This document shows, piece by piece, positions 1-64,000 of a stretch of 64,000 nucleotides of DNA; within the stretch, counting starts at the first letter, position 1, and the number at the start of each line of letters is the position of its first letter. Below the pieces are notes generated by a model. It worked only from the letters and a program-made list of their open reading frames with translations. It was not told the DNA's origin and ran no database searches. The stretch lies in assembly GCA_964348525.1 (NCBI GenBank), contig CAYGCY010000001.1, positions 21,873-85,872 of the forward strand. The letters run 5' to 3'. The DNA comes from an uncultured Candidatus Saccharibacteria bacterium. GTDB taxonomy: Bacteria > Patescibacteriota > Minisyncoccia > Phycocordibacterales > Zambryskibacteraceae. A program made the position numbers and the translations under genes.

Positions 1-833
1 AAGACAAAAATCTGGCGCAAAAGACCTTACGCGAATACGAACAGTTAAAAGTGCAGAAAGAAGGTGGTGGGGAATATGACAAAGGCTCTGCAGTTCTAAC
101 CATTTTTGCAGGGGCGGGCGGTGATGATGCAGAAGATTTTGCAAGAATGCTTCTTGAAATGTATATGAAATATTTTGATAAAAAAAACTGGGCTTACACA
201 TTTCTCCATGAGAACCAAAACGATCATGGTGGGTATAGAAACATCACGTTGGAGGTTGATGGCAAGGGCCCGCCTAGACTCGGCGAGGCTGGAGTATATG
301 GAATTTTAAAAAATGAATCAGGTGTTCATCGTTTGGTAAGAGTGTCTCCGTTTAGCGCAAAGAGTTTACGCCACACATCTTTTTGTTTGGTGGAATTTAT
401 TCCCAAATTTGAAAAAACCACAGAATATGCAATTCCAGAAGACGAAGTGCGAGTTGAGTTTGCGCGTTCTGGTGGTCCGGGTGGGCAAAATGTAAATAAA
501 AGAGAAACAGCTGTTCGTGTGATTCATGAGCCGACTAATATTTCTGTGCATGTTTCGACCGAGCGTAGTCAGGCCCAAAATAGGGAAAAAGCCATGCAAA
601 TTCTTTCCGCAAAACTTTATAAAATACGAGAAGATGAAAGGATAGCAAAAGAAAAAGGAATGTATATATCAAAAACTACAGAGATAACTTGGGGCAATCA
701 GATTCGCTCATATGTATTACACCCATACCAACTTGTAAAAGATCACCGAACAGAGGCGGAAACCAGAGACATTAAAGCGGTTCTCGATGGAGACATCGAT
801 TTATTTTTAGAAGCAGAAAAAAGCTTGAGCTAA
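1..833 (+). CDS. prfB: Peptide chain release factor 2, 5'-truncated by window edge (frame open from nt 3; the RF2 frameshift site would lie upstream)
   Basis: SPF tripeptide motif (VRVSPFSAK), GGQ motif (GGQNVNK) and RF2-type N-terminal EYD...AGAGG...MLLEMY region; reading frame has no stop back to nt 3. Confidence 0.85.
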   Translation, partial: DKNLAQKTLREYEQLKVQKEGGGEYDKGSAVLTIFAGAGGDDAEDFARMLLEMYMKYFDKKNWAYTFLHENQNDHGGYRNITLEVDGKGPPRLGEAGVYGILKNESGVHRLVRVSPFSAKSLRHTSFCLVEFIPKFEKTTEYAIPEDEVRVEFARSGGPGGQNVNKRETAVRVIHEPTNISVHVSTERSQAQNREKAMQILSAKLYKIREDERIAKEKGMYISKTTEITWGNQIRSYVLHPYQLVKDHRTEAETRDIKAVLDGDIDLFLEAEKSLS

Positions 834-850
834 TATGTTAAAATATTTGC

Positions 851-1531
851 GTGATCTATTTCGATAAAGTATCAAAAATCTATCCAGACAATTCTGTAGC
901 CCTAGAGGATGTGAGTTTTACTGTAGAGCCCAGAGAATTTGTCTCTGTAGTGGGGCATTCTGGGGCAGGAAAGACCACTCTCCTTAAGATGCTTTTAGTT
1001 GAGGATAAACCCACAGAAGGTCAGATATTTTTTGGCTCTCAAGACGTTCACGCTCTCTCGAAAAAAGAGCTCAATGACTATCGTCGAAAAGTAGGAGTGG
1101 TTTTTCAGGACTACCGCTTGCTTCCATACAAAAATGTTTTTGAAAATATAGCTTTTTCTATGGAGGCGGCAGGCAGGTCAGACGAAGAAATAGAGGCTGA
1201 CGTGCCCCATGTGCTTGATTTAGTGAACTTGGGACACAAAATATGGAATTTCCCAAATGAACTTTCGGGAGGTGAAAAGCAGAGAGTTGCTATAGCAAGG
1301 GCTATTATCAATCAGCCGGAAATAGTCATAGCCGATGAGCCTACAGGAAATTTGGATCCTGTAAACACCTTTGAAATTATTCAAATACTCAAGAAAATCA
1401 ATGATTTGGGCACCACGGTAATACTTACTACACACAACAAAGGAATAATAGATTCACTAAAGAAGAGGGTGATTACTATGGAAGATGGTAAAATTGTGCG
1501 AGACGATAAAAGTGGGCGGTATGTTCTATAG
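851..1531 (+). CDS. ftsE: Cell-division ABC ATPase FtsE
   Basis: Walker A GHSGAGKTT, ABC signature LSGGEKQRVAIARA, Walker B IVIADEPTGNLD; immediately upstream of FtsX-like permease. Confidence 0.85.
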   Translation: MIYFDKVSKIYPDNSVALEDVSFTVEPREFVSVVGHSGAGKTTLLKMLLVEDKPTEGQIFFGSQDVHALSKKELNDYRRKVGVVFQDYRLLPYKNVFENIAFSMEAAGRSDEEIEADVPHVLDLVNLGHKIWNFPNELSGGEKQRVAIARAIINQPEIVIADEPTGNLDPVNTFEIIQILKKINDLGTTVILTTHNKGIIDSLKKRVITMEDGKIVRDDKSGRYVL

Positions 1532-1545
1532 GTTTATTTAAAAAT

Positions 1546-2478
1546 ATGCCAAAACTTTCTACAAACACAAGAAGAATAATTAAAACAGGGTTCTTCAATT
1601 TTTGGAGAAATGGTTTTGTGTCTCTGTCTTCTGTTGTTGTGATGGTAGTAACACTTTCTGTGATAGGGGGGTTAATATTTCTGTCTGCTATTTTAAATTC
1701 GGCTCTTACTGAAATAAAAAATAAAGTTGATATCAATGTGTATTTTGTAACCTCTGCCTCAGAATCTGAAATTTTTGCACTTCAGAAAACTATAAATACT
1801 CTTCCAGAAGTGTCTGAGGTTTCATATACTTCGCGTGAGAAAGCCCTGGCTGACTTTAGAGACAAGCACAAAAATGACGAAATCACTTTGCAGGCGCTAG
1901 ACGAGCTGGGCGATAACCCACTTGGTGCTAGTCTAAGCATTAGAGCGAAAAACCCATCTCAATACGAAGGCATCGCTAAATTTCTTACCAAAGAAGGTGC
2001 TCTTTCATCGGGAGAGGATTCCATAATAGACAAGGTAAATTATTTTCAAAACAAAACAGCAATAGATAGGCTCTCAAAAATAATAGATTCGGCAAACAGG
2101 CTTGGCTACATAATCATTTTTATTTTGGCAGTTATTTCTGTGATAATCACCTTCAATACCATAAGGCTTGCCATTTTCTTCTCTCGTGAAGAAATCTCCG
2201 TGATGAGGCTTGTAGGGGCTACAGCGGGCTATATAAGGGGGCCATTCGTTGTGGCGGGCATTATGTATGGAGCAATGGCTGCTATTATTACCCTCATTAT
2301 ATTTTTCCCAATCACATACTGGCTAGGGGGTGCTACACAAAATTTTTTCATTGGCTTGAATATGTTTAGTTATTACTTGCGCAATTTTGGCCAATTCTTC
2401 TTAGCTCTTATTGGAGCAGGGGCTGTGATAGGTGCGGTCTCTAGCTACCTAGCTGCCAGAAAATATTTGAAACTCTAA
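1546..2478 (+). CDS. ftsX: Cell-division permease-like protein FtsX
   Basis: N-terminal TM, large extracytoplasmic loop, 3 C-terminal TM helices; FtsE-FtsX synteny. Confidence 0.8.
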   Translation: MPKLSTNTRRIIKTGFFNFWRNGFVSLSSVVVMVVTLSVIGGLIFLSAILNSALTEIKNKVDINVYFVTSASESEIFALQKTINTLPEVSEVSYTSREKALADFRDKHKNDEITLQALDELGDNPLGASLSIRAKNPSQYEGIAKFLTKEGALSSGEDSIIDKVNYFQNKTAIDRLSKIIDSANRLGYIIIFILAVISVIITFNTIRLAIFFSREEISVMRLVGATAGYIRGPFVVAGIMYGAMAAIITLIIFFPITYWLGGATQNFFIGLNMFSYYLRNFGQFFLALIGAGAVIGAVSSYLAARKYLKL

Positions 2479-2494
2479 GTAATTATCTGTTTAG

Positions 2495-2526
2495 AAAAAA
2501 CACCGGGCCGAGACCGGTGTTTTTTG
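2495..2526. terminator. Bidirectional intrinsic terminator between convergent ftsX and GNAT gene
   Basis: hairpin caccgg-gccgaga-ccggtg flanked by A-run upstream and T-run downstream. Confidence 0.7.
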
Positions 2527-3129
2527 TTATGCAAGGAACTTCTTTTTGTACTTCTCCCAGAGTGGAAGAAATTTGTCTCTGAATACTGCGAGAATAAATT
2601 CATCGCAGTATCTGCCATTGCGGAACTGTTGTTCTTTCCTTCGACCTTCCACGATGTAGCCACACTTCTCAAGGCATCTTTTACTACGCCCATTGAAGTC
2701 GTAGACAATAGAGCTAATCTTTCGTAGGTTCAGAGTGTTGAAGGCGAATTCTAGCACGAGCATTTTAGCCTCTGTGCCATAGCCCTTGCTCCACAAATCC
2801 TTTCTGCCTATGAAAGAGCCAGTTGTGGCTGTTCCATGCTGGTGATTGATTTTGTGGAGAGACATCACTCCGATAAGCTCGTTTGTGTCTACCAGTACAA
2901 TTCCAAAAGAGATGTCAGTACTTTTTCTTTCGGAATGTGACTCGACCCACCTAAGCTCGTCCTCTGGCGACATCGGGGCGTTTACCTTCAGAAACTGGTG
3001 TACTTCTGGGTCATTGATCCAGATGGTAAGAAGTGGTACGTCTTCTTTGAGTATTGGGCGAAGATAAACCCTCTTACCCATTCGGAACACAATCCTCTGT
3101 GATTCTCGCTTTTCCTTCATCCGTTTCAT
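2527..3129 (-). CDS. GNAT family N-acetyltransferase (RimJ/RimL-like)
   Basis: acetyl-CoA binding motif region ...GVMSLHKINHQHGTATTGSFIGRKDLWSKGYGTEA... typical of GNAT fold. Confidence 0.7.
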   Translation of the reverse strand: MKRMKEKRESQRIVFRMGKRVYLRPILKEDVPLLTIWINDPEVHQFLKVNAPMSPEDELRWVESHSERKSTDISFGIVLVDTNELIGVMSLHKINHQHGTATTGSFIGRKDLWSKGYGTEAKMLVLEFAFNTLNLRKISSIVYDFNGRSKRCLEKCGYIVEGRRKEQQFRNGRYCDEFILAVFRDKFLPLWEKYKKKFLA

Positions 3130-3412
3130 ACTTGCCTCGTGTTAGGGAAGTGAAAAGAACTATGCTGAATGAAAAATCTCGGCTTTTCATTCAGCCGAGA
3201 TTTTTCTAGAAAGTGTTAGGGAGATTTATACGCTAAAACTATCACGGCTGAATAAAAATGGTTTCTTTTCTTTGGCAACAGAAATAAACCAACATATTTG
3301 TGTGGCCATGTAACCTCTATTAAGCTGTGTATGCGTATTAGGCATAATTACACCTTAGGTTATTTGCTTCTCGAAAGCAAGTCCCCAGATATAGATATAG
3401 ATAGTATAATTT

Positions 3413-3448
3413 CCATATTCTCTAATTCGTGAGAATTAGAGAATATGG
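3413..3448. promoter_or_regulatory. 36-bp perfect palindrome (CCATATTCTCTAATTCGnnnnCGAATTAGAGAATATGG) directly downstream of a TATAAT box (3405-3410); candidate operator for the ArsR-family gene
   Basis: inverted repeat read directly; a TATAAT hexamer lies 3 nt upstream; tandem GATATA repeats precede it. Confidence 0.5.
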
Positions 3449-3496
3449 TTGAAGATTGAATTAATAAAAGGTCAAATTTAATTATTAGTGGTAAAA

Positions 3497-3760
3497 ATGC
3501 AAATAAGAAATTTAGAAAGAATACTTAAAGCCTTAGCAAACAGTCGCAGGCTGGAAATCTTGAAGTTTCTGCGGGGCAAGACTGCAAATGTGGGGGAGAT
3601 AGCTGAAGCCATAAAACTTTCATTCAAATCAACGTCGAGGCATCTTTCTATTCTGGCCGGTGCCGATATTTTGGAGAAAGACTATGTCAGTAACCAAGTT
3701 TATTACCACCTTTCGCCGAGCCCTCATACTTTGGTAAAAAAGACACTATCTATTCTCTAA
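3497..3760 (+). CDS. ArsR/SmtB-family winged-helix transcriptional regulator (start could be GTG 3488)
   Basis: LKALANSRRLEILKFL...VGEIAEAIKLSFKSTSRHLSILAGADIL HTH pattern of ArsR family. Confidence 0.6.
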   Translation: MQIRNLERILKALANSRRLEILKFLRGKTANVGEIAEAIKLSFKSTSRHLSILAGADILEKDYVSNQVYYHLSPSPHTLVKKTLSIL

Positions 3761-3781
3761 TTCGTACGAATTAGAGAATAG
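3750..3781. repeat. Second copy of the same palindrome (CTATTCTCTAATTCGtacCGAATTAGAGAATAG) overlapping the ArsR stop codon
   Basis: arm sequence identical to 3413-3448 palindrome; overlaps stop TAA 3758-3760. Confidence 0.5.
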
Positions 3782-3853
3782 ATAGTGGTGGGGGAGGTGG
3801 GGTTTGTTTGGGCATAGTTTGGTGTTGGTTTTTTTGTTATTGTGTAGGTTAAT

Positions 3854-3924
3854 TGCCAGTTCGTCTAATGGTAGGACGACCGCCTCTGGAGCGGTTAATT
3901 GGGGTTCGAGTCCCTGACTGGCAG
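3854..3924 (+). tRNA. tRNA-Gln (anticodon CUG)
   Basis: 7-bp acceptor TGCCAGT/ACTGGCA with U1:A72 (characteristic of tRNA-Gln), U8, D-stem GTCT/GGAC, anticodon stem ACCGC/GCGGT, loop CTCTGGA (CTG), T-loop TTCGAGT, discriminator G; no encoded CCA. Confidence 0.75.
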
Positions 3925-4105
3925 CAAATGGGCAAAGCCGATTTTCTGCTAGTCAGCAAAGCAATTTATTGCTTTGCGTAGGGTACTCGAAAGGCGCAGG
4001 TGTATTTTTGTTTTGCAAGGCAAAGGCAAAAATACCGAGCAGGGGTCGCGAAAAATTTCCGTCAGGAAATTTATTTGTGACCGAGTCCCTGACTGGCAGC
4101 AAATG
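3907..4105 (+). repeat. 24-bp direct repeat of the tRNA-Gln 3' end (CGAGTCCCTGACTGGCAGCAAATG at 3907-3930 and 4082-4105) bracketing a 151-bp hairpin-rich insert
   Basis: exact 24-nt duplication read in sequence; att-site-like arrangement. Confidence 0.6.
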
Positions 4106-4184
4106 ACTTGAGAAAACAGCTTGCTTTATCTCCACGCTCTGTTATCTTTAGCAGTTCACAGAACTTTATTCGTAATTAAATCAA

Positions 4185-4370
4185 ATGGACGAAAACAATA
4201 CAAACGCAAATCCTATTGCTGATACATCTGTGGGTACAAACCCGCAAGAGCCAGTAGTAGCGCCAGCGCAAACACCGGAAGTGGCAGAAACAATGCCAGC
4301 ACCGGAAGCAACAGTAGTGCCAGAAACACCAGTCGCAGATGCGCCAGCCGAGGAACCAGCTCAAGCGTAA
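4185..4370 (+). CDS. Small acidic Pro/Ala/Thr/Glu-rich low-complexity protein (61 aa), hypothetical
   Basis: ORF followed 8 nt later by a clean intrinsic terminator; no SD; composition-biased, so could be non-coding. Confidence 0.3.
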   Translation: MDENNTNANPIADTSVGTNPQEPVVAPAQTPEVAETMPAPEATVVPETPVADAPAEEPAQA

Positions 4371-4378
4371 AGCAAAAT

Positions 4379-4405
4379 AAAACTCCCTTTAGGGAGTTTT
4401 ATTTT
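4379..4405 (+). terminator. Intrinsic terminator
   Basis: AAAACTCCC-TTT-AGGGAGTTTT hairpin then T-run. Confidence 0.7.
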
Positions 4406-4493
4406 GTATGTAGGAATTTTAAATACTGTATAGACACATAGTGTAGTATTAAGTATACGTTTTCGATAATTTTGGAGAAAAACAGTAAATAAA

Positions 4494-5216
4494 GTGGATT
4501 CGGTAGCGACAAAAGAATACTGGAATGAGCACTGGAAAGAATCTGGCTTTGGAATTGCGCCAAAACACCACCCCGTGCGCAAATGGATTGAAAATGAAAT
4601 ACCAGACACAAAGACCGCGAGCTGTATAGAAATTGGCTGTTACCCAGGGAAGTTTTTATCGGTCTTTGGGGAAAAGGGGTATGAATTAAATGGGGTTGAC
4701 TCTTTTTCTGAAATAAACTCATTAGCGAATTGGTTTAAAGACAAAGGATATCGGCTTGGTAATTTCTATGAGGCGGATTTCTTCAAGTTTATTCCTGTTG
4801 CGAAATACGACATAGTTGCCTCATTTGGATTTATTGAACATTTTGAAAATTTGTCGGAGGTGTTGGATCGGCATTTAGCTCTTTTAAAACCAGGGGGGAA
4901 AGTAGTTATAGATGTGCCCAATCTCAATTCTCCAATTTATTATTTTCTCTACAAACTTTTTGAACCAAAAACATTACAAAATCACGTTTTGTCAGTTATG
5001 AATTTGGAGGCCATAAAATCCGTGCTTGAAGCAAAAGGTTGTCAAATAAATTACGCAGGATACTTTGGGTATTTTTATTTTCGGTTTGTTACAAAACACG
5101 ACAGCATTCATCAGAATATAGCCAAAATAATTAATTTATTTGATTTACCAATGCGCCTGTTTTCAGGCTCTTTATATAAAAGATATATTGGAGTTATTGC
5201 AACAAAACAGCAATAA
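4494..5216 (+). CDS. Class I SAM-dependent methyltransferase
   Basis: motif I IEIGCYPGKF, motif post-I, LLKPGGKVVIDVPN. Confidence 0.75.
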   Translation: MDSVATKEYWNEHWKESGFGIAPKHHPVRKWIENEIPDTKTASCIEIGCYPGKFLSVFGEKGYELNGVDSFSEINSLANWFKDKGYRLGNFYEADFFKFIPVAKYDIVASFGFIEHFENLSEVLDRHLALLKPGGKVVIDVPNLNSPIYYFLYKLFEPKTLQNHVLSVMNLEAIKSVLEAKGCQINYAGYFGYFYFRFVTKHDSIHQNIAKIINLFDLPMRLFSGSLYKRYIGVIATKQQ

Positions 5217-5245
5217 TTCAGCATGTATACTATCAATTAATAACT

Positions 5246-6466
5246 ATGAACAGAAAACGCCTATTTCTCTGGTCTCTGTACGATTTCGCTAATTCTATAG
5301 TTCTAATGGCCTCTCTGTTTTATTTTTCTCAGTGGTTGGTTATAGATCAGGGGAAGCCAGCTTGGTGGTATAACGTGTCCCTTGTTATTTCCTCAATTCT
5401 TTTTCTTTTGAGCGCACCAACTATTAGTAAAAAGATTGATGAGACAAAAGAAAAAATTGCCGGGCTTAGACTATGGACATTTCTTGCTTTCGTTGGTTTT
5501 TTGTCGCTGGCCTTTACCGTGATGCTTACAGACGGTAGAGAGGTCTTGGCAACGATTTTGTACACACTTTCTACATACGCTTATCTTGTGTGTTTCCTGT
5601 ATTTCACCCCAATGTTGAACGATATATCTAGCGATGAGAACCGTTCCTTACGGTCTGGTATTGGACAAGGCGCAAATTCAATTGGCCAAGTAGTAGGGGT
5701 CCTTATTACGCTTCCGTTTGTAAACGGAATAACACTGTTTGGTGATCCAGGAAGAGCTCAGGCGTTATTTCCGGCTACCATTATTTTTGGGATATTGGTT
5801 TTACCAATGCTTCTGTTCTATAAAGAAGAAAAATTTATTTCTTCCAGCAATACGCAGGTCAAAAACCAACTAAATATTGTCTCCTTATTTAAAGAAGTTT
5901 TCACATACAAACCATTGGCATTTCTTTTATTAGCTTATTTTTTGTTTAGTGATGCGCTAATCACATTTGCAAACAATTTCCCTCTGTATCTAGAGATAGT
6001 GCACAACGTAAGCGATACAGTAAAGTCAGTATTGACTGCATGCATCCTTTTACTTGCAGCTGTTGGAGCAATTGTTTTTGGCAAAGTAGCTGATAAAAAG
6101 GGGAGTTTTAAAGTGCTTAAAATTATTTTATTTATTTGGAGCCTTATCTTTTTGGGTATGGCCTTAATTACAAACTTTAAAGTACTTGTTCCAATGTTTT
6201 TATTGGCGGGAATATTATTCGGTCCCGTTTGGGGGATAAGCAGAGCACTTGTGGGTCAGCTTGCGCCTCCGCATTTAGTTGCCTCCTCATATAGCTATTA
6301 TGTAGTTGCGGAGCGTTTTGCCACTCTTGTTGGCCCTGCGGTATGGAGTATCGCCCTTATTACTTTTGGCGAAGGGGCTCGTGGGTATCAAGCAGGAAGT
6401 CTTTCTCTTATGGCATTGTTGCTTATAAGTATTTTTGTATTAAACAGAGTGAAGACGACAGTATGA
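5246..6466 (+). CDS. MFS transporter, UMF1/Atg22-like family
   Basis: N-terminal LYDFANS motif typical of UMF1 family; ~11-12 predicted TM helices. Confidence 0.65.
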   Translation: MNRKRLFLWSLYDFANSIVLMASLFYFSQWLVIDQGKPAWWYNVSLVISSILFLLSAPTISKKIDETKEKIAGLRLWTFLAFVGFLSLAFTVMLTDGREVLATILYTLSTYAYLVCFLYFTPMLNDISSDENRSLRSGIGQGANSIGQVVGVLITLPFVNGITLFGDPGRAQALFPATIIFGILVLPMLLFYKEEKFISSSNTQVKNQLNIVSLFKEVFTYKPLAFLLLAYFLFSDALITFANNFPLYLEIVHNVSDTVKSVLTACILLLAAVGAIVFGKVADKKGSFKVLKIILFIWSLIFLGMALITNFKVLVPMFLLAGILFGPVWGISRALVGQLAPPHLVASSYSYYVVAERFATLVGPAVWSIALITFGEGARGYQAGSLSLMALLLISIFVLNRVKTTV

Positions 6467-6532
6467 TTTAAGAAAAATGGGCAGATTAGGTTCTTGTTCT
6501 TCTTTGGCCCTTTTCTGATATATTTGAGTCAA

Positions 6533-6961
6533 ATGAAAAAGTCTATAATCATTTTAATAGTAATTTTCTTGGCCCTAGGGTTTTTTGTTTTTTCGAATAA
6601 ATTTCAAAAAGAAGGCACCATCTACAATAATGCTTCAGCGAATGACATTGTGGTTGAGTTGCCTTATCCTGATGCTGTCACGGGAAAAGAATTTAGCGTA
6701 ATAGGTAGCGCGCGGGGCTTCTGGTTTTTTGAGGGCTCGTTTCCTTTAGAAGTATTAGACGAAAATGGTAAAAGTATTGCTGTGGGCTACGCTCAGGCAG
6801 AAGGAGAATGGATGACCACAGAATTTGTGCCTTTTAAAGGCGAGATAAAGGTACCGGAGAGCTATATAGGTAAAGCTGTTTTAGTTTTGAAAAAGGATAA
6901 TCCGTCTGGGATACCCGAAAAAGATGCCAGCATTTCTTTCAAATTCAATATTGAATACTAG
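6533..6961 (+). CDS. Membrane-anchored Gmad2 immunoglobulin-like domain protein (ORF track start 6494)
   Basis: N-terminal TM; C-terminal GSARGFWFFEGSFPLEVLDENGKSIAVGYAQAEGEWMTTEFVPFKGEI resembles Gmad2/GerM-associated Ig-like domain. Confidence 0.5.
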   Translation: MKKSIIILIVIFLALGFFVFSNKFQKEGTIYNNASANDIVVELPYPDAVTGKEFSVIGSARGFWFFEGSFPLEVLDENGKSIAVGYAQAEGEWMTTEFVPFKGEIKVPESYIGKAVLVLKKDNPSGIPEKDASISFKFNIEY

Positions 6962-7013
6962 TTTTCTGTCACGGGAGTATAATTTAGGTTAATTAATCAT
7001 TTAATTTATTACC

Positions 7014-7277
7014 ATGCAAAAAGTACAAACACATAAAGTAGGTTTAGTCTTGGGTGCGTCTTTGGGAGTTTTTCATCTAATCTGGGCGCTTTTAGTGGCT
7101 TCCGGCACAGCTCAAAGTATGATGGATTTTGTTTTCAAACTGCACATGATTAATCCGCCATATACTATTGCTTCATTTAGTTTCGGTTTGGCGCTCACGC
7201 TTATAATTGTTACCGCTGTCATAGGCTATATTGCCGGCTTGATAATGGGGTATCTTTGGAACAAGTTAGTCGCATAA
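7014..7277 (+). CDS. Small membrane protein (2 TM), hypothetical
   Basis: two hydrophobic helices; no recognisable domain. Confidence 0.4.
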   Translation: MQKVQTHKVGLVLGASLGVFHLIWALLVASGTAQSMMDFVFKLHMINPPYTIASFSFGLALTLIIVTAVIGYIAGLIMGYLWNKLVA

Positions 7278-7351
7278 TATTCCCCGCACAATTTCCAACC
7301 GAACGAGCTATTTTTGGAGTTATACATGCCAAAGGTATATAATTCGGCTAT

Positions 7352-8491
7352 ATGAAAAAAGGCCTTATTTTGTCTGGACTAGCGCTAATGAGTGTCATTC
7401 TTTTTATTCCTTTTATTTCTGAAGGGGCAGTAGTTGGTTTTGGAGATAACTACATAGTTCCAAAAGACTCACGAGTAGATACCAATCTTTATGCAGGGGG
7501 GCAACAGCTTACTCTCACAGGGAATATTTTTGGTGATGTAGTTGGTGGAGGTGGAAATGTTTTCATAAGCAATAAAATAGCGGGAGATGCACTGCTTTTT
7601 GGTGGAACTATAAATACTGTTTCAAATATCTCTGGTGATTTGAGACTTGTTGGAATGTCGATAGTTGTGTCGGGTGAAATAGATGGAGACGTGGCAGTAG
7701 CCGGAAAGAATATAAGAATTGTTGACAGTGCTTTTATAACTGGAGATTTGCTTGGTGTCGGGGGCAATATTGTTGTATCTGGTCCGGTAAAAGGCTCTGT
7801 TAAAATATCTGCCGCTGAAGTTACTTTGAACGGGGTAGTTGATGGGGATGTAAAAGTAGTAGCAGATAAGCTTTTTGTAGGCAAAGGCGCGGTTATCAAA
7901 GGCTCTCTAGAATATAAATCGGTTCGTGAGGCGATAGTTGATAAAGACGCAACAATAATGGGGGAGACCAGTTTTGAAAAAGTTTCTTACTCCGGTGAAA
8001 ATTCGAACATATTTTCGTTTCTTTGGAACTCTTTTTTTTGGGTTAAGCTAATAACCCTGTTTGTCTCGGCAATGATTTTGTTTGCGATAGGGAAGAGAAG
8101 TGTTGCCGTCTTATCTGTGCGTGGGAGAGAAGATGTTTGGCATAATATTTTTGCAGGTATTTTGTTTCTAATAGGTGCACCAGTTTCTGCAGTACTTTTA
8201 GTAATGACAGTAATAGGACTCCCTCTTTCAATTGCTGTGGTTGGCTTGAGTATTATTTTTATAATTGTATCTGTGGCCTTTACCCCAATTTTGTTGGGTG
8301 CATTCATAAAGAAGCTTATAAAAAAGAACGACACAATATCATGGAAAGTTATTCTTCTAGGCTCCTTTGGAATGACTGTTTTGGGGCTCATACCATTTTT
8401 AGGTAGTATCTTGAGAACTTTCATTTTCTTGGTAGCCATAGGAGTGATGATAAGAGTTGGCTTTGAAAAACTTCAACACATAAGAAATTAA
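7352..8491 (+). CDS. Secreted bactofilin-like (polymer-forming cytoskeletal/DUF583-type) beta-helical repeat protein with C-terminal multi-TM domain
   Basis: signal peptide; repeated G-D/N-V/I-x-V-x-G-x-V hexad-like repeats (GDVVGGGGNVFISNKIAGDALLFGG..., GDLRLVGMSIVVSGEIDGDVAVAGKNIRIV...); 4 TM helices at C-terminus. Confidence 0.55.
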   Translation: MKKGLILSGLALMSVILFIPFISEGAVVGFGDNYIVPKDSRVDTNLYAGGQQLTLTGNIFGDVVGGGGNVFISNKIAGDALLFGGTINTVSNISGDLRLVGMSIVVSGEIDGDVAVAGKNIRIVDSAFITGDLLGVGGNIVVSGPVKGSVKISAAEVTLNGVVDGDVKVVADKLFVGKGAVIKGSLEYKSVREAIVDKDATIMGETSFEKVSYSGENSNIFSFLWNSFFWVKLITLFVSAMILFAIGKRSVAVLSVRGREDVWHNIFAGILFLIGAPVSAVLLVMTVIGLPLSIAVVGLSIIFIIVSVAFTPILLGAFIKKLIKKNDTISWKVILLGSFGMTVLGLIPFLGSILRTFIFLVAIGVMIRVGFEKLQHIRN

Positions 8492-8493
8492 AA

Positions 8494-9036
8494 ATGTCTC
8501 GCTATAAATCTAACCTAGTTCTAATATTGATAGTTCTCATTTTTTTTGTGGGGGCATTTTTGTCTGTAAGAAAAAATAAAGAAAACCAAAATTTTATAAT
8601 AGACTCATTTGATAAGTGTGTGACGGCTGGTTTTCCAGTGCAGGAATCTTTTCCTAGGAAATGTACCGATGGCATAGGGGCAGTATTTACAGAAGAAATA
8701 ATCGTAAAAGATTCAAAACAGAGCGAAGCGCTTAGAGTGTTTTATCCAACCCCATCAACAAGGGTTTCTACCCCAGTTTCTTTTTCTGGAGAAGCAAGGG
8801 GAATTTGGTTTAAAGAGAATACATTTAGCGTCGAAGTAAGAGATAAAGATGGCAAAACACTAGCGAAATCTAAAGTAGTCAGAGAAGAGGATGTCTATGT
8901 AGATAAATTAAATTATTTTGACGATCTTATCGCCATCCCAATGAACGTGTCTTCTCAGGAGCTTATGCTCGTATTCATAAATGGCAACATGAATGGGGAA
9001 GAGGTGGTAGTGCCCATTAATTATCTCAAGAAATAA
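8494..9036 (+). CDS. Membrane-anchored Gmad2 Ig-like domain protein (paralog of 6533-6961)
   Basis: N-terminal TM; GEARGIWFKENTFSVEVRDKDGKTLAKSKVV... parallels the first Gmad2 protein. Confidence 0.5.
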   Translation: MSRYKSNLVLILIVLIFFVGAFLSVRKNKENQNFIIDSFDKCVTAGFPVQESFPRKCTDGIGAVFTEEIIVKDSKQSEALRVFYPTPSTRVSTPVSFSGEARGIWFKENTFSVEVRDKDGKTLAKSKVVREEDVYVDKLNYFDDLIAIPMNVSSQELMLVFINGNMNGEEVVVPINYLKK

Positions 9037-9037
9037 A

Positions 9038-10204
9038 TTACAAAGTATCTTTGAGTCTGAGAGATAAAAATACTCCTATAAAAAGTATTCCCGCGAGGAC
9101 TACGAAAGAAGTGTATGGACCAAGAATATATATACTCGTTGCGCCTATCATTGGGGACACTAAATAGGAGACTGGTCTAGTAGCCCTGAATATCCCCACA
9201 GTACCAGTCTCTCTGCCTTTTATATGTTTGAAGAAATATGATTCTGTCGCTATTTCTACTGCGCTTGCCCCAGTTCTTGTCATAAATAGTGCTAATGCCC
9301 ATACCAATATAGAGCTTATGCTTATTACTGAAAGCATAGCGGTAGATATGGCTATTAGAAAAAAACCGATAGACATAATTTCTTTTTCACCAAACATTCT
9401 ATCTGCCAGCTCTCCTAAAGGTAGTTCAAAAAGGACAAATGGTAAAAGCATTACGGAGAATATGATACCTATCTCTGTCCAAGCGAACCCTATATTTTGA
9501 TGGAGATGTATGGGTACCCAGATAATCATCCACGCATAAAAAAATTGAAGTAAAAAATTTAAAAATATACCCATCCGCATGTCTTTGGTAACAGGCGCAT
9601 GATGAATGGGCAATAGGTGGTGGTCTGTCTTGTGACTAAAATGGGCTGGGATAGCAAGAAATAAAAAGAAAACAGAAAGCATATATATAAAGGCATACCC
9701 ATTTGATTCAAGTGCAAAACCCAAAAATAGTGGGGTTATCACAAAAGCCACGCTCCCTACTGTCAAAAATATTCCTCGTACTTCGCCAGTATTAGTTTCG
9801 TCTTTTATTTCTCTTTCAAGAATTATGTCTAGTACATAGAAAAGAAAAACAATAGCAGCTTGGTGCACGATGAATCCCAAGCCGACTAAGATTGGCGTCT
9901 CTGCGGACGACATTGTAGTTACTGCCAATATTTCAAGCACGGCTGTGGTTGTGAAGGCAGAGCGCAAGTTAATTTGCTTGAAAAAAGTTTCTGAAGACAA
10001 GAGTATTAATAGAGAAAGTATTGAACCCAAAGCGAAAAGTGTAGCCACTTCAAATTTGCCGAAAAAATTTTCAAGGTAGGAGGAATTTATATAAAGTATT
10101 AGGCAATAGTGAATTGCAGAAAAGAGCCCCGCCAAATATATGGGCAAAAATTTTCTGTTTCTTCCAATAAGACCTCCGTGGTGGAGTCTGCTTAAAACAC
10201 GCAT
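9038..10204 (-). CDS. MFS transporter
   Basis: ~12 TM helices, MFS-like organisation. Confidence 0.6.
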   Translation of the reverse strand: MRVLSRLHHGGLIGRNRKFLPIYLAGLFSAIHYCLILYINSSYLENFFGKFEVATLFALGSILSLLILLSSETFFKQINLRSAFTTTAVLEILAVTTMSSAETPILVGLGFIVHQAAIVFLFYVLDIILEREIKDETNTGEVRGIFLTVGSVAFVITPLFLGFALESNGYAFIYMLSVFFLFLAIPAHFSHKTDHHLLPIHHAPVTKDMRMGIFLNFLLQFFYAWMIIWVPIHLHQNIGFAWTEIGIIFSVMLLPFVLFELPLGELADRMFGEKEIMSIGFFLIAISTAMLSVISISSILVWALALFMTRTGASAVEIATESYFFKHIKGRETGTVGIFRATRPVSYLVSPMIGATSIYILGPYTSFVVLAGILFIGVFLSLRLKDTL

Positions 10205-10246
10205 ATACCAAGTGTACCAAAGGTTTTACCAATAAAGAGAGAATAT

Positions 10247-10308
10247 AAACCAGAAATGCCTCGTCACGGAGAGATAAACCTCGCTCCTAAACGAGGCATT
10301 TCTGGTTT
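10247..10308 (+). repeat. Hairpin element copy A (conserved loop CACGGAGAGATAAACCTCGCTCCTAA; 18-bp perfect stem)
   Basis: stem AAACCAGAAATGCCTCGT / ACGAGGCATTTCTGGTTT read directly; loop matches family consensus. Confidence 0.8.
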
Positions 10309-10325
10309 ATATTTATATTAAGACG

Positions 10326-10390
10326 AAAACTGAACTAGCCTGTCCGCGGAGCGCGGTATATCTCTCCAAAGGACAGGCTAGTTCAGTTTT
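10326..10390 (-). repeat. Hairpin element copy A' (opposite orientation; 20-bp perfect stem; loop GCGGAGCGCGGTATATCTCTCCAAA is the reverse complement of the core)
   Basis: stem AAAACTGAACTAGCCTGTCC / GGACAGGCTAGTTCAGTTTT; immediately downstream of rnj in transcript orientation. Confidence 0.8.
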
Positions 10391-10428
10391 CTAGAGGGGA
10401 GCTATGGGGATTTATCTGGTTGTCTTTA

Positions 10429-12339
10429 TTACACTCCAAGTGTTACAGGTATCACTATAGGAGTCTTGGCTGTTTTTTGGAATAAGAATTTTGATATATC
10501 TTCAGACACGGCATTTTTCACATAGTCGAAATTTATCGGATTCATTCCTTGAGTAGTTCCTTCTATGGAATGCCTGATAATCATGCGTGCCTGATTCAGA
10601 AGATCTTGAGACTCGCGCAGATACACAAACCCTCTGGAAATAATATCTGGTGATTTTTTTAATTTCCCTGTTTTTAGATTGATGGTGGCGACGATTACGA
10701 ATATTCCATCAGCAGCAAGGGCTTTTCTATCTCTCATTACCACTTCCTGTATGTCTCCTATGGAGAAGCCGTCTACTATCACATCTTCAGAAGGGGCCTT
10801 CTCTTTGAGTACTGTTATGCTTTTGCCCTCATCTCTTATTTCTATAATTGAACCATTGTCTGGTACCACGATATTTTCTTTAGGTGTGCCGTTTGATTCT
10901 GCGAGCTCTGCATGTTGTCTCAACATAAAGTGATTACCGTGAAGCGGAACAAAAAATCTGTGTTTTATTTGTTGCTGTATCCAGCGGAGTTCGTCTCGGT
11001 TGCCGTGCCCAGATGCATGAATGTCTGAATCTAGATAAGTGATTATTTTTGCTCCAGATCTGTACAAATTATCTTTCAATTTGGTAACTGCAAGATAATT
11101 TGTAGGAATAATAGACGAAGACAAAAGCACAGTGTCGGTTGGTTTTAGCTGGACCTGCTTGTGAGTTTTGTTTGCTATGCGCATAAGAGCAGCAAATTCT
11201 TCTCCTTGAGCGCCGGTAACGAGCATCACGATTCTATCTGGAGGGTAGTTGTCTATTTCCTCTATGCCAATAATGCTTTTTGTTTCTGTAAGCTTAAGGT
11301 GCCTGATGATTTCAAGGTTAGTTTTCATACTGCGTCCCTCCACTACTACTTTTTTGTTGTATTTTTCTGCAGCCGCAATAATGGCGATGATCCGCTCAAC
11401 TTGAGAAGCAAATGTGGCGATAATCATTCTTCCCGAAACCTCTTTGATGTATCTATCTATATTTTCTATAACCACTGATTCAGAAAGTGAAAACCCAGGT
11501 TTTTCTATAGAAGTAGAGTCCATGGTAAGAAGCAGGGCTTCCTTTCCTTTGAATTGCTTGTACTGCTCTACCTCTTCGTCTGTAGGAACTCCTTTTATGT
11601 TGTCTACACGCACATCTTCAATAAATATTATTTCTCCGTATGGAGTTTCTACAATGAGACCCATCGAATCGGGGATAGTGTGGGAAATAGGGAAGGTGCG
11701 TATTCTCAAAGATCCGCAAGAGATGGTTTCTTTTCCTTCTATTACCTTTATGTCGAGTTTTTGCAAATGAGGGAATTCTTCCTGTCTCTTTTCCACCATT
11801 ATTGCTCCGAATTGTCTTGTATATATAGGTGGGTAGCCTATGCGATCAATGATGTAGGGGATTCCGCCAATATGGTCTAAGTGCCCGTGAGTGATGAAGA
11901 GGGCTCGAATTTTTTCTTTTCTCTCTTCCAAATATCTTGTGTTAGGCAAAATGTAGTCTATGCCTGGAGTGTCCTGTTCTTTAAATTGAAATCCGGCATC
12001 CACCACAATGATGTCGTCTTTGTATTCAATGGCAGTCATATTTCTGCCTATTTCCTCCACTCCTCCAAGTGGGATGATACGTATTGCGTCTCCTATTTCA
12101 GGAATAGGTATTCTTTTTTCATCGATAGTTTGTCTTACAGAAAAACCTCCCGCGCCCGGTCCGGTTTTTCTCATTGGTCTTCTACCATTTCCTCTAAATG
12201 GGCGAGGACCGCCTCTTCCTCTTTTAGGTGCAGAGAAAGGCTTTCTGTCTCCAGATCTTTGAGGAGATGCATTTTGAGACGAGGAAAAAGATCTTCTAAA
12301 TGAAGAGTTTCTCGTTTCTCCTCCACTGTTTTGTTCCAT
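10429..12339 (-). CDS. rnj: Ribonuclease J (metallo-beta-lactamase/beta-CASP) with ~75-aa Arg/Gly/Ser-rich N-terminal extension
   Basis: HGHLDHIGG motif, beta-CASP region, RNase J C-terminal domain; disordered RG-rich N-terminus. Confidence 0.85.
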   Translation of the reverse strand: MEQNSGGETRNSSFRRSFSSSQNASPQRSGDRKPFSAPKRGRGGPRPFRGNGRRPMRKTGPGAGGFSVRQTIDEKRIPIPEIGDAIRIIPLGGVEEIGRNMTAIEYKDDIIVVDAGFQFKEQDTPGIDYILPNTRYLEERKEKIRALFITHGHLDHIGGIPYIIDRIGYPPIYTRQFGAIMVEKRQEEFPHLQKLDIKVIEGKETISCGSLRIRTFPISHTIPDSMGLIVETPYGEIIFIEDVRVDNIKGVPTDEEVEQYKQFKGKEALLLTMDSTSIEKPGFSLSESVVIENIDRYIKEVSGRMIIATFASQVERIIAIIAAAEKYNKKVVVEGRSMKTNLEIIRHLKLTETKSIIGIEEIDNYPPDRIVMLVTGAQGEEFAALMRIANKTHKQVQLKPTDTVLLSSSIIPTNYLAVTKLKDNLYRSGAKIITYLDSDIHASGHGNRDELRWIQQQIKHRFFVPLHGNHFMLRQHAELAESNGTPKENIVVPDNGSIIEIRDEGKSITVLKEKAPSEDVIVDGFSIGDIQEVVMRDRKALAADGIFVIVATINLKTGKLKKSPDIISRGFVYLRESQDLLNQARMIIRHSIEGTTQGMNPINFDYVKNAVSEDISKFLFQKTAKTPIVIPVTLGV

Positions 12340-12372
12340 ATTTAACTTTTATTACTTTTTATAAATCAGGCT

Positions 12373-14175
12373 TTATCGAACAAAGATTTTCCAAACAGAA
12401 TCGGTTTCTATAAACCAGTCTGATATATCCAAAAACCTTTCAGAGCCGTTATTTACGGTCTTTAGTTCTACTCTTTTTACTCTTTTAGAGATAGCGTAGA
12501 CATATTTCGGAGCATACAAGAACGTTGCCGGTATGTCGCTATCGAATTCTTTAATGAGCAAAGAAAGAGTTTCCTGTTGCTTCGTATTATCGGCGATTTT
12601 GCGTAGGCTGTCAAGAAGTTTGTCGGCTTTGCTGTTTGCATAAAGAGCCACATTAAGTCCGGGGTCAAAGCGCTCGGATGAATGCCAAAAAGGGAATAGG
12701 TCCATTTCTCTCCCTATTACTTCTCCAAACAAAAGTGAATCGTACTTTCTTTCTCTTATTATGTTTTGCTGTAAATCTCCGGCCTCGAATACTTCGACAG
12801 AAACCTCAACTCCAAGTTTTTCATAAGTGTTTTTTAAAATATTTGCGGCTGAAACCAAATCACTCGTGTCTGCTGTGGCTATAGAAAATTTTAGTGGTGT
12901 TGATACCGCTGTTTTTCCTTTGCCAGTAGTTTTTACTCTAAAGCCGTTCGTCGAGCTCGCTATTTTATACCCTGCCTTATCAAGAATTTCTCCAGCCTCT
13001 TTTAGCCCGTCTCCGGAAACAATGTTCTTTGAGCTAACATTTAGAATAGGCCCATAGATTGGAGCCCCAAAATTTTTCAAACTTTCAGAAACAATTTGCT
13101 CTCTGGGGGCTACCAAAGAAAGCGCCTTTCTTACATTTTTATCCGCCAAGATTTTGTTGTGGTTTTGATTAAAGAAAAGGGCAAAGATTCTTGGAAGAGT
13201 AGGAGACACGATATTAAAGCCTCTTTTTGATAAAGTCTCTGCATTTTCAGGGGCTATACCACCGAGAGAATCTATTTCTCCAGATATTAAAGATGACACC
13301 GCTTTGTTTTCATTGTTGTAAAACAAAACTTTTATGTTGGTAATGAAAGGTTCTCCTTTGACATATTCGTTAAAGGCTTTGAGACTAATTTCTGAAGGTA
13401 TTCCTCCTGAATCTCTTGAAACAGAGTTCACTATATATGGGCCCGCCCCTATAGCCTCGAGATTAAGACTGCTCCACTGAAATTCATCTGGCACAACCTT
13501 GCTCCAAATGTGTTTTGGCAAAATGCCTATCGTGAGATTTTCCAGAAAAGGTGCGTAGGGCTGTTTTAAGTGAAAATTTATTGAAAGATTGTCTATTTTT
13601 TCAATAGAAACCCCTTCCCAGTTTGCCCTTTTTGGGCTTTTTATCATTGGGTCTTTTATTTTTTCTATAGTGTAAATGACATCATCTGCAGTTAGTGGTT
13701 TGTTGTCATGAAAAATCAACCCCTCTTTCAAATGTACAAAATATGTCTTGCCGTCATCTGATACGTCTACAGATTTTGCCAAAAGATTTTCATATTCTCC
13801 TTGGGCGGTGGCTTTTACTAGCCCTGCATATACAAGAGCGGTTACATCTTTGTCAGCATCTGTAATAGCGAGCACTGGGTTTATAAATCTTGGAGTTCCA
13901 ACTATTCCTTCTGTTAGCGCGCCACCTTTTTTAGGAATTTCCACACTAAATCTGTTGTTTACTCCAAAAAGCATAAAAAACGCTGTGAGCACCATTATTC
14001 CGCTCAATATTGCAAAAATCATTTTCTCTGTGGCCGAGAAAAGTTTATAAGATCTTGCTATGTAATGGCTACCAGGCAAATGTATTTCTTTTTCAAAAAA
14101 TTTGAAATACTTTCCGTAATACCCGCTAAGGAGTTTTTCTAAAATTTTCTTTAAATGTTCAATCATAAGCCTCAA
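12373..14175 (-). CDS. ABC transporter substrate-binding protein, family 5 (Opp/Dpp-like), membrane-anchored
   Basis: N-terminal TM anchor; SBP_bac_5-like length and sequence pattern. Confidence 0.7.
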   Translation of the reverse strand: MRLMIEHLKKILEKLLSGYYGKYFKFFEKEIHLPGSHYIARSYKLFSATEKMIFAILSGIMVLTAFFMLFGVNNRFSVEIPKKGGALTEGIVGTPRFINPVLAITDADKDVTALVYAGLVKATAQGEYENLLAKSVDVSDDGKTYFVHLKEGLIFHDNKPLTADDVIYTIEKIKDPMIKSPKRANWEGVSIEKIDNLSINFHLKQPYAPFLENLTIGILPKHIWSKVVPDEFQWSSLNLEAIGAGPYIVNSVSRDSGGIPSEISLKAFNEYVKGEPFITNIKVLFYNNENKAVSSLISGEIDSLGGIAPENAETLSKRGFNIVSPTLPRIFALFFNQNHNKILADKNVRKALSLVAPREQIVSESLKNFGAPIYGPILNVSSKNIVSGDGLKEAGEILDKAGYKIASSTNGFRVKTTGKGKTAVSTPLKFSIATADTSDLVSAANILKNTYEKLGVEVSVEVFEAGDLQQNIIRERKYDSLLFGEVIGREMDLFPFWHSSERFDPGLNVALYANSKADKLLDSLRKIADNTKQQETLSLLIKEFDSDIPATFLYAPKYVYAISKRVKRVELKTVNNGSERFLDISDWFIETDSVWKIFVR

Positions 14176-14199
14176 AACGAGGTGTATTGTTATTCTAAC

Positions 14200-14424
14200 T
14201 TATTTCAAGAATAGGTCGGTCAGTATAGTCACAACAAAAAGAATGGCTACTACTATTGTGCCGACAAATATGGTTTTTTCTGCGCCACGTTTTTCATACT
14301 TTACTCCGCTGAAAGTGTCTTGACCGAATGCTGAACCAAGGCCTGCATCTGAACGCTGGAAAAGAACTCCTATTATGAGAAGTACCGCCAAACCTATTTG
14401 AATAAACGACAATATATTAGACAT
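14200..14424 (-). CDS. secG: Preprotein translocase subunit SecG
   Basis: 74 aa, two TM helices with the glycine-rich loop GLGSAFG typical of SecG. Confidence 0.75.
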   Translation of the reverse strand: MSNILSFIQIGLAVLLIIGVLFQRSDAGLGSAFGQDTFSGVKYEKRGAEKTIFVGTIVVAILFVVTILTDLFLK

Positions 14425-14454
14425 AGGGGATAGATTAGCATAAAGAAGGAAATA

Positions 14455-14520
14455 AAAAACAAAGTCCCACAGCTCGTCATGGAAAGATATACCTTGCCTC
14501 CAAATGAACTACAAGACTTT
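14455..14520 (+). repeat. Probable degenerate copy of the hairpin element (core TCATGGAAAGATATACCTTGCCTCCAAATG, ~22/29 matches; weak stem)
   Basis: similarity to family core read by eye. Confidence 0.3.
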
Positions 14521-14574
14521 AATGGCTCTGTAGAGCCATTTTAGGGTTTGATAAATTTATGAGCCAAATTATAC

Positions 14575-14603
14575 TTGACAGATATAGCATAGTATGCTAT
14601 CAT
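14575..14603 (+). promoter_or_regulatory. Sigma70-like promoter (TTGACA-17-TATCAT) with an internal palindrome ATAGCATAgtATGCTAT in the spacer, upstream of the GC-rich island gene
   Basis: hexamers and spacing read directly. Confidence 0.5.
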
Positions 14604-14679
14604 ATTAACAGCAGTACCGTGGGCATTCCGGCCCACACACATCACAGTTTTACGCCCTAGGGGGCGGAGGACAACAGCC

Positions 14680-15609
14680 ATGCCGTTCATCCAGAGTGTT
14701 GAGAATGTCGCGAAGGTGGAGAAGGCTTTCCTCGCCGTGTGCGAGGAGCTCTCCAAGGTGGTCGAGGAGTGCCGGACGATTCCGGACTTCCGCATCCACC
14801 GGCTCGTCGAGGTGCTTCTCTTGGTCGTTGGGCGCGCCTGCGCCTGGATCGAGAAGGAGCCCCTGAAGTCGAACCCCAAGCGCCTCGAGTACCTCGGTAT
14901 CGAGGTGACGCGCGCGAAGGATCGCCTCGTCGGCGCTCGCATCAACTTCCTGAGGAATCGGGATGAGACGCGGGAGCGGGTTGTGCATGAGATGAAGGCG
15001 ATGAAGCATTTCGCCTCGCTTCTCAATGCTCACCTCGCGGAAGCCGAGCAGGTCATCCTGTTCGACATTCCGGAGCTTGCGCCGTGCGCGGTGCAAGTCT
15101 CTCACGACATCGAGCTCAAGCTCGAGCGTGGGCAGAAGGTCACCGTGAACGAGGTGGTTGAAGCCTCGCAAAACGCCTCGACCCAGCTCAATGTCCTTCG
15201 GGACGCGGAGCGCTCGTTCTACGAGGACGAGGCTGTCCTCAACGACCTGCGGATGCGCATCAATGCGCTCCGTCGTGACGAGACGGTCTTCCGTCGCGTC
15301 GGGAACGGTCTCTTCCACCGCGCTGGCTTCCTTGCGAAGCTCGCAAAGCCGGGTAGCGGGGAGTCGCTCGCGCTTCTCCGCAAGACCTTCATCGTCCTTC
15401 TCAACCAGCTGGTTGAGGTGGAAGAGGAGGTTGCGGCGAAGGAAGCTTCCGCGCGTGTCGCGGAAGTGCTCACGCCCCCGCCCTCGAAGCGCCGGAAGCC
15501 CCGTCGCTACGTCGCGAAGGGCGAGAAGCGCACCGAGCCCAAGGAGAAGAAGGGCAAGAAGGAGAAGAAGGGCGAGAAGGGCAAGCGCAGGCTCGCCGTC
15601 GCCGCCTGA
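14680..15609 (+). CDS. Hypothetical alpha-helical protein (309 aa) with Lys-rich C-terminal tail, encoded in a ~60% GC island; ORFan
   Basis: GGAGGA SD 7 nt upstream of ATG, single long ORF spanning the whole GC-rich segment, intrinsic terminator 20 nt downstream; C-terminus KEKKGKKEKKGEKGKRR. Confidence 0.6.
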   Translation: MPFIQSVENVAKVEKAFLAVCEELSKVVEECRTIPDFRIHRLVEVLLLVVGRACAWIEKEPLKSNPKRLEYLGIEVTRAKDRLVGARINFLRNRDETRERVVHEMKAMKHFASLLNAHLAEAEQVILFDIPELAPCAVQVSHDIELKLERGQKVTVNEVVEASQNASTQLNVLRDAERSFYEDEAVLNDLRMRINALRRDETVFRRVGNGLFHRAGFLAKLAKPGSGESLALLRKTFIVLLNQLVEVEEEVAAKEASARVAEVLTPPPSKRRKPRRYVAKGEKRTEPKEKKGKKEKKGEKGKRRLAVAA

Positions 15610-15627
15610 AGCACAAGCTGTGAGACA

Positions 15628-15657
15628 ACGGCCATCCGAAACAGGATGGCCGTTTTC
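15628..15657 (+). terminator. Intrinsic terminator
   Basis: ACGGCCATCC-GAAACAG-GATGGCCGT hairpin followed by TTTT. Confidence 0.75.
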
Positions 15658-15724
15658 TATTGCGCATTGCGCACCTTTTTCAAATAACTATAATGTGCGC
15701 ACCTTATAAGTAGGAGATAACAAT

Positions 15725-16051
15725 ATGAAAAATAAAAAAACCAATAAAGCACCAGTTATCACCTCAAATATTTCACCACTAGGCGACAGGGTGCTTTTAA
15801 AGCCAATAGAAGAAAAAGTAATGAAAACTGAATCGGGCATTTATCTACCCGAAAATCTTAAAGATGAAAACCAAGGAAAATATGGGGAAGTGGTGGCAAT
15901 AGGCCCGGGAAGATTTGATGATGGGGAATTAATACCTATGCAAGTAAAAGTAGGACAGAAAGTTTTGTATTCGTGGGGCGACACTATAAAACACGACGAC
16001 GAAGAATTTATCCTTGTTCGAGAAGGCGAAATATTAGCAATTATTAAATAA
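15725..16051 (+). CDS. groES: Co-chaperonin GroES (with short N-terminal Lys-rich extension)
   Basis: ISPLGDRVLLKPIEEK...GEVVAIGPG...; directly upstream of groEL. Confidence 0.9.
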   Translation: MKNKKTNKAPVITSNISPLGDRVLLKPIEEKVMKTESGIYLPENLKDENQGKYGEVVAIGPGRFDDGELIPMQVKVGQKVLYSWGDTIKHDDEEFILVREGEILAIIK

Positions 16052-16084
16052 ATTTTATTCATTATTCCTAATTCACTATTCTAA

Positions 16085-17731
<1,647 letters not shown>

Positions 17732-17765
17732 AAAACAGGTCGCGACTAGTGTCGCGACCTGTTTT
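17732..17765. terminator. Bidirectional terminator between groEL and the convergent GC-rich ORF
   Basis: AAAACAGGTCGCGAC-TAGT-GTCGCGACCTGTTTT. Confidence 0.75.
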
Positions 17766-18174
17766 TCATGAGCCATTTTGGGAGCGGATCGCTTACGTTT
17801 GGAGAAAGCCCAGCCTTGAGCCACGCGCCCTTCATTCCAGAACGGCGGAAATGCTTGTATATAAGCGCACAGAGCTCTGGGTTGGTTCGCCTTACGAAAG
17901 CACAAGATGGAATTTTCCCGTGTTCAAGCGCGAGCAACTGCATTGATTCAACAATCTGCGCGAGGGCTCTTTTTTTCTTCGCCCTTCGTCTTTTCAGGAA
18001 TTTCTGTGCTCCTTTCTCCGAGAGTTTTTCCCTAGCCGCAGCCTTCTTGAAGTCTCGTTTCTTGTGCGGAGTGATGGCACTCGCTTGCCCCCACGAGGTT
18101 ATCTGTGGGTCGTTGATTGCGCGCAGTACTTCTTTGCGGTCAATCGAGTCCGCATTGCTGTCGTCTGTGCCCAT
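17746..18174 (-). CDS. Hypothetical basic protein (142 aa), GC-elevated (~55%) ORFan
   Basis: long ORF convergent on groEL sharing its terminator; Lys/Arg-rich; no recognisable domain. Confidence 0.4.
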   Translation of the reverse strand: MGTDDSNADSIDRKEVLRAINDPQITSWGQASAITPHKKRDFKKAAAREKLSEKGAQKFLKRRRAKKKRALAQIVESMQLLALEHGKIPSCAFVRRTNPELCALIYKHFRRSGMKGAWLKAGLSPNVSDPLPKWLMKNRSRH

Positions 18175-18243
18175 TGTGGCCCCATGTAAAGATCTCTCTT
18201 TTTAAATTTACTCTAATTTGTAAAAGAATCAACAAAGAGTAAA

Positions 18244-18828
18244 ATGTTGCTTATGGAAAACATAAAAGCATTTTTTAAATCAACCACAGGCATTGTGGTT
18301 ATTATTATCGTCATTCTGGGCTACGTGGGGCTTACTTACAATTCTCTAGTATCAAAGAATGAAGGGATAGACGGACAGTGGGCACAGGTAGAAACTCAAT
18401 ATCAGAGACGCCTCGACCTCATTCCTAATCTTGTCGCGTCTGTAAAAGGTGCTATGGCTCAGGAAGAAAAAGTTTTTGCAGACATTGCAGAAGCGCGTAC
18501 TAAGTACACAGGAGCAAAAACAGTGGACGACAAAATAAATGCAGCTAGCCAAGTAGAAACATCTCTAGGGAGACTCATAGTGGTTATGGAAAACTATCCA
18601 ACGCTTCTTTCTATTGGAACCGTGCAGACACTTATGAGCCAGCTTGAAGGTACTGAAAATAGAGTATCAGTAGAGAGAATAAGGTTTAATGACCAAATTC
18701 GCTCTTACAACACAAAGGTAAAAAGATTTCCTTCTTCGCTTGTCGCGGGGATATTTGGTTTTGACGCAAGGCCATACTTTGAGTCTGCCAAAGGAGCCGA
18801 AAACGCACCAGCAGTAAATTTAGAATAG
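18244..18828 (+). CDS. LemA family protein
   Basis: N-terminal TM then ...YNSLVSKNEGIDGQWAQVETQYQRRLDLIPNLVASVKG... LemA signature region. Confidence 0.8.
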   Translation: MLLMENIKAFFKSTTGIVVIIIVILGYVGLTYNSLVSKNEGIDGQWAQVETQYQRRLDLIPNLVASVKGAMAQEEKVFADIAEARTKYTGAKTVDDKINAASQVETSLGRLIVVMENYPTLLSIGTVQTLMSQLEGTENRVSVERIRFNDQIRSYNTKVKRFPSSLVAGIFGFDARPYFESAKGAENAPAVNLE

Positions 18829-18832
18829 AAAT

Positions 18833-19696
18833 ATGAAGCGACTATTTCTTGTCGCAGTACTATTTTTCCCGTTCCTTTCCTTTGCGTTACCCAGTAGTTT
18901 TTCTGAGCCCACGGGTTTTGTTACTGATACTGCCAAAATTTTGAACGTTGAGATACGCGAAAGCCTTGAAAATGAACTGCGTACATTTGCGAGAAATAAT
19001 GGTTATGAAATAGCCGTGCTTGTTGTCCCTAGTCTTGAAGGGGAGACAGTAGAGAATTATGCCGTTAAGGTTTTTGAAAAATGGAAAATTGGAAACAGTA
19101 AGCTTGATACAGGGGTTTTGTTTTTGGTTGCGATAGAAGATAGACAGATGCGAATAGAAGTGGGTTATGGCGCAGAACCAGTCCTTACAGACTCTGCTTC
19201 TTCTCAAATATTAAACAATGTTGTTAAGCCTCTATTTAAAGAAGGCAAGTATGAGGAGGGAATCACCGCTGGAGTAAAAAATATTGAAAATGTTTTGTCA
19301 GGCGAACCACAAGATGTATCCGGCACAAATTATCAAGGTGGTGGGAGACTTAATTTAGACATAATATTTTTTCTCTTTATTTTGTTCCAGTCCTTTTTCG
19401 CTTTAATGGCGCGCACGAAATCTTGGTGGCTAGGGGGTGTTGCCGGTTTCATAATTTCACTTGTACTTGTTTTGATTTTTGCTAGTGCTCTTGTATTTTT
19501 GATAAAGGCTGTAGTAATTGGAGTGGCTACTGTCCTCGGACTACTAATAGATTATTTCGTGTCCAAAAAATTTGGAGGAAAATCAAATGGTCCTGACATT
19601 TGGCTTTTTGGAGGAGGGCGAGGTGGAGGAATGGGAGGTTTCGGTGGGTTTGGTGGCGGTCGCTCTGGCGGAGGGGGCTCATCTGGCTCATGGTAA
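18833..19696 (+). CDS. TPM-domain protein (YgcG-like) with C-terminal TM and Gly-rich tail
   Basis: signal peptide, TPM domain (GYEIAVLVVPSLEGE...VLFLVAIEDRQMRIEVGYGAEP), TM, GGGRGGGMGGFGGFGGG tail; LemA-TPM operon. Confidence 0.75.
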   Translation: MKRLFLVAVLFFPFLSFALPSSFSEPTGFVTDTAKILNVEIRESLENELRTFARNNGYEIAVLVVPSLEGETVENYAVKVFEKWKIGNSKLDTGVLFLVAIEDRQMRIEVGYGAEPVLTDSASSQILNNVVKPLFKEGKYEEGITAGVKNIENVLSGEPQDVSGTNYQGGGRLNLDIIFFLFILFQSFFALMARTKSWWLGGVAGFIISLVLVLIFASALVFLIKAVVIGVATVLGLLIDYFVSKKFGGKSNGPDIWLFGGGRGGGMGGFGGFGGGRSGGGGSSGSW

Positions 19697-20277
19697 AAGC
19701 AAGAAAATTAAAAATAGATAGCAGTAAATTAAGGAAACTTAAAAAAAGCAAAAATCCATATGCTTCTTTGGTGCGCTCCATTATTTTTCAACAGTTAGCG
19801 ACGAAAGCAGCGGATTCCATTTACAAAAAATTTTTAGAACTGTTCAAACTAGACAAAAAGAAAAATTTTCCAAGCCCAAAAGAAGTTTTATTAAAAACAC
19901 CTGCACAATTAAAAAAAGCTGGTATATCGGCACAAAAGGCGTCATATCTCCACGACTTATCTAAGAAATTTTTGGATGGAAGCATTGACCATAAGAAATT
20001 TCACAAAATGAAAGACGAAGAGATTCGCGAACATTTGATAGTGGTAAAAGGTATTGGCAGATGGTCCGCAGATATGTTTCTTATTTTTGCTTTAAATAGG
20101 CCAAACATTTTGCCGGTTGGGGATTTGGGTATTCAACATGGTTTTAGAATTGCTTACAAACTCAAAAGCCTGCCAAGTGAGCGCACTATGAAGATGCTAG
20201 CAAAACCGCATGAGGGGGAATACACAAAGCTGTCTTTGTATTTGTGGGATGTTAAAGACAAGAAAAAAGAGATATAG
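19690..20277 (+). CDS. HhH-GPD base-excision DNA glycosylase (AlkA/3-methyladenine glycosylase II-like); ORF-track start 19600 is an over-extension
   Basis: helix-hairpin-helix VKGIGRWSADMFLIFALNRPNILPVGDLGI; start ATG 19690 overlaps the TPM gene stop. Confidence 0.7.
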   Translation: MVKARKLKIDSSKLRKLKKSKNPYASLVRSIIFQQLATKAADSIYKKFLELFKLDKKKNFPSPKEVLLKTPAQLKKAGISAQKASYLHDLSKKFLDGSIDHKKFHKMKDEEIREHLIVVKGIGRWSADMFLIFALNRPNILPVGDLGIQHGFRIAYKLKSLPSERTMKMLAKPHEGEYTKLSLYLWDVKDKKKEI

Positions 20278-20289
20278 TTTTATGGCAAT

Positions 20290-20377
20290 GGAGGCGTCGG
20301 ATAGTGGTTTATTCCACCACCTTGGAAAGGTGGCATACCGAAAGGTATCGTGAGTTCGAATCTCACCGCCTCCGCCC
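20290..20377 (+). tRNA. tRNA-Ser (anticodon GGA), class II with long variable arm
   Basis: acceptor GGAGGCG/CGCCTCC, 3-bp D-stem, anticodon stem CCACC/GGTGG loop TTGGAAA, variable arm CATACCGAAAGGTATCG, T-arm GTGAG-TTCGAAT-CTCAC, discriminator G. Confidence 0.8.
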
Positions 20378-20417
20378 TGTGAAGGAATAGCTATAACAAA
20401 AGCGTTATAATTTCTAT

Positions 20418-20579
20418 ATGGAAAAACGCAAAATACTGTATTCCATTCTTATGGCATTAGTCGGGGTGTCTTTGTTTGTATATGGCGGAATTGATGATAG
20501 CCCAGGGGGCCAGCTAATAGGATTGGTTTTAGTTGTTGTCGGAATTGTGGGTGTAGTAAAGAATAAAAATCATTTATAG
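20418..20579 (+). CDS. Small membrane protein, 53 aa, two TM helices (below ORF-track cutoff)
   Basis: ATG 20418 to TAG 20577-20579; two hydrophobic segments around a DDSPGG turn. Confidence 0.3.
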   Translation: MEKRKILYSILMALVGVSLFVYGGIDDSPGGQLIGLVLVVVGIVGVVKNKNHL

Positions 20580-20648
20580 ATCTTGCTTGAACTAAAAATG
20601 TGTTGTGTTAGGGTGGTCGCAGACTGTACCTACTAACCAGGAGCCACA

Positions 20649-21434
20649 ATGGCCGATGTGAAAATGCCGGATTCGAAGCCTTGCCAGTTTGACAAGGCAT
20701 GGCAAGGAAAGTGCAAAAAACCGAGTACCAATGGATGGTGTTCGGAACATGAAGGGCTGAAGTGCGTCAGTTGTGGGAAAAAGGCTGTGAAGGAATGTGA
20801 CAACGCAGGCTCATTCGTGTGTGGGGCGAACCTTTGTGCAACGTGTCAGCATTCGCCAACCAGTTCTGGTCATGTGACCAAGGCGGTTGCGGACGCATTA
20901 TGGAAGGGTATAACCGAAGAGCGGAAAGCGATTGAAGCTTCTCGCACTAGCCCAATCCAGCGGATGAATGAAGAGCTTGGTGTTCCATTAAACCGAGCAG
21001 AGCTTCTCAAGAAAATACCCGCAGGTTTCGAGATCAAGGAGTATTACTACTTACAACTTGATCATGGTCTCATGGGTTTCTTCCCAGCAGTTTTTGTTGG
21101 CTCGAAGCGTGTTGTTATCACAACCGACATCGAACTTGCAAAAGAGGCTTGGGGTACCATGACACCCCGCAAGTCAAAGTTGTCGCATAATCTTGGGCAT
21201 GTAAACGAGCAATTAGGGATTGTTTACCCGATTCTTGGGGACGATCAGTACGAAAAAGAAGAGAGTAAGCCACTCCAACTTCTCACTCGTACTGAATTCG
21301 AGGGGTTGCTTGCCGTAAGCCCGCATCCATTCCAGTGGGCACCAGGGCTTCTTAGCAACGATATGAATGCGGATGAATTCCGTGAACTAATCAGCTCGGT
21401 TGCCGAGAAGTATGACGTGCAAGTTCCTAAGTGA
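20649..21434 (+). CDS. Cysteine-rich hypothetical protein (261 aa), GC-elevated (~49%), zinc-ribbon-like N-terminus
   Basis: AGGAG SD 7 nt upstream; 11 Cys in first 80 aa (CQFDKAWQGKC...CSEHEGLKCVSCGKKAVKEC...CGANLCATC); intrinsic terminator after stop. Confidence 0.55.
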   Translation: MADVKMPDSKPCQFDKAWQGKCKKPSTNGWCSEHEGLKCVSCGKKAVKECDNAGSFVCGANLCATCQHSPTSSGHVTKAVADALWKGITEERKAIEASRTSPIQRMNEELGVPLNRAELLKKIPAGFEIKEYYYLQLDHGLMGFFPAVFVGSKRVVITTDIELAKEAWGTMTPRKSKLSHNLGHVNEQLGIVYPILGDDQYEKEESKPLQLLTRTEFEGLLAVSPHPFQWAPGLLSNDMNADEFRELISSVAEKYDVQVPK

Positions 21435-21441
21435 TGTACAG

Positions 21442-21467
21442 GGGCCGAAGTAATTCGGCCCCTTTCT
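21442..21467 (+). terminator. Intrinsic terminator
   Basis: GGGGCCGAA-GTAA-TTCGGCCCC then TTTCTGTT. Confidence 0.7.
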
Positions 21468-21480
21468 GTTATGAAATTTT

Positions 21481-22590
21481 TTGGAGTATTCTATCTGTAT
21501 GTATAAAAGAGTAGTGAAGCCGGTATTGTTTTTGATGCATCCGGATTTTACGCATCTACTAGCCGTAAAAATCGGCTCTGTTTTGGGGAACTTTTCTCTT
21601 ACCAGAAAAATTCTTCAATGGCTATTTGTGTATAAAAATCCTGTGCTTGAACAAGAATTTTTTGGAATCAAATTCCCCAATCCAGTAGGGTTAGCGGGCG
21701 GGTTTGATAAAAATTGCGAACTTTTGAAGACGATGCCCGAGATAGGGTTTGGTTTTATGGAAGTTGGTTCAATTACGAGATTCCCATATAAAGGGAACGA
21801 AAGACCTTGGAGCGTGAGGCTTCCCAAAGACCAGTCTCTCATAGTTAATTATGGTCTGAGAAATAAAGGAGCAGATGTTTTATCAGAAAAATTACAGACA
21901 CGGAAGACCAGAATTCCCTTAATTATCAATATTGCGAAAACCAATGACTCCAACATAAAGGGGCAGGGCACAATAGACGACTATATACACTCATATCAGA
22001 AACTTGAAGAATTTGGTGATTTGATAAATATAAATATTAGTTGCCCAAATACTGGAGACGGGATACTTTTATGCGAGGATACGGAATTATTGAAGGGGCT
22101 TCTCGATGGTTTGCAAACTTCGTTTGAACAGTCTGTGTACAAAAAGCCAATTTTGTTAAAAATAAAGCCCGACCTTGCTGATGAAAAACTACTTGAGATT
22201 TTGGGGCTCATAAAACAATACAACTATATAAAAGGGTTCGTTGTAGCCAATCTTTCAAAAGATAGGGGTTTATTAAAGGCTACAGATTATGCAAAATATG
22301 AAAATATTCCGGGAGGTATATCAGGGGCTCCTATAAAAAATATTTCAACTGAAATGATAAGAAAAGTAAGAAGAAATATTGGAGAAAAGTATTTGATAAT
22401 CGGCTGTGGAGGAATTTTCTCTGCAGAAGACGCATACGAAAAGATACAAGCCGGCGCTAATTTAGTGGAGCTTATTACGGGGCTGATTTATGAAGGCCCT
22501 AGCTTAATTAAAAATATAAATAAAGGCTTAGCAGAAATACTAAAGAATAAAAACCAAACAATCTCGGAACTATGTACATTAAAGCAATAG
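21481..22590 (+). CDS. pyrD: Dihydroorotate dehydrogenase (quinone), class 2
   Basis: FPNPVGLAGGFDKN, NISCPNT, IIGCGGIFSAEDAYEKIQAGANLVEL motifs. Confidence 0.85.
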   Translation: MEYSICMYKRVVKPVLFLMHPDFTHLLAVKIGSVLGNFSLTRKILQWLFVYKNPVLEQEFFGIKFPNPVGLAGGFDKNCELLKTMPEIGFGFMEVGSITRFPYKGNERPWSVRLPKDQSLIVNYGLRNKGADVLSEKLQTRKTRIPLIINIAKTNDSNIKGQGTIDDYIHSYQKLEEFGDLININISCPNTGDGILLCEDTELLKGLLDGLQTSFEQSVYKKPILLKIKPDLADEKLLEILGLIKQYNYIKGFVVANLSKDRGLLKATDYAKYENIPGGISGAPIKNISTEMIRKVRRNIGEKYLIIGCGGIFSAEDAYEKIQAGANLVELITGLIYEGPSLIKNINKGLAEILKNKNQTISELCTLKQ

Positions 22591-22796
22591 TGACGGCTGG
22601 TGCTAGAAAAGAAAAATTTGTAAAAAAGAGCGAAGACACTTTTGAAATTTCTGTAAAAGAAAAGGCAGAGAGGAATATGGCAAACAGCAGGGTAGTAGAA
22701 CTGATTTCTGAGCATTTTGCTACCCCTAAAGGCAGGGTGCGCATAATAAATGGTCACCACCATCCGCATAAATTGATTTCAGTCATGGATAAATAG
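22572..22796 (+). CDS. DUF167/YggU family protein
   Basis: 74 aa; KAIVTAGARKEKF...PKGRVRIINGHHHPHKLI pattern resembles UPF0235. Confidence 0.5.
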   Translation: MYIKAIVTAGARKEKFVKKSEDTFEISVKEKAERNMANSRVVELISEHFATPKGRVRIINGHHHPHKLISVMDK

Positions 22797-22829
22797 TGGC
22801 GTGATACAATAAAAAGGTTATTAGATAAA

Positions 22830-23516
22830 TTGAATATTGTGAAAAAAATAGCCTTTTTAGTGTTTTTGCTGGTTTCTGTAGTGACTAGTGTTCCATTGTT
22901 TGCACAGAACACACAAGCACCAGCCACAACCCCTTCTGATGTAGAGTCAGGCTTAACTCCAAGTAACTCCTTGTATTTTTTAGATAAATTCATTGAAACA
23001 ATAGAAGAAATTTTGACCTTTAATCAGGACGCAAAAATAAAATTGCAAATTAAATTTGCGAAAGAAAGAATGGCTGAGATAAAGGAGATGTTGGATGATA
23101 GTGGAGCAGATGACGAAGATATAAAAGAAGCTCAAAATAGGCTAAGCGAACATTCCAAAAAAGCTACTGATATTCTAAAAGAAGAGAAAAAAGCCGGTAA
23201 AGATGTGGAAGATTTAGAAAAGGAACTTGAAGAGAGTATGGGAGATGATGAAGAAGAATTACAGGATCTACTTGAAGAAGTTGAGTCTAATTTAGAAGAA
23301 GAGAAAGACAGCCTAGAGCGGGCCATTGATCAAGCTGAACAGGAAGGGGATGCGGCAAAAGTGGAGAGCCTAAAAGCACAAATAAAAGAGGCTGAACTTA
23401 AAGCAGAAGAGGCAAAACAAAAGGCAGAAATTACAAAAGAATTGTTGGAAAACGATGGTTTGAGTGAAATCGAAAAGGAGCTAAATAATATCAACGAAGA
23501 CGCGGACGATTTTTAG
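22830..23516 (+). CDS. Secreted acidic coiled-coil protein (DUF5667-like)
   Basis: signal peptide then extended E/K/D-rich heptad regions. Confidence 0.45.
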   Translation: MNIVKKIAFLVFLLVSVVTSVPLFAQNTQAPATTPSDVESGLTPSNSLYFLDKFIETIEEILTFNQDAKIKLQIKFAKERMAEIKEMLDDSGADDEDIKEAQNRLSEHSKKATDILKEEKKAGKDVEDLEKELEESMGDDEEELQDLLEEVESNLEEEKDSLERAIDQAEQEGDAAKVESLKAQIKEAELKAEEAKQKAEITKELLENDGLSEIEKELNNINEDADDF

Positions 23517-23632
23517 GGTATTGACAGATTAAAGTTAGGGTGTATAATGGGCTGTAATACAGATTTCGATTTTCGTTACTGGTTCGTCCGTGTGCGAAGT
23601 ATAGGTCTGTGGATGATAAGTAACATAATCAA

Positions 23633-23923
23633 ATGGCAAAGAAATTGTTTGTAGGAGGTATTCCTTACACTTCTACAGAAGATGCGCTTCGCGCATTATT
23701 TAGCAAAGTTGGCACAGTTGAGTCAGTAGCAATTATTACTGACAGAATGACTGGCCGTTCAAAGGGATTCGGTTTCGTTGAAATGTCTTCAGATGATGAA
23801 GCCATGAAGGCAATCGAAACTCTTAACGACACAGACCTTGAAGGCAGAAAGATTTCTGTCAAAGAGGCTCAGCCTAAGGCTCCTCGTGAAGGAGGCTTTG
23901 GAGGCGGTCGCGGCGGATACTAA
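23633..23923 (+). CDS. RRM-type RNA-binding protein with Gly-rich tail
   Basis: RNP-2 LFVGGI and RNP-1 KGFGFVEM motifs. Confidence 0.8.
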   Translation: MAKKLFVGGIPYTSTEDALRALFSKVGTVESVAIITDRMTGRSKGFGFVEMSSDDEAMKAIETLNDTDLEGRKISVKEAQPKAPREGGFGGGRGGY

Positions 23924-23985
23924 TCATAAGTAGCAGAGCCTAGCTCTTCTACCGAATTAGTTCCAAATTCCCTTTTGCTTTAAAA

Positions 23986-24016
23986 CAAAAAACCCGCAGA
24001 GATGCGGGTTTTTTGT
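23986..24016 (+). terminator. Intrinsic terminator
   Basis: AAAAAACCCGCA-GAGA-TGCGGGTTTTTT. Confidence 0.8.
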
Positions 24017-24089
24017 TTGTGCTTGTTTTTATTCTTTACAAAAAGTAGTGTAGCTAAAGAAGTAGCACACCAATGACCTTGGGGGATAC

Positions 24090-24533
24090 ATGACAGAGCA
24101 TGAGAGCGGGCTTTCAGCAGAAGAGCTCGCAGTATTCGAGGAGTTTGTGTCCAAGTATTTGCCACGGACTTCGCCCTTAGTTTCTGGGTATCCACAAGTC
24201 TTGTTGGTTAACCAAACGGACTTGCCGTTACCGAGAGTTGTGTGGTGGATTCATGAACACGCGCCAGCTATAGCTTCCATCCCGACAGCTGAAATTCTTT
24301 TCAACAAAGCATCGGGGCAAGCTAGGCGAATTGGGCGCGACAAGATTCTCCAGATTACACTTCGGGCGGTGGAGTACCTTTGCACAGAAAGAGACAAACA
24401 CAGCTTCAGGCTCGGGCACAACATTCTCCTTGTGCTTCGCGGAGAGTACATGAATGTAGCTCCCGAAGTTGAGAAGTTAGTGGCTGAGCTCGGTGCAGAG
24501 TTTGAAGTGTACAAGCACGATGAGTGGATTTAG
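24090..24533 (+). CDS. Hypothetical protein (147 aa), GC-elevated (~50%)
   Basis: GGGGGA SD, followed by terminator 24552-24580. Confidence 0.5.
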   Translation: MTEHESGLSAEELAVFEEFVSKYLPRTSPLVSGYPQVLLVNQTDLPLPRVVWWIHEHAPAIASIPTAEILFNKASGQARRIGRDKILQITLRAVEYLCTERDKHSFRLGHNILLVLRGEYMNVAPEVEKLVAELGAEFEVYKHDEWI

Positions 24534-24551
24534 CTTGGTGTGTGAACTGTA

Positions 24552-24580
24552 AGGCGCGTACATGTGTACGCGCCTTTTTG
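24552..24580 (+). terminator. Intrinsic terminator
   Basis: GGCGCGTAC-ATGT-GTACGCGCC then TTTTTG. Confidence 0.75.
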
Positions 24581-24583
24581 TAA

Positions 24584-24617
24584 AACAAAAGCGCCACGCA
24601 AAAGTTTTTGCGTGGCG
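24584..24617 (-). terminator. Intrinsic terminator for the convergent small minus-strand gene
   Basis: 13-bp stem GCGCCACGCAAAA/TTTTGCGTGGCGC; T-run on minus strand. Confidence 0.65.
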
Positions 24618-24642
24618 CGGGTAATCTCGTCAGGTCTTCCTG

Positions 24643-24762
24643 CTACTTCCTGCGCTTAGGGCTGATGTCGACAATCCCGCTGTCGTCTTTGCTTCTGTTA
24701 GCAATGACAGCAATCAAGCCGACGACAACCGCGATGATTAAGGCGCCAACGAAGAATTTCAT
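24643..24762 (-). CDS. Small single-TM membrane protein, 39 aa (MKFFVGALIIAVVVGLIAVIANRSKDDSGIVDISPKRRK), below ORF-track cutoff
   Basis: AGGGGG SD 5 nt before ATG; hydrophobic helix plus charged tail; own terminator. Confidence 0.35.
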   Translation of the reverse strand: MKFFVGALIIAVVVGLIAVIANRSKDDSGIVDISPKRRK

Positions 24763-24871
24763 GGGTTCCCCCTTGTTAAGTTCCCAGCCCCATTTCTACT
24801 CTTTTTATATTTTTCTGCAACCATTTTTATACTGTCACCTTTTATCCATTTTACAAGATATAATCATTGCA

Positions 24872-25342
24872 ATGAGTATAAGGAGCCTCTTTATTACTGT
24901 CTTTTTATTTCTTTTTATCGCTTTTGTTGGTTTAGTATTTAAAAATTTATCAAATTTAAAATTAGAAAAACCTGCTTCATTTAACACAGAAGTTAGGATA
25001 GGGGATATATACTTTTTGGCAAAAACAGTTAGTACAGATATAGAGAAAAAAATGGGTTTGTCCGGCACCAAGGAGCTTAAAGATAATCAGGCGATGCTAT
25101 TTGTTTTTGACAAGGCAGATAAATGGAGTATATGGATGAAAGACATGAATTACCCGCTCGACATAATATGGCTCTCGTCTGAAAAAAAGATAGTGCATAT
25201 AGAAAACAATATTTCTCCAGACACCTATCCTAAAACTTTTTACCCCGACGCTCCTGCTATGTATGTTCTTGAAATGCCCGCCAGTGCCCTAGAGAAAAGC
25301 AATGTCGAACTTGGTAATCAGGTCTTTTTTGAAGTTAAATAG
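24872..25342 (+). CDS. DUF192 domain protein (ORF-track start 24608 is an over-extension through the convergent small gene)
   Basis: N-terminal TM, then ...MLFVFDKADKWSIWMKDMNYPLDIIWL... typical of DUF192/COG1430. Confidence 0.6.
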   Translation: MSIRSLFITVFLFLFIAFVGLVFKNLSNLKLEKPASFNTEVRIGDIYFLAKTVSTDIEKKMGLSGTKELKDNQAMLFVFDKADKWSIWMKDMNYPLDIIWLSSEKKIVHIENNISPDTYPKTFYPDAPAMYVLEMPASALEKSNVELGNQVFFEVK

Positions 25343-25418
25343 ACCAAGGGTAAGTGGCTTTCCCAAACAAGCTAATATGTTGTTTGTTTTATGCTGTTCA
25401 TAAAGGTAAAATAATCTT

Positions 25419-26447
25419 ATGAGTATTAGAGTTGCCGTGAACGGCTGTGGTCGCATTGGCAGAACTTTTTTAAGATTGGCAATAAAGAATAGCGAAATAG
25501 ATCTCGTCGCTATCAATGATCTTGGAGATTTAGCAAATATCGCCTATCTCGTACAGCATGATTCTGTATACGGGAGCGCCCCTTTTTCAGTGGCCACAAA
25601 CGAAGCAACTAAAAAGCTTATTTTAGGTGGGAAAGAAATTTATTTTTTATCAGAAAAAGATCCGAAGCTATTGCCGTGGAAAGATTTGAATATAGATGTA
25701 GTAATAGAGTCGACTGGTCTGTTTACTTCTTATGAAAAATCAAAGGCCCATTTAGATGCTGGAGCGAAAAGGGTAGTGGTGACTGCTCCAATGAAAGATG
25801 AGCCCGCAGATATTGCTGGGGCAACGGTTCTTATGGGAGTGAATGAAGAGGAATTGCAAAAGTGTGTAATAACTTCGGATGCTTCTTGCACAACAAATGC
25901 TGCCTCGCCACTTATTGCCATTCTTGATGAGGGTTTGGGAATTGAAAAAGCAGTACTAAATACAGTGCACGCACATACTGCGAGCCAGCCGATAGTAGAT
26001 GCACCCAATAAAAAAGATTTTCGAGAAGGCAGAGCGGGTGCAAACAATATCGTGCCCACATCAACAGGCGCGGCGATTGCTGTCACAAAAGCATTTCCAA
26101 AATTGGAAGGCTTGTTTGACGGGATTGCCATACGCGTGCCAGTTATAGCGGGCTCTATAGTTGACGTTACTTTTGTTTCAAAGCGTTCGACAACGGTTGA
26201 GGAAGTGAACAATTTGCTTATAAGCGCGGCCAATGAAAAAAGATGGTCAAAGATTTTTTCTGTTACTGAAGAACCTCTTGTGTCTAGCGACATAGTAGGG
26301 TCTCCCTTTGGCTCAATAGCCGATTTAAAACTCACTCGTGTAGTGGGTGGCAACTTAGTGAAAGTAATGGCTTGGTATGATAATGAGATGGGGTATTGCT
26401 ACACTCTTTTAGAGCATGTGTTAAGGGCAGGAAATAATAAGTCATAA
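25419..26447 (+). CDS. gap: Glyceraldehyde-3-phosphate dehydrogenase, type I
   Basis: NGCGRIGR NAD-binding motif; catalytic ASCTTNAASP. Confidence 0.9.
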   Translation: MSIRVAVNGCGRIGRTFLRLAIKNSEIDLVAINDLGDLANIAYLVQHDSVYGSAPFSVATNEATKKLILGGKEIYFLSEKDPKLLPWKDLNIDVVIESTGLFTSYEKSKAHLDAGAKRVVVTAPMKDEPADIAGATVLMGVNEEELQKCVITSDASCTTNAASPLIAILDEGLGIEKAVLNTVHAHTASQPIVDAPNKKDFREGRAGANNIVPTSTGAAIAVTKAFPKLEGLFDGIAIRVPVIAGSIVDVTFVSKRSTTVEEVNNLLISAANEKRWSKIFSVTEEPLVSSDIVGSPFGSIADLKLTRVVGGNLVKVMAWYDNEMGYCYTLLEHVLRAGNNKS

Positions 26448-26459
26448 AATATAAATATC

Positions 26460-26930
26460 ATGCGTATTTTTATAGGTAGCGATCATGCAGGGCTTGCTCA
26501 CAAAGAAGAGATAGTGAAGTGCTTAAAAGGGGGTGGACATGAGGTGGTGGATTGTGGAGCATATGAATACGACGAAAGCGATGACTATCCAGATTTTGTT
26601 TCAAAAGTTGCTCGTGAAGTGTCTCAGAATCCCGCAAATTCCAAAGGAATAGTTTTAGGAGGTTCGGGGCAAGGGGAAGCGATGGTTGCCAACCGTTTTA
26701 AAAAAGTGCGCGCTGTCGTCTTTTACGGAAGCAAAGATACCATCCCTGAAGATCACAATGTTATCGAGCTTGCTCGCACGCATAATGACGCAAATGTTTT
26801 ATCTATAGGCGCAAGGTTTGTGACAACGGAAGAGGCAATAGACGCGGTTCAGAGATTTTTGGACACTCCGTTCAAGGGTGAGGAAAGACACGCAAGAAGG
26901 ATTGCTAAGATAGACCATCTACATGAGTGA
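26460..26930 (+). CDS. rpiB: Ribose-5-phosphate isomerase B
   Basis: RpiB/LacA family pattern MRIFIGSDHAG...GGSGQGEAMVANR. Confidence 0.85.
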   Translation: MRIFIGSDHAGLAHKEEIVKCLKGGGHEVVDCGAYEYDESDDYPDFVSKVAREVSQNPANSKGIVLGGSGQGEAMVANRFKKVRAVVFYGSKDTIPEDHNVIELARTHNDANVLSIGARFVTTEEAIDAVQRFLDTPFKGEERHARRIAKIDHLHE

Positions 26931-27627
26931 AATAATTCCAGCTATTTTAGAAAGAAGTTTTGAAGAAATAGAAAAAAAGGTCAGGATGATTTCTGAGGTG
27001 AGTCCTTTTGTACAGGTGGATATAGTTGATGGTGTGTATGGGAAAGAGAAAACATGGCCTTTTATTAAAGGTGAGGATGAAAATTTAAAAAAATTGGTTC
27101 AAGAAGACCAGTCACTTCCAGAATGGGAGTCGGTGTCATACGAATTTGATTTGATGGTAGATAACCCAAGGGCTTTAGCAGATACATTTGTTATGGCGGG
27201 CGCATCTAGAATTATTGTTCACTATTCGTCATTTAAAGATGAACAAGAGCGAGAAGTATTTCTCCGTGATTTTAAGAAAAAATATAATTTGCCAGAACCG
27301 CTTTCAGTCGAGCTTGGTTTAGCAATTGGCGCAGATATAAATATAGAAGAAATTTTAAAATACAAAGACACAATTGATTTGGTGCAGTTAATGGGGATTG
27401 ATCATGTAGGGCAACAGGGGGAAATATTTAATGAAAAAACAATAGCGCGGGTAGCAGAACTAAAAAAACTTTTGCCAGAAATGACTATCCAAATTGATGG
27501 GGGGATAAAAGAAGAAACTATAAAACCATTAGTAGAAGCTGGGGCGGGTAGGCTAATAATTGGCTCTACAATCTGGAACGATGAAGACCCTGTCGATGAG
27601 TATGAAAAGCTCTCAGAAATGGTCTAA
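26923..27627 (+). CDS. rpe: Ribulose-phosphate 3-epimerase family protein
   Basis: VDIVDG and C-terminal IDGGIK...AGAGRLIIGSTI resemble the Rpe barrel; start overlaps rpiB stop. Confidence 0.6.
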   Translation: MSEIIPAILERSFEEIEKKVRMISEVSPFVQVDIVDGVYGKEKTWPFIKGEDENLKKLVQEDQSLPEWESVSYEFDLMVDNPRALADTFVMAGASRIIVHYSSFKDEQEREVFLRDFKKKYNLPEPLSVELGLAIGADINIEEILKYKDTIDLVQLMGIDHVGQQGEIFNEKTIARVAELKKLLPEMTIQIDGGIKEETIKPLVEAGAGRLIIGSTIWNDEDPVDEYEKLSEMV

Positions 27628-27635
27628 AAATATCT

Positions 27636-27697
27636 AAAACAAAAGTACCTTATCACGGAGAGATATACCGCGCTCCTAAATGAGGTATTTTTGTTTT
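27636..27697 (+). repeat. Hairpin element copy B (loop TCACGGAGAGATATACCGCGCTCCTAA)
   Basis: stem AAAACAAAAGTACCTTAT / ATGAGGTATTTTTGTTTT (16/18 paired). Confidence 0.8.
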
Positions 27698-27806
27698 AGA
27701 TAGCATAAAAATGTCCCACTACAGGCAGTAAAACTTGTTTCTAAACGAGATGTTTTGGCCTTGTGTTAAATACAGCTCTAAAGAAGCTAATGATATAATT
27801 ATCCTA

Positions 27807-28697
27807 ATGGAGGCATCTTTTTTAGATGATAATAAAAAGTCAGAGCTCATGGTAAAAGCGAATGAAATTCGCGAATCTATTATTGAAATGCTTGTAGAGG
27901 CAAAATCTGGACACACCGCGGGGCCACTCGGTATGGCAGATATTTTTACCCTTCTTTATTTCCATGTTTTAAATCATGATCCCAAAGACCCGCATAATAA
28001 AAACCGCGACAGACTAGTGCTTTCAAATGGGCATATTTGTCCTGTGTACTATGCGACGCTCGCTCACGCTGGGTATTTTCCTGTGAAAGAGTTAAAAACA
28101 CTTCGTAAATTTGGCTCGCGCTTGCAGGGGCACCCACATCGCGACTTCTTGAATATTTTAGAAACATCTAGTGGTCCACTTGGTTCTGGATTAGCGCAAG
28201 CCGTTGGAATGGCGCTTGGTCTCCGAATGGACCCGCCTAAAGGTGAGACAAGTAAAAATCCCGCGAGAGTTTTTGCACTTATGTCAGATGGAGAGCAGGA
28301 GTGTGGTGCAACTTGGGAGGCAGGAATGCTTGCTGGGAAAGAAAAATTAAATAATTTGGTCGGGATTATTGATAGAAATTATATTCAAATAGACGGATTC
28401 ACGGAGGATGTAATGCCACTTGAATCACTTTCGGACAAATGGAAAGCATGGAACTGGCATGTTATTGAAGTAGATGGCCACAATTTTGAAGATGTAAATG
28501 ATGCAGTTGAGGAAGCCAAAACCATTTTTGCTAAACCCGTGATGATAATTGCGCATACAATTCCAGGAAAGGGAGTGAAGGAATTTGAAAAAGACTATCG
28601 TTGGCACGGGAAGCCCCCAACAATTGATGAGGGCAAAATGGCAATGAGAGAATTAAGGAGTTTAGGGGGGAAGATAACTGGGTATCACAATGACTAA
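27807..28697 (+). CDS. Transketolase, N-terminal (TPP-binding) subunit; start uncertain (ORF-track 27735)
   Basis: GHTAGPLGMAD and SNGH TPP-binding motifs; ends overlapping next gene. Confidence 0.8.
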   Translation: MEASFLDDNKKSELMVKANEIRESIIEMLVEAKSGHTAGPLGMADIFTLLYFHVLNHDPKDPHNKNRDRLVLSNGHICPVYYATLAHAGYFPVKELKTLRKFGSRLQGHPHRDFLNILETSSGPLGSGLAQAVGMALGLRMDPPKGETSKNPARVFALMSDGEQECGATWEAGMLAGKEKLNNLVGIIDRNYIQIDGFTEDVMPLESLSDKWKAWNWHVIEVDGHNFEDVNDAVEEAKTIFAKPVMIIAHTIPGKGVKEFEKDYRWHGKPPTIDEGKMAMRELRSLGGKITGYHND

Positions 28698-29289
28698 CGA
28701 AGACAATAAAAAAATAATAAATTTTCTTTTTGAAATGGGAACGATGCGCAAATTGCCTAGAATGCATAGGCAAAATCTTCTTACTGATGATATGTCAGAC
28801 AATATAGCTACACATTCTTATAGAGTTACTTTGATTGGTTGGTTTCTAGCTAAAATGGAAAAGGTTGAACCATACAAAGTTGTGATGATGTGTCTAGCGC
28901 ACGATATGAGTGAAGTAAGATCAGGGGATCACAATTGGGTTCACAAGCGGTATACAAAAATCTTTGAAGATGAGATAAAGAAGGAACAATTGGGGCAACT
29001 CCCATTTGAAGACCTATTTGAATTATCTAGTGAGTACGAAAAGAGAGAGAGCAAAGAGGCGATTGTAGCAAAGGATGCAGATTTATTAGACCAAATTTTT
29101 TTGTTAAGGGAATATGTTTGGCAGGGAAATAAGGAGGCACAAATTTGGTTAGACGGGAAAGGTGAAGATAAAATAAACAGACAATTTAAATCATTAAAAA
29201 CTGATAGTGCCAAAAAATTAGCTAAAATGGCAATGGAAACACCTCCATCAGATTGGTGGAATGACATTTTTACACACCAAAATAGATGA
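28690..29289 (+). CDS. HD-domain phosphohydrolase (YfbR-like), inserted between the two transketolase halves
   Basis: H...HD...D metal-binding pattern (HSYRV..., AHDMSEV..., D at 3' end); overlaps both neighbours by 4-8 nt. Confidence 0.7.
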   Translation: MTNEDNKKIINFLFEMGTMRKLPRMHRQNLLTDDMSDNIATHSYRVTLIGWFLAKMEKVEPYKVVMMCLAHDMSEVRSGDHNWVHKRYTKIFEDEIKKEQLGQLPFEDLFELSSEYEKRESKEAIVAKDADLLDQIFLLREYVWQGNKEAQIWLDGKGEDKINRQFKSLKTDSAKKLAKMAMETPPSDWWNDIFTHQNR

Positions 29290-30263
29290 TAAATAAAACC
29301 TTAAACAAAAAAATATTTGATAAGGATTGCGAACAGGTGCCAATAAGGCATGGTTTTGGTGAAGGGCTGGTTATTGCGGGGGAGAAAGATAAAAATGTAG
29401 TGGTTTTATGTGCAGACCTGACAGAATCAGCACAGGCCATCTTTTTTAAAGAAAAATTTCCTGAAAGGTTTATTGAAATTGGAGTGGCAGAACAAAATTT
29501 GGCGGGGGTCGCATCAGGAATTTCTGCAACAGGTAAAATCCCTTTTATTACTTCCTATGCAATGTTTTCTCCAGGGAGAAACTGGGAACAAATTCGCACC
29601 ACAATTGCATATAACAATAGACCAGTAAAAATTGCAGGCTCTCATACCGGAGTGTCAGTAGGCCCCGATGGGGGGACACATCAAGCGCTAGAGGACATTG
29701 CCATAATGCGCACGATGCCAAGAATGGTCGTTATCTCACCATGTGATGCGATTGAAGCAAAAAAAGCCACTGTGGCAATAGCCAAAACAAACACTCCTGT
29801 TTATATTCGCCTTGCTCGTGAAAAAACTCCTGTGATGACTACAGAAGAAACTCCTTTTGAAATAGGCAAAGCACAAATTTTTTATGAAAGCGCAAAGCCG
29901 GAGGTCGCGCTAGTGGCAACTGGTGCATTGGTTCACAAGGCGTTACAAGTTGCTAAAAAACTTGAAAATGAAATTGGAGTAATTGTTGTAAATCTTGCAA
30001 CAATAAAACCGCTAGACGGTAAAACTATTTTAGATGTTGCCAAAAGAGCAGGAAGAGTGGTCACGGTGGAAGAACATCAAATAATGGGTGGAATGGGTTC
30101 GGCTGTATCTGAGTTTTTGTCGGCTAATTATCCAGTACCAATAGAGTTTGTGGGCATAAAAGACCAATTTGGCCAATCTGGTACTCCAGACGAGCTGATT
30201 GAACACTATGGGCTTGGAGTAGCTGGTATAGAAAAAGCAGTTAGAAATATTTTGAAAAAATAA
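29286..30263 (+). CDS. Transketolase, C-terminal (pyrimidine-binding plus C-terminal) subunit
   Basis: GVAEQNLAGVASG..., GSHTGVSVGPDGGTHQ motifs. Confidence 0.85.
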   Translation: MINKTLNKKIFDKDCEQVPIRHGFGEGLVIAGEKDKNVVVLCADLTESAQAIFFKEKFPERFIEIGVAEQNLAGVASGISATGKIPFITSYAMFSPGRNWEQIRTTIAYNNRPVKIAGSHTGVSVGPDGGTHQALEDIAIMRTMPRMVVISPCDAIEAKKATVAIAKTNTPVYIRLAREKTPVMTTEETPFEIGKAQIFYESAKPEVALVATGALVHKALQVAKKLENEIGVIVVNLATIKPLDGKTILDVAKRAGRVVTVEEHQIMGGMGSAVSEFLSANYPVPIEFVGIKDQFGQSGTPDELIEHYGLGVAGIEKAVRNILKK

Positions 30264-30667
30264 TGAAATTTAATCTTGACAAGATGTTTGGTTTTGTAGA
30301 CCCAGTAGATGAAGTGTCTATGAACCCTGTCGAGGAAATGAAAAAGGCCCAGAGTGTGGCCAAAACTGAAAGGGAAGCCATATCCAATTTGCAGCGCGCG
30401 ATAAATGAAATTAATTCAGCAATTAATTCACTCAAAGACAGATTGGAAAAAGAACATACAAGTTTGGGTAAAGAACAGCAAGAAGAGATAGAGGAGAGAA
30501 TAGAATTTTTGTTTGGCGAAAGGGAGAGGCTATCTTCCTTACTTCTTGATAAAACTTTTGAAGCGGAAGAAGCCGAGGAATATGTGGCAAAGGTGAATAC
30601 GGAAGTAGATAAAATAAGGAATAAGATTTTTACTGATAAACTTGAGCGTGATTTGCCTTTGCAATAA
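30263..30667 (+). CDS. Hypothetical coiled-coil protein
   Basis: E/K-rich heptad-like sequence, no recognisable domain. Confidence 0.4.
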   Translation: MKFNLDKMFGFVDPVDEVSMNPVEEMKKAQSVAKTEREAISNLQRAINEINSAINSLKDRLEKEHTSLGKEQQEEIEERIEFLFGERERLSSLLLDKTFEAEEAEEYVAKVNTEVDKIRNKIFTDKLERDLPLQ

Positions 30668-30668
30668 G

Positions 30669-30884
30669 ATGAAGTTAGGAATTTATAGGCACACAAAAAG
30701 TGGCAGAGAATACCGAGTGCTGTTTGTTGCTAAACATTCAGAAACACTTGAGGATTTTGTCATTTATGAAGCTCAATATGAAAACGACATGTCAAAATAT
30801 TGGGCTAGACCTGTAGCGATGTTTTTGGAGCAAATAGAGATAGACGGTACCCTGAAACCAAGATTTGAATTTTTGAGAGATTAA
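30669..30884 (+). CDS. DUF1653 family protein (ORF-track start 30642)
   Basis: YRHTKSGREYRVLFVAKHSETLEDFVIYEA...WARPVAMFLE resembles the DUF1653 pattern. Confidence 0.55.
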   Translation: MKLGIYRHTKSGREYRVLFVAKHSETLEDFVIYEAQYENDMSKYWARPVAMFLEQIEIDGTLKPRFEFLRD

Positions 30885-31885
30885 GCAATCTTACTTACAG
30901 AATAATCAGGTCTTTTTTTAAGTTCTTCTTGAATTTGGCTTTGTGAGAGGAGCCCTTCTCTTGCGCCTATGTATCTGCAGACACTCATTCCGTTCACGGC
31001 GCCCCAAGATAGTGCTTCGGGTAAATTCTTCTCCAAAACTAGTGCGGAGGTACAGGCGGAAGCAAAAGCGTCCCCCGCGCCAGTTCTTTCAAAGGCTTCC
31101 TCCTCGGGATTAAATTCGGGAGCAAAATATATGCCGGTCTTATCAGCGCCATATGCTCCTTTTGGCCCAAGGGTAATTACGACTGATTGAGGCCCTAGCA
31201 TGTGAAGACCCAGAAGTAATTCTTTTATGTCTGTACCAGATGGTTTATCCAAAATTTTTTCTGCCTCCTCGTTATTGCAAAAGAAAATTTCTGTACGAGT
31301 GTAAATATCTTTCAATTTCTCTACCCCCAAACTCATTTGAAATGTTCCGGGCTGAAATGCTAACTTTACATTTGGGTGCGAGCTTAAATATTGTGCAATC
31401 TCTTCGTGATATTTTTCTGTATTAGGTCCGAGAGAAGATAAATATATCCACTTCGGCTCGTTTATATTTGGCAATGAGTAAATAAATGGCTCATGTTTTA
31501 CCAAAATAGTGCGGTCTTTGTCATACCAAAGTACATAGTGATAGTTTGTTTTTTTGTCGCGCTCTATTTTTATAAGTTTTATATCTACCCTTTCTTTTTC
31601 CAAGGCTTTTAAACATTCTCTACCATTTTCATCTCCTCCAATATTTGCGATAAGGGAAGATTTTAGGCTAAGGCGGGACATGGCAACACTAGCATTAGAA
31701 GAATTACCAACGGCTGGTACTATTTTTGCTGACTCGTAAGGAATTTTATCTCCAAAGCGCATTGAAATAGTGCAGTTTTCATCGTTTAAATCACAGGTCA
31801 CTCTCGCGTCTTTCAGGCGAATAAATGCGTCCATTGTGATATCTCCTATACAGATTACATCTAAAGATTTCTTAAAAAATGACAT
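30881..31885 (-). CDS. PfkB-family carbohydrate kinase (ribokinase-like); the ORF-track 502-aa call is over-extended antisense through fba
   Basis: N-terminal ICIGDITMD and C-terminal TGAGDAFASA motifs; ATG at 31885. Confidence 0.75.
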   Translation of the reverse strand: MSFFKKSLDVICIGDITMDAFIRLKDARVTCDLNDENCTISMRFGDKIPYESAKIVPAVGNSSNASVAMSRLSLKSSLIANIGGDENGRECLKALEKERVDIKLIKIERDKKTNYHYVLWYDKDRTILVKHEPFIYSLPNINEPKWIYLSSLGPNTEKYHEEIAQYLSSHPNVKLAFQPGTFQMSLGVEKLKDIYTRTEIFFCNNEEAEKILDKPSGTDIKELLLGLHMLGPQSVVITLGPKGAYGADKTGIYFAPEFNPEEEAFERTGAGDAFASACTSALVLEKNLPEALSWGAVNGMSVCRYIGAREGLLSQSQIQEELKKRPDYSVSKIA

Positions 31886-31919
31886 ATAGAGAATTATAGC
31901 AGAGTGATACAATGGGCAT

Positions 31920-32774
31920 ATGACATTAAAAGAAGCAATACTAGAGGCAGAAAAAAAGGGTGTGGCGATAGGGCACTTCAATGTATCAGATTCTGAAGGT
32001 TTCAATGCAGTTATAGATGGTGCGAAGGAGCTCGGGGTGCCTGTAATAGTGGGAGTTTCAGAAAATGAGAGGAGTTTTTTAGGTGTCGCTGAAATAAGGG
32101 CGTTAGTTGCGGTAGAAAAAGAAAAAGGACTGCCTATTTTTCTGAACGCAGACCATACATATTCTGTGGAGGCGAGCAAAGAAGCGGTGGATGCCCATTT
32201 TGACTCTGTAATCATAGATGGCGCTGAAAAACCGTTTTCCGAAAATATTGCTATGACAAAAGAGGTAGTTAAATATACAAAAGACATTTTTCCGGATATT
32301 TTGGTGGAAGGAGAGCTTGGTTTTATAGGCACAGGTTCAAAAATACTTGATGAAATACCAGATGGGGTATCCGAAACCACACAAACCACTCCTGAAGACG
32401 CGAAGATATTTGTAGAAGAAACCTTTATAGATCTTTTCGCTCCGTCAGTTGGAAATATTCACGGGCTTGTTTCAACAGGTGAGCCAAAACTTAATATAAA
32501 AAGGATAAAGGAGATAGCGAACGCTGTAAAAGTGCCATTGGTTCTTCATGGGGCTTCTGGGAATACTGATGAAGATATAAGAGATGCAATTGAAGCAGGG
32601 ATAAGAATAGTTCACATAAACACAGAGCTCCGTTTGGCGTATAAAAAGGGTATTAAAAAATCTGTAATGAGCTCCGACGAGCTTGCACCATACAAATTTA
32701 TGGCTGAAGGGGTGGAAGAAATGAAAAAAGTGGTTATAGACAAACTAAAGCTTTTCAATGGACTTAAAAAATGA
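31920..32774 (+). CDS. fba: Class II fructose/tagatose-bisphosphate aldolase
   Basis: HFNVSD..., LHGASG, zinc-binding His pattern. Confidence 0.85.
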   Translation: MTLKEAILEAEKKGVAIGHFNVSDSEGFNAVIDGAKELGVPVIVGVSENERSFLGVAEIRALVAVEKEKGLPIFLNADHTYSVEASKEAVDAHFDSVIIDGAEKPFSENIAMTKEVVKYTKDIFPDILVEGELGFIGTGSKILDEIPDGVSETTQTTPEDAKIFVEETFIDLFAPSVGNIHGLVSTGEPKLNIKRIKEIANAVKVPLVLHGASGNTDEDIRDAIEAGIRIVHINTELRLAYKKGIKKSVMSSDELAPYKFMAEGVEEMKKVVIDKLKLFNGLKK

Positions 32775-34395
32775 GTTAAAAAATATTTTTAGTGGCGAAG
32801 TTTTGGCAGACAACGCTACCCTAGAAAAATATTCGAGAGACGCCTCCATATTTAAGGTAGTGCCCAAGTGTGTGGTTTTTCCAAAAAACTCAAAAGACGT
32901 AGAAAGTCTTGTGAGATTTGTGTCTGAAAATAAAAAAAATGACCCGAGTCTCTCAATTACAACAAGAGCTGGTGGCTCATGCATGGCGGGAGGGCCACTA
33001 AACGATTCGATAATTTTAGATACCACAAAATATCTCACAGGCATTTTGTCATGGGGGAGTGACAGCGCAGTGACTCTTTCCGGCACTATGTACAGAGATT
33101 TTGAAAAAGAATCACTTTCTAGAAATTTGCTCTTGCCATGCTTTACAGCGTCTAAAAATATGAATGCTATTGGAGGAATGATAGGGAATAACAGCGCTGG
33201 AGAAAAAACTCTTAAGTATGGAAAGATGGAAAAGTATATAAAGAAACTCAGCATGGTTTTTTCAGATGGCGTGGAAAGAGAAATAAAACCGCTTACTTTT
33301 GAGGAGCTTGAAAATAAAAAAAGGCAGAATGACTATGAAGGAGAAGTGTATAGGAAACTCGATCAATTATTGGAAGGCAATAAAGAAATAATAGAAAACG
33401 CGAGACCAAAAGTTTCTAAAAATTCAGCCGGATATTATTTGTGGAATATAAAACAAGAAGGCGTGTTTGACCTCAACAGGCTAATAGTAGGCTCTCAAGG
33501 CACCCTTGGTATTGTTACTAAATCAGAAATAAATCTTGTAAGACCGGCTTCAAAATCAAAAATGCTGGTCATTTTTATACGCAATCTCAATCATCTTGGC
33601 GATATTGTGAATGAGATTTTAAAGAAAAATCCGGAAACATTGGAATCATACGACGAGTCAACCTTAAAGTTTGCCATGCGGTACATACCAGAAATCATAG
33701 GACTTATGAAAGTTAGGAACTTTTTTAAGCTAGCCCTCTCTTTTATCCCAGAAGTTTTAATGACTCTTCGTGGAGGACTGCCAAAGCTTGTGATACTTGC
33801 GGAATTTACAGGAGAGAGTGATGAAGAATTGGAAACCACAGCCATGCAAGTAAAAGATTCGCTGAAAAAGTTTCATCCAGTCTTGAGAATCACGCATTCA
33901 TCGCTTGAAGAAGAAAAATATATGACCATAAGGCGTGAAAGTTTTAATTTATTAAGAAAACACGTAAGAGGGTTAAAGACCGCACCTTTTATAGACGATG
34001 TGTGTGTAAAGCCTGAATATTTGCCAGAATTTTTACCCAAACTAAGAGCGATTTTAGATAAATACAAATTGTTTTATACCATTGCCGGTCATGCGGGTGA
34101 CGGTAATTTCCATGTCATCCCACTAATGGATTTAAAACAAAAGAAAGATAGAGACTTAGTATTACCCGTTTCAAAAGAAGTTTATTCACTTGTAGCGGAA
34201 TACCACGGCTCTATAACTGCCGAACACAATGACGGCATAATTCGTACACCATTTTTAGAACAAATGTATGGGAAGGAAATAGTGAAGCTGTTTCAAGAAG
34301 TAAAAGAGATATTTGACCCTCAGAACATCTTTAATCCTGGTAAAAAGGTAGGGGGTACAACAGAGTATTTAGAGGAGCACATCATTACAGGCTAA
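32758..34395 (+). CDS. FAD-linked oxidase (GlcD/D-lactate dehydrogenase-like)
   Basis: FAD_binding_4 N-terminal region plus FAD-oxidase C-terminal domain (HAGDGNFH). Confidence 0.7.
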   Translation: MDLKNELKNIFSGEVLADNATLEKYSRDASIFKVVPKCVVFPKNSKDVESLVRFVSENKKNDPSLSITTRAGGSCMAGGPLNDSIILDTTKYLTGILSWGSDSAVTLSGTMYRDFEKESLSRNLLLPCFTASKNMNAIGGMIGNNSAGEKTLKYGKMEKYIKKLSMVFSDGVEREIKPLTFEELENKKRQNDYEGEVYRKLDQLLEGNKEIIENARPKVSKNSAGYYLWNIKQEGVFDLNRLIVGSQGTLGIVTKSEINLVRPASKSKMLVIFIRNLNHLGDIVNEILKKNPETLESYDESTLKFAMRYIPEIIGLMKVRNFFKLALSFIPEVLMTLRGGLPKLVILAEFTGESDEELETTAMQVKDSLKKFHPVLRITHSSLEEEKYMTIRRESFNLLRKHVRGLKTAPFIDDVCVKPEYLPEFLPKLRAILDKYKLFYTIAGHAGDGNFHVIPLMDLKQKKDRDLVLPVSKEVYSLVAEYHGSITAEHNDGIIRTPFLEQMYGKEIVKLFQEVKEIFDPQNIFNPGKKVGGTTEYLEEHIITG

Positions 34396-34435
34396 CGCTT
34401 GCCAATAGCACTATTTGAGATATAATCTCTAGCCT

Positions 34436-35092
34436 ATGTTGAGTCTTTCGGTTAAAACTAGAAAAACAGAGGAAAATGTTGATGCCTTGAGAAAAAGCGG
34501 TTTCATCCCTGCAGTTTTTTATGGCAAAAAGACGGAATCAACTCCAATCTCTATCTCTCTTGTGGATTTCAAAAAAGCTTATAAACAAGCAGGGGAATCA
34601 GGTGTAGTGACCCTAAAAGGTGATATCGAGGAAGTAGACACTCTTATCAACGATATAGATTTTGACCCAGTTACTGGAGTACCTCGCCACGCAGATTTTT
34701 ATGTATTCGACAAAATGAAAAAAATGGAAGTGGATGTCCCTGTGGAATTTGTAGGTGAAGCGCCAGCTATAAAAGCGGGTCTTCTCGTTGTGAAAGTTAT
34801 GCACGATATAAAAGTGGAAGCCCTTCCTACAGCTATACCACACTCTATAGAGGTTGATATTTCAAAACTAGAAAAAGATGGGGATGTAGTTTCTGTAAAA
34901 GATTTGTCTGTTCCAGCAGGAGTTTCCATAGTAGACAATCCGGAAGACACAGTAGCGTCGGTGCAGACACCTAAAGAAGAAAAAGAAGAAGTGCCTGTAG
35001 ACCTATCCGCCATAGAGGTAGAAAAGAAAGGCAAGGAGGCTAAAGAAGGAGAAGAAACGATGCCTCCAGAAGGAGAGCCTAAAGCAGAATAA
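34436..35092 (+). CDS. rplY: 50S ribosomal protein L25/general stress protein Ctc
   Basis: L25 N-terminal beta-barrel pattern plus acidic C-terminal extension. Confidence 0.75.
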   Translation: MLSLSVKTRKTEENVDALRKSGFIPAVFYGKKTESTPISISLVDFKKAYKQAGESGVVTLKGDIEEVDTLINDIDFDPVTGVPRHADFYVFDKMKKMEVDVPVEFVGEAPAIKAGLLVVKVMHDIKVEALPTAIPHSIEVDISKLEKDGDVVSVKDLSVPAGVSIVDNPEDTVASVQTPKEEKEEVPVDLSAIEVEKKGKEAKEGEETMPPEGEPKAE

Positions 35093-35133
35093 AACAGCCA
35101 CTCGGCTGTTTTTGCTATAATTAAGTCTCAAGA

Positions 35134-36507
35134 ATGAAACGAAGAATAGTTTTTTTATTATTTGTGTTTGTACTGGCCGGAATCACTCCGGTTGTATCTA
35201 GTGCGCAGACACTTTCTCCTCAAGAGAGAGCCGTTCTTCAGGCGGAATATGACCAAACTCTTAGGGATATAGATGCCCTCCAGAAGACGATAGATGACCT
35301 AAAGAATCAGCAAAAAACAATAAAGGGAGACATCTCGCTTCTAACAGCCCAGATTACTCAAGCAGAAAAAGTTTTGAAGCAGAAAAATCTGACCATAAAA
35401 CAGCTTACAACTGACATAAACACCAAGACACAGAAAATAAATACCCTTACAGCTCGAATAGAGAGAGGCAAGGTGTCTTTGGCAGAGCTTTTAAGGAAAA
35501 CAAATGAAATAGACACATACAGCTTGCCTGAAGCGGTGCTCTCCAACCAAGATGTTTCTGAATTTTTTGGTGACTTAGATACTTTTAGTTCTATCCAAAG
35601 AGATTTGTATGATCTTTTCAATGAAATAAGAGGTGTAAAACAAGAAACAGAAAAAGAAAAACAGGCTCTGGCCCAGAAGAAAGATCAAGAACTGGATGCG
35701 AAGTATGTGATAGAAACTAAAAAAAATGAAGTGGCTGCAAATAAAAAAGAGAAGGACCAGCTTTTAGCTGTAGTAGATAAAAATAAAGCCAGCCAAGACG
35801 CACTTTTGGCAAAAAAACAGGCGAGGGCTGATGCAATAAGGGCAGCCTTGTTTAATTTGCGTGACGCCCAAGGTATTACTTTTGAGAAAGCGCTTCAGTA
35901 TGCGGAAATAGCCTCACAAAAAACTGGAGTGAGAACTGCGATGATACTTGCCATTCTTTCTCAAGAATCTGATTTAGGAAAAAATGTGGGGTCGTGCTAT
36001 GTGAAAGATTTACAAACAGGCAATGGTATAGGGAAAAACACAGGCACTTTCTTTGAACAAGTAATGAAATCTCCAAGAGATACCTCTGTATTTTCTGAAA
36101 TTACAAACATTTTAGGATTGCCGTGGGAGACCACTCCGGTGTCGTGCCCAATAGGCGGGACAGCTTATTACGTTGGAAGAGGATTTGGGGGTGCAATGGG
36201 GCCATCGCAGTTTATTCCCTCCACTTGGGAACTTTTCAAATCACGTATAGCAAAAGCAGTAGGGGTGAGCATAGCAAATCCATGGGAGCCCGAACACGCA
36301 ATAATGGCAACTGCAATTTATTTAGCTGATTTAGGCGCTAACGGAGGAACATATACAAATGAGAGAACCGCGGCTTGCAGGTATTATTCCGGCAAAAATT
36401 GTTATGCAAGCAATGGCAAGGCGAATGTTGGATTAACTTATGGTAATCAGGTAATAAAAAAGGCGGAGACTTTCCAGAGCAATATCGATTTCTTGAAATC
36501 TGTTTAG
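35134..36507 (+). CDS. Secreted coiled-coil protein with C-terminal lysozyme-like/lytic-transglycosylase-like domain (PcsB-like architecture)
   Basis: signal peptide, ~230 aa coiled coil, then ILSQES...GAMGPSQF...AIYLADLG resembling the SLT catalytic E-S / G-L-M-Q / AYNAG pattern. Confidence 0.5.
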   Translation: MKRRIVFLLFVFVLAGITPVVSSAQTLSPQERAVLQAEYDQTLRDIDALQKTIDDLKNQQKTIKGDISLLTAQITQAEKVLKQKNLTIKQLTTDINTKTQKINTLTARIERGKVSLAELLRKTNEIDTYSLPEAVLSNQDVSEFFGDLDTFSSIQRDLYDLFNEIRGVKQETEKEKQALAQKKDQELDAKYVIETKKNEVAANKKEKDQLLAVVDKNKASQDALLAKKQARADAIRAALFNLRDAQGITFEKALQYAEIASQKTGVRTAMILAILSQESDLGKNVGSCYVKDLQTGNGIGKNTGTFFEQVMKSPRDTSVFSEITNILGLPWETTPVSCPIGGTAYYVGRGFGGAMGPSQFIPSTWELFKSRIAKAVGVSIANPWEPEHAIMATAIYLADLGANGGTYTNERTAACRYYSGKNCYASNGKANVGLTYGNQVIKKAETFQSNIDFLKSV

Positions 36508-36534
36508 CAAAAATTGAAGAACTAAACAATATAT

Positions 36535-36600
36535 AAAGCAAAGTGCCTCACCACGGAGAGATATACCGCGCTCCTAAACGAAACGCCTTCACTTTTTGCT
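36535..36600 (+). repeat. Hairpin element copy C (loop CACGGAGAGATATACCGCGCTCCTAAAC)
   Basis: imperfect stem AAAGCAAAGTGCCTC / GCCTTCACTTTTTGCT. Confidence 0.7.
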
Positions 36601-36611
36601 AAAAAAGAGTC

Positions 36612-36657
36612 CATCTACAAAGGTCGAACCTTCGCGAAGGTTCGACCTTTGTAGATG
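36612..36657. repeat. 46-bp perfect palindrome (CATCTACAAAGGTCGAACCTTCG | CGAAGGTTCGACCTTTGTAGATG)
   Basis: read directly; 23-bp arms, no loop. Confidence 0.8.
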
Positions 36658-36806
36658 ATTGAACTATATAGGGAGCGAGAGGGGCTAATGGCAAAAATGT
36701 CCTACGAGCATAATTTAAAAAAATAAGCTCGTTTATTTTTTTAAATTATCAAGTAGACAAAATACGAAGTATTTTAGCCATTAATTTCCGAGCGTACGAA
36801 GATAGC

Positions 36807-36843
36807 AATACCCCCCAATTTGGAGCTAAATTGGGGGGTATTG
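36807..36843. promoter_or_regulatory. 15-bp-arm perfect palindrome (AATACCCCCCAATTT-ggagct-AAATTGGGGGGTATT) abutting the -35 box of the ncRNA promoter
   Basis: read directly; 3' arm ends at the TTGACA hexamer. Confidence 0.6.
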
Positions 36844-36868
36844 ACAAAAATACAAATAGGTGTATACT
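36841..36868 (+). promoter_or_regulatory. Near-consensus sigma70 promoter TTGACA-16-TATACT
   Basis: hexamers read directly. Confidence 0.65.
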
Positions 36869-36874
36869 AGGGAT

Positions 36875-37145
36875 ACCTTACGCTGGTACGAGCCCGAGCG
36901 CGTAGGAGGCCACCGGCCATGTTCCGGAGAGGCATTCAGGGCGACTGCGGGGTGAAGGCGCTGAGTAGTATGAGGGTCGCCTCCGCTCACGCGTTGGATG
37001 GTGCCGTGCGCTCGAAGTTAGCGCATTGGCAGGCGCAGGTCTCTCGGTGGCCAGAGTAATGGTACACGGGCACGAAGAAGTGCCGACAGGGACCCCTTCG
37101 GGGAACCTTAAAGGGCCCGGACGATTCTGTCCGGGCCCTTACTGC
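36875..37145 (+). ncRNA. GC-rich (~60%) structured non-coding RNA of unknown class, ~270 nt, upstream of rpmE
   Basis: no ORF of 60 aa or more in any frame; long-range complementarity (GGCCACCG 36908-36915 with CGGTGGCC 37046-37053), local hairpins including a CCCC-UUCG-GGGG tetraloop hairpin and terminal stem AGGGCCCGG/CCGGGCCCT. Confidence 0.55.
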
Positions 37146-37193
37146 TATATGTTTGATAATTTTTTAAATACGGGTATATTAAGTGGACAATAA

Positions 37194-37463
37194 ATGAAAA
37201 AAGGAATACATCCAGATAACTATAGACAGGTAATTTTCCACGACAATTCGTCGGAGGCTGAATTCCTAGTGGGTTCTACTATAAAGAGCGAGGAGGCAAA
37301 GAAGTGGAAAGATGGCAAAGAGTACCCATTGGTCCACGTAGAAATATCTTCAGCTTCCCATCCTTTTTATACTGGCAATGACAAAGTGATAGACACAGCA
37401 GGCCGAGTGGAGAAATTCAAGGCTCGTCAGAGCAAGGCGACAAAGAAAGCAAAAAAGGCGTAG
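37194..37463 (+). CDS. rpmE: 50S ribosomal protein L31
   Basis: [10 protein letters not shown]...HPFYTG pattern. Confidence 0.85.
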
Positions 37464-37481
37464 ATAGCCGGCTTTCCTAAA

Positions 37482-38465
37482 ATGAACAAAGAAGATCTTT
37501 CGCGCTATAAAGAAAATCCTAAAACCGCTTATATGGCGGGCCAGCTTGAAGACTTACTAGAAAAACAAAAAGAAGCAGAGGATTTAAAGAATTCAGACCC
37601 ATCTTTCAAGGAACTAGCTGAAGAAGATTTAAAAAACATAGAGATGCAAATAAATGAGCTGAAAAACCACCTTGACGATATCTTGAAAGTCGAGGAGGCG
37701 GAAGAAGAATTCCCAAACGAAATAATTTTAGAAGTGCGAGCGGGGGCGGGCGGTGAAGAAGCGGCTCTTTTTGCAGAAACTTTGTCGAATATGTATAGGA
37801 AGTATGGAGAAATAAAGGGATGGAATAGCACAGAGCTAGATATAGCTACTTCGCCATTAGGAGGATTTAAGGATGCTTCTTTTGAAATGCGTGGGAAAGA
37901 TATTTATAAAACCCTTCGTTTTGAAACAGGAGTGCACAGGGTTCAAAGAGTACCTGCTACTGAAAAATCTGGAAGGGTTCACACGTCTACTGCTTCAGTT
38001 GCCATCTTGCCCGTTAGAAAAGTACACAAACTTACAATAAACCCAGCAGACTTAGAGATTGAATTTTCAAGGGCTGGTGGCAAGGGCGGTCAAAATGTGA
38101 ACAAAGTAGAAACCGCAGTGAGAATAGTGCACAAACCATCCGGCATTATGGTACGTTCTACCGCCCAGCGTAGTCAGAACGCTAATAAAGAAAAGGCGCT
38201 AGAAATTTTGATGGCCAAACTGGAAGAGATAGAAAGAGAAAAAGCAGAGAGTGAGTTATCTAAAGACAGAAAAGGACAAATAGGCACAGGCGACAGGTCT
38301 GAAAAAATACGTACCTACAACTATCTTCAGGACAGAATTACAGATCATCGTATAAAAGAGTCTTGGCACAATATTGGGAAAATACTAGATGGTGAACTCG
38401 ATGATATAGTGAGTGAACTTGCCAAAAGATATGAGGAGGGAACGATGGGTGAGGGAGAGGAATAA
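37482..38465 (+). CDS. prfA: Peptide chain release factor 1
   Basis: PAT tripeptide ([10 protein letters not shown]), GGQ motif ([10 protein letters not shown]). Confidence 0.9.
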
Positions 38466-38481
38466 TTAAGACAGAAAATAG

Positions 38482-38551
38482 AAAATGAGTCGGATATTTT
38501 TCTTTTGGAGAGATATACCGCACTCCGCAGAAAAACACCCCACTCATTTTA
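38482..38551 (+). repeat. Hairpin element copy D, variant loop (TTGGAGAGATATACCGCACTCCGCAGAAAAA)
   Basis: stem AAAATGAGT / ACTCATTTT; core GGAGAGATATACCGC-CTCC conserved. Confidence 0.7.
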
Positions 38552-38623
38552 GGCAGAAGGTCAGCTATTGCGATGGGATACTTGGTTTGCTACTATATTC
38601 GGGCCAACGAGGCATTTTTATTT

Positions 38624-39334
38624 ATGACAACAAAATCTTCACATAATGTTGAAATAGAGGCTCTTTCTAGAGCCGGTGTTCACTTTGGGAGACAAAAGGG
38701 TCGCAGGCACCCAAGTGCTGACAAGTTTATTTTTGGTACTAAGGGCAATGTGGAGATTTTTGATCTTGACGCTACGAAAGCAAAGCTTGAAGAAGCACTA
38801 GAAGTGGTAAAAGAGATAGGAGAAAAAGGAGGACAGATTTTGATGATTGGAGGGAAAAATGAAGCCAAAGGGGCCGTAAAAGATGATGCCTCTTCTGCTG
38901 GGTTGCCATTTGTTGCGGGGAGATTTATAGGTGGCACCCTTACTAATTTTGTAGAAATCAAAAAAAGAGTGGCACGCTTGGAAAGTCTCGTAGAGCAGAA
39001 GGAGAAAGGAGAGCTTTCAAAATACACAAAAAAAGAAAGACTTCTCATAGATAGAGAAATAGATAAGCTAAAAAAAATGTTTTCAGGTATTACTTCTATG
39101 AAATCTCTTCCAGCACTTGTGTTTGTTGTGGACCCGAGAAAAGAGAATATCGCGGTTAGGGAAGCTAATGGTCTGGGCATTCCTGTTATGGCTCTAGCGG
39201 GGTCTGACTGCAACATGAAGGAGCTAGCTTATCCAATACCGGGCAATGATGCCTCTGAAGCAAGCATAAGATTTATTACTGACAAAATAGCTAGTGCATA
39301 CAAGGAAGCTAAAAAAGCAAGCAAGATAGAGTAG
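38624..39334 (+). CDS. rpsB: 30S ribosomal protein S2
   Basis: HFGRQKGRRHP, LVFVVDPRKENIAVREANGLGIPVMALAGSDCN. Confidence 0.9.
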   Translation: MTTKSSHNVEIEALSRAGVHFGRQKGRRHPSADKFIFGTKGNVEIFDLDATKAKLEEALEVVKEIGEKGGQILMIGGKNEAKGAVKDDASSAGLPFVAGRFIGGTLTNFVEIKKRVARLESLVEQKEKGELSKYTKKERLLIDREIDKLKKMFSGITSMKSLPALVFVVDPRKENIAVREANGLGIPVMALAGSDCNMKELAYPIPGNDASEASIRFITDKIASAYKEAKKASKIE

Positions 39335-39376
39335 TTTAGTTTGTGGTTAGGGTTATAATTAAGTCCACTAAAATTT

Positions 39377-39961
39377 ATGATAAGTACTGAACAAGTAAAA
39401 GAATTACGAGACAAAACTGGAGTATCTATAATGCAATGCAGAAAAGCCCTTGAAGAAGCCGGAGGCGACATAGATAAAGCCCTTATTCTTTTGAAAAAGA
39501 AGGGTGCTGACGTGGCATCAAAGAAAAGTGATCGTACTTTGGGAGCCGGAACCATACAGTCATATATTCATGCGAATGGCATTGTGGGTGCCATAGTAGA
39601 AGTGTCTTCAGAAACAGATTTTGTCGCTAAGAACGAGGATTTTAAAAAGTTGGTCTATGACATAGCAATGCAGGTGGCGGCAACCAATCCTGAATTTTTG
39701 TCCATGGAAGATATTACAGAAGAAGCGCGTTTGAAAGCCGAAGACGCCTTTAGACACGAAGTCGACGGGAAACCAGAAGAAATGAAAAGAAAAATTCTTG
39801 ACGGCAAACTCGCTAGTTTTTTTAGTGAGAGAGTTTTGCTTGAACAGCCTTTCATAAAGAATCCTGAAATGACCATAAGAGATTTAGTTAATTCTGCTAT
39901 TCAAAAATTTGGAGAAAAAGCAGAAATAAGAAGATTCGTAAGATTTTCTACTGGAGACTAA
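39377..39961 (+). CDS. tsf: Elongation factor Ts
   Basis: N-terminal UBA-like VKELRDKTGVSIMQCRKALEEAGGD... and EF-Ts core. Confidence 0.9.
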   Translation: MISTEQVKELRDKTGVSIMQCRKALEEAGGDIDKALILLKKKGADVASKKSDRTLGAGTIQSYIHANGIVGAIVEVSSETDFVAKNEDFKKLVYDIAMQVAATNPEFLSMEDITEEARLKAEDAFRHEVDGKPEEMKRKILDGKLASFFSERVLLEQPFIKNPEMTIRDLVNSAIQKFGEKAEIRRFVRFSTGD

Positions 39962-39962
39962 T

Positions 39963-40391
39963 ATGATAGCGGTCTACATTTTCTATGGTTCACTTATTGG
40001 TATGCTCGGCATGCTAACTGTGAAAATGTATGAAGCAAAAAGAAGACGAAGAAGTTTGGTGTACAGAATATTCGTTAATTTTGACGAGATAACTCATGGA
40101 ATGCTTGCAAAAATTATGGGTAATTTGCGAGCAAAAAAAGATAGGTTCGAGGATTTTATGAAAGTAGATTTCAAAAAACTTCTCTATCTTTTGGCTGTGA
40201 AAGCTATTGCTCATATAAGGGAGTCTTATGATAAGATTCGTGAATCCTCAAGAGGGGTGCAGAAATTGAAAGAAAATCCCAAGGTGTCAGCCTTTTTGAG
40301 AGACATAGAGGAAGCAAAAAAAGAAATTAGCAAGAAAAACGAAGAAGAAAAAGCAGAGGAGTCGTTTTTGAGAGACAAATTGCCGGAGTAG
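39963..40391 (+). CDS. Hypothetical protein, N-terminal TM, K/E-rich; stop overlaps tRNA-Thr 5' end
   Basis: ORF only. Confidence 0.35.
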   Translation: MIAVYIFYGSLIGMLGMLTVKMYEAKRRRRSLVYRIFVNFDEITHGMLAKIMGNLRAKKDRFEDFMKVDFKKLLYLLAVKAIAHIRESYDKIRESSRGVQKLKENPKVSAFLRDIEEAKKEISKKNEEEKAEESFLRDKLPE

Positions 40392-40454
40392 CTCAGTTGG
40401 TAGAGCAATACTTTTGTAAAGTATGGGTCGCAGGTTCAAATCCTGTCTCCGGCT
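40382..40454 (+). tRNA. tRNA-Thr (anticodon UGU)
   Basis: acceptor GCCGGAG/CTCCGGC, D-arm GCTC-AGTTGGTA-GAGC, anticodon stem ATACT/AGTAT loop TTTGTAA, T-arm GCAGG-TTCAAAT-CCTGT, discriminator T. Confidence 0.85.
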
Positions 40455-40592
40455 CAAATAAAGTGTTTTATTTGAGTCTGGATTTGAAGGTCGGAGCGAT
40501 GTTTTGCTAGCAAGCAAAACCGCGAGACGGGGTCGCGACCGAGCCGAGTGACGACGAGCCGAGAGTTGTGGCCTAATCCTGTCTCCGGCTCA
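40439..40592 (+). repeat. 18-bp direct repeat of the tRNA-Thr 3' end (AATCCTGTCTCCGGCTCA at 40439-40456 and 40575-40592) bracketing a 118-bp insert homologous to the one downstream of tRNA-Gln
   Basis: exact duplication; both inserts share TTTTGCTAG(C/T)(A)AGCAAA and GGGGTCGCGA blocks. Confidence 0.6.
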
Positions 40593-40638
40593 CTTATTGG
40601 TTTTAGCCCGCGTTCTTTGGTAGTCTGTACTCCTCTTT

Positions 40639-42177
40639 ATGAATTACACGAAGACCCAGTATTTTAAGGTCGGAAGATCAAGCGAACTGTCTCACAAAGA
40701 CAGGGTTTTATACAAAGCATTTGAAATGGTCCCAGGGCTACTTACTTGGGGGACTATTCTTCTCATAGTGTCTCTGTCAATTTTCAAGCCAATACTCGCT
40801 GCTTATGTGGTTATCCTTTTTGATCTGTACTGGCTTTTAAAGACCGTGTACCTTTCTTCTCACAATATGCATAACTGGCGTCGCATAAGACAAAATTTGA
40901 AAACTGATTGGACGGGTATGGTGTCCCATTTAAAACACGAACATATCTTTCATTTAGTAATATTTCCTTTTTATGACGAGTCTTTCAGGGTGGTTGCAGA
41001 TAGCGTTGAAAGTATTAAAAAAGCAAATTACAATCACAAAAATATTTTTATAGTCTTGGCTTCAGAAGAGCGAGCAGGTGATGATGCAAAAGCAATCTGT
41101 AAAAAAGTCATAGCAAAATACAAAAATGATTTTGCAGGAATTATCTATACCTCTCACCCTGCAAATGTTCCGGGAGAATTAGCGGGGAAGGGCTCTAACA
41201 TTTCTCACGCCGCTGAAGAGGCCAGAAAAGAAATTCTTGATATTAAAAAAATTCCTTATGAAAATGTCCTAGTATCTGCCTTTGATATAGATACTGTTGT
41301 TTACCCAGACTATTTTCTTTGCCTCACATGGCATTTCCTAACTGTAGAGGATCCTCTCCATGCTTCTTTTCAGCCGGTTCCTATCTACAACAATAATATT
41401 TGGCAAACCAATCCTATTTCAAGAGTTACAGCATTTTCAAATACTTTTTGGCAAATGATTCAGCAAGAAAGACCTGAAAAGCTCGTTACTTTTTCTTCCC
41501 ATGCTGTGAATTTTAAATCTCTTTTTGATGTAGGTTATTGGCAAAAAAATATGGTTTCTGAGGATTCTCGTATTTTCTGGAATCTCTTTTTTGCCAACGA
41601 CGGAAATTATCGAGTGGTACCTATGGCTTATCCAGTATCTATGGACGCTAATTCTGCTGGCAGTTTTTGGGGAACTCTAAAAAATATTTACAAACAACAC
41701 AGACGATGGATGTGGGGAGCTGAGAATGTTCCGTACCTGCTTATTGGGTGTTTAAAAAATAGCAAAATTTCATTGAAGAAAAAAATTAGAATGATAGCCG
41801 TACAATTAGAGGGCTATTGGTCGGCAGCTACTAACCCTCTTATTATTTTTCTTTTAGGATGGTTACCACTTATTTTGGGAGGGAAATTTTTTAGAGAAAC
41901 AGTGCTTTCCTACAACCTACCGGTGGTTACTAGAAATCTAATGATAGGTGCCATGCTCGGGTTGGTAACACTCGCTATTATGTCCTTCTCGCTTTTGCCA
42001 AAACTAAACAATGGAAAAGCTATTACAAAAAAACAGAAATTTATGGCAGTAGCACAGTGGGCACTCATTCCATTTACTATAATAATGTTTGGTTCTGTCC
42101 CAGCCATAGATGCTCAAACACGACTTTTATTTGGTAGATATATGGGCTTCTGGGTAACACCGAAATTCAGAAAATAA
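40639..42177 (+). CDS. Membrane-integrated processive family-2 glycosyltransferase (cellulose/chitin-synthase-like)
   Basis: multiple TM helices flanking a GT2 domain; Q-x-x-R-W motif (QHRRW). Confidence 0.7.
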   Translation: MNYTKTQYFKVGRSSELSHKDRVLYKAFEMVPGLLTWGTILLIVSLSIFKPILAAYVVILFDLYWLLKTVYLSSHNMHNWRRIRQNLKTDWTGMVSHLKHEHIFHLVIFPFYDESFRVVADSVESIKKANYNHKNIFIVLASEERAGDDAKAICKKVIAKYKNDFAGIIYTSHPANVPGELAGKGSNISHAAEEARKEILDIKKIPYENVLVSAFDIDTVVYPDYFLCLTWHFLTVEDPLHASFQPVPIYNNNIWQTNPISRVTAFSNTFWQMIQQERPEKLVTFSSHAVNFKSLFDVGYWQKNMVSEDSRIFWNLFFANDGNYRVVPMAYPVSMDANSAGSFWGTLKNIYKQHRRWMWGAENVPYLLIGCLKNSKISLKKKIRMIAVQLEGYWSAATNPLIIFLLGWLPLILGGKFFRETVLSYNLPVVTRNLMIGAMLGLVTLAIMSFSLLPKLNNGKAITKKQKFMAVAQWALIPFTIIMFGSVPAIDAQTRLLFGRYMGFWVTPKFRK

Positions 42178-42178
42178 A

Positions 42179-43054
42179 ATGATTAGACCAATGTCTCAAA
42201 AAAGAAGAGCAATAATGTTTGTACTGTCAGTAATCATTTTTATCGTGGCCGGACCTACCCTGATTCTTATAGCCTCCGGATACTCCGTGAAAGAAGTGGT
42301 CTCATTGACCAAAATAAATTTTCAGAGAACCGGAGGCGTATATATAGGGGACATTGGTACAGACGGAAAAGTTTTTGTAGATGGGAAAATAGCAGGAGGC
42401 GGGTCTTTTTTTGACAGGTCGCTTCTTGTTCAGAGCTTGAGCCCAAAAGTGCATACAGTTTCTATAGAAAGAGATGGTTTCAGAAAATGGGAGAAAAAAG
42501 TAACTGTGGTACCTAATAAAGTTACTGAGATACATCCTGTATTGATTCCTACCAAAGTGGTTTTTGAAAAGATAAACGACAAAATTTTGTCTACTACTTT
42601 GTCAAAGGAGCTTGCGGTTAAAAATAAATCTTTGGTAGCCTCCACCAGCGGTACGGTTGTACTTAAATCAGGAAATATGTTTGTAGGACTTTTAGACGGT
42701 GCAATTTTCTTTAAATGGAAGAGTATTGAGGATACTCCCCAATATATGTGCTCAAAGACTAACTGTGAAATGGGGGGAGTAGTATCTGTAGAAAACCCGA
42801 TCAAAGACATAGAGTGGCACCCAGAAAGTAAATATGGGTTAGTGGCTATTTCTTCGGAGGGCTTTTATGTCATTGAGTTTGACTCTAGAAATTCGAGGAA
42901 TATAACCAAAGTACTTTCGCCCGAAGATTTTAAATTGACACATTTTATAAAACCGTCTTTAATCACTCTCGACGAGTACATATATTTATCTAGTGGGGAT
43001 GTGTTTTATAAAATAAATCTCAAAAAGGCTCCAGCTGTTTCCGAGAAAATTTAA
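42179..43054 (+). CDS. Membrane-anchored PEGA-domain protein
   Basis: N-terminal TM; VHTVSIERDGFRKWEKKVTVVPNKVTEI PEGA-like beta-sandwich motif. Confidence 0.5.
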   Translation: MIRPMSQKRRAIMFVLSVIIFIVAGPTLILIASGYSVKEVVSLTKINFQRTGGVYIGDIGTDGKVFVDGKIAGGGSFFDRSLLVQSLSPKVHTVSIERDGFRKWEKKVTVVPNKVTEIHPVLIPTKVVFEKINDKILSTTLSKELAVKNKSLVASTSGTVVLKSGNMFVGLLDGAIFFKWKSIEDTPQYMCSKTNCEMGGVVSVENPIKDIEWHPESKYGLVAISSEGFYVIEFDSRNSRNITKVLSPEDFKLTHFIKPSLITLDEYIYLSSGDVFYKINLKKAPAVSEKI

Positions 43055-43080
43055 TATCGCCCTGTTATAATTTATTCCAC

Positions 43081-44226
43081 ATGAATTCGTATAAAATATC
43101 GAGACAAGAAGAAGACGTACTCAAGAAAAATCTTGAAGAGAGACACGATGCGGAGGCTCTAAGAATAAGGCGCTATTTGGCAATGAAGGATCTTTCAAGA
43201 ACAGATGGAAGCCCTATAAACACTATAGTTAAGAGAGTTTTAGACCGTGAGGAATTTAGCGAATTTGACCTTATAGAAACGCCTGAAATAGTTCCTGCGG
43301 ATATAAGCTTCGATCTTTTTGATTTTCCAGACAACCACCCTGCACGAAGCAAGTCTGATACTTATTACGTAGATGATAAAAATATTTTGCGTACCCACAC
43401 TACTGTGATGTGGTATTACTATCTAAAGCAGGACTCTGTAAAGGAAAGAATGGCGAGAGGAGAGCCGGTGGGATGTTTTTCTCATGGAAAAGTGTATCGC
43501 AAGGACGAAATAGATAGACACCACATGAATGTCTTTCATCAGCTTGATGGATGGTATTTAGCGCCGAAGGATAAAGAAATAATAGGGCAAGAAGAGTTAC
43601 AGGCAGTCTTGATGTCTATTGCAAAGGCGGTATTCGGAGAAACAGTAGAGGGGAAATTTAATCCCGACACATTTCCTTATACCGATCCGTCCCTCGAGAT
43701 GGAAATTAAAAAAAATGACAAATGGATAGAAGTGCTCGGTAGCGGAGTGGTGAAAGGAAGTGTGCTTGAAAAGTTTGGGGTAGATTCTTCGAAATGGAAT
43801 GGTTGGGCTTTCGGTTTTGGTCTTGAGAGGTTGGCGATAGTTAGTATGGAGCTCCCAGACATACGACTTTTATGGTCAGAAGATGAGCGTGTTAAGAAAC
43901 AATTAATTTTGGGAAATAAATATAAAGAAGTTAGTAAATTTCCACCAGTTATTAGAGATATTTCATTTATTGTGGAGAAAAACTTTGTGTTAAATAATTA
44001 TTTTGACGCTATAAGAGATATAGGAGGTGATGAGGTAGAGGAGGTCCATTTGCTTGATAAATACGAAAACGAAGAAAAATTCGGAGCTGACAAAATTAGC
44101 TATACCTTCAGAATCACATACAGAGACATGGACAAGACTCTTACCAACGAAGAGGTAAATGCCATTCATTCTAAAATCGAAGCTATGACTGAACAGGATT
44201 ATGGGGCTAAGTTAAGACTTGTATGA
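43081..44226 (+). CDS. pheS: Single-chain (mitochondrial-type) phenylalanine--tRNA ligase: PheS-like class II catalytic core fused to a C-terminal FDX-ACB anticodon-binding domain
   Basis: class II motifs (FSHGKVYRKDEIDRHHMNVFHQLDG; GWAFGFGLERLAIV) followed by FPPVIRDISFIVEK...LDKYENEEKFGADKISYTFRITYRDMDKTLTNEEVNAIHSKIEAM typical of the FDX-ACB domain normally at the PheT C-terminus. Confidence 0.7.
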   Translation: MNSYKISRQEEDVLKKNLEERHDAEALRIRRYLAMKDLSRTDGSPINTIVKRVLDREEFSEFDLIETPEIVPADISFDLFDFPDNHPARSKSDTYYVDDKNILRTHTTVMWYYYLKQDSVKERMARGEPVGCFSHGKVYRKDEIDRHHMNVFHQLDGWYLAPKDKEIIGQEELQAVLMSIAKAVFGETVEGKFNPDTFPYTDPSLEMEIKKNDKWIEVLGSGVVKGSVLEKFGVDSSKWNGWAFGFGLERLAIVSMELPDIRLLWSEDERVKKQLILGNKYKEVSKFPPVIRDISFIVEKNFVLNNYFDAIRDIGGDEVEEVHLLDKYENEEKFGADKISYTFRITYRDMDKTLTNEEVNAIHSKIEAMTEQDYGAKLRLV

Positions 44227-44807
44227 GTTGGATTTGGAGGGTTGGGTTATCCCAAAATGAAACATCAGAAGAGTTGTTAAACAAATCTGGGCTTAAATAT
44301 GAGCAGGTTGAAGTAGAGGATGCGTTAAAAAAACATATTCCCGAAACGATTGGTAAGCCATATAAATTGCAAACCTCAATGAGGCTTGACGCCCCCAATT
44401 TTTTTAGTTGCTCATCTCTCGCCAGCTACTTGTATGTTTTTGCTGGGGTTTATATGCCAAGTTTGGTAATAGAGAAATTTAATTTTACTAAACCAATCAC
44501 TAAAGAAGAATTAAGATTCGGAGACTTTGTGTATTCATTCAATGATGCCGATGAAGATAGAAAATCACCAAACCATATGGGTATATACATGGGCGATGGA
44601 AATATTCTTCAAGCCTCAGGATATTGGTATAAAGGGCAGGTCTTAATTGAAAATATGAGCGAAAGCCCGTCCTTCAAAAATCTGATTGGATTCGGGAGAG
44701 TGGTTGACGACTTAAAAGAGAAAAGATACGTGGTCGAGATTCCAGATGACCGCGAGGATTTACGAGAGAAGGAAAATTTAATAAAGTATTTAAATTCTAA
44801 AATATGA
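44223..44807 (+). CDS. NlpC/P60 (C40) family cysteine peptidase
   Basis: Cys in FFSCSSLASYLY and His in SPNHMGIYMGDGNILQASG. Confidence 0.65.
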   Translation: MSWIWRVGLSQNETSEELLNKSGLKYEQVEVEDALKKHIPETIGKPYKLQTSMRLDAPNFFSCSSLASYLYVFAGVYMPSLVIEKFNFTKPITKEELRFGDFVYSFNDADEDRKSPNHMGIYMGDGNILQASGYWYKGQVLIENMSESPSFKNLIGFGRVVDDLKEKRYVVEIPDDREDLREKENLIKYLNSKI

Positions 44808-45370
44808 AATTAGACATTCCGTATTATTCACAATTTGACGGGATAACCATGCTTGAATGGAAAGAAAAAGGCTGTGCCCCCACCTGCCTTAAAATGTGTA
44901 TGGATTTTTATTTGGAGAAAAATAAAAAAACTGCTCCAACTATTGATGATTTAATAAAAGAAGGAGAAACAATAGGAGCGTACTTGGAAAATGTTGGGTG
45001 GAAACATGATGGATTAGTAAGAGTCGCACATAACCACGGTGTGCCAGCTTATGCCGAAGAGTTTCGTTCCGTTGAAGTAGATGTTTTAAATAAAACATTT
45101 TCTGATAATCCGCTACAAGGAGACTTGATAGATATTGGCATTCAGAGAATAAGAAATTCGCTAGACAAGGGGACTCCGGTTATTGTATCCATTCAAAACC
45201 ATGTAGGCTCTCACCAAGTAGTGGTTACTGGGTATGAAGATAATTTAGGGTCTACTACAGGGTTTTATATAAGCGACCCAGATAATAGAAATAGTGAAAA
45301 AAAGGGTGTTTTTATGCCAATGACTGACTTTTTGGCAATTTGGCGTAAATTTGCCATTTTTGTGGGTTAG
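44804..45370 (+). CDS. Peptidase C39-like (papain-fold) domain protein, translationally coupled to the NlpC/P60 gene
   Basis: YYSQ...GCAPTCLKM Cys region and downstream SHQVVVTGY His region as in Peptidase_C39_2. Confidence 0.5.
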   Translation: MKLDIPYYSQFDGITMLEWKEKGCAPTCLKMCMDFYLEKNKKTAPTIDDLIKEGETIGAYLENVGWKHDGLVRVAHNHGVPAYAEEFRSVEVDVLNKTFSDNPLQGDLIDIGIQRIRNSLDKGTPVIVSIQNHVGSHQVVVTGYEDNLGSTTGFYISDPDNRNSEKKGVFMPMTDFLAIWRKFAIFVG

Positions 45371-45437
45371 TAGAGCCGTATTTTGTACACAAAAAAGCTT
45401 TATTTTACCCTCCTTATTTGATAGAATACTATAGTAA

Positions 45438-47510
45438 ATGGTATCCAAGAAAGAAGACAAAAAAGAGCCTAAAAATGGCTCTTATAGCGCCGCCGATATT
45501 ACCGTTCTAGAGGGCCTAGAGCCCGTTAGAAAGCGTCCAGGTATGTATATTGGTACAACAGGCCCTGACGGCCTCCACCACCTTATTTGGGAGATTTTTG
45601 ACAATGGAAGAGACGAGGCGATGGGAGGGTTTGCTGATGAAATCGAGGTCGCTCTTTTGCCAGGAAATTTGGTGAGAATAACAGACAATGGGAGAGGTAT
45701 TCCGGTAGACATGCACAAGCAAACAAAAGTTTCTGCACTAGAAACTATCATGACCACTCTTCATGCCGGAGGAAAATTTGGGGGAGAAGGGTACAAAGTA
45801 TCAGGTGGTCTGCATGGAGTAGGGGCTTCTGTTGTAAACGCACTCTCTGATTATATGTCCGTTGTGGTACACAGAGATGGCGGTAAATATTTTCAAGAGT
45901 ATTCAAAGGGTAAGAAAAAAGCAGCTGTAAAAAAATTGGGAGCATCAAAACTCCACGGTACTGTAGTTACTTTTTCTGCTGATCCGGAAATATTTCAGGA
46001 AATCAATTTTGAGTTCAATAGAATAGTTCAACACCTGCGTCAGCAAGCCTACTTAGTGAAAAGTTTGAGAATAACCGCAATAGATGCGAGAGGGTGGGAT
46101 GGAAAAATCAGAGCAGAAGAAGTATTTAATATTCGAGAGCTTGATCTCGATGTTCCTTCTATGAGTTTTTATTTTGAAGGCGGGCTACACTCTCTTGTAA
46201 GATTTCAAAACTCATTTCAAAAACCTATTCACAAAAATATTTTTTACATAGAAAAAAAGATGAATGAGTATGAGTCTGTAGAGGTGGCGCTTCAATATGT
46301 AGACGATATATCTTCACGTATTCTTCCTTTCGCAAACAATATCTATAACGGTGAAGGAGGCACTCATGTGACCGGCTTCAAAACTGCGCTCACTAGGACG
46401 CTTAATTCATATTCAAAAAAAGGGAATGGGGAAAAGGCAGATGATTCGTTTACAGGAGACGATGTTTTAGAGGGTCTCACGGCGGTTATTTCTGTGAAGC
46501 TTCGTGAAGTGCAATTTGAGGGCCAAACTAAAGCCAAACTGGGCACTGTGGAAGCGAGAGCCATGGTGGAAAGCGCCTTTGGAGACGCGTTCGGCATGTT
46601 TTTAGAAGAACACCCAGACGATGCAAGAGCTATCATAAATAAAGTGCTTCTGGCAATGCGTGCTAGAAAAGCCGCTAAAGCAGCCAAAGACTCTGTACTC
46701 CGCAAAGGCGCATTTGAAGGCATGACTCTCCCTGGGAAATTAGCAGACTGCCAAACTTCATCTGCAGAGGACTCCGAATTATTTATTGTGGAAGGAGATT
46801 CTGCAGGCGGTACAGCAAAAATGGGGCGAAACAGAGAGTATCAAGCGATACTTCCTCTTCGTGGAAAAATTTTAAACATTGAAAGAGCGAGACTCGACAG
46901 AATGCTTGGGTCAGAACAAATCAGAAATTTGGTAGTGGCACTTGGCACTGCAATAGGTGACACATTTGATATAGGGAAACTCCGCTACCACAAAATAATA
47001 ATCGCAACAGATGCGGATGTGGACGGTGCACACATTCGAACTCTCTTGCTCACGCTTCTTTATAGATTCTTTAGACCGCTTATAGATAGTGGCTATATTT
47101 ACATAGCACAACCACCTCTATATAAAATAAAGATAGGCAAAGATATTCATTATGTTTACACAGAGCCAGAGATGGAGATTTTTAAAAAGAAAAATGGTTT
47201 AGATAACGTGAGGATTGAAGAGAGTTTGGAAACTGAAGATACTTCTAGTGAAGAATCAGCAGAAGAAGCAAATGAAAAAACAAAAAAAACGCCAAAGGCT
47301 TCCGTCCAGCGATATAAAGGTTTAGGTGAAATGAATGCTGATGAGCTATGGGAGACAACAATGGATCCGCAAAGGAGAATTCTAAAAATGGTTACCATCC
47401 AAGACGCCCAAGAGGCAGACAAAGTATTTGATATTTTGATGGGTACAGATGTTCCAGCCAGAAAATCTTTCATTCAATCCAATGCAAAACTAGCTAGACT
47501 GGATATCTAA
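45438..47510 (+). CDS. gyrB: DNA gyrase subunit B (type IIA topoisomerase B subunit)
   Basis: GHKL ATPase, EGDSAGG, Toprim ATDADVDGAHIRTLLLT motifs. Confidence 0.9.
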   Translation: MVSKKEDKKEPKNGSYSAADITVLEGLEPVRKRPGMYIGTTGPDGLHHLIWEIFDNGRDEAMGGFADEIEVALLPGNLVRITDNGRGIPVDMHKQTKVSALETIMTTLHAGGKFGGEGYKVSGGLHGVGASVVNALSDYMSVVVHRDGGKYFQEYSKGKKKAAVKKLGASKLHGTVVTFSADPEIFQEINFEFNRIVQHLRQQAYLVKSLRITAIDARGWDGKIRAEEVFNIRELDLDVPSMSFYFEGGLHSLVRFQNSFQKPIHKNIFYIEKKMNEYESVEVALQYVDDISSRILPFANNIYNGEGGTHVTGFKTALTRTLNSYSKKGNGEKADDSFTGDDVLEGLTAVISVKLREVQFEGQTKAKLGTVEARAMVESAFGDAFGMFLEEHPDDARAIINKVLLAMRARKAAKAAKDSVLRKGAFEGMTLPGKLADCQTSSAEDSELFIVEGDSAGGTAKMGRNREYQAILPLRGKILNIERARLDRMLGSEQIRNLVVALGTAIGDTFDIGKLRYHKIIIATDADVDGAHIRTLLLTLLYRFFRPLIDSGYIYIAQPPLYKIKIGKDIHYVYTEPEMEIFKKKNGLDNVRIEESLETEDTSSEESAEEANEKTKKTPKASVQRYKGLGEMNADELWETTMDPQRRILKMVTIQDAQEADKVFDILMGTDVPARKSFIQSNAKLARLDI

Positions 47511-47573
47511 TTTGATTGGCAAATAAAAGGGAAATCAATTATTCTACCCATAGACCCCTTACAGGAGGTGGAT

Positions 47574-47750
47574 TGTGACGGCACGACCGGTGCATGACGC
47601 CCCCGCACAAGAGGAGAAGCCCCCTGCGGTACAGGAAGTTGTTCTTTGCCCAGAAGGCGAAGACTGTCTGAGGCCTGAGTGTCTCGTGGCAGGTCGATTC
47701 CAATGGTGCAGGCACCCGATACGCACCGGAGCTACGATTCCGGTGTCGTG
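47574..47750 (+). CDS. Cys-rich microprotein, 59 aa (MTARPVHDAPAQEEKPPAVQEVVLCPEGEDCLRPECLVAGRFQWCRHPIRTGATIPVS), ~62% GC; below ORF-track cutoff
   Basis: AGGAGG SD 6 nt before GTG, four Cys, intrinsic terminator immediately after TGA. Confidence 0.4.
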
Positions 47751-47755
47751 ACAAA

Positions 47756-47785
47756 AAGCCGCCACAGATGTGGCGGCTTTTCCAT
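47756..47785 (+). terminator. Intrinsic terminator
   Basis: GCCGCCAC-AGAT-GTGGCGGC then TTTTCCATTTTT. Confidence 0.75.
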
Positions 47786-47811
47786 TTTTGTAAAAAAGCA
47801 ACGTAGCCTAT

Positions 47812-47873
47812 CTAAAGCAAAAGCCTCATTACGGAGAGATAAACCTCGTTCCTAAACGAGGCATTTCTGCTTT
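47812..47873 (+). repeat. Hairpin element copy E (loop TACGGAGAGATAAACCTCGTTCCTAAAC)
   Basis: stem AAGCAAAAGCCTC / GAGGCATTTCTGCTT, imperfect. Confidence 0.7.
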
Positions 47874-47904
47874 GTGTAAATAATAAAAATATATTTTGTT
47901 ACAA

Positions 47905-47941
47905 GGAATAAAAACAAATGGGGAACCCCTAGGGGTTCCCC
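47905..47941 (-). terminator. Intrinsic terminator for minus-strand small gene
   Basis: GGGGAACCCC-TA-GGGGTTCCCC palindrome with T-run on minus strand. Confidence 0.7.
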
Positions 47942-47947
47942 ATACTT

Positions 47948-48178
47948 CTACTGCTGTTCCACAGCTTCGAACATCGAGGCCGGATTGTAGCCAGCAGTTT
48001 CCACCTGCACGTACCAGCCGATTTCCCCGTCTATCCTGAGGGGCTTCACATCTCGCACCATGTGCTGGGAGAGCGAGGTACGACCTTTCCAGCGTACCAA
48101 CTGGCCCTTCGCAAACGGTGCGGTCCCGAGACTGCCGGGAGTGTTGTCGCTTTCCAAAGACGGTTCTCCGACTTGCAT
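47948..48178 (-). CDS. Hypothetical small protein (76 aa), GC-elevated (~55%), possibly an SH3/Tudor-like beta domain
   Basis: AGGAG SD 6 nt before ATG; own terminator; convergent with the Cys-rich microprotein. Confidence 0.5.
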   Translation of the reverse strand: MQVGEPSLESDNTPGSLGTAPFAKGQLVRWKGRTSLSQHMVRDVKPLRIDGEIGWYVQVETAGYNPASMFEAVEQQ

Positions 48179-48241
48179 TCGAATCTCCTGTGCAAAGACG
48201 TGGAGAATTAAGATACCTTAAATAATTGTTTTTGTAAACCG

Positions 48242-49519
48242 CTACTGTTTTGAGGAAATATTTGCTTTTATGAAAGAGATTAAGTTTTCAATATTCATTT
48301 TTTCAGATTTCTCACCATTGCGTGCTTCAAAAGCTAGTTCTTTCGATTCAACCTCTTTGTCCCCGATAACAATATTGTAAAAAGTTTTTTCAGATTTGGC
48401 GTTACGAACCTTCTTGCCCAAGGTTTCATTTGAGCTATCTAATTCAGCTCGTATACCTGCGTCAATAAATTTTTTATAAATTTCCTCTGCAAACTCGTTG
48501 TGTGTTTCGGCAACAGTTAGTATTTTTACTTGGACTGGCGAGAGCCAAAGAGGGAAAGCCCCAGCGTATTTTTCGATGAGGAGCGCCATCGTGCGCTCTA
48601 TTGCTCCAATTGACGAGCGGTGCACCACAAAAGCTCTGTGTTCTTTGCCATCTTCGCCAATGTATTTCAAATCAAATCTTTCTGGCATACAAAAATCGTA
48701 TTGCACGGTAAACGCTGTGTCCTCCTTGCCGTTTGCGTTTTTCATTTGGATATCAATTTTGGGCCCATAGAAAGCGGCTTCATTTTTTGCTTCTTCAAAT
48801 TCTGCACCACGAGACTTCATCAACTTGCGTAGTAAATCTTCCGCTTTCTCCCACGCCTCATCATTTTTATAATATTTTTCTGTGTTTGTTCTGTCGCCGA
48901 GTGACAATCTAAATCTGTAATCCTCGTTTAGTTTCAAGCCGAACACAGATGTGATGTATTCCACTAAATCTAATGCTTTTCCAACCTCCTCCACTGCCTG
49001 TTCCTCGTCTCTACAAATGATATGTGCGTCCGCAAGACAAAATGCGCGCACTCTTTGAAGACCCATTAGTTCTCCTGACTGTTCGTAGCGATAAAGCTTT
49101 GCTAGCTCTGCAATTCTCATTGGCAAGTCTCTGTATGAACGAGGCTCTGATAGATAAAGCTCAAAATGGTGGGGGCATGTCATGGGGCGAAGCATAAACT
49201 CGTCTTCGTCTATCACGATGGGTGCGTACATTGAATCTTTGTAATGCGGATAGTGGCCGGACTTTTTATATAAATCTAGTTTTGCGATGTCTGGAGTAAT
49301 AACGTGGCTGTAACCACGTTTTATTTCTTCATCCACTATAAATCTTTCAAGTTCGCGCCTAATAGTTGCACCCTTTGCTGTAAACAAGGGGAGTCCTTTT
49401 CCTACCGTTTCGGAAAAGGTAAAAAGCCCTAATTCCTTGCCTATTTTTTTGTGGTCCCTTTCATCCATGATTGCAATTCTAACAGAAAATCTTTTGTACC
49501 AAAGTGCCTGCCGCACCAA
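48242..49519 (-). CDS. thrS: Threonine--tRNA ligase, catalytic core plus anticodon-binding domain only (no TGS or N2 editing domains); true start may be ATG at 49468
   Basis: begins at conserved RDHKKIGKELGLF; class II motifs; C-terminal anticodon-binding domain; only 425 aa versus ~640 for canonical ThrRS. Confidence 0.85.
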   Translation of the reverse strand: MVRQALWYKRFSVRIAIMDERDHKKIGKELGLFTFSETVGKGLPLFTAKGATIRRELERFIVDEEIKRGYSHVITPDIAKLDLYKKSGHYPHYKDSMYAPIVIDEDEFMLRPMTCPHHFELYLSEPRSYRDLPMRIAELAKLYRYEQSGELMGLQRVRAFCLADAHIICRDEEQAVEEVGKALDLVEYITSVFGLKLNEDYRFRLSLGDRTNTEKYYKNDEAWEKAEDLLRKLMKSRGAEFEEAKNEAAFYGPKIDIQMKNANGKEDTAFTVQYDFCMPERFDLKYIGEDGKEHRAFVVHRSSIGAIERTMALLIEKYAGAFPLWLSPVQVKILTVAETHNEFAEEIYKKFIDAGIRAELDSSNETLGKKVRNAKSEKTFYNIVIGDKEVESKELAFEARNGEKSEKMNIENLISFIKANISSKQ

Positions 49520-49561
49520 GATTCCACCTTGGCAGATGCATGACCAAGGTGGAATCTTGGT
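49513..49561. promoter_or_regulatory. 19-bp-arm perfect inverted repeat (CACCAAGATTCCACCTTGG-cagatgcatgac-CCAAGGTGGAATCTTGGTG) in the thrS 5' region between divergent genes
   Basis: read directly. Confidence 0.55.
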
Positions 49562-49629
49562 GTCACAGTGCCTTGACGAAATCTCTACTAGTACATATTG
49601 TTGTTGTTAGATACAGCCAAGGAGTCGTA

Positions 49630-49800
49630 ATGAAGCGGAATCGTGAACCAAAACTTGAACGGAGGCTGGCTCACCTCGTTTTCTTCATCGGATTTGTGGT
49701 TGGACTCGTTTGTACTGCTCTCGGAGTTTTGATTGGGGCCCCTGTCGCACTACTGTTCAACAAAAAGATTAAAATGGGAGATGCAGACCTCACAGTGTGA
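49630..49800 (+). CDS. Small membrane protein, 56 aa
   Basis: AAGGAG SD 7 nt before ATG; one TM helix; terminator overlaps stop. Confidence 0.4.
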   Translation: MKRNREPKLERRLAHLVFFIGFVVGLVCTALGVLIGAPVALLFNKKIKMGDADLTV

Positions 49801-49812
49801 GGTCTGTTTTGT
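49784..49812. terminator. Bidirectional terminator shared with dnaE 3' end
   Basis: CAGACCTCACA-GTG-TGAGGTCTG then TTTT. Confidence 0.7.
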
Positions 49813-52800
49813 TATAGCGTTTTTATTTTTTCTGCTATTAAACTTTTTTCGCCGTTTCTTTCCGTAATTTTGCCGAGAACTACCACACAGCTGTCTTCTG
49901 CCAAGAAACTTTTATACTCGCTAAAAACTTTTGGAAAAATTACCATTTCTATTGAGCCAGAAAAGTCTGATATTGTCGCAAAAGCCATCATTTCATTTCT
50001 TTTTGTAGAAATTTCGCGCGTCTTTTCTATTATTCCTGCAATCGTTATTTGAGTTCCGAGTCTTGTGCTTATAGCTTTTTCAATATTCATATCACGCTTC
50101 TCTAGTTTTTCTCTGTATTTATCTAGAGGATGTCCTGAAATATAAAGACCGAGCAGTTCTTTTTCCCATGCCAGTTTTTCATCCATAGTTGCTTCCGTGC
50201 TATCTACCATTTTTACTTCATCGTCGTCCGCAATTGCTCCGAACAGCGAATCGTGAGCATCGCCTTGGTGCATTTTTTCTTTGTGAAATTCCAAGAGAGA
50301 ATCCAAATTAGCAAGCATCTGTCCGCGTTCTCCAAATTCGTCGAGTGCTCCAGTTTTTATAAGCGCTTCAAGAGATTTTTTATTTAAATTTTTATCTGTT
50401 ATGCGAGACAAGAAATCTGAAAGAGAGGCAAAGTGCCCACCACGTTTTCTTTCGTGCACGATAGTTTGCGCGATGCCGGCACCAAAGTTTTTTATAGTAG
50501 TGAGCCCGAAGCGGATTTTATCTATCTCTACACCGTTAGGGTCTCTAACGACCGTAAATCCAGCGAAGGATTCATTTACAGACGGGGGCAGTACGGGAAT
50601 GCCCATTCTTTTGCATTCCTCTATGTAGAGCGCAATAGTGTCTGTGTTGCCTGACTCGGCCGTGAGACAAGAAGACATATAAATAGCAGGGAAGTTGGCT
50701 TTGAAATAAGCCGTTTGATACGCGAGACGACCGTATGAAGCAGAGTGTGCCTTGTTGAAGCCGTACGCCGCGAATGGCTCTATCCATGTCCAAAGTTCTT
50801 GCGCTTTTTTTATTGGCCACTTCGAGTGTGAGACGCACCCTTCTATAAATTTTTCCTTTTGAGCTGCCATTTCTGCAGGAATTTTTTTACCGACCGCTTT
50901 TCTGAATTTGTCCACCTCGCCCCATGAGTACCCAGCAATGTCTTTTGCAATCATCAAAAGATCGTCTTGATAAACCAATATTCCGTATGTTCTTTCCAAA
51001 ATATGTTTTAAAGATTCATCCAAATATTTAACTAGGCTTCGATTGTGTTTTCTTTTTATAAAATCAGGAATGAATTGGATAGGCCCTGGTCTGTAAAGAG
51101 CCACCATAGCGTTAATGTCGTGGATGGTAGTGGGCTTCAGGTCTATGAGAAACTTCGTCATACCGTCGCCGTTCAGCTGAAACGTGCCTTCCGTTTCTCC
51201 GCGTGCAAGCATTTGGAAGGTTTTTTTATCGTTGAGCGGTACTGACTCAGGGTCTATGGTATTTCCCTCAATAGCCCTAATCCTATCCACGGTGTCTGCA
51301 AGTATTGAGAGGTTGCGAAGACCCAAGAAGTCAAATTTCAAAAGGCCAGCTTCTTCAATCGAATACATATCGTATTGAGTAATAAGTTTTTCATCACCTT
51401 TCGTATCGTATTGAAGAGGTGTGTAATCGGTAATGGCAGTTGGGGAAATAACCACTCCGGCAGCGTGCACTGAAATGTGGCGTGCACACCCCTCTATTTT
51501 CTTTGACATATCTATAATGCGCTTTGTGTCTCGATCCTCGTCGTACTTCTTCTGTAATTCCGGCACCATCTCAAAAGCGCGTTCTATTGTCATAGGAAAA
51601 CCTTGCGAACCCATAGGAATTAGTTTTGCGATTTCGTCTCCTTTTCCATACGGATATCCAAGGGCTCGTGCCACATCTCTCACCGCGCCTCTCGCCATCA
51701 TTGTGCCGAATGTTCCTATTTGAGCTACTTTGTCCTCGCCGTATTTTGTTCTTGCGTATTCTATTATTTCGTCACGCCTATTATCTGCGTAGTCCATATC
51801 AATATCGGGCGGAGACGGGCGATCTGGATTCAGAAACCTTTCAAACGGCAGGGCATATTCTATGGGGTCTATATTGGTGATGCCTGAGAGGTAGGTACAC
51901 ATAGAGCCCGCAACAGAGCCTCTAATGTTGGTCAGAATTCCATTTTCGTGAGCGTGACGAAGCAGATCTCCTACGACCAAAAAATAAGGCGAGAAACCCT
52001 TGGTTTTTATGATTGAAAGTTCGTACTCAATGCGTTCTTTTATTTCTGGAGTAATTTCAATGTCCCTCTTTTGAGCGCCTTCATAAACCATTTTTTTGAA
52101 TTCTTCATCAAAGTTTGAATTTTCAGGAATGTCTATTTTGGGGAATACCCACTTGCCGAGTTCTAATTCGAGGGAGCATCTGCTCGCAATACGAGAATTG
52201 TTTTCAAGTGCTTCGGGTAAATCAGAAAAATTTTTCTCTATTTCTTCGGGCGACAAAAAGGAAAAATTCTCCTCCTCGTCTGTAACGCTTTCATCAAATC
52301 TGTCATTAGACTGCTGGACACTAAGCATAGTGTCTCTTGCCGGTTTATCTTCCTCGTCCATATAATAAATGTCGTGAGAAGCGACCGCCTCTACATTATT
52401 TTTCTTTGCGAATTCAATCAGTAGATCCATGTGGGCGTTGTGTCCTGAGAGCTCGTCGTGCTTGGTGATTTCAATAAAAACATTTTGTTTCCCGAAAGTT
52501 TTTAAGTAAAAATCTAGAATGTTTTGAGCTTTTTCGGTATCTTTTCTCCTTAGGGCCTTTCCAATTTCTCCACCAAGAGCCGGAATTATTGCTATAAGTC
52601 CATCGTGAAATTGCTCTAGCAATTCATTGTCTATTCTTGGCTTGTAATAAAAGCCCTCAATGTGGCTTTTAGTTACAAGCATAATGAGATTTTTATAGCC
52701 CGTTTCGTTTTCTACTAGCAAAACCAACCTGTCTCTTGTGTGGTCAACTCCCGCCTGTTTGTCTTTCCGAGTGCGGACCGCTTTATAAAAATCAACGCCA

Positions 52801-52991
52801 ATTATGGGTTTTATTCCAGCTTGTTTACACTCCTTATAAAATTCAATTGCACCATACAAATTGCCAGCGTCAGTCAGGGCAAGTGCTGGCATCTCATATT
52901 TTTTAGCTCTTTCTACAAGGTCCGGAATTTTTGGTAGGGCCTGAAGAAGAGAGTAATGAGAATGTGTGTGTAAATGCGAATAGCGCGACAT
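49812..52991 (-). CDS. dnaE: DNA polymerase III alpha subunit
   Basis: PHP domain HLHTHSHYSLL, polymerase core and fingers regions; 1059 aa. Confidence 0.95.
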   Translation of the reverse strand: MSRYSHLHTHSHYSLLQALPKIPDLVERAKKYEMPALALTDAGNLYGAIEFYKECKQAGIKPIIGVDFYKAVRTRKDKQAGVDHTRDRLVLLVENETGYKNLIMLVTKSHIEGFYYKPRIDNELLEQFHDGLIAIIPALGGEIGKALRRKDTEKAQNILDFYLKTFGKQNVFIEITKHDELSGHNAHMDLLIEFAKKNNVEAVASHDIYYMDEEDKPARDTMLSVQQSNDRFDESVTDEEENFSFLSPEEIEKNFSDLPEALENNSRIASRCSLELELGKWVFPKIDIPENSNFDEEFKKMVYEGAQKRDIEITPEIKERIEYELSIIKTKGFSPYFLVVGDLLRHAHENGILTNIRGSVAGSMCTYLSGITNIDPIEYALPFERFLNPDRPSPPDIDMDYADNRRDEIIEYARTKYGEDKVAQIGTFGTMMARGAVRDVARALGYPYGKGDEIAKLIPMGSQGFPMTIERAFEMVPELQKKYDEDRDTKRIIDMSKKIEGCARHISVHAAGVVISPTAITDYTPLQYDTKGDEKLITQYDMYSIEEAGLLKFDFLGLRNLSILADTVDRIRAIEGNTIDPESVPLNDKKTFQMLARGETEGTFQLNGDGMTKFLIDLKPTTIHDINAMVALYRPGPIQFIPDFIKRKHNRSLVKYLDESLKHILERTYGILVYQDDLLMIAKDIAGYSWGEVDKFRKAVGKKIPAEMAAQKEKFIEGCVSHSKWPIKKAQELWTWIEPFAAYGFNKAHSASYGRLAYQTAYFKANFPAIYMSSCLTAESGNTDTIALYIEECKRMGIPVLPPSVNESFAGFTVVRDPNGVEIDKIRFGLTTIKNFGAGIAQTIVHERKRGGHFASLSDFLSRITDKNLNKKSLEALIKTGALDEFGERGQMLANLDSLLEFHKEKMHQGDAHDSLFGAIADDDEVKMVDSTEATMDEKLAWEKELLGLYISGHPLDKYREKLEKRDMNIEKAISTRLGTQITIAGIIEKTREISTKRNEMMAFATISDFSGSIEMVIFPKVFSEYKSFLAEDSCVVVLGKITERNGEKSLIAEKIKTL

Positions 52992-53027
52992 GCTTTAATT
53001 ATACTCGCGAAGCTCTAATCCACAGGT

Positions 53028-53056
53028 TTGACTAGTGAATTTTTTATAGTTATATT
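53028..53056 (+). promoter_or_regulatory. Sigma70-like promoter TTGACT-17-TATATT upstream of the Phd-like gene
   Basis: read directly. Confidence 0.5.
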
Positions 53057-53081
53057 GCCCAGAGACCAAAGAGGAGAAAGT

Positions 53082-53285
53082 ATGAGCCACGAAGAAATGC
53101 CCAAGATTTCGGTAGCGGAACTCAGAAAACAACTCCCCGCTCTACTCGACCAAGTCAATTTTCTGGGTAAGAAGTTCATGGTTACGAAGCATGGCAGGCC
53201 ATACGCCATTCTTCAGGCGATTGGTGGGCGTGAGGGTCCAGCATCGTTCACCCCCAGATGCCCCGTTCGTAAAAGCGCCGTCTGA
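53082..53285 (+). CDS. Phd/YefM-family type II antitoxin-like protein (67 aa), GC-elevated, no adjacent toxin gene
   Basis: AGAGGAG SD; ISVAELRKQLPALLDQVNFLGKKFMVTKHGRPYAILQ matches the Phd/YefM N-terminal fold pattern; intrinsic terminator after stop. Confidence 0.55.
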   Translation: MSHEEMPKISVAELRKQLPALLDQVNFLGKKFMVTKHGRPYAILQAIGGREGPASFTPRCPVRKSAV

Positions 53286-53300
53286 TGACGGCGCTTTAGT
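53273..53300 (+). terminator. Intrinsic terminator
   Basis: AGCGCCGTC-TGATG-ACGGCGCT then TTAGTT. Confidence 0.6.
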
Positions 53301-53333
53301 TATTTATATAAAACGTAATAGAATTAGCCACAT

Positions 53334-53588
53334 ATGATTTTATGGATAATGACAGCCTCACAGTTGATAGCCAGTGCGTGGTTTTCTTTGAGAGGCGGCA
53401 AACTAAACGATAAAGAATTTTATGTATTTACAGTTGCGATGATGGTTGGGCAAATTGGCCTTGGATACGAAACGTACACACAGGGAGCAACAAGAGCACT
53501 AGTCATACAAATATACTCGCTAGTCCTAACTGCAATTGGTGGTATACAAAGGTACAGGATTGTGAAAAAAGAATTGAAAATAAAATAG
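53334..53588 (+). CDS. Small membrane protein (84 aa, 2 TM), hypothetical
   Basis: ORF with two hydrophobic helices; ends 3 nt before rnhB. Confidence 0.35.
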   Translation: MILWIMTASQLIASAWFSLRGGKLNDKEFYVFTVAMMVGQIGLGYETYTQGATRALVIQIYSLVLTAIGGIQRYRIVKKELKIK

Positions 53589-53591
53589 CAT

Positions 53592-54215
53592 ATGCAAAAA
53601 CATCCTCGTATTATTTCTAAAATTCCCCCTGAATGTGTGGTAGGAATAGACGAAGCGGGCAGAGGTCCACTTGCGGGACCAGTTGCTGTGGGCACGGTAA
53701 AAATAGGTAGAGATTTTAATAAAAAATTCTTCAAAGGGATTAAGGACTCTAAAAAGCTCACAGAAGAGGGGAGGGAGATGTGGTTTGAGCTAGCGAAAGA
53801 AGCGCACAAAAAAGGCGAATTAGATTTTGCTGTCTCCCTTGTTTCTCATACCGTTATTGATAGACACGGCATGACAAAAGCTGTGCGGATTGGTATTAAG
53901 AAAAATTTAAAAAACCTTTCTGTACCACCCGCAGAATCTCGTATTTTTTTAGATGGTTTACTCAAAGCGCCGGAAGAATATAGACATCAACTCACAATAA
54001 TAAAGGGGGATGAAAAGGTTCCTGTTATTTCCTTGGCATCGATTGTAGCGAAAGTAACGCGCGATAGATATATGAAAAAAATAGCCAAAAAATATCCCAA
54101 ATATGGCTTTGAGCGACACAAAGGATATGCTACTGAGTCTCACAGAAAGGCAATAACAACTTTTGGCATTACGCCAATACATAGAGTGTCCTTTTTGAGG
54201 AATATACTCGGATAG
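53592..54215 (+). CDS. rnhB: Ribonuclease HII
   Basis: GIDEAGRGPLAGPVAVG active-site region. Confidence 0.85.
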   Translation: MQKHPRIISKIPPECVVGIDEAGRGPLAGPVAVGTVKIGRDFNKKFFKGIKDSKKLTEEGREMWFELAKEAHKKGELDFAVSLVSHTVIDRHGMTKAVRIGIKKNLKNLSVPPAESRIFLDGLLKAPEEYRHQLTIIKGDEKVPVISLASIVAKVTRDRYMKKIAKKYPKYGFERHKGYATESHRKAITTFGITPIHRVSFLRNILG

Positions 54216-54254
54216 CTTGATTAAAAGAGTGTATTTGATATATTAACTCGCACT

Positions 54255-54479
54255 ATGGTAGTAAGGATGAGACATAATCGAGGGCAAACAGGAAGCCGTC
54301 GATCACATCACAAACTAAAGAATCCGGCTTTGGCAAAGGACCAAGACGGAGCTGTAACTTTGCGCCACAGAATGAATCCAGCCACAGGCAAATATAAAGG
54401 CAAGGTGGTTGTGGATATGGCTGCAAAAAAGGCAGCAAAGCAAGCTAGAAAGAAAGCTTCCTCTGAAGCACAGAAATAA
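54255..54479 (+). CDS. rpmF: 50S ribosomal protein L32 with Lys-rich C-terminal extension
   Basis: RRSHHKL and ...LRHRMNPATGKYKGKVV resemble bL32. Confidence 0.65.
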   Translation: MVVRMRHNRGQTGSRRSHHKLKNPALAKDQDGAVTLRHRMNPATGKYKGKVVVDMAAKKAAKQARKKASSEAQK

Positions 54480-54544
54480 ACACAGCGGGATATTTTACTC
54501 AGGAGTGCGATTTGTCTCTCCGTGACAAGATATCCCGCTGTGTT
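54478..54544 (-). repeat. Diverged hairpin element copy H, minus orientation (reverse complement of loop is CTTGTCACGGAGAGACAAATCGCACTCCTGAGTAAA)
   Basis: 16-bp perfect stem AAACACAGCGGGATAT / ATATCCCGCTGTGTTT. Confidence 0.6.
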
Positions 54545-54585
54545 TATGTTTTATGTTAATATAGGGATGTAATAGTTCTTTCACG

Positions 54586-55503
54586 ATGGCAAACAGACAC
54601 CTTTCGAGATCAATAGTCCTCCAATCTCTCTTTGAATGGGACTTCTTCGACTTGAAGCCCTCTCAAGTAAAAGCCGTTGTAGAAAGAAACGCACAGGAAT
54701 TTGCACCAGGGATGAAAGATGTTTCTTTTGCTGAAAATTTAGCAAAGGAGGTAATCAAGAAAAAGAAAGATTTAGATTTAATAATAGAAAAAGCTGCACC
54801 TGACTGGCCAATTGATAAAATAAATGGAGTAGATAGAAATGTTTTGAGACTTGGGCTTTGTGAACTGCTGTTTTCAAATAGGGAAGAGGTCCCGCCTAAG
54901 GTTGCCATAAATGAAGCCATTGAACTTGCGAAAACGTTTGGAGGGGAGACTAGTGGAAAGTTTGTAAATGGGGTCTTAGGTGCGGTCTACAAAGAGATGG
55001 GGGAGCCGGGGAAAGAACAGCAATCTAGCAAAGGCGCAAAAGGCAAGAAAAACAGCCTAGACGATCAGAACATTCCTCTAGAACAGTTGGGAGGGGCGGT
55101 AGTTTATGCAAGAGATAATGACAAAATATACATAGCACTTGTCCATGATGTTTTTGGGCACTGGACTCTTTCTAAGGGCAAGCTTGAAGGTGAAGAAAAA
55201 GTGAAAGATGGTACTGAAAGAGAGATAAAAGAAGAAATAGGTTTGGATATAAAAATAAAAGAAGATTTAGGTGCCAACGAATATATTGCTTATCATCCAG
55301 AAAAAGGAAAATTAAGAAAAAGGGTCCATTATTTTTTAGCAGAAGCCGATTTTGAACCTTTGAAACTTGAATCTAGCGGGGGTTTGGATGATGCGAGATG
55401 GTTTACCGTAGCAGACATTGTGGACCTCAATTTTTATGATGACGTTTTGCCCATTGTTACGAAAGCCGTAACCCTCCTTGCCGAAAAGTATTCCAGACAA
55501 TAA
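54586..55503 (+). CDS. nusB: NusB antitermination factor fused to a C-terminal NUDIX hydrolase domain
   Basis: N-terminal ~140 aa NusB (LRLGLCELLFSNREEVPPKVAINEAIELAKTFGGETSGKFVNGVLG), Gly/Lys linker, then a Nudix box GKLEGEEKVKDGTEREIKEEIGLD within a ~140-aa Nudix fold; single uninterrupted ORF. Confidence 0.75.
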   Translation: MANRHLSRSIVLQSLFEWDFFDLKPSQVKAVVERNAQEFAPGMKDVSFAENLAKEVIKKKKDLDLIIEKAAPDWPIDKINGVDRNVLRLGLCELLFSNREEVPPKVAINEAIELAKTFGGETSGKFVNGVLGAVYKEMGEPGKEQQSSKGAKGKKNSLDDQNIPLEQLGGAVVYARDNDKIYIALVHDVFGHWTLSKGKLEGEEKVKDGTEREIKEEIGLDIKIKEDLGANEYIAYHPEKGKLRKRVHYFLAEADFEPLKLESSGGLDDARWFTVADIVDLNFYDDVLPIVTKAVTLLAEKYSRQ

Positions 55504-55514
55504 TATAAGCCACT

Positions 55515-56219
55515 ATGGCAGAAGCCAAAGACAATTACGGGCCCTTTGAAGAGCGCATCGGCGTGGTTTTTAGAGATAAAGATATTTTGAGGCAGGCCTT
55601 TACCCACAGGTCTTATTTAAATGAAAATAAGAATGTCTTATGGGGACATAATGAAAGACTAGAATTTCTAGGAGACGCTGTCTTGGAGCTAATCATTACT
55701 GATTATTTATACAAAACTTATCCAGATAAAAATGAAGGAGAAATGACAACACTTCGATCTGCTTTAGTGAAAGCGGACACCCTCTCATCTGTTGGAGTAG
55801 ATATGACAATAGGCGAATATATGCTTCTCTCTCGTGGCGAAGCAAAAGATTTGGGCAGGGCTAGACAATATATTTTGGCCAATGCTGTTGAGGCGGTCAT
55901 AGGGGCTATTTATTTGGATGGTGGATATGGAGAAGCGAGAAAAGTGATAGAGAGATTCTTGGTGCCAAAAGTAGAAATGATAATAAAAGAGGGCTTGGCC
56001 GTAGATTCCAAGTCAAAATTTCAAGCACACGCGCAAGAACATTTTGGTATTACTCCTGTATATAAAACTACTAAAGAAACAGGGCCTGATCACGACAAAC
56101 ATTTTACTGTTGGGGTTTTCCTAAAAGATGAACTTATAGCTACAGGAGAAGGGGATTCAAAACAAGTGGCTGAACAGAATGCCGCGAAGTTAGCACTTGT
56201 AGAAAAGGGGTGGGAGTAA
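55515..56219 (+). CDS. rnc: Ribonuclease III
   Basis: ERLEFLGDAVLELIITDYLY signature and C-terminal dsRBD. Confidence 0.9.
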   Translation: MAEAKDNYGPFEERIGVVFRDKDILRQAFTHRSYLNENKNVLWGHNERLEFLGDAVLELIITDYLYKTYPDKNEGEMTTLRSALVKADTLSSVGVDMTIGEYMLLSRGEAKDLGRARQYILANAVEAVIGAIYLDGGYGEARKVIERFLVPKVEMIIKEGLAVDSKSKFQAHAQEHFGITPVYKTTKETGPDHDKHFTVGVFLKDELIATGEGDSKQVAEQNAAKLALVEKGWE

Positions 56220-56226
56220 TCATAAA

Positions 56227-56352
56227 TACACCCTCTGCCAATCACGCATAGATTTTTCCAGCGAAAAATCTTGCTGTCTCTCAGTTTTTTAATCCCGCTA
56301 ACAAGCGGGATGCCATGCTAAAAAACTTCCGAGACGATTGGCAGAGGGTGTA
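56227..56352 (+). ncRNA. Candidate structured RNA element: 17-bp closing helix enclosing two internal hairpins, immediately downstream of rnc
   Basis: TACACCCTCTGCCAATC (56227-56243) pairs with GATTGGCAGAGGGTGTA (56336-56352); inner hairpins GATTTTTC-cagc-GAAAAATC and TCCCGCT-aaca-AGCGGGA. Confidence 0.4.
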
Positions 56353-56396
56353 TTTATATAAAGCATACAGTCCTCATTTAAAGTTGTTAAAAAGAG

Positions 56397-56428
56397 AGAT
56401 AAGACAAACCCCCTCAGGGCGGACCATA
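56397..56428. terminator. Bidirectional terminator
   Basis: AACCCCCT-(14 nt)-AGGGGGTT with T-runs on both strands. Confidence 0.55.
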
Positions 56429-56441
56429 AGGGGGTTTTGGG

Positions 56442-56738
56442 TTAGGCAGGGTTACTTTTTTGGCTACTACGTTCGAGGTCCGCTAGCTCTTCTTTGTAAA
56501 AGGTTTCGTTGGCCTCCGTTTTTGCCTCTTTGTACCAAACATACATATTCCAGGTGTACCAGAGGCAGGCCAAGGTCGGGATGAGAAGTACACCGGCCCA
56601 GAGTCGGCTGTCTTTTGCCATAAATGCCCAGACGCTGGTAACACCGAACAGCAAGGTGCCGATGATTCCTATAATCATCAAAAAACAAGACAGAAGGACC
56701 ATCATGTGCCTTTCTCCTGGTTGTGGTTCTTTATGCAT
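56442..56738 (-). CDS. Small membrane protein (98 aa, 2 TM), GC-elevated, hypothetical
   Basis: ORF with two TM helices and Trp/Tyr-rich segment; terminator downstream. Confidence 0.45.
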   Translation of the reverse strand: MHKEPQPGERHMMVLLSCFLMIIGIIGTLLFGVTSVWAFMAKDSRLWAGVLLIPTLACLWYTWNMYVWYKEAKTEANETFYKEELADLERSSQKSNPA

Positions 56739-56794
56739 TTCTACCTTTTAAATAAAGAAAGTCAAACTATGTCGACATGCTATAATTTTTTGGC

Positions 56795-58996
56795 ATGCTC
56801 AAATCTATAGAATTAAACGGTTTTAAATCTTTCGCCAAAAGGTCCGATTTTGTTTTCAATTCGCCTATTTCGGCAATCGTAGGGCCAAACGGTTCTGGCA
56901 AATCAAATATTGCTGAGGCTTTTCGCTTTGTTTTAGGTGAGCAGTCTATGAAGTCTATGAGAGGGAAAAGAGGGGAAGACCTAATTTTTAACGGCTCTCC
57001 AGATACCCCAAAAGCTAATCGTGCTTCTGTAAAACTTGTTTTTAATAACAATCCCAAAGTTTTTTCTTCGGTAGATTTTAATGAGGTAGTTTTAGAGCGG
57101 GTTGTGTACAGAGATGGCACTAATGAATATTTGATAAACGGTAGCAAAGTGCGTTTGAAAGACATCGTAGAGCTTTTATCAGAAGCCCATATTGGTATGA
57201 CAGGGCACCACATAATTTCTCAAGGGGAAGCAGACAGAATTCTCTCGGCAAATTCAAAGGAAAGGAGAGACATGATAGAGGATGCGCTGGGTTTAAAGGC
57301 TTATCAATACAAAAAAGAAGAATCTGAAAGAAAGCTTGAGAGGACTAGGGAAAATATGAAGCAGGTGGAAAGTTTGCGAAAAGAAATAGCCCCCCATCTT
57401 CGTTTTTTGAAAAAGCAGATGGAAAAAGTTGCTCGTACGGAAGAATTACGCAAAGAACTAACTTTGAAGGCAGGAGAATTTTTTGGCGCAGAATCATTTT
57501 TTATAAAAACAGAAAAGGAAAAAATTCTTGCAGAGTTGGCACCAGATAAAAAAGAACTGGCACGAGTTGCAGAAGGAATAAGGACAGCGAAAGAGAAGCT
57601 CGAAGCAGGTTCAAAAGTGCATGATTTATCTAAAAATCTTCAGGAGGCAGAGAGAAATAGAGAGAAATTAAGGCAAGAGGTGAACGAGACCGTGCGTGAG
57701 CTAGGGCGACTCGAAGGAGAATTGTCCGCATTGAAAAGGATGTCCGAAAAGGTTCACAGCGCCGTACCATTTGAAACAGCGAGAGATTTTTTAGAAAGGC
57801 TTTCCTTTTTAGTAGATGAGTTGAAAAATTTTTCTGAAAAAGGCGATATAGAACAAGTAAAAGTTCAAGCTGAAGCGATAGAAAGAGAAATAAAAAATTT
57901 TCGAACAGCAAATACGGCCGAGAATGGGCAAACAGATTTTTCTGAAATCTTGGTTCAAAAAGAAAAATTAGCAGGGAAACTCATTGAGCTTAAAAAGGAC
58001 GAAGAACAAGCTGTTAAGCATTACACCTTGATTGCAAAACAAGTAGAAGAAGAAAAAGAGGGGAGTCGCACAGCAGAAAAAGCCGTTTATGAATTATTGA
58101 GTAAAGAAAAAGAATTTCAGACCCGTATAGCTATTTTAACTGCTAAAGAGCGGGAACTCATAGTGAGGGAAGACGATTTAAAGCAAAATATGGCCGAAAT
58201 AGGGGCCATGATAGGCAGGGCATTTTTAGATGAAATATTAAGAAACCAAAAATCTTTTGAAATTTCTCCAGATCATGACACCAAGAGAAAAGAGGTCGAA
58301 AGGTTAAAAATAAGGCTTGAAGAGTCTGGTATAGGGGGCACGGCTGATATAGAAAAAGAATTCAATGAAGTAAGCGAAAGGGATGTTTTCTTAGAAAAAG
58401 AATTGGCCGATTTAGATACCTCCGCAGGCTCTCTAGAACAGCTGATAGTAGATTTGTCTGAAAAACTAGAAGTAGATTTCGCCGAAGGTTTGGAAAAAAT
58501 AAATTCTGCTTTTGAAGAGTTTTTCTCTATCCTTTTTGGTGGCGGTAAGGCTTCGCTTACAATAAAGAGTGTAAAGAAGAGAATTAAAAAAACAGATAAT
58601 GAAAGTGGTTTGCTAGAGGAGGTTCAAGAAGAACAGGAAGAATCCGGAATTGATATAGCGGTAAGTTTGCCACGCAAAAAAATTTCGGGACTCATGATGC
58701 TTTCTGGAGGAGAACGTGCCCTCACATCGATCGCGCTTATTTTTGCGATGTCTCAAGTCAACCCGCCACCATTTATTATTCTTGATGAAACAGATGCGGC
58801 GCTCGACGAAGCCAATTCTAAACGATATGGAGATATGGTAGAAAATTTAGCTGCCAAATCTCAACTAATTGTGATTACACACAACAGAGAAACTATGTCT
58901 CGTGCAGGAGTTATTTATGGGGTAACCATGGCACAAGGTGGGGTGTCCAAAGTACTCTCCATTGCTTTTGCTGAAGCAGAGGAAATAGCAAAATAA
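56795..58996 (+). CDS. smc: SMC-family chromosome-segregation ATPase, unusually short (733 aa)
   Basis: N-terminal Walker A GPNGSGKSN in an SMC_N pattern, long coiled coil, C-terminal LSGGERALTSIALIFAM signature and Walker B ILDETDAALD. Confidence 0.7.
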   Translation: MLKSIELNGFKSFAKRSDFVFNSPISAIVGPNGSGKSNIAEAFRFVLGEQSMKSMRGKRGEDLIFNGSPDTPKANRASVKLVFNNNPKVFSSVDFNEVVLERVVYRDGTNEYLINGSKVRLKDIVELLSEAHIGMTGHHIISQGEADRILSANSKERRDMIEDALGLKAYQYKKEESERKLERTRENMKQVESLRKEIAPHLRFLKKQMEKVARTEELRKELTLKAGEFFGAESFFIKTEKEKILAELAPDKKELARVAEGIRTAKEKLEAGSKVHDLSKNLQEAERNREKLRQEVNETVRELGRLEGELSALKRMSEKVHSAVPFETARDFLERLSFLVDELKNFSEKGDIEQVKVQAEAIEREIKNFRTANTAENGQTDFSEILVQKEKLAGKLIELKKDEEQAVKHYTLIAKQVEEEKEGSRTAEKAVYELLSKEKEFQTRIAILTAKERELIVREDDLKQNMAEIGAMIGRAFLDEILRNQKSFEISPDHDTKRKEVERLKIRLEESGIGGTADIEKEFNEVSERDVFLEKELADLDTSAGSLEQLIVDLSEKLEVDFAEGLEKINSAFEEFFSILFGGGKASLTIKSVKKRIKKTDNESGLLEEVQEEQEESGIDIAVSLPRKKISGLMMLSGGERALTSIALIFAMSQVNPPPFIILDETDAALDEANSKRYGDMVENLAAKSQLIVITHNRETMSRAGVIYGVTMAQGGVSKVLSIAFAEAEEIAK

Positions 58997-59005
58997 TAAA
59001 CAAAC

Positions 59006-59034
59006 TAGGCCCGAGGAGAATCTCCTCGGGCCTA
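59006..59034. terminator. Bidirectional terminator between convergent smc and the M15 peptidase gene
   Basis: TAGGCCCGAGGAGA-A-TCTCCTCGGGCCTA. Confidence 0.75.
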
Positions 59035-59043
59035 GACTTAACT

Positions 59044-59643
59044 TTATTTACTGTATTTATATCGCCTGAACACCATCACGTGCCACACAGCCTGACGCTT
59101 CTCTTCCGTCGCCTCGATTCGTCCCGCTCCCTCATGAAAGAGTAGTCGAGAGCGGATGAATTTTTGTTCGGTGAGTGTTAGGCCGAGCCTTGCGATGTCG
59201 ACGGTTGAGCCCATGAGGTGTGAAGACGCACGGGCTCCGTACGTTTTCGCCGCATTGCGATTTCGTTTCCGCAACTCAGCCTGCGTTTCAATGTCTCTGA
59301 CGCAGGAATTCACCTGAATGGGTTTACCGAACTTCTTCTCAAACCTCGTGCCGAGGTCTTTGATGAAGTCGACAGTCTGTGGACGACAGAAACGTCTGTT
59401 GAGAGGAAGCTCGGAGTCTACTACGACTCCGTACTTACCATCCGGAATGCGAACCAAAAGTCCGGCTTTGACAAATCTCTTGATCATCTCTTCGTTCTTG
59501 ATTTTCGAGAGATTTTCACGCTTCCCTTGCTTGTTCTGTCTTTCAACAGAAGAAGGGGAGCCTCGAAGAGATGGTCTTGTCGTAACTTGCGCCTCTGCAA
59601 TAAGCGCACAGAAAGACAGGTATACTGCAAACAACTTCCGCAT
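59044..59643 (-). CDS. Secreted peptidase M15 family (VanY/D-Ala-D-Ala carboxypeptidase-like) protein, GC-elevated (~53%)
   Basis: signal peptide; zinc-ligand pattern SSHLMGSTVD (H-x6-D) and C-terminal AVWH. Confidence 0.55.
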   Translation of the reverse strand: MRKLFAVYLSFCALIAEAQVTTRPSLRGSPSSVERQNKQGKRENLSKIKNEEMIKRFVKAGLLVRIPDGKYGVVVDSELPLNRRFCRPQTVDFIKDLGTRFEKKFGKPIQVNSCVRDIETQAELRKRNRNAAKTYGARASSHLMGSTVDIARLGLTLTEQKFIRSRLLFHEGAGRIEATEEKRQAVWHVMVFRRYKYSK

Positions 59644-59725
59644 CAGACCTCCTTTGTGACTGGTGTGTAGAGCGTTCTACTCGTATTATATACCTTTTTA
59701 CTTATCTTGTCAAGAAAAACCTAAC

Positions 59726-61678
59726 CTATTGAGCTAACACAAAATCCAGTTGTCTTCTGTCTGGATCTGCGGAGATTAACTTTACCTTTACTGAATCACC
59801 CAGAGAATATTTTTTCTTTGTTGTTTGACCTACAGCTGAGTAATTTTTTTGATCTAATTCATAATGATCGTCTGTCATATCTTTAAATTTCACCATCCCA
59901 TCACTTTTTGTTTCCACTTCCTCAACATAGACACCCCATTCGGAAACTCCAGAAATAATTGCATCGAATACTTCTCCAATCTTGTTCCCCATAAACTCTA
60001 CTTGCTTTAATTTTATTGAATTTCTTTCTGCTTCAGCCGCATTTACTTCGCGTTCGCTACAATCCTCGCAAAGTTTTTGAAATTTCATAAATTCATCGCT
60101 CGAGATTTTTCCACCAGTTAATTCTCTTTGAAGTAGTCTGTGCACTACGAGATCAGGGTATCTTCTGATAGGGGACGTAAAATGTGTGTAGTATTCAAAC
60201 GCTAGCCCAAAGTGCCCTATATTTTTAGTGGAATAAATAGCTTTAGACATTGAACGAATAGCGACAGTTTTAATGAGCGCTTCGCTCGGAGAGCCCTCTA
60301 TTTCTTTCAAAACTCTATTTATATCTTTAGCGGTTGATGTGCCGTTTTTATGATGCAATTCATATCCGAGCGCTTTTAAAAATGTTGCTAAATTTTCTAT
60401 TTTTTCTGGATCTGGCAAATCGTGTATGCGATAAACCATAGTAGCCCCCCGCTTACCCTCTATTTTATCTGACATGAATTTTGCTACTTCGCGATTGGCG
60501 AGGAGCATGAAATCTTCTACCAGTTTATGAGTATCCTTGCGAATCTTTTTTAGAACCCTTATGGGGTGTCCCTCGCTATCTAGCTCAAATTTTATTTCTT
60601 CAGTTTCAAATTCTATGGCTCCGTTTTTAAATTTCTCAATTCTTAATTTTTCTGCCAGTTTCTTGAGAATGTTTAACTCTTCTAGGTATATGCCTGATTG
60701 TTTGTCTAAAGTTTCCTGTGCCTCTTCATAGGTTAGTCTTTTATCGGACTCAATGATTGTTTTCCCAAACCATCTGTTCTTAACCTCGCCATCTTTGTCC
60801 ATATTAAAAATGGCCGAAAAAGCGAATTTAGGCTCATTTGGATTTAATGAGCACAGGTCGTTTGAAAGTATTTCGGGAAGCATTGGTATAGTTCTATCTA
60901 CCAAATAAATAGACGTTCCTCTTTTTACTGCTTCTTTATCTAGTTTTGTTCCCTCTACCACGAAATGCGAAACGTCTGCTATGTGAATACCTATTTCAAA
61001 AGTGCCGTCTCCGTTTTTTGTTACTGACAGTGCATCGTCGAAGTCTTTAGCGTCCGCTGGGTCTATAGTGAAAGTGGCTGCGTCTCTATAATCTCTTCTG
61101 CCGGCATTCTCAGGATTTTCCAGCGCCTCTCCAAGCTCGCTTTCTTTATATTTTTTATTTATTTCACTCGCCTCTATCTCCACATCTTCGGGAAATTCAG
61201 GTTCAAAACCAGACTCGAGGACTATAGAAAGCATTTCGGTGTTGTGGTCACCCTTGCGCCCTATCACTCTCAACACCTCGCCCTCTGGAGATTTTAAAGG
61301 ATCTTTCCAAGCGGTTATTTTTACTAAAACTTTATCTCCGTTTTTTCCACTATTAGATTTTGATTTATGTACAAAAATGTCTTTGTACATTCTTTTGTCA
61401 TCGGCCTTTAGAAAGTAAAAATCACCGTCGTCTTTGCCGAGGAGGGTGCCAACAAACTGATCTTTTCTTCTTTCTAAAACTCTTTCCACTTGTCCTTGTG
61501 GTTTGCCCCAAGGAGACTTTGTTCCTAAATCTTTTATTTCAACTTCATCTCCGTGGAGAGCAAAATTCATTTTTTCCGGTGCAATCTCCAAATCTCCCTC
61601 GGGGTTGTCTTCGCGCCTCAAATAGCCCACTCCGCGAGAGGTGGCTATTATTTTTCCTATAAGATTTTCTTTAGACAT
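59726..61678 (-). CDS. rnr: Ribonuclease R (ORF-track start 61741 is a TTG over-extension; in-frame ATGs at 61708 and 61678)
   Basis: cold-shock N-terminal domains, RNB catalytic domain (HFGLAFEYYTHFTSPIRRYPDLVVHR), S1 domain. Confidence 0.85.
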   Translation of the reverse strand: MSKENLIGKIIATSRGVGYLRREDNPEGDLEIAPEKMNFALHGDEVEIKDLGTKSPWGKPQGQVERVLERRKDQFVGTLLGKDDGDFYFLKADDKRMYKDIFVHKSKSNSGKNGDKVLVKITAWKDPLKSPEGEVLRVIGRKGDHNTEMLSIVLESGFEPEFPEDVEIEASEINKKYKESELGEALENPENAGRRDYRDAATFTIDPADAKDFDDALSVTKNGDGTFEIGIHIADVSHFVVEGTKLDKEAVKRGTSIYLVDRTIPMLPEILSNDLCSLNPNEPKFAFSAIFNMDKDGEVKNRWFGKTIIESDKRLTYEEAQETLDKQSGIYLEELNILKKLAEKLRIEKFKNGAIEFETEEIKFELDSEGHPIRVLKKIRKDTHKLVEDFMLLANREVAKFMSDKIEGKRGATMVYRIHDLPDPEKIENLATFLKALGYELHHKNGTSTAKDINRVLKEIEGSPSEALIKTVAIRSMSKAIYSTKNIGHFGLAFEYYTHFTSPIRRYPDLVVHRLLQRELTGGKISSDEFMKFQKLCEDCSEREVNAAEAERNSIKLKQVEFMGNKIGEVFDAIISGVSEWGVYVEEVETKSDGMVKFKDMTDDHYELDQKNYSAVGQTTKKKYSLGDSVKVKLISADPDRRQLDFVLAQ

Positions 61679-61695
61679 GTATCTCTTGTAGAAGG

Positions 61696-61757
61696 ATTGG
61701 GAAGGCATTGTCACGGAGAGATATGCCGCGCTCCTAAACAATTCCCTCCCAGTCCTT
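61696..61757 (+). repeat. Hairpin element copy F (loop TCACGGAGAGATATGCCGCGCTCCTAAAC), overlapping the rnr 5' end on the opposite strand
   Basis: stem GGATTGGGAAGGCATTG / CAATTCCCTCCCAGTCC (14/17). Confidence 0.7.
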
Positions 61758-61817
61758 TCCGGTTAAAACTTTAACATATCTTGCAGTAGTTCTTAAATTT
61801 GGTACTATAGCGCGACA

Positions 61818-62111
61818 ATGTTAATGATAAGACTACAGAGGGTGGGCAGAAAACACGAGACGGCTTTTCGTCTTGTTTTGACTGACAAACAAAACAGCAC
61901 AAAGTCTGGACGCTATCTCAAGGCTTTGGGTTCTTATGACCCACGCAAAGAGACGCAGCATTTTGATGCAGAAAATATTAAGAAAGCGATTTCTCATGGA
62001 GCAAAACTTTCTGTCACTGCCAACAACCTTCTTATCTCGAATGGCATTATAGAGGGCAATAAAATAAACGCCCAGCCAAGAAGATCTCCTAAACCAGAGA
62101 AGAAGAAATAG
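61818..62111 (+). CDS. rpsP: 30S ribosomal protein S16
   Basis: MLMIRLQRVGRKHETAFRLVLTD bS16 N-terminus. Confidence 0.9.
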   Translation: MLMIRLQRVGRKHETAFRLVLTDKQNSTKSGRYLKALGSYDPRKETQHFDAENIKKAISHGAKLSVTANNLLISNGIIEGNKINAQPRRSPKPEKKK

Positions 62112-62116
62112 ACATA

Positions 62117-62180
62117 GCAAAATAAGGAGCCTTGTCACGGAGAGATATACCTCGCTCCTAAACAAGGCCCCTTATTTTGC
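62117..62180 (+). repeat. Hairpin element copy G (loop TCACGGAGAGATATACCTCGCTCCTAAA)
   Basis: stem GCAAAATAAGGAGCCTTG / CAAGGCCCCTTATTTTGC (17/18). Confidence 0.8.
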
Positions 62181-62260
62181 TTTTACTGATATAAGGGAGG
62201 GGTATTTCATTGTGCTAAAATGTTCTTGGTAGTTATTTAGTATTTAATTAAACGAAAGAA

Positions 62261-62584
62261 ATGGAAAGAGATCACGAGTTTTTGGATTATGTAGTGAAGG
62301 CACTAGTTGATCACCCAGAGTCAGTTAAGACGGAAAGAACAGTAGACGAAATGGGGGTGCTTTTGAGATTGTCTGTGCACCCTGATGATATGAGAAAGAT
62401 AATAGGCAGGGAAGGAAAGACAGCTAATGCTATAAGAATACTTTTGAGGGTTGTGGGGATGAAAAATAATGCTCGTGTGAATTTGAAAATAAATGAACCG
62501 GAAGGTTCGACCAGAATGACCCCGCCAGACAGAAATGGAGGAATGAAAGATTTTGATCAGGCGATTGATGATTTGAGGTTGTAG
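62261..62584 (+). CDS. KH-domain RNA-binding protein (YlqC/UPF0109-like)
   Basis: KH GxxG region IIGREGKTANAIRILL; follows rpsP as in many bacteria. Confidence 0.7.
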   Translation: MERDHEFLDYVVKALVDHPESVKTERTVDEMGVLLRLSVHPDDMRKIIGREGKTANAIRILLRVVGMKNNARVNLKINEPEGSTRMTPPDRNGGMKDFDQAIDDLRL

Positions 62585-62600
62585 GACAGATTATAGACAG

Positions 62601-62623
62601 AAGCCACGCTATTCGCGTGGCTT
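62601..62623. terminator. Hairpin AAGCCACGC-TATTC-GCGTGGCTT, probable bidirectional terminator
   Basis: read directly. Confidence 0.55.
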
Positions 62624-62833
62624 GGTTAATCTATGCATTGATTCAGTAAAGTGTGTGAAAATGTAGAGGGCCACTGATCCGCCAATAATCTGGCTCAGGA
62701 TCACGGTGTTCTCACCGAGAAGTGTATGAGCCAAAACAAACGCAATAAACCCACCACACACCGACCCTAGGACATCAATGAAAAGTCTCACAGGCTGGGT
62801 TCTCCTAGTAAGTAGTAGACAACTCCTACACAT
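62609..62833 (-). CDS. Small membrane protein (74 aa), possibly GlsB/YeaQ/YmgE-like; low confidence
   Basis: two hydrophobic helices with GG motif; 3' end overlaps the terminator hairpin; GC-elevated. Confidence 0.3.
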   Translation of the reverse strand: MCRSCLLLTRRTQPVRLFIDVLGSVCGGFIAFVLAHTLLGENTVILSQIIGGSVALYIFTHFTESMHRLTKPRE

Positions 62834-62865
62834 GATAGTATCATTAATACCTAACTTGTCAATAG

Positions 62866-63513
62866 ATGAATTTTCATTTTATAACTCTTTTCCCGAACGC
62901 ATTTGAATCGTATCTAGGCGAATCTATTATTTCTCGTGCTTTGAAAGACAAAAAAATATCTGCGAAATTTTATAATCCTCGCGACTATACAAAAGATAAA
63001 AATAGAAGAGTTGATAGAAAACCTTATGGAGGGGGCCCGGGGATGGTTTTGGAAGCAGAGTCGGTGGGGAAGGCAATTGAGAAGGCACTCAAAAGCTGTA
63101 AGTCAAAAACCAAAATTATATTTTTTTCTCCAAGCGGTAAGCAATTTACTAATGAATATGCAGAAAAATTTTCAAAGAATTATAAAAATATAGTTTTTGT
63201 ATGTGGTAGGTATGAAGGGATAGACGCTAGAATAAAAAAAATGTTCAAAATGGAAGAAATTTCTGTAGGGCCATATGTGCTTACAGGAGGAGAGCTCCCA
63301 GCAATGATTGTAATGGATTCTGTGGCGAGACGCGTAAAGGGGGTATTGGGGAAAATAGAATCATTAGAGGAAAATAGGATAGCGGGTAAAGATGTTTATA
63401 CAAGGCCTGAAATTTTGGTATGGAAAGGGAGGAAACTACGTGTGCCAAAAATCCTTCTTTCAGGACACCACCATAAAATAGAAAGCTGGAAAAAAACACA
63501 AAATGGGGGATAA
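62866..63513 (+). CDS. trmD: tRNA (guanine37-N1)-methyltransferase
   Basis: SPOUT/TrmD pattern FITLFPN..., GGGPGMV, LTGGELPAMIVMDS. Confidence 0.9.
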   Translation: MNFHFITLFPNAFESYLGESIISRALKDKKISAKFYNPRDYTKDKNRRVDRKPYGGGPGMVLEAESVGKAIEKALKSCKSKTKIIFFSPSGKQFTNEYAEKFSKNYKNIVFVCGRYEGIDARIKKMFKMEEISVGPYVLTGGELPAMIVMDSVARRVKGVLGKIESLEENRIAGKDVYTRPEILVWKGRKLRVPKILLSGHHHKIESWKKTQNGG

Positions 63514-63705
63514 ACCCCTTGACGGATTAGTAGTCCTGATATAGGATTTCGATACCTCGAAAAAGAATGAGTTTTGGTACCCGGGGACAAGGAAGAAGGT
63601 GCGAATAGAGGTCTCTGCCTCTTAAATTTACAGAAAGATTAATTAATAGCCACGTCCGAATCCGGAAAACGGAGTCGGAGGTTCGTTTTTGTATTTTTAT
63701 TTTAA

Positions 63706-64000
63706 ATGTCTAAAAAAACATCTGAAAGGCTAGCCGTAGGGGCAAGCCCAAAGAAGGTCTTCGGGAAATATAAGAAGCCTCTAATAGAGGTTCCTAATCT
63801 TGTAGAACTTCAGCTAAAAAGTTTCGACTGGTTTCTAAAGCACGGGTTAAAAGAAGTATTTGAAGAATTCAAGACAATTAAAGATTTCACTGGGAAAAAG
63901 TTTGAGCTTCAATTTGTCTCTTTTGAACTTACTGAACCTAAAAATGACGAGTACCAAGCTAAAGATCAAAAAGTTTCTCACGAAGCTACTCTAAAGGCCA
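63706..64000 (+). CDS. rpoB: DNA-directed RNA polymerase beta subunit, N-terminal fragment (runs off window)
   Basis: LIEVPNLVELQLKSFDWFLKHGLKEVFEEF matches the rpoB N-terminal region. Confidence 0.8.
   Translation, partial: MSKKTSERLAVGASPKKVFGKYKKPLIEVPNLVELQLKSFDWFLKHGLKEVFEEFKTIKDFTGKKFELQFVSFELTEPKNDEYQAKDQKVSHEATLKA

Follow-up and report, generated by a model that had tools for sequence, protein, structure and literature searches.

A previously undescribed family of gene-less, structured inserts at the 3' ends of tRNA and other genes in CPR/Patescibacteria

Described systems closest to the insert

The elements that tyrosine integrases insert into tRNA and tmRNA genes, such as P4-like islands, tycheposons and CIMEs, have on either side a direct repeat of the target gene's 3' part. 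They supply a new gene end while displacing the old one, and they take as targets tRNA genes, tmRNA genes and the 3' ends of protein genes. Insertion occurs in two registers, at the T-loop and at the extreme 3' end, and orthologous sites are found empty. Each of these traits recurs in the family of inserts analysed here, one copy of which lies downstream of a tRNA-Gln gene in a 64-kb stretch of DNA (the window, meaning the whole stretch analysed). Unlike the integrase elements, however, the family has no integrase or other ORF, measures 120-250 nt instead of kilobases and has no phage or plasmid counterpart in the collections searched. Its conserved part is a strand-specific, covarying three-way junction, whereas that of the integrase elements consists of protein-binding arm repeats, and it differs from them further in holding an internal antisense copy of the crossover region.

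Other resemblances are to mobile elements that are aimed by base pairing. IS200/IS605 elements, PATEs and REP/BIME sequences have strand-specific hairpins near both ends, to which the strand-specific structure of the family may be comparable. In IS200/IS605 a short internal guide pairs with the flank that defines the insertion site, a role that the guide of the family may share, and insertion is oriented, 3' of a defined sequence, as in the family; the ORF-less derivatives of 100-200 nt, which are mobilised in trans, are a further likeness. The IS200/IS605 guide is nevertheless 4-5 nt long and lies 5' of the hairpin foot, whereas that of the family is 7-11 nt long and lies 3' of the left hairpin. 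In addition, IS200/IS605 elements have neither a target duplication nor a replacement gene end, a further difference from the family, and no Y1 transposase was found near copies in the window or in the 8-kb flanks from other genomes. The bridge (seek) RNAs of IS110/IS1111 are likewise structured mobile-element RNAs, of about 150-190 nt, with a segment complementary to the integration target. They contain a pair of programmable internal loops, specific for target and donor respectively, and adjoin a recombinase gene within an element of 1.2-1.5 kb, whereas the internal loops of the family are conserved, a single 5' stretch varies and no ORF or recombinase adjoins the copies.

Introns in tRNA genes of the same host phylum are also structured and tRNA-associated, with internal sequence that pairs with exon-like sequence. 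These introns lie in the anticodon loop, exceed 200 nt, match Rfam intron models and interrupt the gene, whereas the family leaves the gene intact and lacks a match to intron or ribozyme models. Rickettsia palindromic elements and bacterial MITEs resemble the family in being short, ORF-less hairpin repeats dispersed in a reduced genome, with some copies located within conserved genes such as ssrA. MITEs are bounded by terminal inverted repeats and duplicate a short target stretch of fixed length, and neither feature is present here: the left end of the family (CGAGTCC.. or CACAAAA..) has no inverted counterpart in the right end (..TTGTGAC), its inverted copy lying inside the element. Gene-end replacement and a target-complementary sequence set the family apart from MITEs as well. 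The CPR/Patescibacteria account for a large share of bacterial diversity, and their genomes are tiny, with few mobile elements recognised and little non-coding RNA known. The insert family is previously undescribed, gene-less and highly structured, and it occurs across this group; a full-text search of the literature returned no description of such an element.

The copies at tRNA-Gln and tRNA-Thr

All features of the window described below lie on the plus strand. The target gene, tRNA-Gln(CUG), occupies 3854-3924, and both ARAGORN and Rfam (56.1 bits) place its 3' boundary at 3924/5. The sequence-only reading, which had taken the tRNA as intact with a U1:A72 pair and a CUG anticodon and had pointed to a 24-nt repeat of its 3' end across 151 bp, is correct. 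That repeat, CGAGTCCCTGACTGGCAGCAAATG, occurs exactly twice, at 3907-3930 and 4082-4105, against 0 expected from 100 shuffles with up to 3 mismatches allowed, and the interval between the repeats (3931-4081) is indeed 151 nt. The left repeat comprises the 18 nt from C56 to G73 of the tRNA and the 6-nt trailer CAAATG. By analogy with the topA copies described below, it is probably the replacement gene end supplied by the element, a role that goes beyond the earlier reading. The right repeat would then be the displaced original tRNA-Gln 3' end with its trailer. An imperfect upstream extension brings the repeat to 36 nt at 86% identity; this extension is the conserved element end (AyTTGTGAC) and does not come from the tRNA.

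Between the left repeat and the core lie several small structures. At 3931-3945, sequence reading and comparison with other copies identify a small hairpin, GGC-AAA-GCC, followed by GATTTT. It occupies the same position as the terminator-like first hairpin of other copies, and a simple terminator scan made no call there. Folds then show a distal antisense segment, CTGCTAGTCAG (3946-3956), which pairs with CTGACTGGCAG, that is, the T-stem 3' strand, the acceptor strand and G73, through a helix with one U.G pair. Selection for RNA processing or termination, and not for targeting, could account for the long, near-palindromic hairpin made by a gene end with its antisense copy. An antisense-acceptor hairpin also occurs at one tRNA-Gln gene that is without any core (L151). 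The next hairpin, GCAAAGCAA-TTTA-TTGCTTTGC (3956-3977), was recognised by sequence reading and folding. Many other copies have a counterpart with a CTGC loop, and this counterpart is kept between two near-identical copies (L093 and L116). Directly 5' of the core is the guide, GGGTACTCG (3981-3989), which is complementary to CGAGT-CCC, the first bases of both tRNA-Gln repeats.

The core itself (3990-4081) was delimited with the covariance model R1 and pair counts, and it belongs to a subfamily with a long P2. It runs from the junction AAA through P2 (3993-4041) and GGG (4042-4044) to P3 (4045-4081). P2 contains a conserved internal loop (GSA/GA) and a bulge, while P3 has the apical loop GUCA and the 3' end ..ATTTGTGAC. 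Both hairpins of the sequence-only reading are present, the second being AAATTTCC-GTCA-GGAAATTT at 4053-4072 within this core. R1 scores the copy at 3979-4094 with 103.4 bits (E 4.4e-29). Treated as one transcript, 3854-4110 folds far better than shuffled sequence (z = -8.4).

A second occupied target in the window is tRNA-Thr(UGU), called by ARAGORN and Rfam at 40382-40454. Its left repeat runs from C56 through U73 plus CA (40437-40456) and its right repeat, the displaced tRNA-Thr 3' end, lies at 40573-40592; 18 nt are exact (40439-40456 and 40575-40592) and 19 of 20 agree in register from C56. The contig of a 98% relative (L128) begins exactly at 40575. Sequence reading and folding place the first hairpin, CTCAAATAAA-GTGT-TTTATTTGAG, at 40453-40476, and its foot takes in the last bases of the tRNA. 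The guide, CTGGATTTG (40478-40486), is complementary to CAAATCC.G of the T-loop and T-stem, matching the left repeat at 8 of 9 positions and the right repeat at 7 of 9. The core (40487-40572) belongs by R1 and alignment to a short-P2 subfamily and is composed of P2 (40489-40528), GGG and P3 (40532-40572), the last with two tandem G.A motifs (CCGAG../..CCGAG and CGAGU-GACG-ACGAG). The similarity of the two inserts that had been noticed earlier takes the form of a common block, GTTTTGC..GCAAAA..CGAG NN GGGGTCGCGA, and the same covariance model scores both, the Thr copy at 40476-40585 with 77.2 bits (E 3.4e-21). The Rfam gathering scan finds 3 tRNAs and nothing else in the window; the third, tRNA-Ser (20289-20377), is without a 3'-end repeat, and the covariance model detects no further credible copy in the 64 kb. 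At the protein level, no record is identical to the EF-Ts or the ArsR of the window.

Targets, guide and core of the family

The sequence-only reading had proposed a search for further copies beside tRNA genes. A 20-base motif common to both inserts matches more than 119 loci, against about 4 expected by chance, nearly all in metagenome-assembled genomes of CPR/Patescibacteria. Same-strand tRNA ends of about 20 isotypes lie 65-270 nt upstream in about 88 of 121 motif matches. Targets other than tRNA genes, which that reading did not include, are tmRNA genes, confirmed with Rfam, and the 3' end of a topoisomerase I-like (topA) gene. In the fetched loci, which have 8-kb flanks, 115 of 223 tRNA and tmRNA genes bear a copy, a share that, like the identity within the motif, is biased upward because the loci were fetched by the core motif. 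The window has 2 copies, as many as 5-6 occur within 8 kb at other loci, and tandem and nested arrangements exist. They always lie on the sense strand directly downstream of the target gene and are consistent in length, 120-250 nt in all, of which about 95 nt are core. L146 represents at least one cousin family, whose core is different.

From 5' to 3', a copy consists of the left repeat (the gene 3' end), one or two hairpins, the guide, the core and the right repeat. The first hairpin is terminator-like and stands ahead of the core, which ends in TTGTGAC. The guide, 7-11 nt long, complements the first bases of the repeat, with a mean match of 7.65 of 9 positions to the left repeat and 5.3 of 9 to the right. 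Counted from the tRNA end, the position where the matched site begins has a bimodal distribution with peaks at -18 and -2, which corresponds to insertion either ahead of C56 in the T-loop or close to position 72/73 at the extreme 3' end. Roughly half of the copies are in the -2 register, outside the mature tRNA. Repeats span about 3-8 nt in the 3'-end register, 18-30 nt in the T-loop register and 60-80 nt at topA, and reach at least 14 nt in about 20 fetched loci.

Repeats of some copies are diverged homologues instead of copies of each other. At topA, the left and right repeats differ mainly at synonymous sites, of every kind. When two topA loci from different species are compared (L051 and L066), the upstream gene is 70-85% identical, the segment from the left repeat through P2 is 92-100% identical, the right repeat 75% and the downstream DNA about 55%. 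The element would thus bring its own gene 3' end, so the target gene stays intact. In copies other than the one at tRNA-Gln the right repeat decays and the gene's own terminator comes next; mutations and indels are frequent, for example at three tmRNA loci (L006, L106 and L110). At topA, the reading frame of the right repeat is intact in all five loci.

An alignment of 104 copies gives the core as a three-way junction. Paired cells amount to 93.3%, compared with 74.9% after shuffling and 39-44% when the partners are slid, and 598 cells show double-sided, compensatory changes. P2 and P3 are 97-99% paired, while helix 1, formed by guide and repeat, is paired in 76.5% of cells, with covariation in 7 of its 7 pairs. 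A G.U pair at columns 98:158 is invariant, and 100:156 is G.U in 90 copies and G-C in 11. The internal loops (GSA/GA) are conserved; in the three-nucleotide bulge the first two positions vary and the U is invariant. Variation is limited to the 5' guide and the stems, and the structure is strand-specific. The strand-specific, RNA-like junction and the internal segment complementary to the insertion site both go beyond what an att scar explains.

Several other readings of these segments were rejected. CAGGG/ACGGG before GTCGCGA had been considered as a T-stem 5' strand covarying with each tRNA, and GTCGGAG in the Thr insert as a copy of the acceptor strand; neither held, because in the 104-copy alignment the segments belong to P2, whose pairs covary among themselves, independently of the tRNA. 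Hammerhead, hairpin and HDV-like cores, a retroviral-type primer-binding site, an integron attC site and the template/variable repeat pair of a diversity-generating retroelement, all weighed by reading the sequence, were dropped because junction lengths, conserved bases or the pattern of differences do not fit; for the last, the topA differences fall at synonymous sites and no reverse transcriptase was found. Coding potential of the insert was likewise rejected because copy lengths differ by non-multiples of 3 and the changes are compensatory, and no ORF was found in the copies. With Rfam 15, no intron or ribozyme family matched 3800-4200 or 40350-40650 at E values up to 10. Apart from the tRNAs, the matches were weak chance ones to snoRNA, sRNA and microRNA families (best E 0.65).

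Orthologous loci without the insert, which the sequence-only reading had thought worth seeking for tRNA-Gln, exist for both targets. Three empty tRNA-Thr sites (L129, L130 and L131) have the same synteny, RF1-S2-EF-Ts-orf-tRNA-Thr-GT2-PheS. Two empty tRNA-Gln sites (L141 and L138), located through the pattern of the tRNA 3' end and ftsEX synteny, have the order ftsE-ftsX-tRNA-Gln; a first metagenome pattern of 45 nt gave no match. The downstream methyltransferase was no route to an empty tRNA-Gln site; its homologues are 64-71% identical, non-syntenic and have no tRNA nearby. In the reconstructed empty alleles, CTTATTGG.. follows tRNA-Thr directly, and tRNA-Gln is continuous with its trailer and ACTTGAG... 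Across the family, the nearest-neighbour core has the same target in 6 of 79 cases, and cores 97-98% identical occur at unlike targets in different species (Lys/Ile, tmRNA/Lys and Arg/Val). Very high core identity across distant lineages could reflect constraint instead of transfer.

Explanations for the insert

The insert is probably a copy of an ORF-less, non-autonomous family of integrative elements that is mobilised in trans in CPR/Patescibacteria. The sequence-only reading had left the choice between a decayed remnant and a miniature non-autonomous element. The latter is the right choice; conservation of the core in more than 100 species, covariation and consistent length go against the former. 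Its description of the locus as a classic attL/attR footprint holds for the flanking duplication of the tRNA end and not for an integrase, which neither the element nor the 64-kb window contains and which does not recur near the 119 other copies. Pfam searches of 50 window ORFs, including every ORF of at least 180 aa, found no recombinase, transposase or reverse transcriptase domain. All-against-all comparison of 1170 ORFs from the 119 loci and the window yielded housekeeping clusters and no recurrent recombinase, and the 119 loci contained no integrase remnant near copies. The motif has 0 matches in viral contigs, and blastn gave 0 matches in phage and plasmid collections. The integrase-made attL/attR reading stays unproven because neither an integrase nor a phage or plasmid counterpart was found.

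For such a trans-mobilised element, integration might proceed by Campbell-type site-specific recombination between the element's copy of the target end and the chromosomal gene, with exchange at the short segment that pairs with the guide. The catalyst would be a protein encoded elsewhere, and the form it recognises may be the folded sense strand, either as RNA or as single-stranded DNA. The guide would mostly read near-universal tRNA features, namely the T-loop or the N72-A73-C74 end.

A more tentative proposal is that of a self-targeting mobile nucleic acid, in which the guide on the folded sense strand directs the element's own integration, carried out by a small protein or by its own catalysis. 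The folded strand, RNA or single-stranded DNA, would pair through its guide with the T-loop or 3' end of tRNA-like genes, and the protein, if any, would be small, of host origin or acting in trans, and of a kind with no established tie to mobile DNA. A viroid-like intermediate in the form of a small circle might be involved, in which the repeat:guide helix, P2 and P3 close a three-armed molecule. If this were true, the element would parallel bridge-RNA or group II-intron targeting in a protein-less form.

It is rather unlikely that the core is instead a non-coding RNA module of the host, transcribed together with tRNA, tmRNA or topA for 3' processing, termination or tRNA quality control, which spread among genes by duplication and gene conversion and is not a selfish element. 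Such a module would account for the constant sense-strand position directly downstream of a gene, for the strong covariation with its RNA-like conserved G.U pair and for the stability of the whole-transcript fold. No promoter-like site was found inside the element, which would therefore be read through from the tRNA, and the long duplex of tRNA end and guide would be a substrate for RNase III, which is encoded in the window. A host function fits poorly, however, with its absence from orthologous sites of relatives and its presence at only about half of the tRNAs in carrier loci. Also against it are the duplication of a protein-gene 3' end and its replacement by a diverged copy, the tandem and nested copies, the decay of the right repeat and the terminator-like hairpin that precedes the core.

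Spread solely by natural transformation and homologous recombination, with the conserved gene and the right repeat as arms and no dedicated recombinase, is decidedly improbable. The targets (tRNA, tmRNA and the zinc-ribbon end of topA) are among the most conserved sequences of the genome, between-species identity climbs at the left repeat in the topA loci, and a prevalence of competence genes has been reported for Patescibacteria (PMC12455944), all of which would suit this route. It leaves unaccounted for the conserved structured core and guide, the near-identical cores at different tRNAs and the 3'-end-register copies with a repeat of merely 3-8 nt.

We regard as very unlikely an intron-like insert in the T-loop, whereby the true tRNA would consist of the 5' part and the right repeat, and the stretch from the left repeat to GUGAC would be removed by a small ribozyme or enzyme. 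The minimum-energy fold of 3854-4110 does make a cloverleaf from the 5' part and the right repeat, with left repeat and guide paired, and the intact right-repeat frame at topA is also in keeping with removal. [quoted passage not shown] Just as hard to credit is the idea that a conventional integrase-bearing island or prophage was lost and a decayed attL/attR scar stayed behind: direct repeats of the tRNA 3' end on both sides and the two registers would fit it. Against it stand a single core of about 95 nt shared by more than 100 species, in which changes are compensatory and two subfamilies are stable, a consistent length, no integrase remnant nearby and no similarity in viral contigs or phage and plasmid records. 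The T-loop and the extreme 3' end are the sublocations that Williams reportedly assigned to tyrosine integrases in 2002.

The inserts offer a clean comparative system: sites are found both occupied and vacant, insertion has two registers, and the family has two subfamilies besides at least one cousin family. Such a system could reveal by what means a gene-less, structured module of about 100 nt moves and finds its target. Should the guide indeed direct integration, this module would be a very compact natural targeting device. The family is unannotated yet multi-copy, and it changes what lies 3' of essential genes (tRNA, tmRNA and topA). In annotation, it produces tRNA-fragment repeats, can lead to spurious small ORFs and may be a source of contig breaks.

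Two inserts in the window and the family to which they belong

The tRNA-Gln(CUG) gene lies at 3854-3924 (ARAGORN and Rfam), and the 24-nt repeat of its 3' end described in the sequence-only reading is exact. This 24-mer, CGAGTCCCTGACTGGCAGCAAATG, comprises tRNA positions C56-G73 and 6 nt of trailer; it occurs in the window only at 3907-3930 and 4082-4105, even with three mismatches allowed, and has no match in shuffled sequence. The two copies are spaced 151 nt apart, and both hairpins reported in the insert between them are present. The same layout is found at tRNA-Thr(UGU) (40382-40454), where 40439-40456 and 40575-40592 form an exact repeat of 18 nt (19/20 if counted from C56); the tRNA-Ser of the window has no repeat of its end. 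The sequence blocks thought to be common to the two inserts were confirmed as GTTTTGC..GCAAAA..CGAG-NN-GGGGTCGCGA. In addition, 104 copies were aligned (A2) and turned into a covariance model, R1, whose hits in the window are exactly two: 3979-4094 (103 bits) and 40476-40585 (77 bits). The surrounding genes are those of an ordinary chromosome segment of the ultra-small CPR bacteria (RF1/RF2, FtsEX, RNase J, GroEL, GAPDH, transketolase, S2, EF-Ts, PheS, GyrB, DnaE, RNase HII, NusB, RNase III, SMC, RNase R and TrmD), and their closest protein relatives are labelled Minisyncoccia/Paceibacteria.

In a database of one genome per species, the pattern GCAAAA N{2,5} CGAG NN GGGGTCGCGA matches at least 119 loci against about 4 expected by chance. 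Nearly all of the listed matches are CPR/Patescibacteria metagenome-assembled genomes, with carriers among Saccharibacteria, Paceibacterota/Parcubacteria and Adler-, Nomura-, Zambryski-, Kaiser- and Yonathbacteria. The suggestion that further copies might sit beside tRNA genes was borne out, as about 88 of 121 motif matches follow a same-strand tRNA ending 65-270 nt upstream. Within the first 100 loci R1 finds 128 copies, up to 5-6 per 8 kb. The same pattern has no match in the viral contigs scanned, nor does the insert match phage and plasmid collections by blastn. No Rfam family matches the element in a scan, and no description of it was found in Rfam 15 or the searchable literature. Two copies lie in bins not labelled as CPR, one assigned to Polaromonas (L001, 2.3-kb contig) and one to Elusimicrobiaceae (L018, 8.1-kb contig). 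Both contigs are short, and their DNA may come from CPR bacteria through mis-binning; should the labels prove correct, the family extends beyond CPR. In L121-L123, nhmmer gives a weak partial match (E 6e-4) between the 3' half of the core and DNA downstream of rplL (L7/L12) at ~8505-8594; no tRNA is called nearby, and the match may represent a diverged copy at another kind of target.

Anatomy and fold of the core

From A2 and a reading of the flanks, the order of parts on the sense strand is constant. The 3' part of the gene (left repeat) comes first and is followed by a hairpin resembling a terminator; many copies then have a second hairpin, whose loop is often CTGC. Next are a guide of 7-11 nt, which is complementary to the bases with which the repeat begins, the junction (G)AA(A), P2, GGG, P3 and the right repeat. 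P2 is built on a base of x1x2C / G y1y2 with the internal loop GSA/GA, then a 3-bp helix, a three-nucleotide bulge (consensus AUG, with U invariant) and an upper part UUUU(U)G(C)/(G)CAAAA(A) beneath a variable apex. In P3, GUCGCGA / UUGUGAC is accompanied by a bulged A and by a stem-loop that varies between copies. There are two recurrent subfamilies, each represented once in the window: the Gln copy has a long P2 apex and a P3 with a GUCA loop, and the Thr copy has a short P2 and a P3 on tandem G.A motifs (CGAGC-GACG-GCGAG). In one copy elsewhere (L060:76-279) the P3 stem is enlarged internally by ~90 nucleotides, so large insertions are tolerated in P3, which might be a site for carried cargo.

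A hand-written structure was scored on A2 over 3420 cells and compared with 500 shuffles. Standard pairs fill 93.3% of the cells against 74.9% when shuffled, a value reached by 0/500 shuffles, and sliding the partners by 1-3 columns leaves 39-44% paired. Two-sided changes number 598 cells compared with 203 in shuffles, and the covariation score is 0.46 compared with 0.15. P2 and P3 are 97-99% paired. Invariance in this region is partly by construction because the fetching motif sits within it; the covarying positions fall outside the fixed bases of that motif. Columns 98:158 are G.U in 104/104 copies, and at columns 100:156 there are 90 copies with G.U and 11 with G-C. Accordingly, the fold is confined to the tRNA-sense strand, which points to RNA or single-stranded DNA of that strand. 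Since a scan for a promoter-like site ahead of the core found none and a terminator-like hairpin precedes it, a DNA or read-through form is slightly favored. From tRNA-Gln to the right repeat, the whole transcript folds at -112.8 kcal/mol (z = -8.4), with two alternative conformers in which the guide pairs with either repeat.

Targets and probable replacement of the gene end

The tRNA targets span about 20 isotypes. The fetched loci contain 223 tRNA/tmRNA genes whose downstream sequence is long enough to judge, and 115 of them are followed by a copy no more than 350 nt away, an occupancy biased by the choice of loci for having a copy. The matches for which no tRNA was called are of three kinds: copies that follow a tmRNA confirmed by Rfam (L006, L014, L021, L077, L096), copies behind another, more diverged copy in tandem or nested arrays (e.g. 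L011, L090, L099), and copies within the 3' end of topA, a 750-aa topoisomerase I-like gene with zinc-ribbon repeats (L051, L066, L081, L097, L112). On reverse complementation, the 9 nt of guide adjoining the core on its 5' side agree with a site in the upstream gene at a mean of 7.65/9 positions, as opposed to 5.3/9 for the start of the right repeat. Relative to the ARAGORN tRNA end, the guide-matched site begins at -18 or -2. The first register corresponds to C56 in the T-loop and includes both window copies; its repeats are 14-30 nt long and may run through the native terminator (L093). The second corresponds to about position 72/73, with a repeat of just ~3-8 nt (CAC AAA..), and its guide (..CTTTTGTGG) pairs with the tRNA end and the element's own first bases in a long near-perfect hairpin. 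With a T-loop and an N72-A73-C74 end that are nearly universal, most of the guide would recognize generic tRNA features, and this may explain how any tRNA or tmRNA can serve as a target.

The topA copies bear on the origin of each repeat. Their repeats of 60-80 nt encode a near-same peptide (KTIPERCS.K.C..H.P.K) and differ at most synonymous sites, including AGT/TCA serine codons. Between L051 and L066, identity is 70-85% in upstream topA, 92-100% from the left repeat through hairpin, guide and P2, 75% in the right repeat and ~55% in downstream DNA. By this profile, the unit of recent common ancestry starts at the guide-paired site and includes the new gene end. The left repeat thus appears to be the element's own and the right repeat the host's old gene end. 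In several tRNA and tmRNA loci the right repeat is followed by the apparent original gene terminator, and in others it accumulates substitutions and indels.

When each core is paired with the most similar core from another locus, 6/79 pairs share a tRNA species, compared with a random expectation of 4%. Cores that are 97-98% identical occur at different targets in different species (tRNA-Lys/tRNA-Ile, tmRNA/tRNA-Lys, tRNA-Glu/tRNA-Lys, tRNA-Arg/tRNA-Val). In pairwise alignments this near-identity runs from P2 (or the second hairpin) to TTGTGAC; guide, first hairpin and repeats track the target. The Gln insert contains chance ORFs only, and copies differ in length by non-multiples of three with compensatory changes. 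The cognate integrase sought for the element did not emerge: the 50 window ORFs scanned, including every ORF of at least 180 aa, contain no recombinase, and the neighborhoods of 119 copies share no recurrent recombinase-like cluster.

Integration probably proceeds by recombination of the chromosomal gene with the copy of the target end that the element carries, the exchange point being the short stretch available for pairing with the guide. The product would be an intact gene with an element-borne end and terminator, the old end being displaced. The catalyst would act in trans, and the conserved strand-specific junction is presumably what it recognizes.

Empty sites, rival explanations and neighboring features

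The element is an insertion, with empty orthologous sites in relatives. Around tRNA-Thr, the order RF1-S2-EF-Ts-small ORF-tRNA-Thr-GT2-x-PheS is maintained in L129, L130 and L131 (GT2 identity to the window 77%, 73% and 71%), where no copy is found and GT2 starts 18-50 nt after the tRNA. In 21 metagenome contigs there is a tRNA-Gln whose 3' end is the one seen in the window, and most of these contigs run straight into unrelated DNA; 8 have ftsE and/or ftsX in common with the window. Among these, L141 and L138 provide the uninterrupted tRNA-Gln locus that the sequence-only reading had proposed as a check; L146 and L148, also among the eight, carry other inserts (see below). Two Logan contigs from 98-99% relatives of the window organism end at a right repeat. 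L128 (98%) has its boundary precisely where the Thr right repeat starts (40575), which fits a filled/empty branch in the assembly graph, other causes being possible. L120 stops 7 nt before the end of the Gln right repeat (~4098) and has an A run 1 nt shorter. Both ends could reflect mixed filled and empty alleles in the samples or ordinary assembly breaks.

That the copies are a host RNA module is weakened by these empty sites, the topA duplication, the arrays of copies and the partial occupancy. An intron of the T-loop is likewise weakened, as the unspliced gene is already intact, there are copies outside the tRNA and the right repeats decay. Spread by transformation and homologous recombination alone does not explain the element, since it leaves the core, the guide and the change of targets unaccounted for. 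As for the earlier choice between a remnant and a miniature element, a non-autonomous integrative element stands, but a decayed att scar is contradicted by the conservation and covariation of the core. An assembly artefact is ruled out by the two window loci and >100 independent assemblies.

The element resembles a tRNA-targeting integrative element in footprint and a MITE or PATE in size, and its target-complementary segment is reminiscent of IS200/IS605 guides, IS110 bridge RNAs and intron guide sequences; it seems to differ from each in a defining feature. It is filed among non-autonomous integrative elements as a new variant with no prior description found. That its targeting mechanism is of a new kind is less likely than not, yet a serious option.

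A cousin element lies downstream of a syntenic tRNA-Gln in L146 (JACCED010706367.1, ~6889-7060). Its layout is like that of the family, with a CTGC-loop hairpin, a guide GTCAGGGACGAG complementary to T-loop and T-stem, and a right repeat of the tRNA end, GGTCCCTGACTGACAG. The core is unrelated, ~75 nt long and ending ..GTAATCAC, and the element ends ..AATCAC, which suggests a superfamily with interchangeable cores. More diverged relatives accompany the R1 copy in L011, where they are upstream, and in L090, where they are downstream. In L148, tRNA-Gln is separated by an insert of just 26 nt from a 14-nt repeat of its end, which may be what is left of a copy after internal deletion. In L151 there are just a long hairpin that pairs the acceptor 3' strand with CTGCAAGTCAG and a second hairpin, with no core; this is either a remnant or a native trailer feature older than insertion. 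The motif C(T/C)AGTTAGAGCGAGGTTAT..CGCTCGAGATA, found just downstream of tRNA-Gln in unrelated contigs (L133, L142, L144, L145, L147, L152), could belong to a further small element linked to tRNAs or to a conserved trailer.

Other features were noted in the window. A perfect 20-bp palindrome, CACTATCTATTCTCTAATTC-GTAC-GAATTAGAGAATAGATAGTG, lies at 3744-3787 between an ArsR-like gene and tRNA-Gln; the scan called it a minus-strand terminator, alternatives being the ArsR operator or a terminator acting in both directions. Upstream of tRNA-Thr, the longest ORF (39963-40391) overlaps the tRNA, which starts at 40382, by 10 nt and has its stop codon inside it; the small ORF that relatives have in the same place (96-148 aa) stops a little short of the tRNA. 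A further dispersed repeat family has 8 copies in the 64 kb (10254-10321, 14481-14513, 27643-27710, 36541-36608, 38507-38539, 47819-47886, 61701-61768 and 62125-62192), all intergenic or at gene ends, and no Rfam family reaches gathering score at these sites. The repeat is a hairpin of ~55 nt whose apex, CACGGAGAGATAWACCKCGCTCCTAAAC, is conserved and whose outer stem varies, and 11/18 predicted pairs are maintained by two-sided changes; possible roles are those of terminator, REP-like element or regulatory RNA.

Follow-up and report, generated by a model that had tools for sequence, protein, structure and literature searches.

Rickettsia palindromic elements (RPEs; Ogata et al. 2000) are reported to be short palindromic repeats with no transposase of their own, dispersed in a reduced genome and found in intergenic DNA and also in-frame inside conserved protein-coding genes at permissive sites; many copies are decayed, and how they are mobilized is not known. 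REP/BIME (REPIN) elements, which go with RAYT transposases, and ERIC/IRU elements are extragenic palindromes just downstream of genes and inside operons. They are transcribed as stable hairpins that can stabilize upstream mRNA or attenuate transcription, sometimes occur as inverted pairs, and break short-read assemblies. Intrinsic (Rho-independent) terminators, including bidirectional ones, have an A-tract, a GC-containing stem and a T-tract placed right after stop codons, often between convergent genes. A variable stem with a conserved unpaired sequence is also the recognition logic of hairpin sites used by single-strand DNA enzymes (HUH Rep origins of geminiviruses and circoviruses, the dso of RCR plasmids, and integron attC sites, which sit at the 3' ends of ORFs in a fixed orientation). 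Lastly, quasi-palindrome template-switch mutagenesis (Ripley; Lovett laboratory) is a mutational process, not an element, that offers a selection-free way for two arms to stay or become perfectly complementary and to extend into flanking DNA.

We analyzed a 64,000-nt stretch (hereafter the window) of an uncultured Candidatus Saccharibacteria bacterium (GenBank assembly GCA_964348525.1, contig CAYGCY010000001.1, positions 21,873 to 85,872), which holds nine clear copies and one relic of a 60-75-nt hairpin with a near-invariant 20-nt centre, GGAGAGATAWACCKCRCTCC. Like RPEs, the family lies in intergenic DNA and, in other lineages, in-frame inside conserved protein genes, without coding capacity of its own. 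It differs from RPEs in its unrelated host phylum, in being about half the size (58-76 nt against about 100-150 nt), in having a conserved centre and variable arms where RPE families are conserved along their length, and in its spread across a whole phylum with several sister cores; the resemblance claimed is one of behaviour, not of membership. Unlike REP elements, whose stems are conserved and whose loops are unimportant, the copies have no GTAG/GTGG head (arms begin with varied A-rich sequence), their stems vary while the centre is conserved, and no RAYT gene was seen in the 64 kb of this genome or in loci of 21 kb or less from others; REPs are not known to sit in-frame in ORFs. Nor do the copies have the family-wide terminal inverted repeats and fixed-length target-site duplication of a MITE: terminal arm sequences differ between subfamilies, and comparisons of filled and empty sites gave no consistent direct repeat, a AGCTAGCT repeat in locus L037 being itself palindromic and therefore ambiguous.

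As in intrinsic terminators, most copies have a GC-containing proximal stem followed by T-rich 3' arm or tail sequence, mirrored by a 5' A-tract, and they are placed right after stop codons, often between convergent genes. However, the apical part is a structured, sequence-conserved module of 28 nt rather than a loop of 3-8 nt, a simple terminator scan calls none of the three elements in 26000-40000, and copies occur within operons (rpe-tkt, rpsP-khpA) and inside ORFs. The arm ends lack the R''/R' boxes (RYYYAAC / GTTRRRY) of attC, and the flanking genes are syntenic housekeeping genes conserved in relatives, not cassettes. The loop AGATAWACC does not fit the HUH nonanucleotide NANTATTAC. No Rep or IntI gene was seen. 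Template switching offers a way for arms to extend into flanking DNA, as seen at the uvrC site, but would not explain the conserved centre or its dispersal.

Hairpin copies in the window. Loci from other genomes and contigs are labelled L001 and upward; L065-L074 come from the ERR30942xx, SRR22746xxx and SRR2238xxxx runs. CM, covariance model; z, folding energy relative to shuffled sequence.
Position (strand)	Type	Core and arms	Gene context	CM (bits)	Fold z	Comparison with other loci
10241..10314 (+)	Copy, subtype A	TCAC / core GGAGAGATAAACCTCGCTCC / TAAA; perfect 24-bp arms	Antisense to the upstream rnj gene; inverted partner of the next copy	73.4	-11.3 (-44.7 kcal/mol)	Orthologous copy in L052, a 99% identical strain
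10325..10391 (-)	Copy, subtype B	TTT / core GGAGAGATATACCGCGCTCC / GC; 21-bp arms unrelated to subtype A	Sense, 39 nt after the RNase J stop codon	50	-8.5	
14461..14520 (+)	Decayed relic of a subtype A copy	GGAAAGATATACCTTGCCTCC, 1-nt insertion; arms mostly unpaired; retains the CGTCAT...AAATGAAC flanks		12.4 (E about 1.1)	-1.85	
27631..27702 (+)	Copy, subtype A		Sense, starts 4 nt after the rpe stop codon, between rpe and the transketolase gene; relatives have these genes overlapping or 17 nt apart	68.8	-9.05	Site empty in L055 and L057; 96.7% identical over 60 nt to a copy at an unrelated locus, L003
36530..36600 (+)	Hybrid, broken copy	5' proximal arm of the A consensus; 3' proximal arm (TAAACGAAAC) matches the orthologous copy in L059; only the outer 9 bp pair	After the SLT-domain gene	41.1	-1.2	L059:2665 has an intact hairpin at the same site
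38482..38550 (+)	Copy, subtype B	Arms homologous to L047, a paralogue elsewhere in a close strain, with compensatory differences	Sense, 17 nt after the prfA stop codon	39.4	-4.3	Site empty in L061 and L054-L058; L059 has a subtype A copy with different arms at the same site
47809..47878 (+)	Recombinant copy	5' arm of one element joined to the 3' arm of a second	After a plain terminator downstream of gyrB	45.3		The 98% identical contig L045 has two tandem elements here; the window differs by a 63-nt deletion whose ends lie in the two cores
54476..54547 (-)	Copy with variant core	GGAGAGACAAATCGCACTCC; 24-bp arms	Antisense to the flanking + strand genes, upstream of nusB	54.7	-8.9	
61691..61758 (+)	Copy, subtype A	Core GGAGAGATATGCCGCGCTCC	In the divergent rnr/rpsP spacer	59.6		Absent from strains 95-96% identical; L066-L069 lack it, L065 and L070-L072 have it
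62116..62181 (+)	Copy, subtype A		Sense, 5 nt after the rpsP stop codon, between rpsP and the KhpA-like gene	72.2	-8.2	Retained with changed arms in 95-96% strains, with mutated cores in L066 and L069; public contigs L065 and L072 end inside its core

The preliminary description of this repeat was correct as an observation: the nine copies it listed all exist at the coordinates and strands it gave. A search for GGAGAGATAWACC with up to 1 mismatch gave 9 hits against 0.12 expected from shuffles, and 0 of 100 shuffles reached 9; the tenth copy, on the minus strand at 54478-54544, is the one with the variant core. A covariance model built from 33 distinct copies recovered the nine at 39-73 bits (E 3e-8 to 7.5e-18), whereas the possible degenerate copy at 14455-14520 is at best a decayed relic. 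Eight of the ten fold far better than shuffles (z from -3.8 to -11.3); 36535-36600 and 14455-14520 do not. Covariation in the outer stem was strong, with 96.3% of cells paired, changes on both sides of all 14 pairs, and a covariation score of 0.663 against 0.18 for shuffles and at most 0.18 for slid controls.

Some details of that description need correction. The invariant part is a 20-nt core rather than the 28-nt loop, and the flanking 3-4-nt internal-loop strands are lineage- or subtype-specific (TCAC/TAAA, TTT/GC, and CTCC/TGCA elsewhere). The stems do not differ completely between copies: those at 10268, 27657, 36555 and 47833, plus L045, L053 and L003, share an arm consensus (T)ATMTAAAGCAAAAKGCCTCATCAC...TAAATGAGGCMTTTTGCTTTAKAT, and 38507 shares its arms with L047. 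The inner GGAG/CUCC pairing never varies, so that covariation neither supports nor refutes it. The described overlap with the rnr start is probably an ORF-calling effect; 95-96% identical strains have rnr called 20 codons shorter and lack this copy altogether. The gene context was confirmed by Pfam, with rpe, RF1, S16, RNase J and an SLT-domain protein upstream in sense, and gyrB about 300 nt upstream of 47833.

The interpretation offered with that description is only partly supported. The hairpins are indeed a structured repeat family with a conserved centre and compensatory arm variation, are not plain intrinsic terminators, and match no hammerhead, twister or other Rfam model; of the roles suggested, a REP/MITE-like repeat is the one favoured by the evidence. 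The family is, however, not genome-specific, confinement to the window having been named beforehand as grounds for rejection: there were 16 hairpin-embedded hits in 8 Patescibacteria MAGs (Parcubacteria, Saccharibacteria, Minisyncoccia, Adlerbacteria) and 14 hairpin-embedded hits in metagenome contigs (14 contigs). The inference that a conserved loop with covarying stems signifies a selected RNA function is not backed by the turnover, hybrid and relic copies, operon insertions and coding insertions detailed below, and nothing supports a ribozyme.

No known family accounts for the repeat. A scan of the window with Rfam models (among them hammerhead, twister, twister-sister, pistol, hatchet, hairpin and HDV-like ribozymes, riboswitches and known bacterial motifs) at gathering thresholds found only 3 tRNAs; a permissive scan (E<=10) of 10200-10440 gave only spurious miRNA-hairpin hits far below threshold, and scans of six loci, including loci with other copies, gave none. 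Three scans of viral contigs and a scan of a phage collection returned 0 hits, and the two plasmid hits are coding-sequence chance matches without hairpins. Literature searches for the core string and for terminators, repeats or palindromic elements of Patescibacteria found nothing relevant.

The family behaves like mobile or selfish DNA. Whole hairpins, arms included, recur at unrelated loci, as between window 27637-27696 and L003, which have no flanking homology. There were 0 covariance-model hits in 98 kb of syntenic DNA from 79-83% relatives, and syntenic sites in 79-85% relatives are empty; L059, by contrast, has copies at both orthologous sites, one with unrelated arms. Strains at 95-96% identity, besides lacking 61715 and carrying mutated cores at the 62139 site, have an extra copy after khpA. 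Two window copies, 47833 and 36555, are recombinant or broken hybrids.

In other lineages the same unit lies inside Pfam domains of uvrC, a MutY-like (HhH-GPD) glycosylase, MPG and a GDE-type glycosidase (GDE_C), with domain sequence on both sides. All 5 such DNA hits are stop-free and preserve the frame, against 1/3 expected (p=0.004). Of 121 UvrC homologues, 49 carry inserts, of at least 7 classes, and their insert-free nearest neighbours are 88-98% identical. DNA at the uvrC site shows this core (core-1; P0123 is another core-1 copy in uvrC) in sense, a sister 26-nt core (core-2, GGAGAGATGAACGGGAGCCCTACTCC) in sense and antisense, and a third centre. The MutY-like glycosylase has a second hotspot with the same cores and insert-free close homologues, whereas 120 RF1 homologues have no insert.

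The explanation we favour, with moderate confidence, is that these are copies of a previously undescribed, non-autonomous, mobile palindromic repeat family that behaves like RPEs and like REP/ERIC-type repeats. What the analysis establishes directly is the architecture (a 58-76-nt near-perfect palindrome with an A-rich 5' arm, a T-rich 3' arm, a small pyrimidine/A-C internal loop and the asymmetric 20-nt centre), the occurrence across Patescibacteria, the paralogous hairpins, the gain and loss between strains 95-96% identical and absence from syntenic sites in sister lineages, the recombination of copies through their cores and their decay, and the in-frame insertions into permissive linkers hit many times independently. 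The rest is inferred. The conserved apical module would be the part required for propagation, as a recognition or processing site for an unidentified enzyme, perhaps host-encoded and conserved in the phylum, that acts on a folded single strand; this would explain why the module stays constant while the arms drift. The arms would stay complementary because the hairpin is needed for propagation, although palindrome-perfecting template switching or arm-to-arm gene conversion may also contribute. In this view the window copies survive where they do least harm, in the short spacers just behind stop codons and mostly in sense, and any terminator or RNA-stability effect is secondary: as a by-product, their RNA would form a very stable A-tract/stem/U-tract hairpin that probably acts as a leaky bidirectional terminator or a 3'-exonuclease barrier.

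Some observations fit this explanation less well. No transposase, recombinase or reverse transcriptase was found next to any copy, and no clean target-site duplication could be defined, so that mobility is inferred from distribution and not from a mechanism. About 12 of 13 informative intergenic copies are in the sense orientation of the upstream gene (p=0.003), as are all clear core-1 copies in ORFs, which a purely DNA-level parasite does not predict unless insertion or selection is strand-specific. The orthologous copies L001 and L005 (about 85% nt identity) keep the core at 19 of 20 positions while the arms changed by about 4 compensated pairs, and host-level selection for the structure would produce the same pattern. 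Core invariance is also partly an ascertainment effect of the exact-pattern scans.

If this reading is right, Patescibacteria, which have some of the smallest and most streamlined bacterial genomes, carry an active, phylum-wide family of palindromic insertions that would be a second, independent example of the RPE phenomenon. The repeats punctuate operons, fragment metagenome assemblies and repeatedly add 20-30-residue segments to conserved repair enzymes, affecting gene calling, protein-family alignments and MAG assembly. They also point to an unidentified hairpin-recognizing activity that keeps a 20-nt sequence constant across deeply diverged lineages. A more far-reaching possibility, unlikely on present evidence but not excluded, is that the apical module, GGAGAGAT...CTCC with its sister cores, is the recognition site of an unrecognized hairpin-specific nucleic-acid enzyme conserved across Patescibacteria that copies or inserts small palindromes strand-specifically. 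This would make the family a new class of mobile element with structure-guided targeting, actively remodelling protein linkers (40% of UvrC homologues carry inserts) and gene 3' ends in these minimal genomes. It would be of high interest if true.

Of the alternatives, the one that survives best, although we consider it unlikely, is a host-selected RNA module: a specialized intrinsic terminator or 3'-end stabilizer whose apical loop would bind a conserved Patescibacterial RNA-binding protein or RNA polymerase, with new copies arising by duplication and kept for function. Supporting this possibility are the sense bias, hairpin starts 1-40 nt after stop codons of many housekeeping genes, the A-tract/stem/T-tract architecture, conservation of the core across classes of the phylum, and the compensated arm changes at the L001/L005 site. 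On the other hand, copies come and go between 95-96% strains and cores decay in some of them, sister lineages have none in the 98 kb of syntenic DNA, copies split operons whose genes overlap in relatives, some copies are antisense or lie in divergent spacers (10268, 54521, 61715 and L010), and the same unit lies inside coding domains, where a terminator would be harmful. Plain terminator hairpins without the core are, moreover, common in the same window. Sense-strand arms carry 8 G.U against 23 A.C mismatches (p=0.011), the opposite of what RNA selection predicts, but the events are not phylogenetically independent and this is suggestive only.

More doubtful is the possibility that only the roughly 30-nt centre is mobile and inserts into the loops or centres of pre-existing hairpins, such as terminators and small coding hairpins, or that the arms are built afterwards from flanking DNA by template switching and so are locus-derived. 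In its favour, the outer arm bases at the uvrC hotspot coincide with native codons (GAG CTG GCT, for ELA), with their inverted copy on the 3' side, in L037, L076 and L078, although the rest of the arms differ; arms look like ordinary terminator stems, and the same site is hit by different centres. However, empty sites in close relatives show no pre-existing hairpin (the prfA-rpsB spacer in L061 and L054-L057, and rpe-tkt in L055 and L057), and identical or near-identical arms at unrelated loci (L003/27657, L047/38507, the subtype A consensus) indicate that the arms travel with the centre.

An RNA-level processed element (a small self-cleaving ribozyme, or an intron-like or translationally bypassed insert that is removed from or skipped in the mRNA) is very unlikely: although a conserved centre with a covarying helix is the usual look of small ribozymes, Patescibacteria are rich in introns, and hairpin inserts in ORFs recall mitochondrial 'byp' elements, there was no match to any Rfam ribozyme or intron model even at E up to 10, inspection showed no conserved junction or pseudoknot potential between the loop and the internal loop, the internal loop differs between lineages, the frame preservation and lack of stop codons in all 5 ORF-embedded DNA hits are needed only if these are translated, and the core subtype found in ORFs is open in all three sense frames.

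A link to group II introns was also considered, because the core occurs in Acidobacterial intron IEP ORFs. There the 20-mer encodes W-E-R-Y-T-A-L-L of the conserved C-terminal motif TW.R(F/Y)..LL.RHPLP, and a Methylocystis homologue has the motif with different nucleotides and the same length, without an insertion; we therefore rejected the link as coincidence multiplied by intron copy number, although this does not explain the short flanking stems there. Resemblances to the 11-nt tetraloop-receptor, K-turn, BHB-intron, CsrA-site, dif/Xer-site, SECIS, T7 gene-10 ribosome-binding site (RBS) and 16S rRNA 530 loop each fit only one subtype or failed on inspection, so all were dropped. As to whether copy orientation reflects replication, the + strand looks leading throughout the window, and the copy at 10367(-) follows its gene rather than replication, the only such case.

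Two long hairpins in opposite orientation lie at the locus first singled out, and GGAGAGATAWACC with up to 1 mismatch occurs 9 times in the window, against 0.12 expected from dinucleotide shuffles; a tenth copy has a variant core. Every copy has the same anatomy, namely an A-rich 5' arm and a T-rich 3' arm of 18-24 nt, a small internal loop (TCAC/TAAA in 'subtype A', TTT/GC in 'subtype B'), and a 4-bp GGAG/CUCC helix closing a 12-nt loop. Eight of the ten fold with z-scores from -3.8 to -11.3; two do not. In a gapless alignment of 33 distinct copies from the window and elsewhere, the 14 outer-stem pairs were 96% paired and all showed changes on both sides, giving a covariation score of 0.663 against 0.18 for shuffles and at most 0.18 for slid controls. 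The inner helix never varies, so that its pairing is inferred rather than supported by covariation. A covariance model recovered the nine good copies at 39-73 bits and the relic at 12 bits, and otherwise found only ordinary short hairpins without the core. The repeat family set out in the preliminary description is thus real, and not ordinary.

Searches with Rfam models found nothing but tRNAs at gathering thresholds and only noise at E up to 10, and no paper in the literature searched contains the core string or describes such repeats in Patescibacteria. The possibility that the repeat is specific to this genome was not borne out. An exact-pattern scan of one genome per species returned 31 loci, of which sixteen are hairpin-embedded copies in 8 Patescibacteria MAGs: Parcubacteria Gr01-1014_56, three Saccharibacteria, one Minisyncoccia, two Adlerbacteria and REEB120. 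The rest are scattered single hits without hairpins, about as many as expected by chance, and one further group is a family of hits in Acidobacterial group II introns. A metagenome scan added 14 more hairpin copies, whereas viral contigs, phage genomes and plasmids had none. Outside the window's lineage the dominant form is g-CTCC-GGAGAGATATACCKCACTCC-TGCA-c ('type C'), again lying between an A-tract arm and a T-tract arm. Comparison of prfA homologues places the window organism in Minisyncoccia/Paceibacterota.

The Acidobacterial hits lie at the 3' end of a group II intron reverse-transcriptase ORF, with group-II-D1D4-6 detected upstream by Rfam. The exact 20-mer there encodes W-E-R-Y-T-A-L-L, a variant of a conserved C-terminal IEP motif, TW.R(F/Y)..LL.RHPLP, and a Methylocystis homologue has the motif at the same length with different nucleotides. 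We judged the match to be a coding coincidence, one chance match multiplied by the copy number of the intron and its homologues, although this does not account for the short, different stems that flank it in three of the four variants (9 bp in locus L025). Relatedly, an IS630-like insertion, with DDE transposase ORFs on the minus strand, interrupts the intron copy in L025, and locus L009 has a different 1.6-kb insertion in another copy.

Whole hairpins, and not only the centre, are copied. Thus, locus L003, which shares no gene with the window, carries a hairpin 96.7% identical over 60 nt to window 27637-27696; the copies at window 38507 and locus L047 share arms, with compensated differences; and the window copies 10268, 27657, 36555 and 47833 share an arm consensus with those of loci L045, L053 and L003. 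On the other hand, syntenic loci spanning rpe to gyrB from relatives with 79-83% RF1 identity contained no copy in 98 kb, and there rpe and tkt overlap or lie 17 nt apart, where the window has a 70-nt hairpin. Of two closer relatives, L061 (85%) has the prfA stop codon directly followed by the rpsB promoter region, while L059 (86%) has copies at both orthologous sites: the copy after the SLT gene shares the 3' proximal arm with the window's broken copy, and the copy after prfA has the same core but unrelated arms and a different internal loop. The spacer between the SLT-domain gene and rpmE is itself 330-930 nt long, GC-rich and very strongly structured in relatives (MFE -130 to -370 kcal/mol); it has no Rfam match at E up to 0.01, and may be an undescribed or highly divergent structured RNA.

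Turnover was also seen among strains. Contigs 95-96% identical to the window lack the 61715 copy, keep the 62139 copy with altered arms (and with core substitutions in two strains), and carry an extra copy after khpA, where the window has a plain terminator. Two public contigs end inside the 62139 core. Between strains with 95-96% identical genes, whole intergenic spacers are replaced rather than point-mutated, including the rpsP promoter region and the khpA-trmD spacer, which is 274 nt in the window and 117 nt in strain contig L066. The longest rnr ORF in the window (671 aa, TTG start) is probably over-extended, because relatives are called at 651 aa, so that the 61715 element is intergenic. 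Recombination is indicated by a 98% identical contig that has two tandem elements where the window has one imperfect hairpin, the difference being a 63-nt deletion between the two cores. Retention occurs as well: at the orthologous loci L001 and L005 (about 85% nt identity) both have the element after the same sigma70_r4/HARE-HTH gene, with the core matching at 19 of 20 positions and the arms differing by about four compensated pairs. As L001 comes from a MAG labelled Parcubacteria (Gr01-1014_56) and L005 from a Saccharibacteria MAG, one of the taxonomic labels may be loose.

The genes upstream of copies are diverse housekeeping genes: rpe, RF1, S16, RNase J and an SLT protein in the window, and Map, TruB, RecR, EF-P, exonuclease III, FKBP, SMC and a PD-(D/E)XK nuclease elsewhere. 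With crude gene calls, about 12 of 13 copies that abut a single gene end are in sense (p=0.003), and five lie between convergent genes; in the window, 10268, 54521 and 61715 are not in sense. GC skew suggests that the + strand is leading throughout the window, and copy 10367(-), a single case, follows its gene rather than replication. In the arms, the sense strand carries 8 G.U and 23 A.C mismatches against 629 Watson-Crick pairs (p=0.011, events not phylogenetically independent), which gives no support for RNA-type selection on the mRNA strand; if anything, the other strand carries the wobble pairs.

The decisive observation is that copies lie inside genes. Five type C copies found by the DNA scans are inside long ORFs, in-frame and in sense: in L037, within uvrC between the GIY-YIG domain and the UVR/RNase H domains; in L004, inside the domain of an HhH-GPD (MutY-like) glycosylase; in L038, in methylpurine glycosylase; and in L040 and L049, at different sites in two homologous GDE_C glycosidases, so that L040 shows the empty site for the insertion in L049. 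All five preserve the frame, where one third would be expected (p=0.004). The type C module is stop-free in all three sense frames, whereas the window's subtype A has TAA in one or two frames.

To examine the uvrC site further, we aligned 120 Patescibacterial UvrC homologues. The linker between 'VRGKEL' and 'TFGPFPHG' is about 10 residues long in 72 proteins and carries +15 to +60 residues in 49 (49 of 121 homologues), the inserts falling into at least 7 recurrent peptide classes (RDIPHS, RDEREPYS, LGSSQR, AAGxxGD, RAPVHLS, GDKRHPF and others). DNA from four further loci at this site showed this core in sense; a sister 26-nt core, GGAGAGATGAACGGGAGCCCTACTCC ('core-2'), in sense and in antisense; a third centre with perfect 19-bp arms; and a decayed antisense relic. 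Core-2 is flanked by the same CTCC...T(C/A)CG internal loop, was found only inside ORFs in the DNA examined, and is absent from the window and from viral contigs. The classes are scattered over the UvrC similarity structure, and insert-bearing proteins have insert-free nearest neighbours at 88-98% identity, which means many independent gains or losses at one permissive site. The MutY-like glycosylase has a second hotspot, before 'LPGVGPYTA', carrying core-1 in sense (LRSGEIYRTP, 3 proteins), core-2 in sense (GEMNGSPTP, 10 proteins), core-2 in antisense (GVGLPFISP or RAPVHLS, 6 proteins) and other classes seen at the protein level (FCASDDEGKNF, EKVLGSPVS, RGYPQNFS). In contrast, 120 RF1 homologues carry none of these peptides. 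At the uvrC site the outer arm bases coincide with native codons, with their inverted copy on the other side, suggesting that the arms can grow or be repaired by palindrome-perfecting template switching.

Positions behind genes and within operons, strain-level turnover, hybrid and decayed copies, paralogous whole hairpins and in-frame insertion hotspots together fit a selfish, mobile palindromic element best, the closest analogues being Rickettsia palindromic elements and REP/ERIC repeats. Palindromic selfish repeats that also colonise coding sequence are already known; what is new is this phylum-wide family. Its odd feature is the reversed conservation pattern, in which a constant centre is combined with drifting but complementary arms. 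That is the logic of enzymes that recognise a folded single strand by its unpaired part, from which we infer that the apical module is the propagation signal, although no candidate gene for such an enzyme was seen in the DNA examined. Some of the apparent invariance of the core comes from the use of exact-pattern scans, and within the window and among strains the core does vary. The anatomy, distribution, turnover and coding insertions are direct results of the comparisons; the propagation signal, its enzyme and the template switching are deductions from them, as is any effect at the RNA level. A leaky bidirectional terminator or an exonuclease barrier would be a plausible by-product of the A-tract/stem/U-tract shape, but cannot be the reason for copies inside ORFs. 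The interpretation offered in the preliminary description is only partly supported: its REP/MITE-like option is close to the reading favored here. The most exciting readings, a ribozyme or a dedicated regulatory RNA, are not supported. A host-selected RNA role remains possible for some copies, because of the sense bias and the L001/L005 retention, but seems unlikely overall. A ribozyme or a spliced or bypassed element is very unlikely.

Coordinates of the repeat copies and of other features encountered
Sequence	Coordinates (strand)	Feature
Window	10247-10390	Two long hairpins in opposite orientation
Window	54478-54544 (-)	Tenth copy, variant core
Window	36535-36600	Copy not folding with z-scores in the range of the other eight
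Window	14455-14520	'Degenerate' copy (relic), likewise outside that range
L037	2090-2165	uvrC linker
L075	920-1010	uvrC linker
L076, L077, L078		uvrC linker
L075; L078	957 (+); 1423 (-)	Core-2
Proteins	P0121-P0240	UvrC homologues, linker hotspot
Proteins	P0241-P0360	MutY-like glycosylase, site before LPGVGPYTA
L025; L016; L039; L029	4735-4775; 1773-1815; 1160-1205; 3030-3075	Exact 20-mer in Acidobacterial group II intron IEP ORFs
L025	2350-3546	IS630-like insertion
L054; L055; L059; window	9387-9720; 9049-9710; 2700-3560; about 36600-37200	Spacer between the SLT-domain gene and rpmE
Window	3412-3449 and 3747-3784	Two hairpins sharing an arm
Window	36611-36658, 36805-36844, 49518-49558, 17731-17766, 47919-47942, 59005-59035	Long perfect hairpins
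Window versus L067	61658-61812 versus 2118-2200	Replaced intergenic spacer
Window versus L066	62592-62865 versus 1216-1332	Replaced intergenic spacer
Window	59726-61741 (-)	Longest rnr ORF
L001 and L005	6669-7712 and 1756-2829	Locus shared by two MAGs
L055	12915-13175	Small free-standing GIY-YIG ORF

Other palindromes are present in the window. Two hairpins near a tRNA gene share the arm ATTCTCTAATTCG...CGAATTAGAGAAT and represent a different small palindromic repeat family. There are also many unusually long (14-21 bp), perfect hairpins with 3-6-nt loops, some of them nearly loop-free palindromes; these are longer than ordinary terminators, so that the genome seems generally rich in perfected palindromes. 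Lastly, the small free-standing GIY-YIG ORF (86 aa) in the Minisyncoccia relative L055 lies next to a tRNA gene and is absent at the corresponding place in the other relatives.

Follow-up and report, generated by a model that had tools for sequence, protein, structure and literature searches.

A stand-alone gene for an accessory structured non-coding RNA, restricted to a single species-level lineage of the Paceibacteria (Patescibacteria), probably lies in the spacer between a gene for an SLT-domain protein and rpmE. The candidate RNA covers positions 36869-37145 of the + strand of the window, the 64,000-nucleotide (nt) stretch of DNA that was analysed. Homologues of release factor 1 assign the window to the Patescibacteria, within Paceibacterota/Minisyncoccia. 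The gene order reads L25, the SLT protein gene, a 686-nt spacer, rpmE (37194-37463), prfA, rpsB, and tsf, with the SLT gene (35134-36507) encoding a 457-aa coiled-coil protein that carries an SLT lytic-transglycosylase domain. The segment is non-coding, 277 nt long, and consists of G101 C75 A52 T49, that is, 63.5% GC versus 40.5% in the window, close to the ~270 nt and ~60% GC estimated in a previous sequence-only reading of this DNA. It sits in a GC island at 36848-37161 that peaks at 68% GC and ends 48 nt before rpmE, where that reading had put the distance at ~50 nt. The 277-nt sequence recurs unchanged in two further assemblies (L001 and L002) and at 97% identity in another, L096, which rules out an assembly artefact. 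The headline of the earlier reading, a promoter-driven, GC-rich structured ncRNA without an assigned class, has survived comparison with Rfam, inspection of ORFs, folding, analysis of constraint between sister strains, and a survey of its patchy presence. An independent unit is favoured by the promoter at the edge of the island, the terminal hairpin, and a second, conserved promoter serving rpmE.

The promoter of the RNA is of the sigma-70 type, TTGACA-16-TATACT at 36841-36868 on the + strand, and matches the consensus at 11/12 positions, confirming the near-consensus promoter proposed from the letters alone. The -35 box (TTGACA, 36841-36846) and the -10 box (TATACT, 36863-36868) are separated by a 16-nt spacer, placing the predicted transcription start at ~36874-36876. 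This promoter stands precisely where the GC-rich stretch begins and is identical in L096, and the same arrangement (11-12/12) is found at the 5' edge of other RNAs occupying the spacer in the more distantly related loci L090, L004, L008, and L033. Just upstream lies a perfect palindrome at 36806-36843, which had been described as having 15-bp arms and abutting the -35 box. While the palindrome itself is present, its arms are 16 nt long (36806-36821 and 36828-36843, 100% complementary, 6-nt spacer), and the right arm reaches three bases into the box. The half-site has no further copies above chance in the window, and L008, as read from its sequence, carries an analogous long palindrome ending at its own -35 box. 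The element is a candidate operator or a DNA/RNA hairpin, and a DNA-binding protein may gate transcription of the RNA at this 38-bp palindrome over the -35 box.

The RNA is predicted to be extensively folded. It reaches a folding energy of -131.4 kcal/mol, which corresponds to z = -3.1 relative to 200 dinucleotide-shuffled sequences and to z = -3.5 in an independent shuffle run. The + strand folds 18 kcal/mol better than its complement, in line with a role for G-U pairs on the + strand. In the thermodynamic ensemble, most helices reach a pair probability (P) of at least 0.8. Numbering the RNA from nt 1 = 36869, the 5' domain (36874-37064, + strand) is closed by stem P1, in which 36874-36901 is predicted to pair with 37033-37064 (nt 6-33 with nt 165-196) over ~25 bp with small bulges and a mean P of 0.76-0.96. 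Within this predicted 199-nt domain, P1 encloses a junction of three hairpins. P2 (36905-36925, nt 37-57) is a small hairpin of the form GGAGGCC-ACC-GGCC..UCC with P 0.46-0.88 and contains an AGGAGG resembling a Shine-Dalgarno sequence. P3 (36933-37000, nt 65-132) is a long irregular hairpin of 68 nt with P 0.65-0.99, and P4 (37002-37031, nt 134-163), seen in both the ensemble and the consensus fold, has the form UGCCGUGCGCU-loop-AGCGCA.UGGCA. Three further hairpins on the same strand follow toward the 3' end. P5 (37069-37084, nt 201-216) is GGCAC-GAAGAA-GUGCC with P 0.99, and P6 (37088-37108, nt 220-240) carries a CCCC-UUC(G)-GGGG tip at 37093-37103 with P 0.95-0.97, so that the UUCG-tetraloop hairpin noticed earlier is borne out. 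Likewise, the terminal GC clamp helix corresponds to P7 (37111-37140, nt 243-272), a 13-bp GC-rich hairpin formed by AAGGGCCCGGACG and UGUCCGGGCCCUU with P 0.95-0.97. P7 is terminator-like, yet it is followed by a poor U tract (CUUACUGCUAUAUGUUUG), and a terminator scan made no call. The long-range complementarity that had also been pointed out is present in the sequence, as GGCCACCG (36908-36915) and CGGTGGCC (37045-37052) are complementary and 129 nt apart. However, as an actual pairing the GGCCACCG/CGGUGGCC helix fails, since its ensemble P is ~0.04 and CGGUGGCC is assigned to the long closing stem P1 instead.

Comparison with L096, whose prfA protein is 98% identical to that of the window, indicates that the RNA is under constraint. 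The two copies of the RNA differ by 7 substitutions (2.5%) and 2 indels in 277 nt, whereas rpmE and prfA differ at 66/418 (15.8%) of their third codon positions and at 1.6% of their first and second positions. The RNA thus diverges about six times more slowly than the neighbouring third codon positions (Fisher test, RNA versus third positions, P = 2e-9) and nearly as slowly as the amino-acid-determining positions of two essential genes. At the level of sequence, this slow divergence indicates purifying selection, while part of the low divergence could stem from recent recombination rather than selection. Both indels, an additional GA in the P4 loop and a missing C in the P6 run, fall in or beside hairpin loops. 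Two of the substitutions are located in consensus helices and keep the pair (C-G to U-G and A-U to G-U, A36907G in P2 being of the latter kind), and the consensus fold of the window and L096 keeps the P1-P4 architecture, the 5' domain being the part aligned. When folded alone, the L096 sequence adopts a minimum free energy (MFE) structure that differs from that of the window. When the L096 substitutions were randomised over the window's MFE fold, pairing proved to be retained no better than by chance (P = 0.30), since pairing always survives A>G and C>U changes. The homologues amount to two distinct sequence variants in all.

The distribution of the RNA among relatives was followed through loci fetched via prfA homologues, together with about 50 Paceibacteria species genomes. 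The synteny from the SLT gene to rpmE is widespread, and the spacer usually measures 20-120 nt in the ~50 Paceibacteria loci. In the close clade, with prfA 66-87% identical to that of the window, the spacer is often expanded by a GC-rich unit: a 606-nt unit in a 915-nt spacer in L090, 256 nt in 315 nt in L003, 515 nt in 644 nt in L004, 383 nt in 529 nt in L008, and 263 nt in 333 nt in L093, with peak GC contents in a 100-nt window of 71%, 64%, 66%, 67%, and 69%, respectively. L006 and L095 have no such unit, their spacers measuring 56 and 21 nt. Near-consensus promoters (11-12/12) mark the 5' edge of the units in L090, L004, and L008 but not in L003 and L093. All five units end in a hairpin; the run of U that follows is pronounced in L004, L008, L090, and L093 but less marked in L003. 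Their folding z-scores range from -3.5 to -7.0, and 4/5 of them fold 20-33 kcal/mol better on the + strand, L093 showing no preference; the more distant units of L010 and L033 reach z-scores of -4.0 and -4.8. None of the relatives' units contains a credible ORF, and in AT-rich relatives the unit is the single GC island in 5.6-9 kb.

None of these units resembles the RNA of the window. Blastn and local alignment against all fetched loci recovered copies in L001, L002, and L096 only, blastn and a covariance model found no copy in 450 kb of related loci, and the RNA is absent from species at 87% prfA identity or below. A scan of GTDB genomes with prfA gave no relative closer than 63% identity, and hence no alignable RNA. 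Local alignment of the RNA with the units yielded pairwise z-scores of at most 2.3, and the two have no k-mers in common above shuffled controls. Among themselves, the units likewise reach a pairwise z of at most 3.4, with the exception of L004 and L008 (z = 12.8), which share a core of 142-158 nt. A covariance model of this core comprises 161 positions and 37 pairs, 5 of them compensatory, which shows that elements of this type do exist in other genomes, and when run over 450 kb including the whole window it matched L004 and L008 only. The SLT protein of L003 is 78-80% identical to those of L004 and L008, as close as those two are to each other, yet its RNA differs, which argues that the occupants of the site were replaced rather than merely diverged. 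Identities on the two sides of the spacer are discordant, with 64% for SLT and 87% for prfA between the window and L090, and 80% and 78% between L003 and L004, which is consistent with recombination at this position. In more distant genomes, such as L023 and L035, small protein genes are found in the same place. On these sequence comparisons, the SLT-rpmE site is a hotspot of cassette turnover, and the turnover among sister species makes the RNA an accessory rather than a housekeeping one.

Comparison with described RNA families placed the candidate outside all 4227 families of Rfam. At the gathering threshold, Rfam 15 identified three tRNAs only in the whole window; at E<=10, a 701-nt region and the 277 nt alone gave weak chance hairpin matches only, and scans that included eight related loci returned tRNAs and chance hairpins (mir-142, MicC, abiF). 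There was no match at E<=10 to 6S, RNase P, tmRNA, SRP, L31 leaders, raiA, ROOL, GOLLD, OLE, or HEARO, and ARAGORN detected no tmRNA, in agreement with the failure of the sequence-only reading to find RNase P, tmRNA, or SRP signatures. The ornate RNAs raiA, ROOL, GOLLD, OLE, and HEARO, to which no function has been assigned, form GC-rich islands and often reside in mobile DNA; these families are widespread and display strong covariation. The candidate resembles them as a GC-rich, highly structured unit running from promoter to terminator with a patchy distribution, and the units of L090 (606 nt) and L004 (515 nt) match the size range of ROOL and OLE. However, neither the window nor the relatives (E<=1 there) match these families in Rfam, and the RNA is known from one species-level lineage. 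A closer likeness is offered by a survey of GC-rich intergenic regions (GC-IGRs), which listed 607 low-ranking candidates, meaning those with fewer than five representatives, and 427 unnamed ones among 4714 intergenic regions of 50 genomes (PMC11109978). Like those orphan candidates, the present RNA occupies a long stretch of intergenic DNA that is GC-rich in an otherwise AT-rich genome (63.5% versus 40.5% GC), is predicted to have a complex structure, and stays below five distinct representatives, with two variants, one found in the window, L001, and L002 and the other in L096. It differs from them in its exact frame of promoter and hairpin, in the rate-based test of constraint, and in its syntenic slot, which holds non-homologous RNAs in sister species.

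Several other explanations of the locus need to be weighed against a stand-alone RNA gene. Its position 48 nt upstream of rpmE, and a terminal hairpin whose lack of a U tract makes some read-through into rpmE possible, would suit a cis-acting element of the rpmE-prfA-rpsB-tsf operon, either a leader or attenuator bound by L31 or an insulator or roadblock. Ribosomal-protein leaders are common, L31 leader families exist in Rfam, and the candidate shares with L31 leaders its structure and its place immediately upstream of rpmE. Yet rpmE has its own promoter, TTGATA-16-TATATT at 37153-37180 (+ strand), between P7 and the gene, which marks the 3' limit of the RNA and leaves the RNA upstream of the rpmE promoter and outside the 5' UTR. 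This promoter aligns with TTGCGA-16-TATAGT in L004 and L006 and with TTGCGA-16-TATATT in L008, and is thus retained in L006 despite the empty slot. The ATG follows the -10 box at a distance of 9-13 nt, with no Shine-Dalgarno sequence and a leader of ~7 nt, or none in relatives, so rpmE is made with almost no leader, and its translation from an internal position on a read-through transcript would be poor. Together with the short spacer (20-120 nt) of most Paceibacteria, the unrelated contents of the slot between species, and the missing match to an L31-leader model, this makes the leader or attenuator role raised earlier, and a cis function in general, improbable. A further suggestion is that the region is a gene for a small protein, or a dual-function RNA encoding a 46-aa peptide (MFRRGIQGDCGVKALSSMRV...). 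The claim that no ORF is present was too strong, as ORFs of 31, 46, and 55 aa exist in the region, and the 46-aa ORF (36919-37059, + strand) combines an open frame and a start with AGGAGG-N9-ATG, being the sole ORF with a Shine-Dalgarno-like sequence; in addition, the other GC-rich islets of the window are cassettes of promoter, Shine-Dalgarno sequence, ORF, and terminator. However, this ORF failed the coding tests and was judged spurious. Its GC content by codon position is flat (0.60/0.53/0.74) compared with 0.68/0.37/0.84 in the genuine GC-rich gene at 14680-15609, and codon-position GC stays within 0.59-0.70 in any of the six frames of the RNA region. Searches in Pfam and among 5.8 billion proteins returned no match and no homologue. 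In L096, the Shine-Dalgarno-like motif reads AGGGGG, and a 2-nt insertion shifts the frame, replacing the last 14 residues and leading to a stop after 34 residues. The units of relatives lack credible ORFs as well, and the core shared by L004 and L008 contains indels of 1, 2, and 19 nt. The 46-aa ORF was accordingly rejected as a gene, and a coding function is hardly credible.

A divergent 6S-type RNA that mimics open promoter DNA and sequesters the RNA polymerase holoenzyme was considered as well. 6S RNA (SsrS) is a rod of about 150-200 nt with a closing stem, a large open central bubble, and an apical stem; it binds the sigma-70 holoenzyme, templates product RNA, and is normally inherited vertically. 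The candidate shares with 6S and the actinobacterial 6S-like Ms1 the character of a stand-alone RNA with a domain of ~200 nt in which a long closing stem surrounds a central region and an apical hairpin, here a 199-nt domain with a ~25-bp stem, a 68-nt apical hairpin, and flanking segments of 31-32 nt, proportions like those of a 6S rod with a central bubble; its strong sigma-70 promoter would also suit such a role. Yet no 6S model (RF00013 and lineage variants) matches at E<=10, the flanking segments that would form the bubble strands are predicted to fold into hairpins of their own (P2 and P4, with P up to 0.98), the domain carries a 3' extension of 78 nt, and the corresponding site of sister species is either empty or filled by unrelated RNAs of 256-606 nt, a picture that holds for relatives at 72-87% prfA identity. 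Membership in the 6S family, one of the options raised earlier, therefore falls for want of a model match and of conservation among relatives, and a divergent RNA of the same type is very unlikely. The remaining explanation takes the region for inert or decaying foreign GC-rich DNA in a recombination hotspot, without function even if transcribed. The RNA is absent at 87% prfA identity or below, its composition is foreign to the genome, and the discordant SLT and prfA identities suggest recombination. The window offers parallels, as its other GC-rich islets are orphan cassettes that code for proteins and have their own promoters and terminators; for one of them, a 309-aa ORF at 14680-15609, no more than two homologues turned up among 5.8 billion proteins. 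Moreover, tRNA-Gln and tRNA-Thr are each followed by an att-like duplication of their own 3' end that brackets a short insert, the insert at tRNA-Thr being GC-rich. The orphan cassettes and the tRNA 3'-end duplications indicate that the genome takes up GC-rich accessory DNA. The proposal that the RNA was acquired fits this pattern, and acquisition is probable from the sequence context. Inertness is another matter, as the region diverges some six times more slowly than adjacent third codon positions, has a near-consensus promoter exactly at its edge, and folds well beyond dinucleotide shuffles in a strand-asymmetric manner, while all its slot-mates in relatives are strongly structured too. Nor did the RNA resemble DNA of phages, plasmids, viruses, or metagenomes: phage and plasmid collections searched with blastn yielded no match to it, two 20-21-mers from it had no match in viral contigs, and one 19-mer scanned in JGI metagenomes produced two matches of 19-20 nt in high-GC coding DNA that did not extend, about the number expected by chance. 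Functionless foreign DNA is thus an unlikely account.

For the stand-alone RNA gene, the following course of events could be envisaged. RNA polymerase would start at the near-consensus sigma-70 promoter and transcribe ~270 nt, with the transcript presumably ending at the strong GC hairpin just before the separate rpmE promoter. The 5' end and nt 165-196 are predicted to form the ~25-bp closing stem around a junction of three hairpins, followed by three 3' hairpins, and the closing stem and these hairpins would make the RNA stable. Judged by this architecture, the RNA most likely acts in trans through its fold, as a stable RNA that may bind or sequester a protein partner; control of rpmE or the encoding of a peptide is a less likely mode of action. 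Within the window, antisense targets amounted to 11-nt matches only, none of them complementary to mRNA on the right strand.

As a single RNA, this would be a modest find, since orphan GC-rich intergenic RNAs are found by the hundred in surveys (PMC11109978). More unusual is the combination of one syntenic slot with non-homologous, equally structured RNAs in sister species, in a genome dotted with GC-rich orphan cassettes. It could be speculated, although the idea is doubtful at present, that the SLT-rpmE site is a dedicated slot for RNA cassettes, in which sister species swap unrelated, strongly expressed, structured GC-rich RNAs of 250-600 nt, each under purifying selection in its own lineage. 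If so, the site could be likened to a defence island, as a locus that is hypervariable in RNAs, and its RNAs might serve strain-specific phage or host-cell interactions of these episymbionts as decoys, sponges, or delivered RNAs. The ncRNAs of Patescibacteria (CPR) appear to be little studied, and a literature search for ncRNAs or 6S RNA in CPR/Parcubacteria gave nothing relevant; an exchange of functional RNA cassettes would allow accessory RNA genes and gene flow to be investigated in uncultured episymbionts. Finally, the rest of the expanded intergenic slot of the window (36508-36805) contains one copy of a hairpin repeat that recurs throughout the genome (about 36523-36603), a perfect palindrome with 23-nt arms (36612-36657), and an AT-rich palindrome (36710-36749).

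The spacer between the SLT-like transglycosylase gene and rpmE, here called the slot, also carries GC-rich structured RNAs in two related Paceibacteria, at locus L004 (3139-3653) and locus L008 (3258-3640). These two RNAs are fast-evolving orthologues that align only over a core of ~142-158 nt (L004 3276-3433, L008 3361-3502), in which 5 of 37 base pairs are compensatory. Neither matched an Rfam family, and the L004/L008 RNA is a structured RNA of its own that is so far unclassified.

The genes on either side of the slot give discordant identities when the SLT and prfA proteins are compared among the window and the related loci L090, L003, L004, and L008. The window and L090 share 87% protein identity in prfA vs 64% in SLT, while the corresponding values for L003 and L004 are 78% and 80%. 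This disagreement suggests that breakpoints of recombination lie at the slot or close to it. Downstream of the slot, the rpmE transcript appears to have next to no leader and no Shine-Dalgarno (SD) sequence. Aligning window positions 37153-37196 with L004, L006, and L008 places the -10 box 13 nt from the rpmE ATG in the window and 9 nt in the relatives. L090 differs, as ~110 additional nt separate rpmE from the equivalent promoter.

A hairpin repeat occurs in six plus-strand copies in the window (10236-10325, 27625-27714, 36523-36612, 47801-47890, 61683-61772, and 62107-62196), and further copies are found at L090 (2636-2725 and ~5054) and at L091 (~1497), the repeat being seen only in the genome of the window and its nearest relative. 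The stem of ~21 bp varies in sequence among copies, with compensatory changes in 19 of the 26 predicted pairs, and is capped by an almost invariant apical module, CACGGAGAGAUAWACCKCGCUCCUAAAC. Searches found no Rfam family for the repeat and no match in viral sequences. Several copies directly follow the ends of genes. At 36612-36657 lies a perfect palindrome with 23-nt arms and no spacer, which scored as an intrinsic terminator for the minus strand only, the strand on which a T run follows. Two independent assemblies, L001 and L002, both break at this palindrome.

Other GC-rich segments of the window encode proteins. The cassette at 14576-15660, with a GC content of up to 73%, includes a palindrome-containing, consensus-like promoter, an SD sequence, an ORF of 309 aa (14680-15609), and a terminator. 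This ORF has GC1/2/3 values of 0.68/0.37/0.84, no Pfam domain was found in it, and just two homologues (96% and 40% identity) were present among 5.8 billion proteins. Two small cassettes, at ~47560-47790 (+) and 47918-48207 (-), are convergent, with a copy of the hairpin repeat between them. The minus-strand cassette comprises the SD sequence AGGAGA and a 76-aa ORF without a Pfam match; its plus-strand counterpart has an SD-like AGGAGG upstream of a GTG, a putative short ORF (read by eye, frame provisional), and a terminator-like hairpin at its end. Two further protein-coding islets encode a 199-aa DUF5715/peptidase M15-like protein (59044-59643, minus strand) and a 67-aa ORF (53083-53286, plus strand), for which the Phd/YefM antitoxin family gave a sub-threshold score of 26.9 bits (cut-off 29.8, E 4e-6).

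Finally, two tRNA genes are each followed by a copy of their own 3' end: tRNA-Gln (3895-4105; duplicate of 36 nt, 86% identity) and tRNA-Thr (40439-40592; 18 nt, 100% identity). The duplicated ends flank inserts of ~120-150 nt each, which have motifs in common, e.g., GGGGTCGCGA, and the tRNA-Thr insert is the GC-rich one. The duplications look like att-site scars left by small integrated elements.
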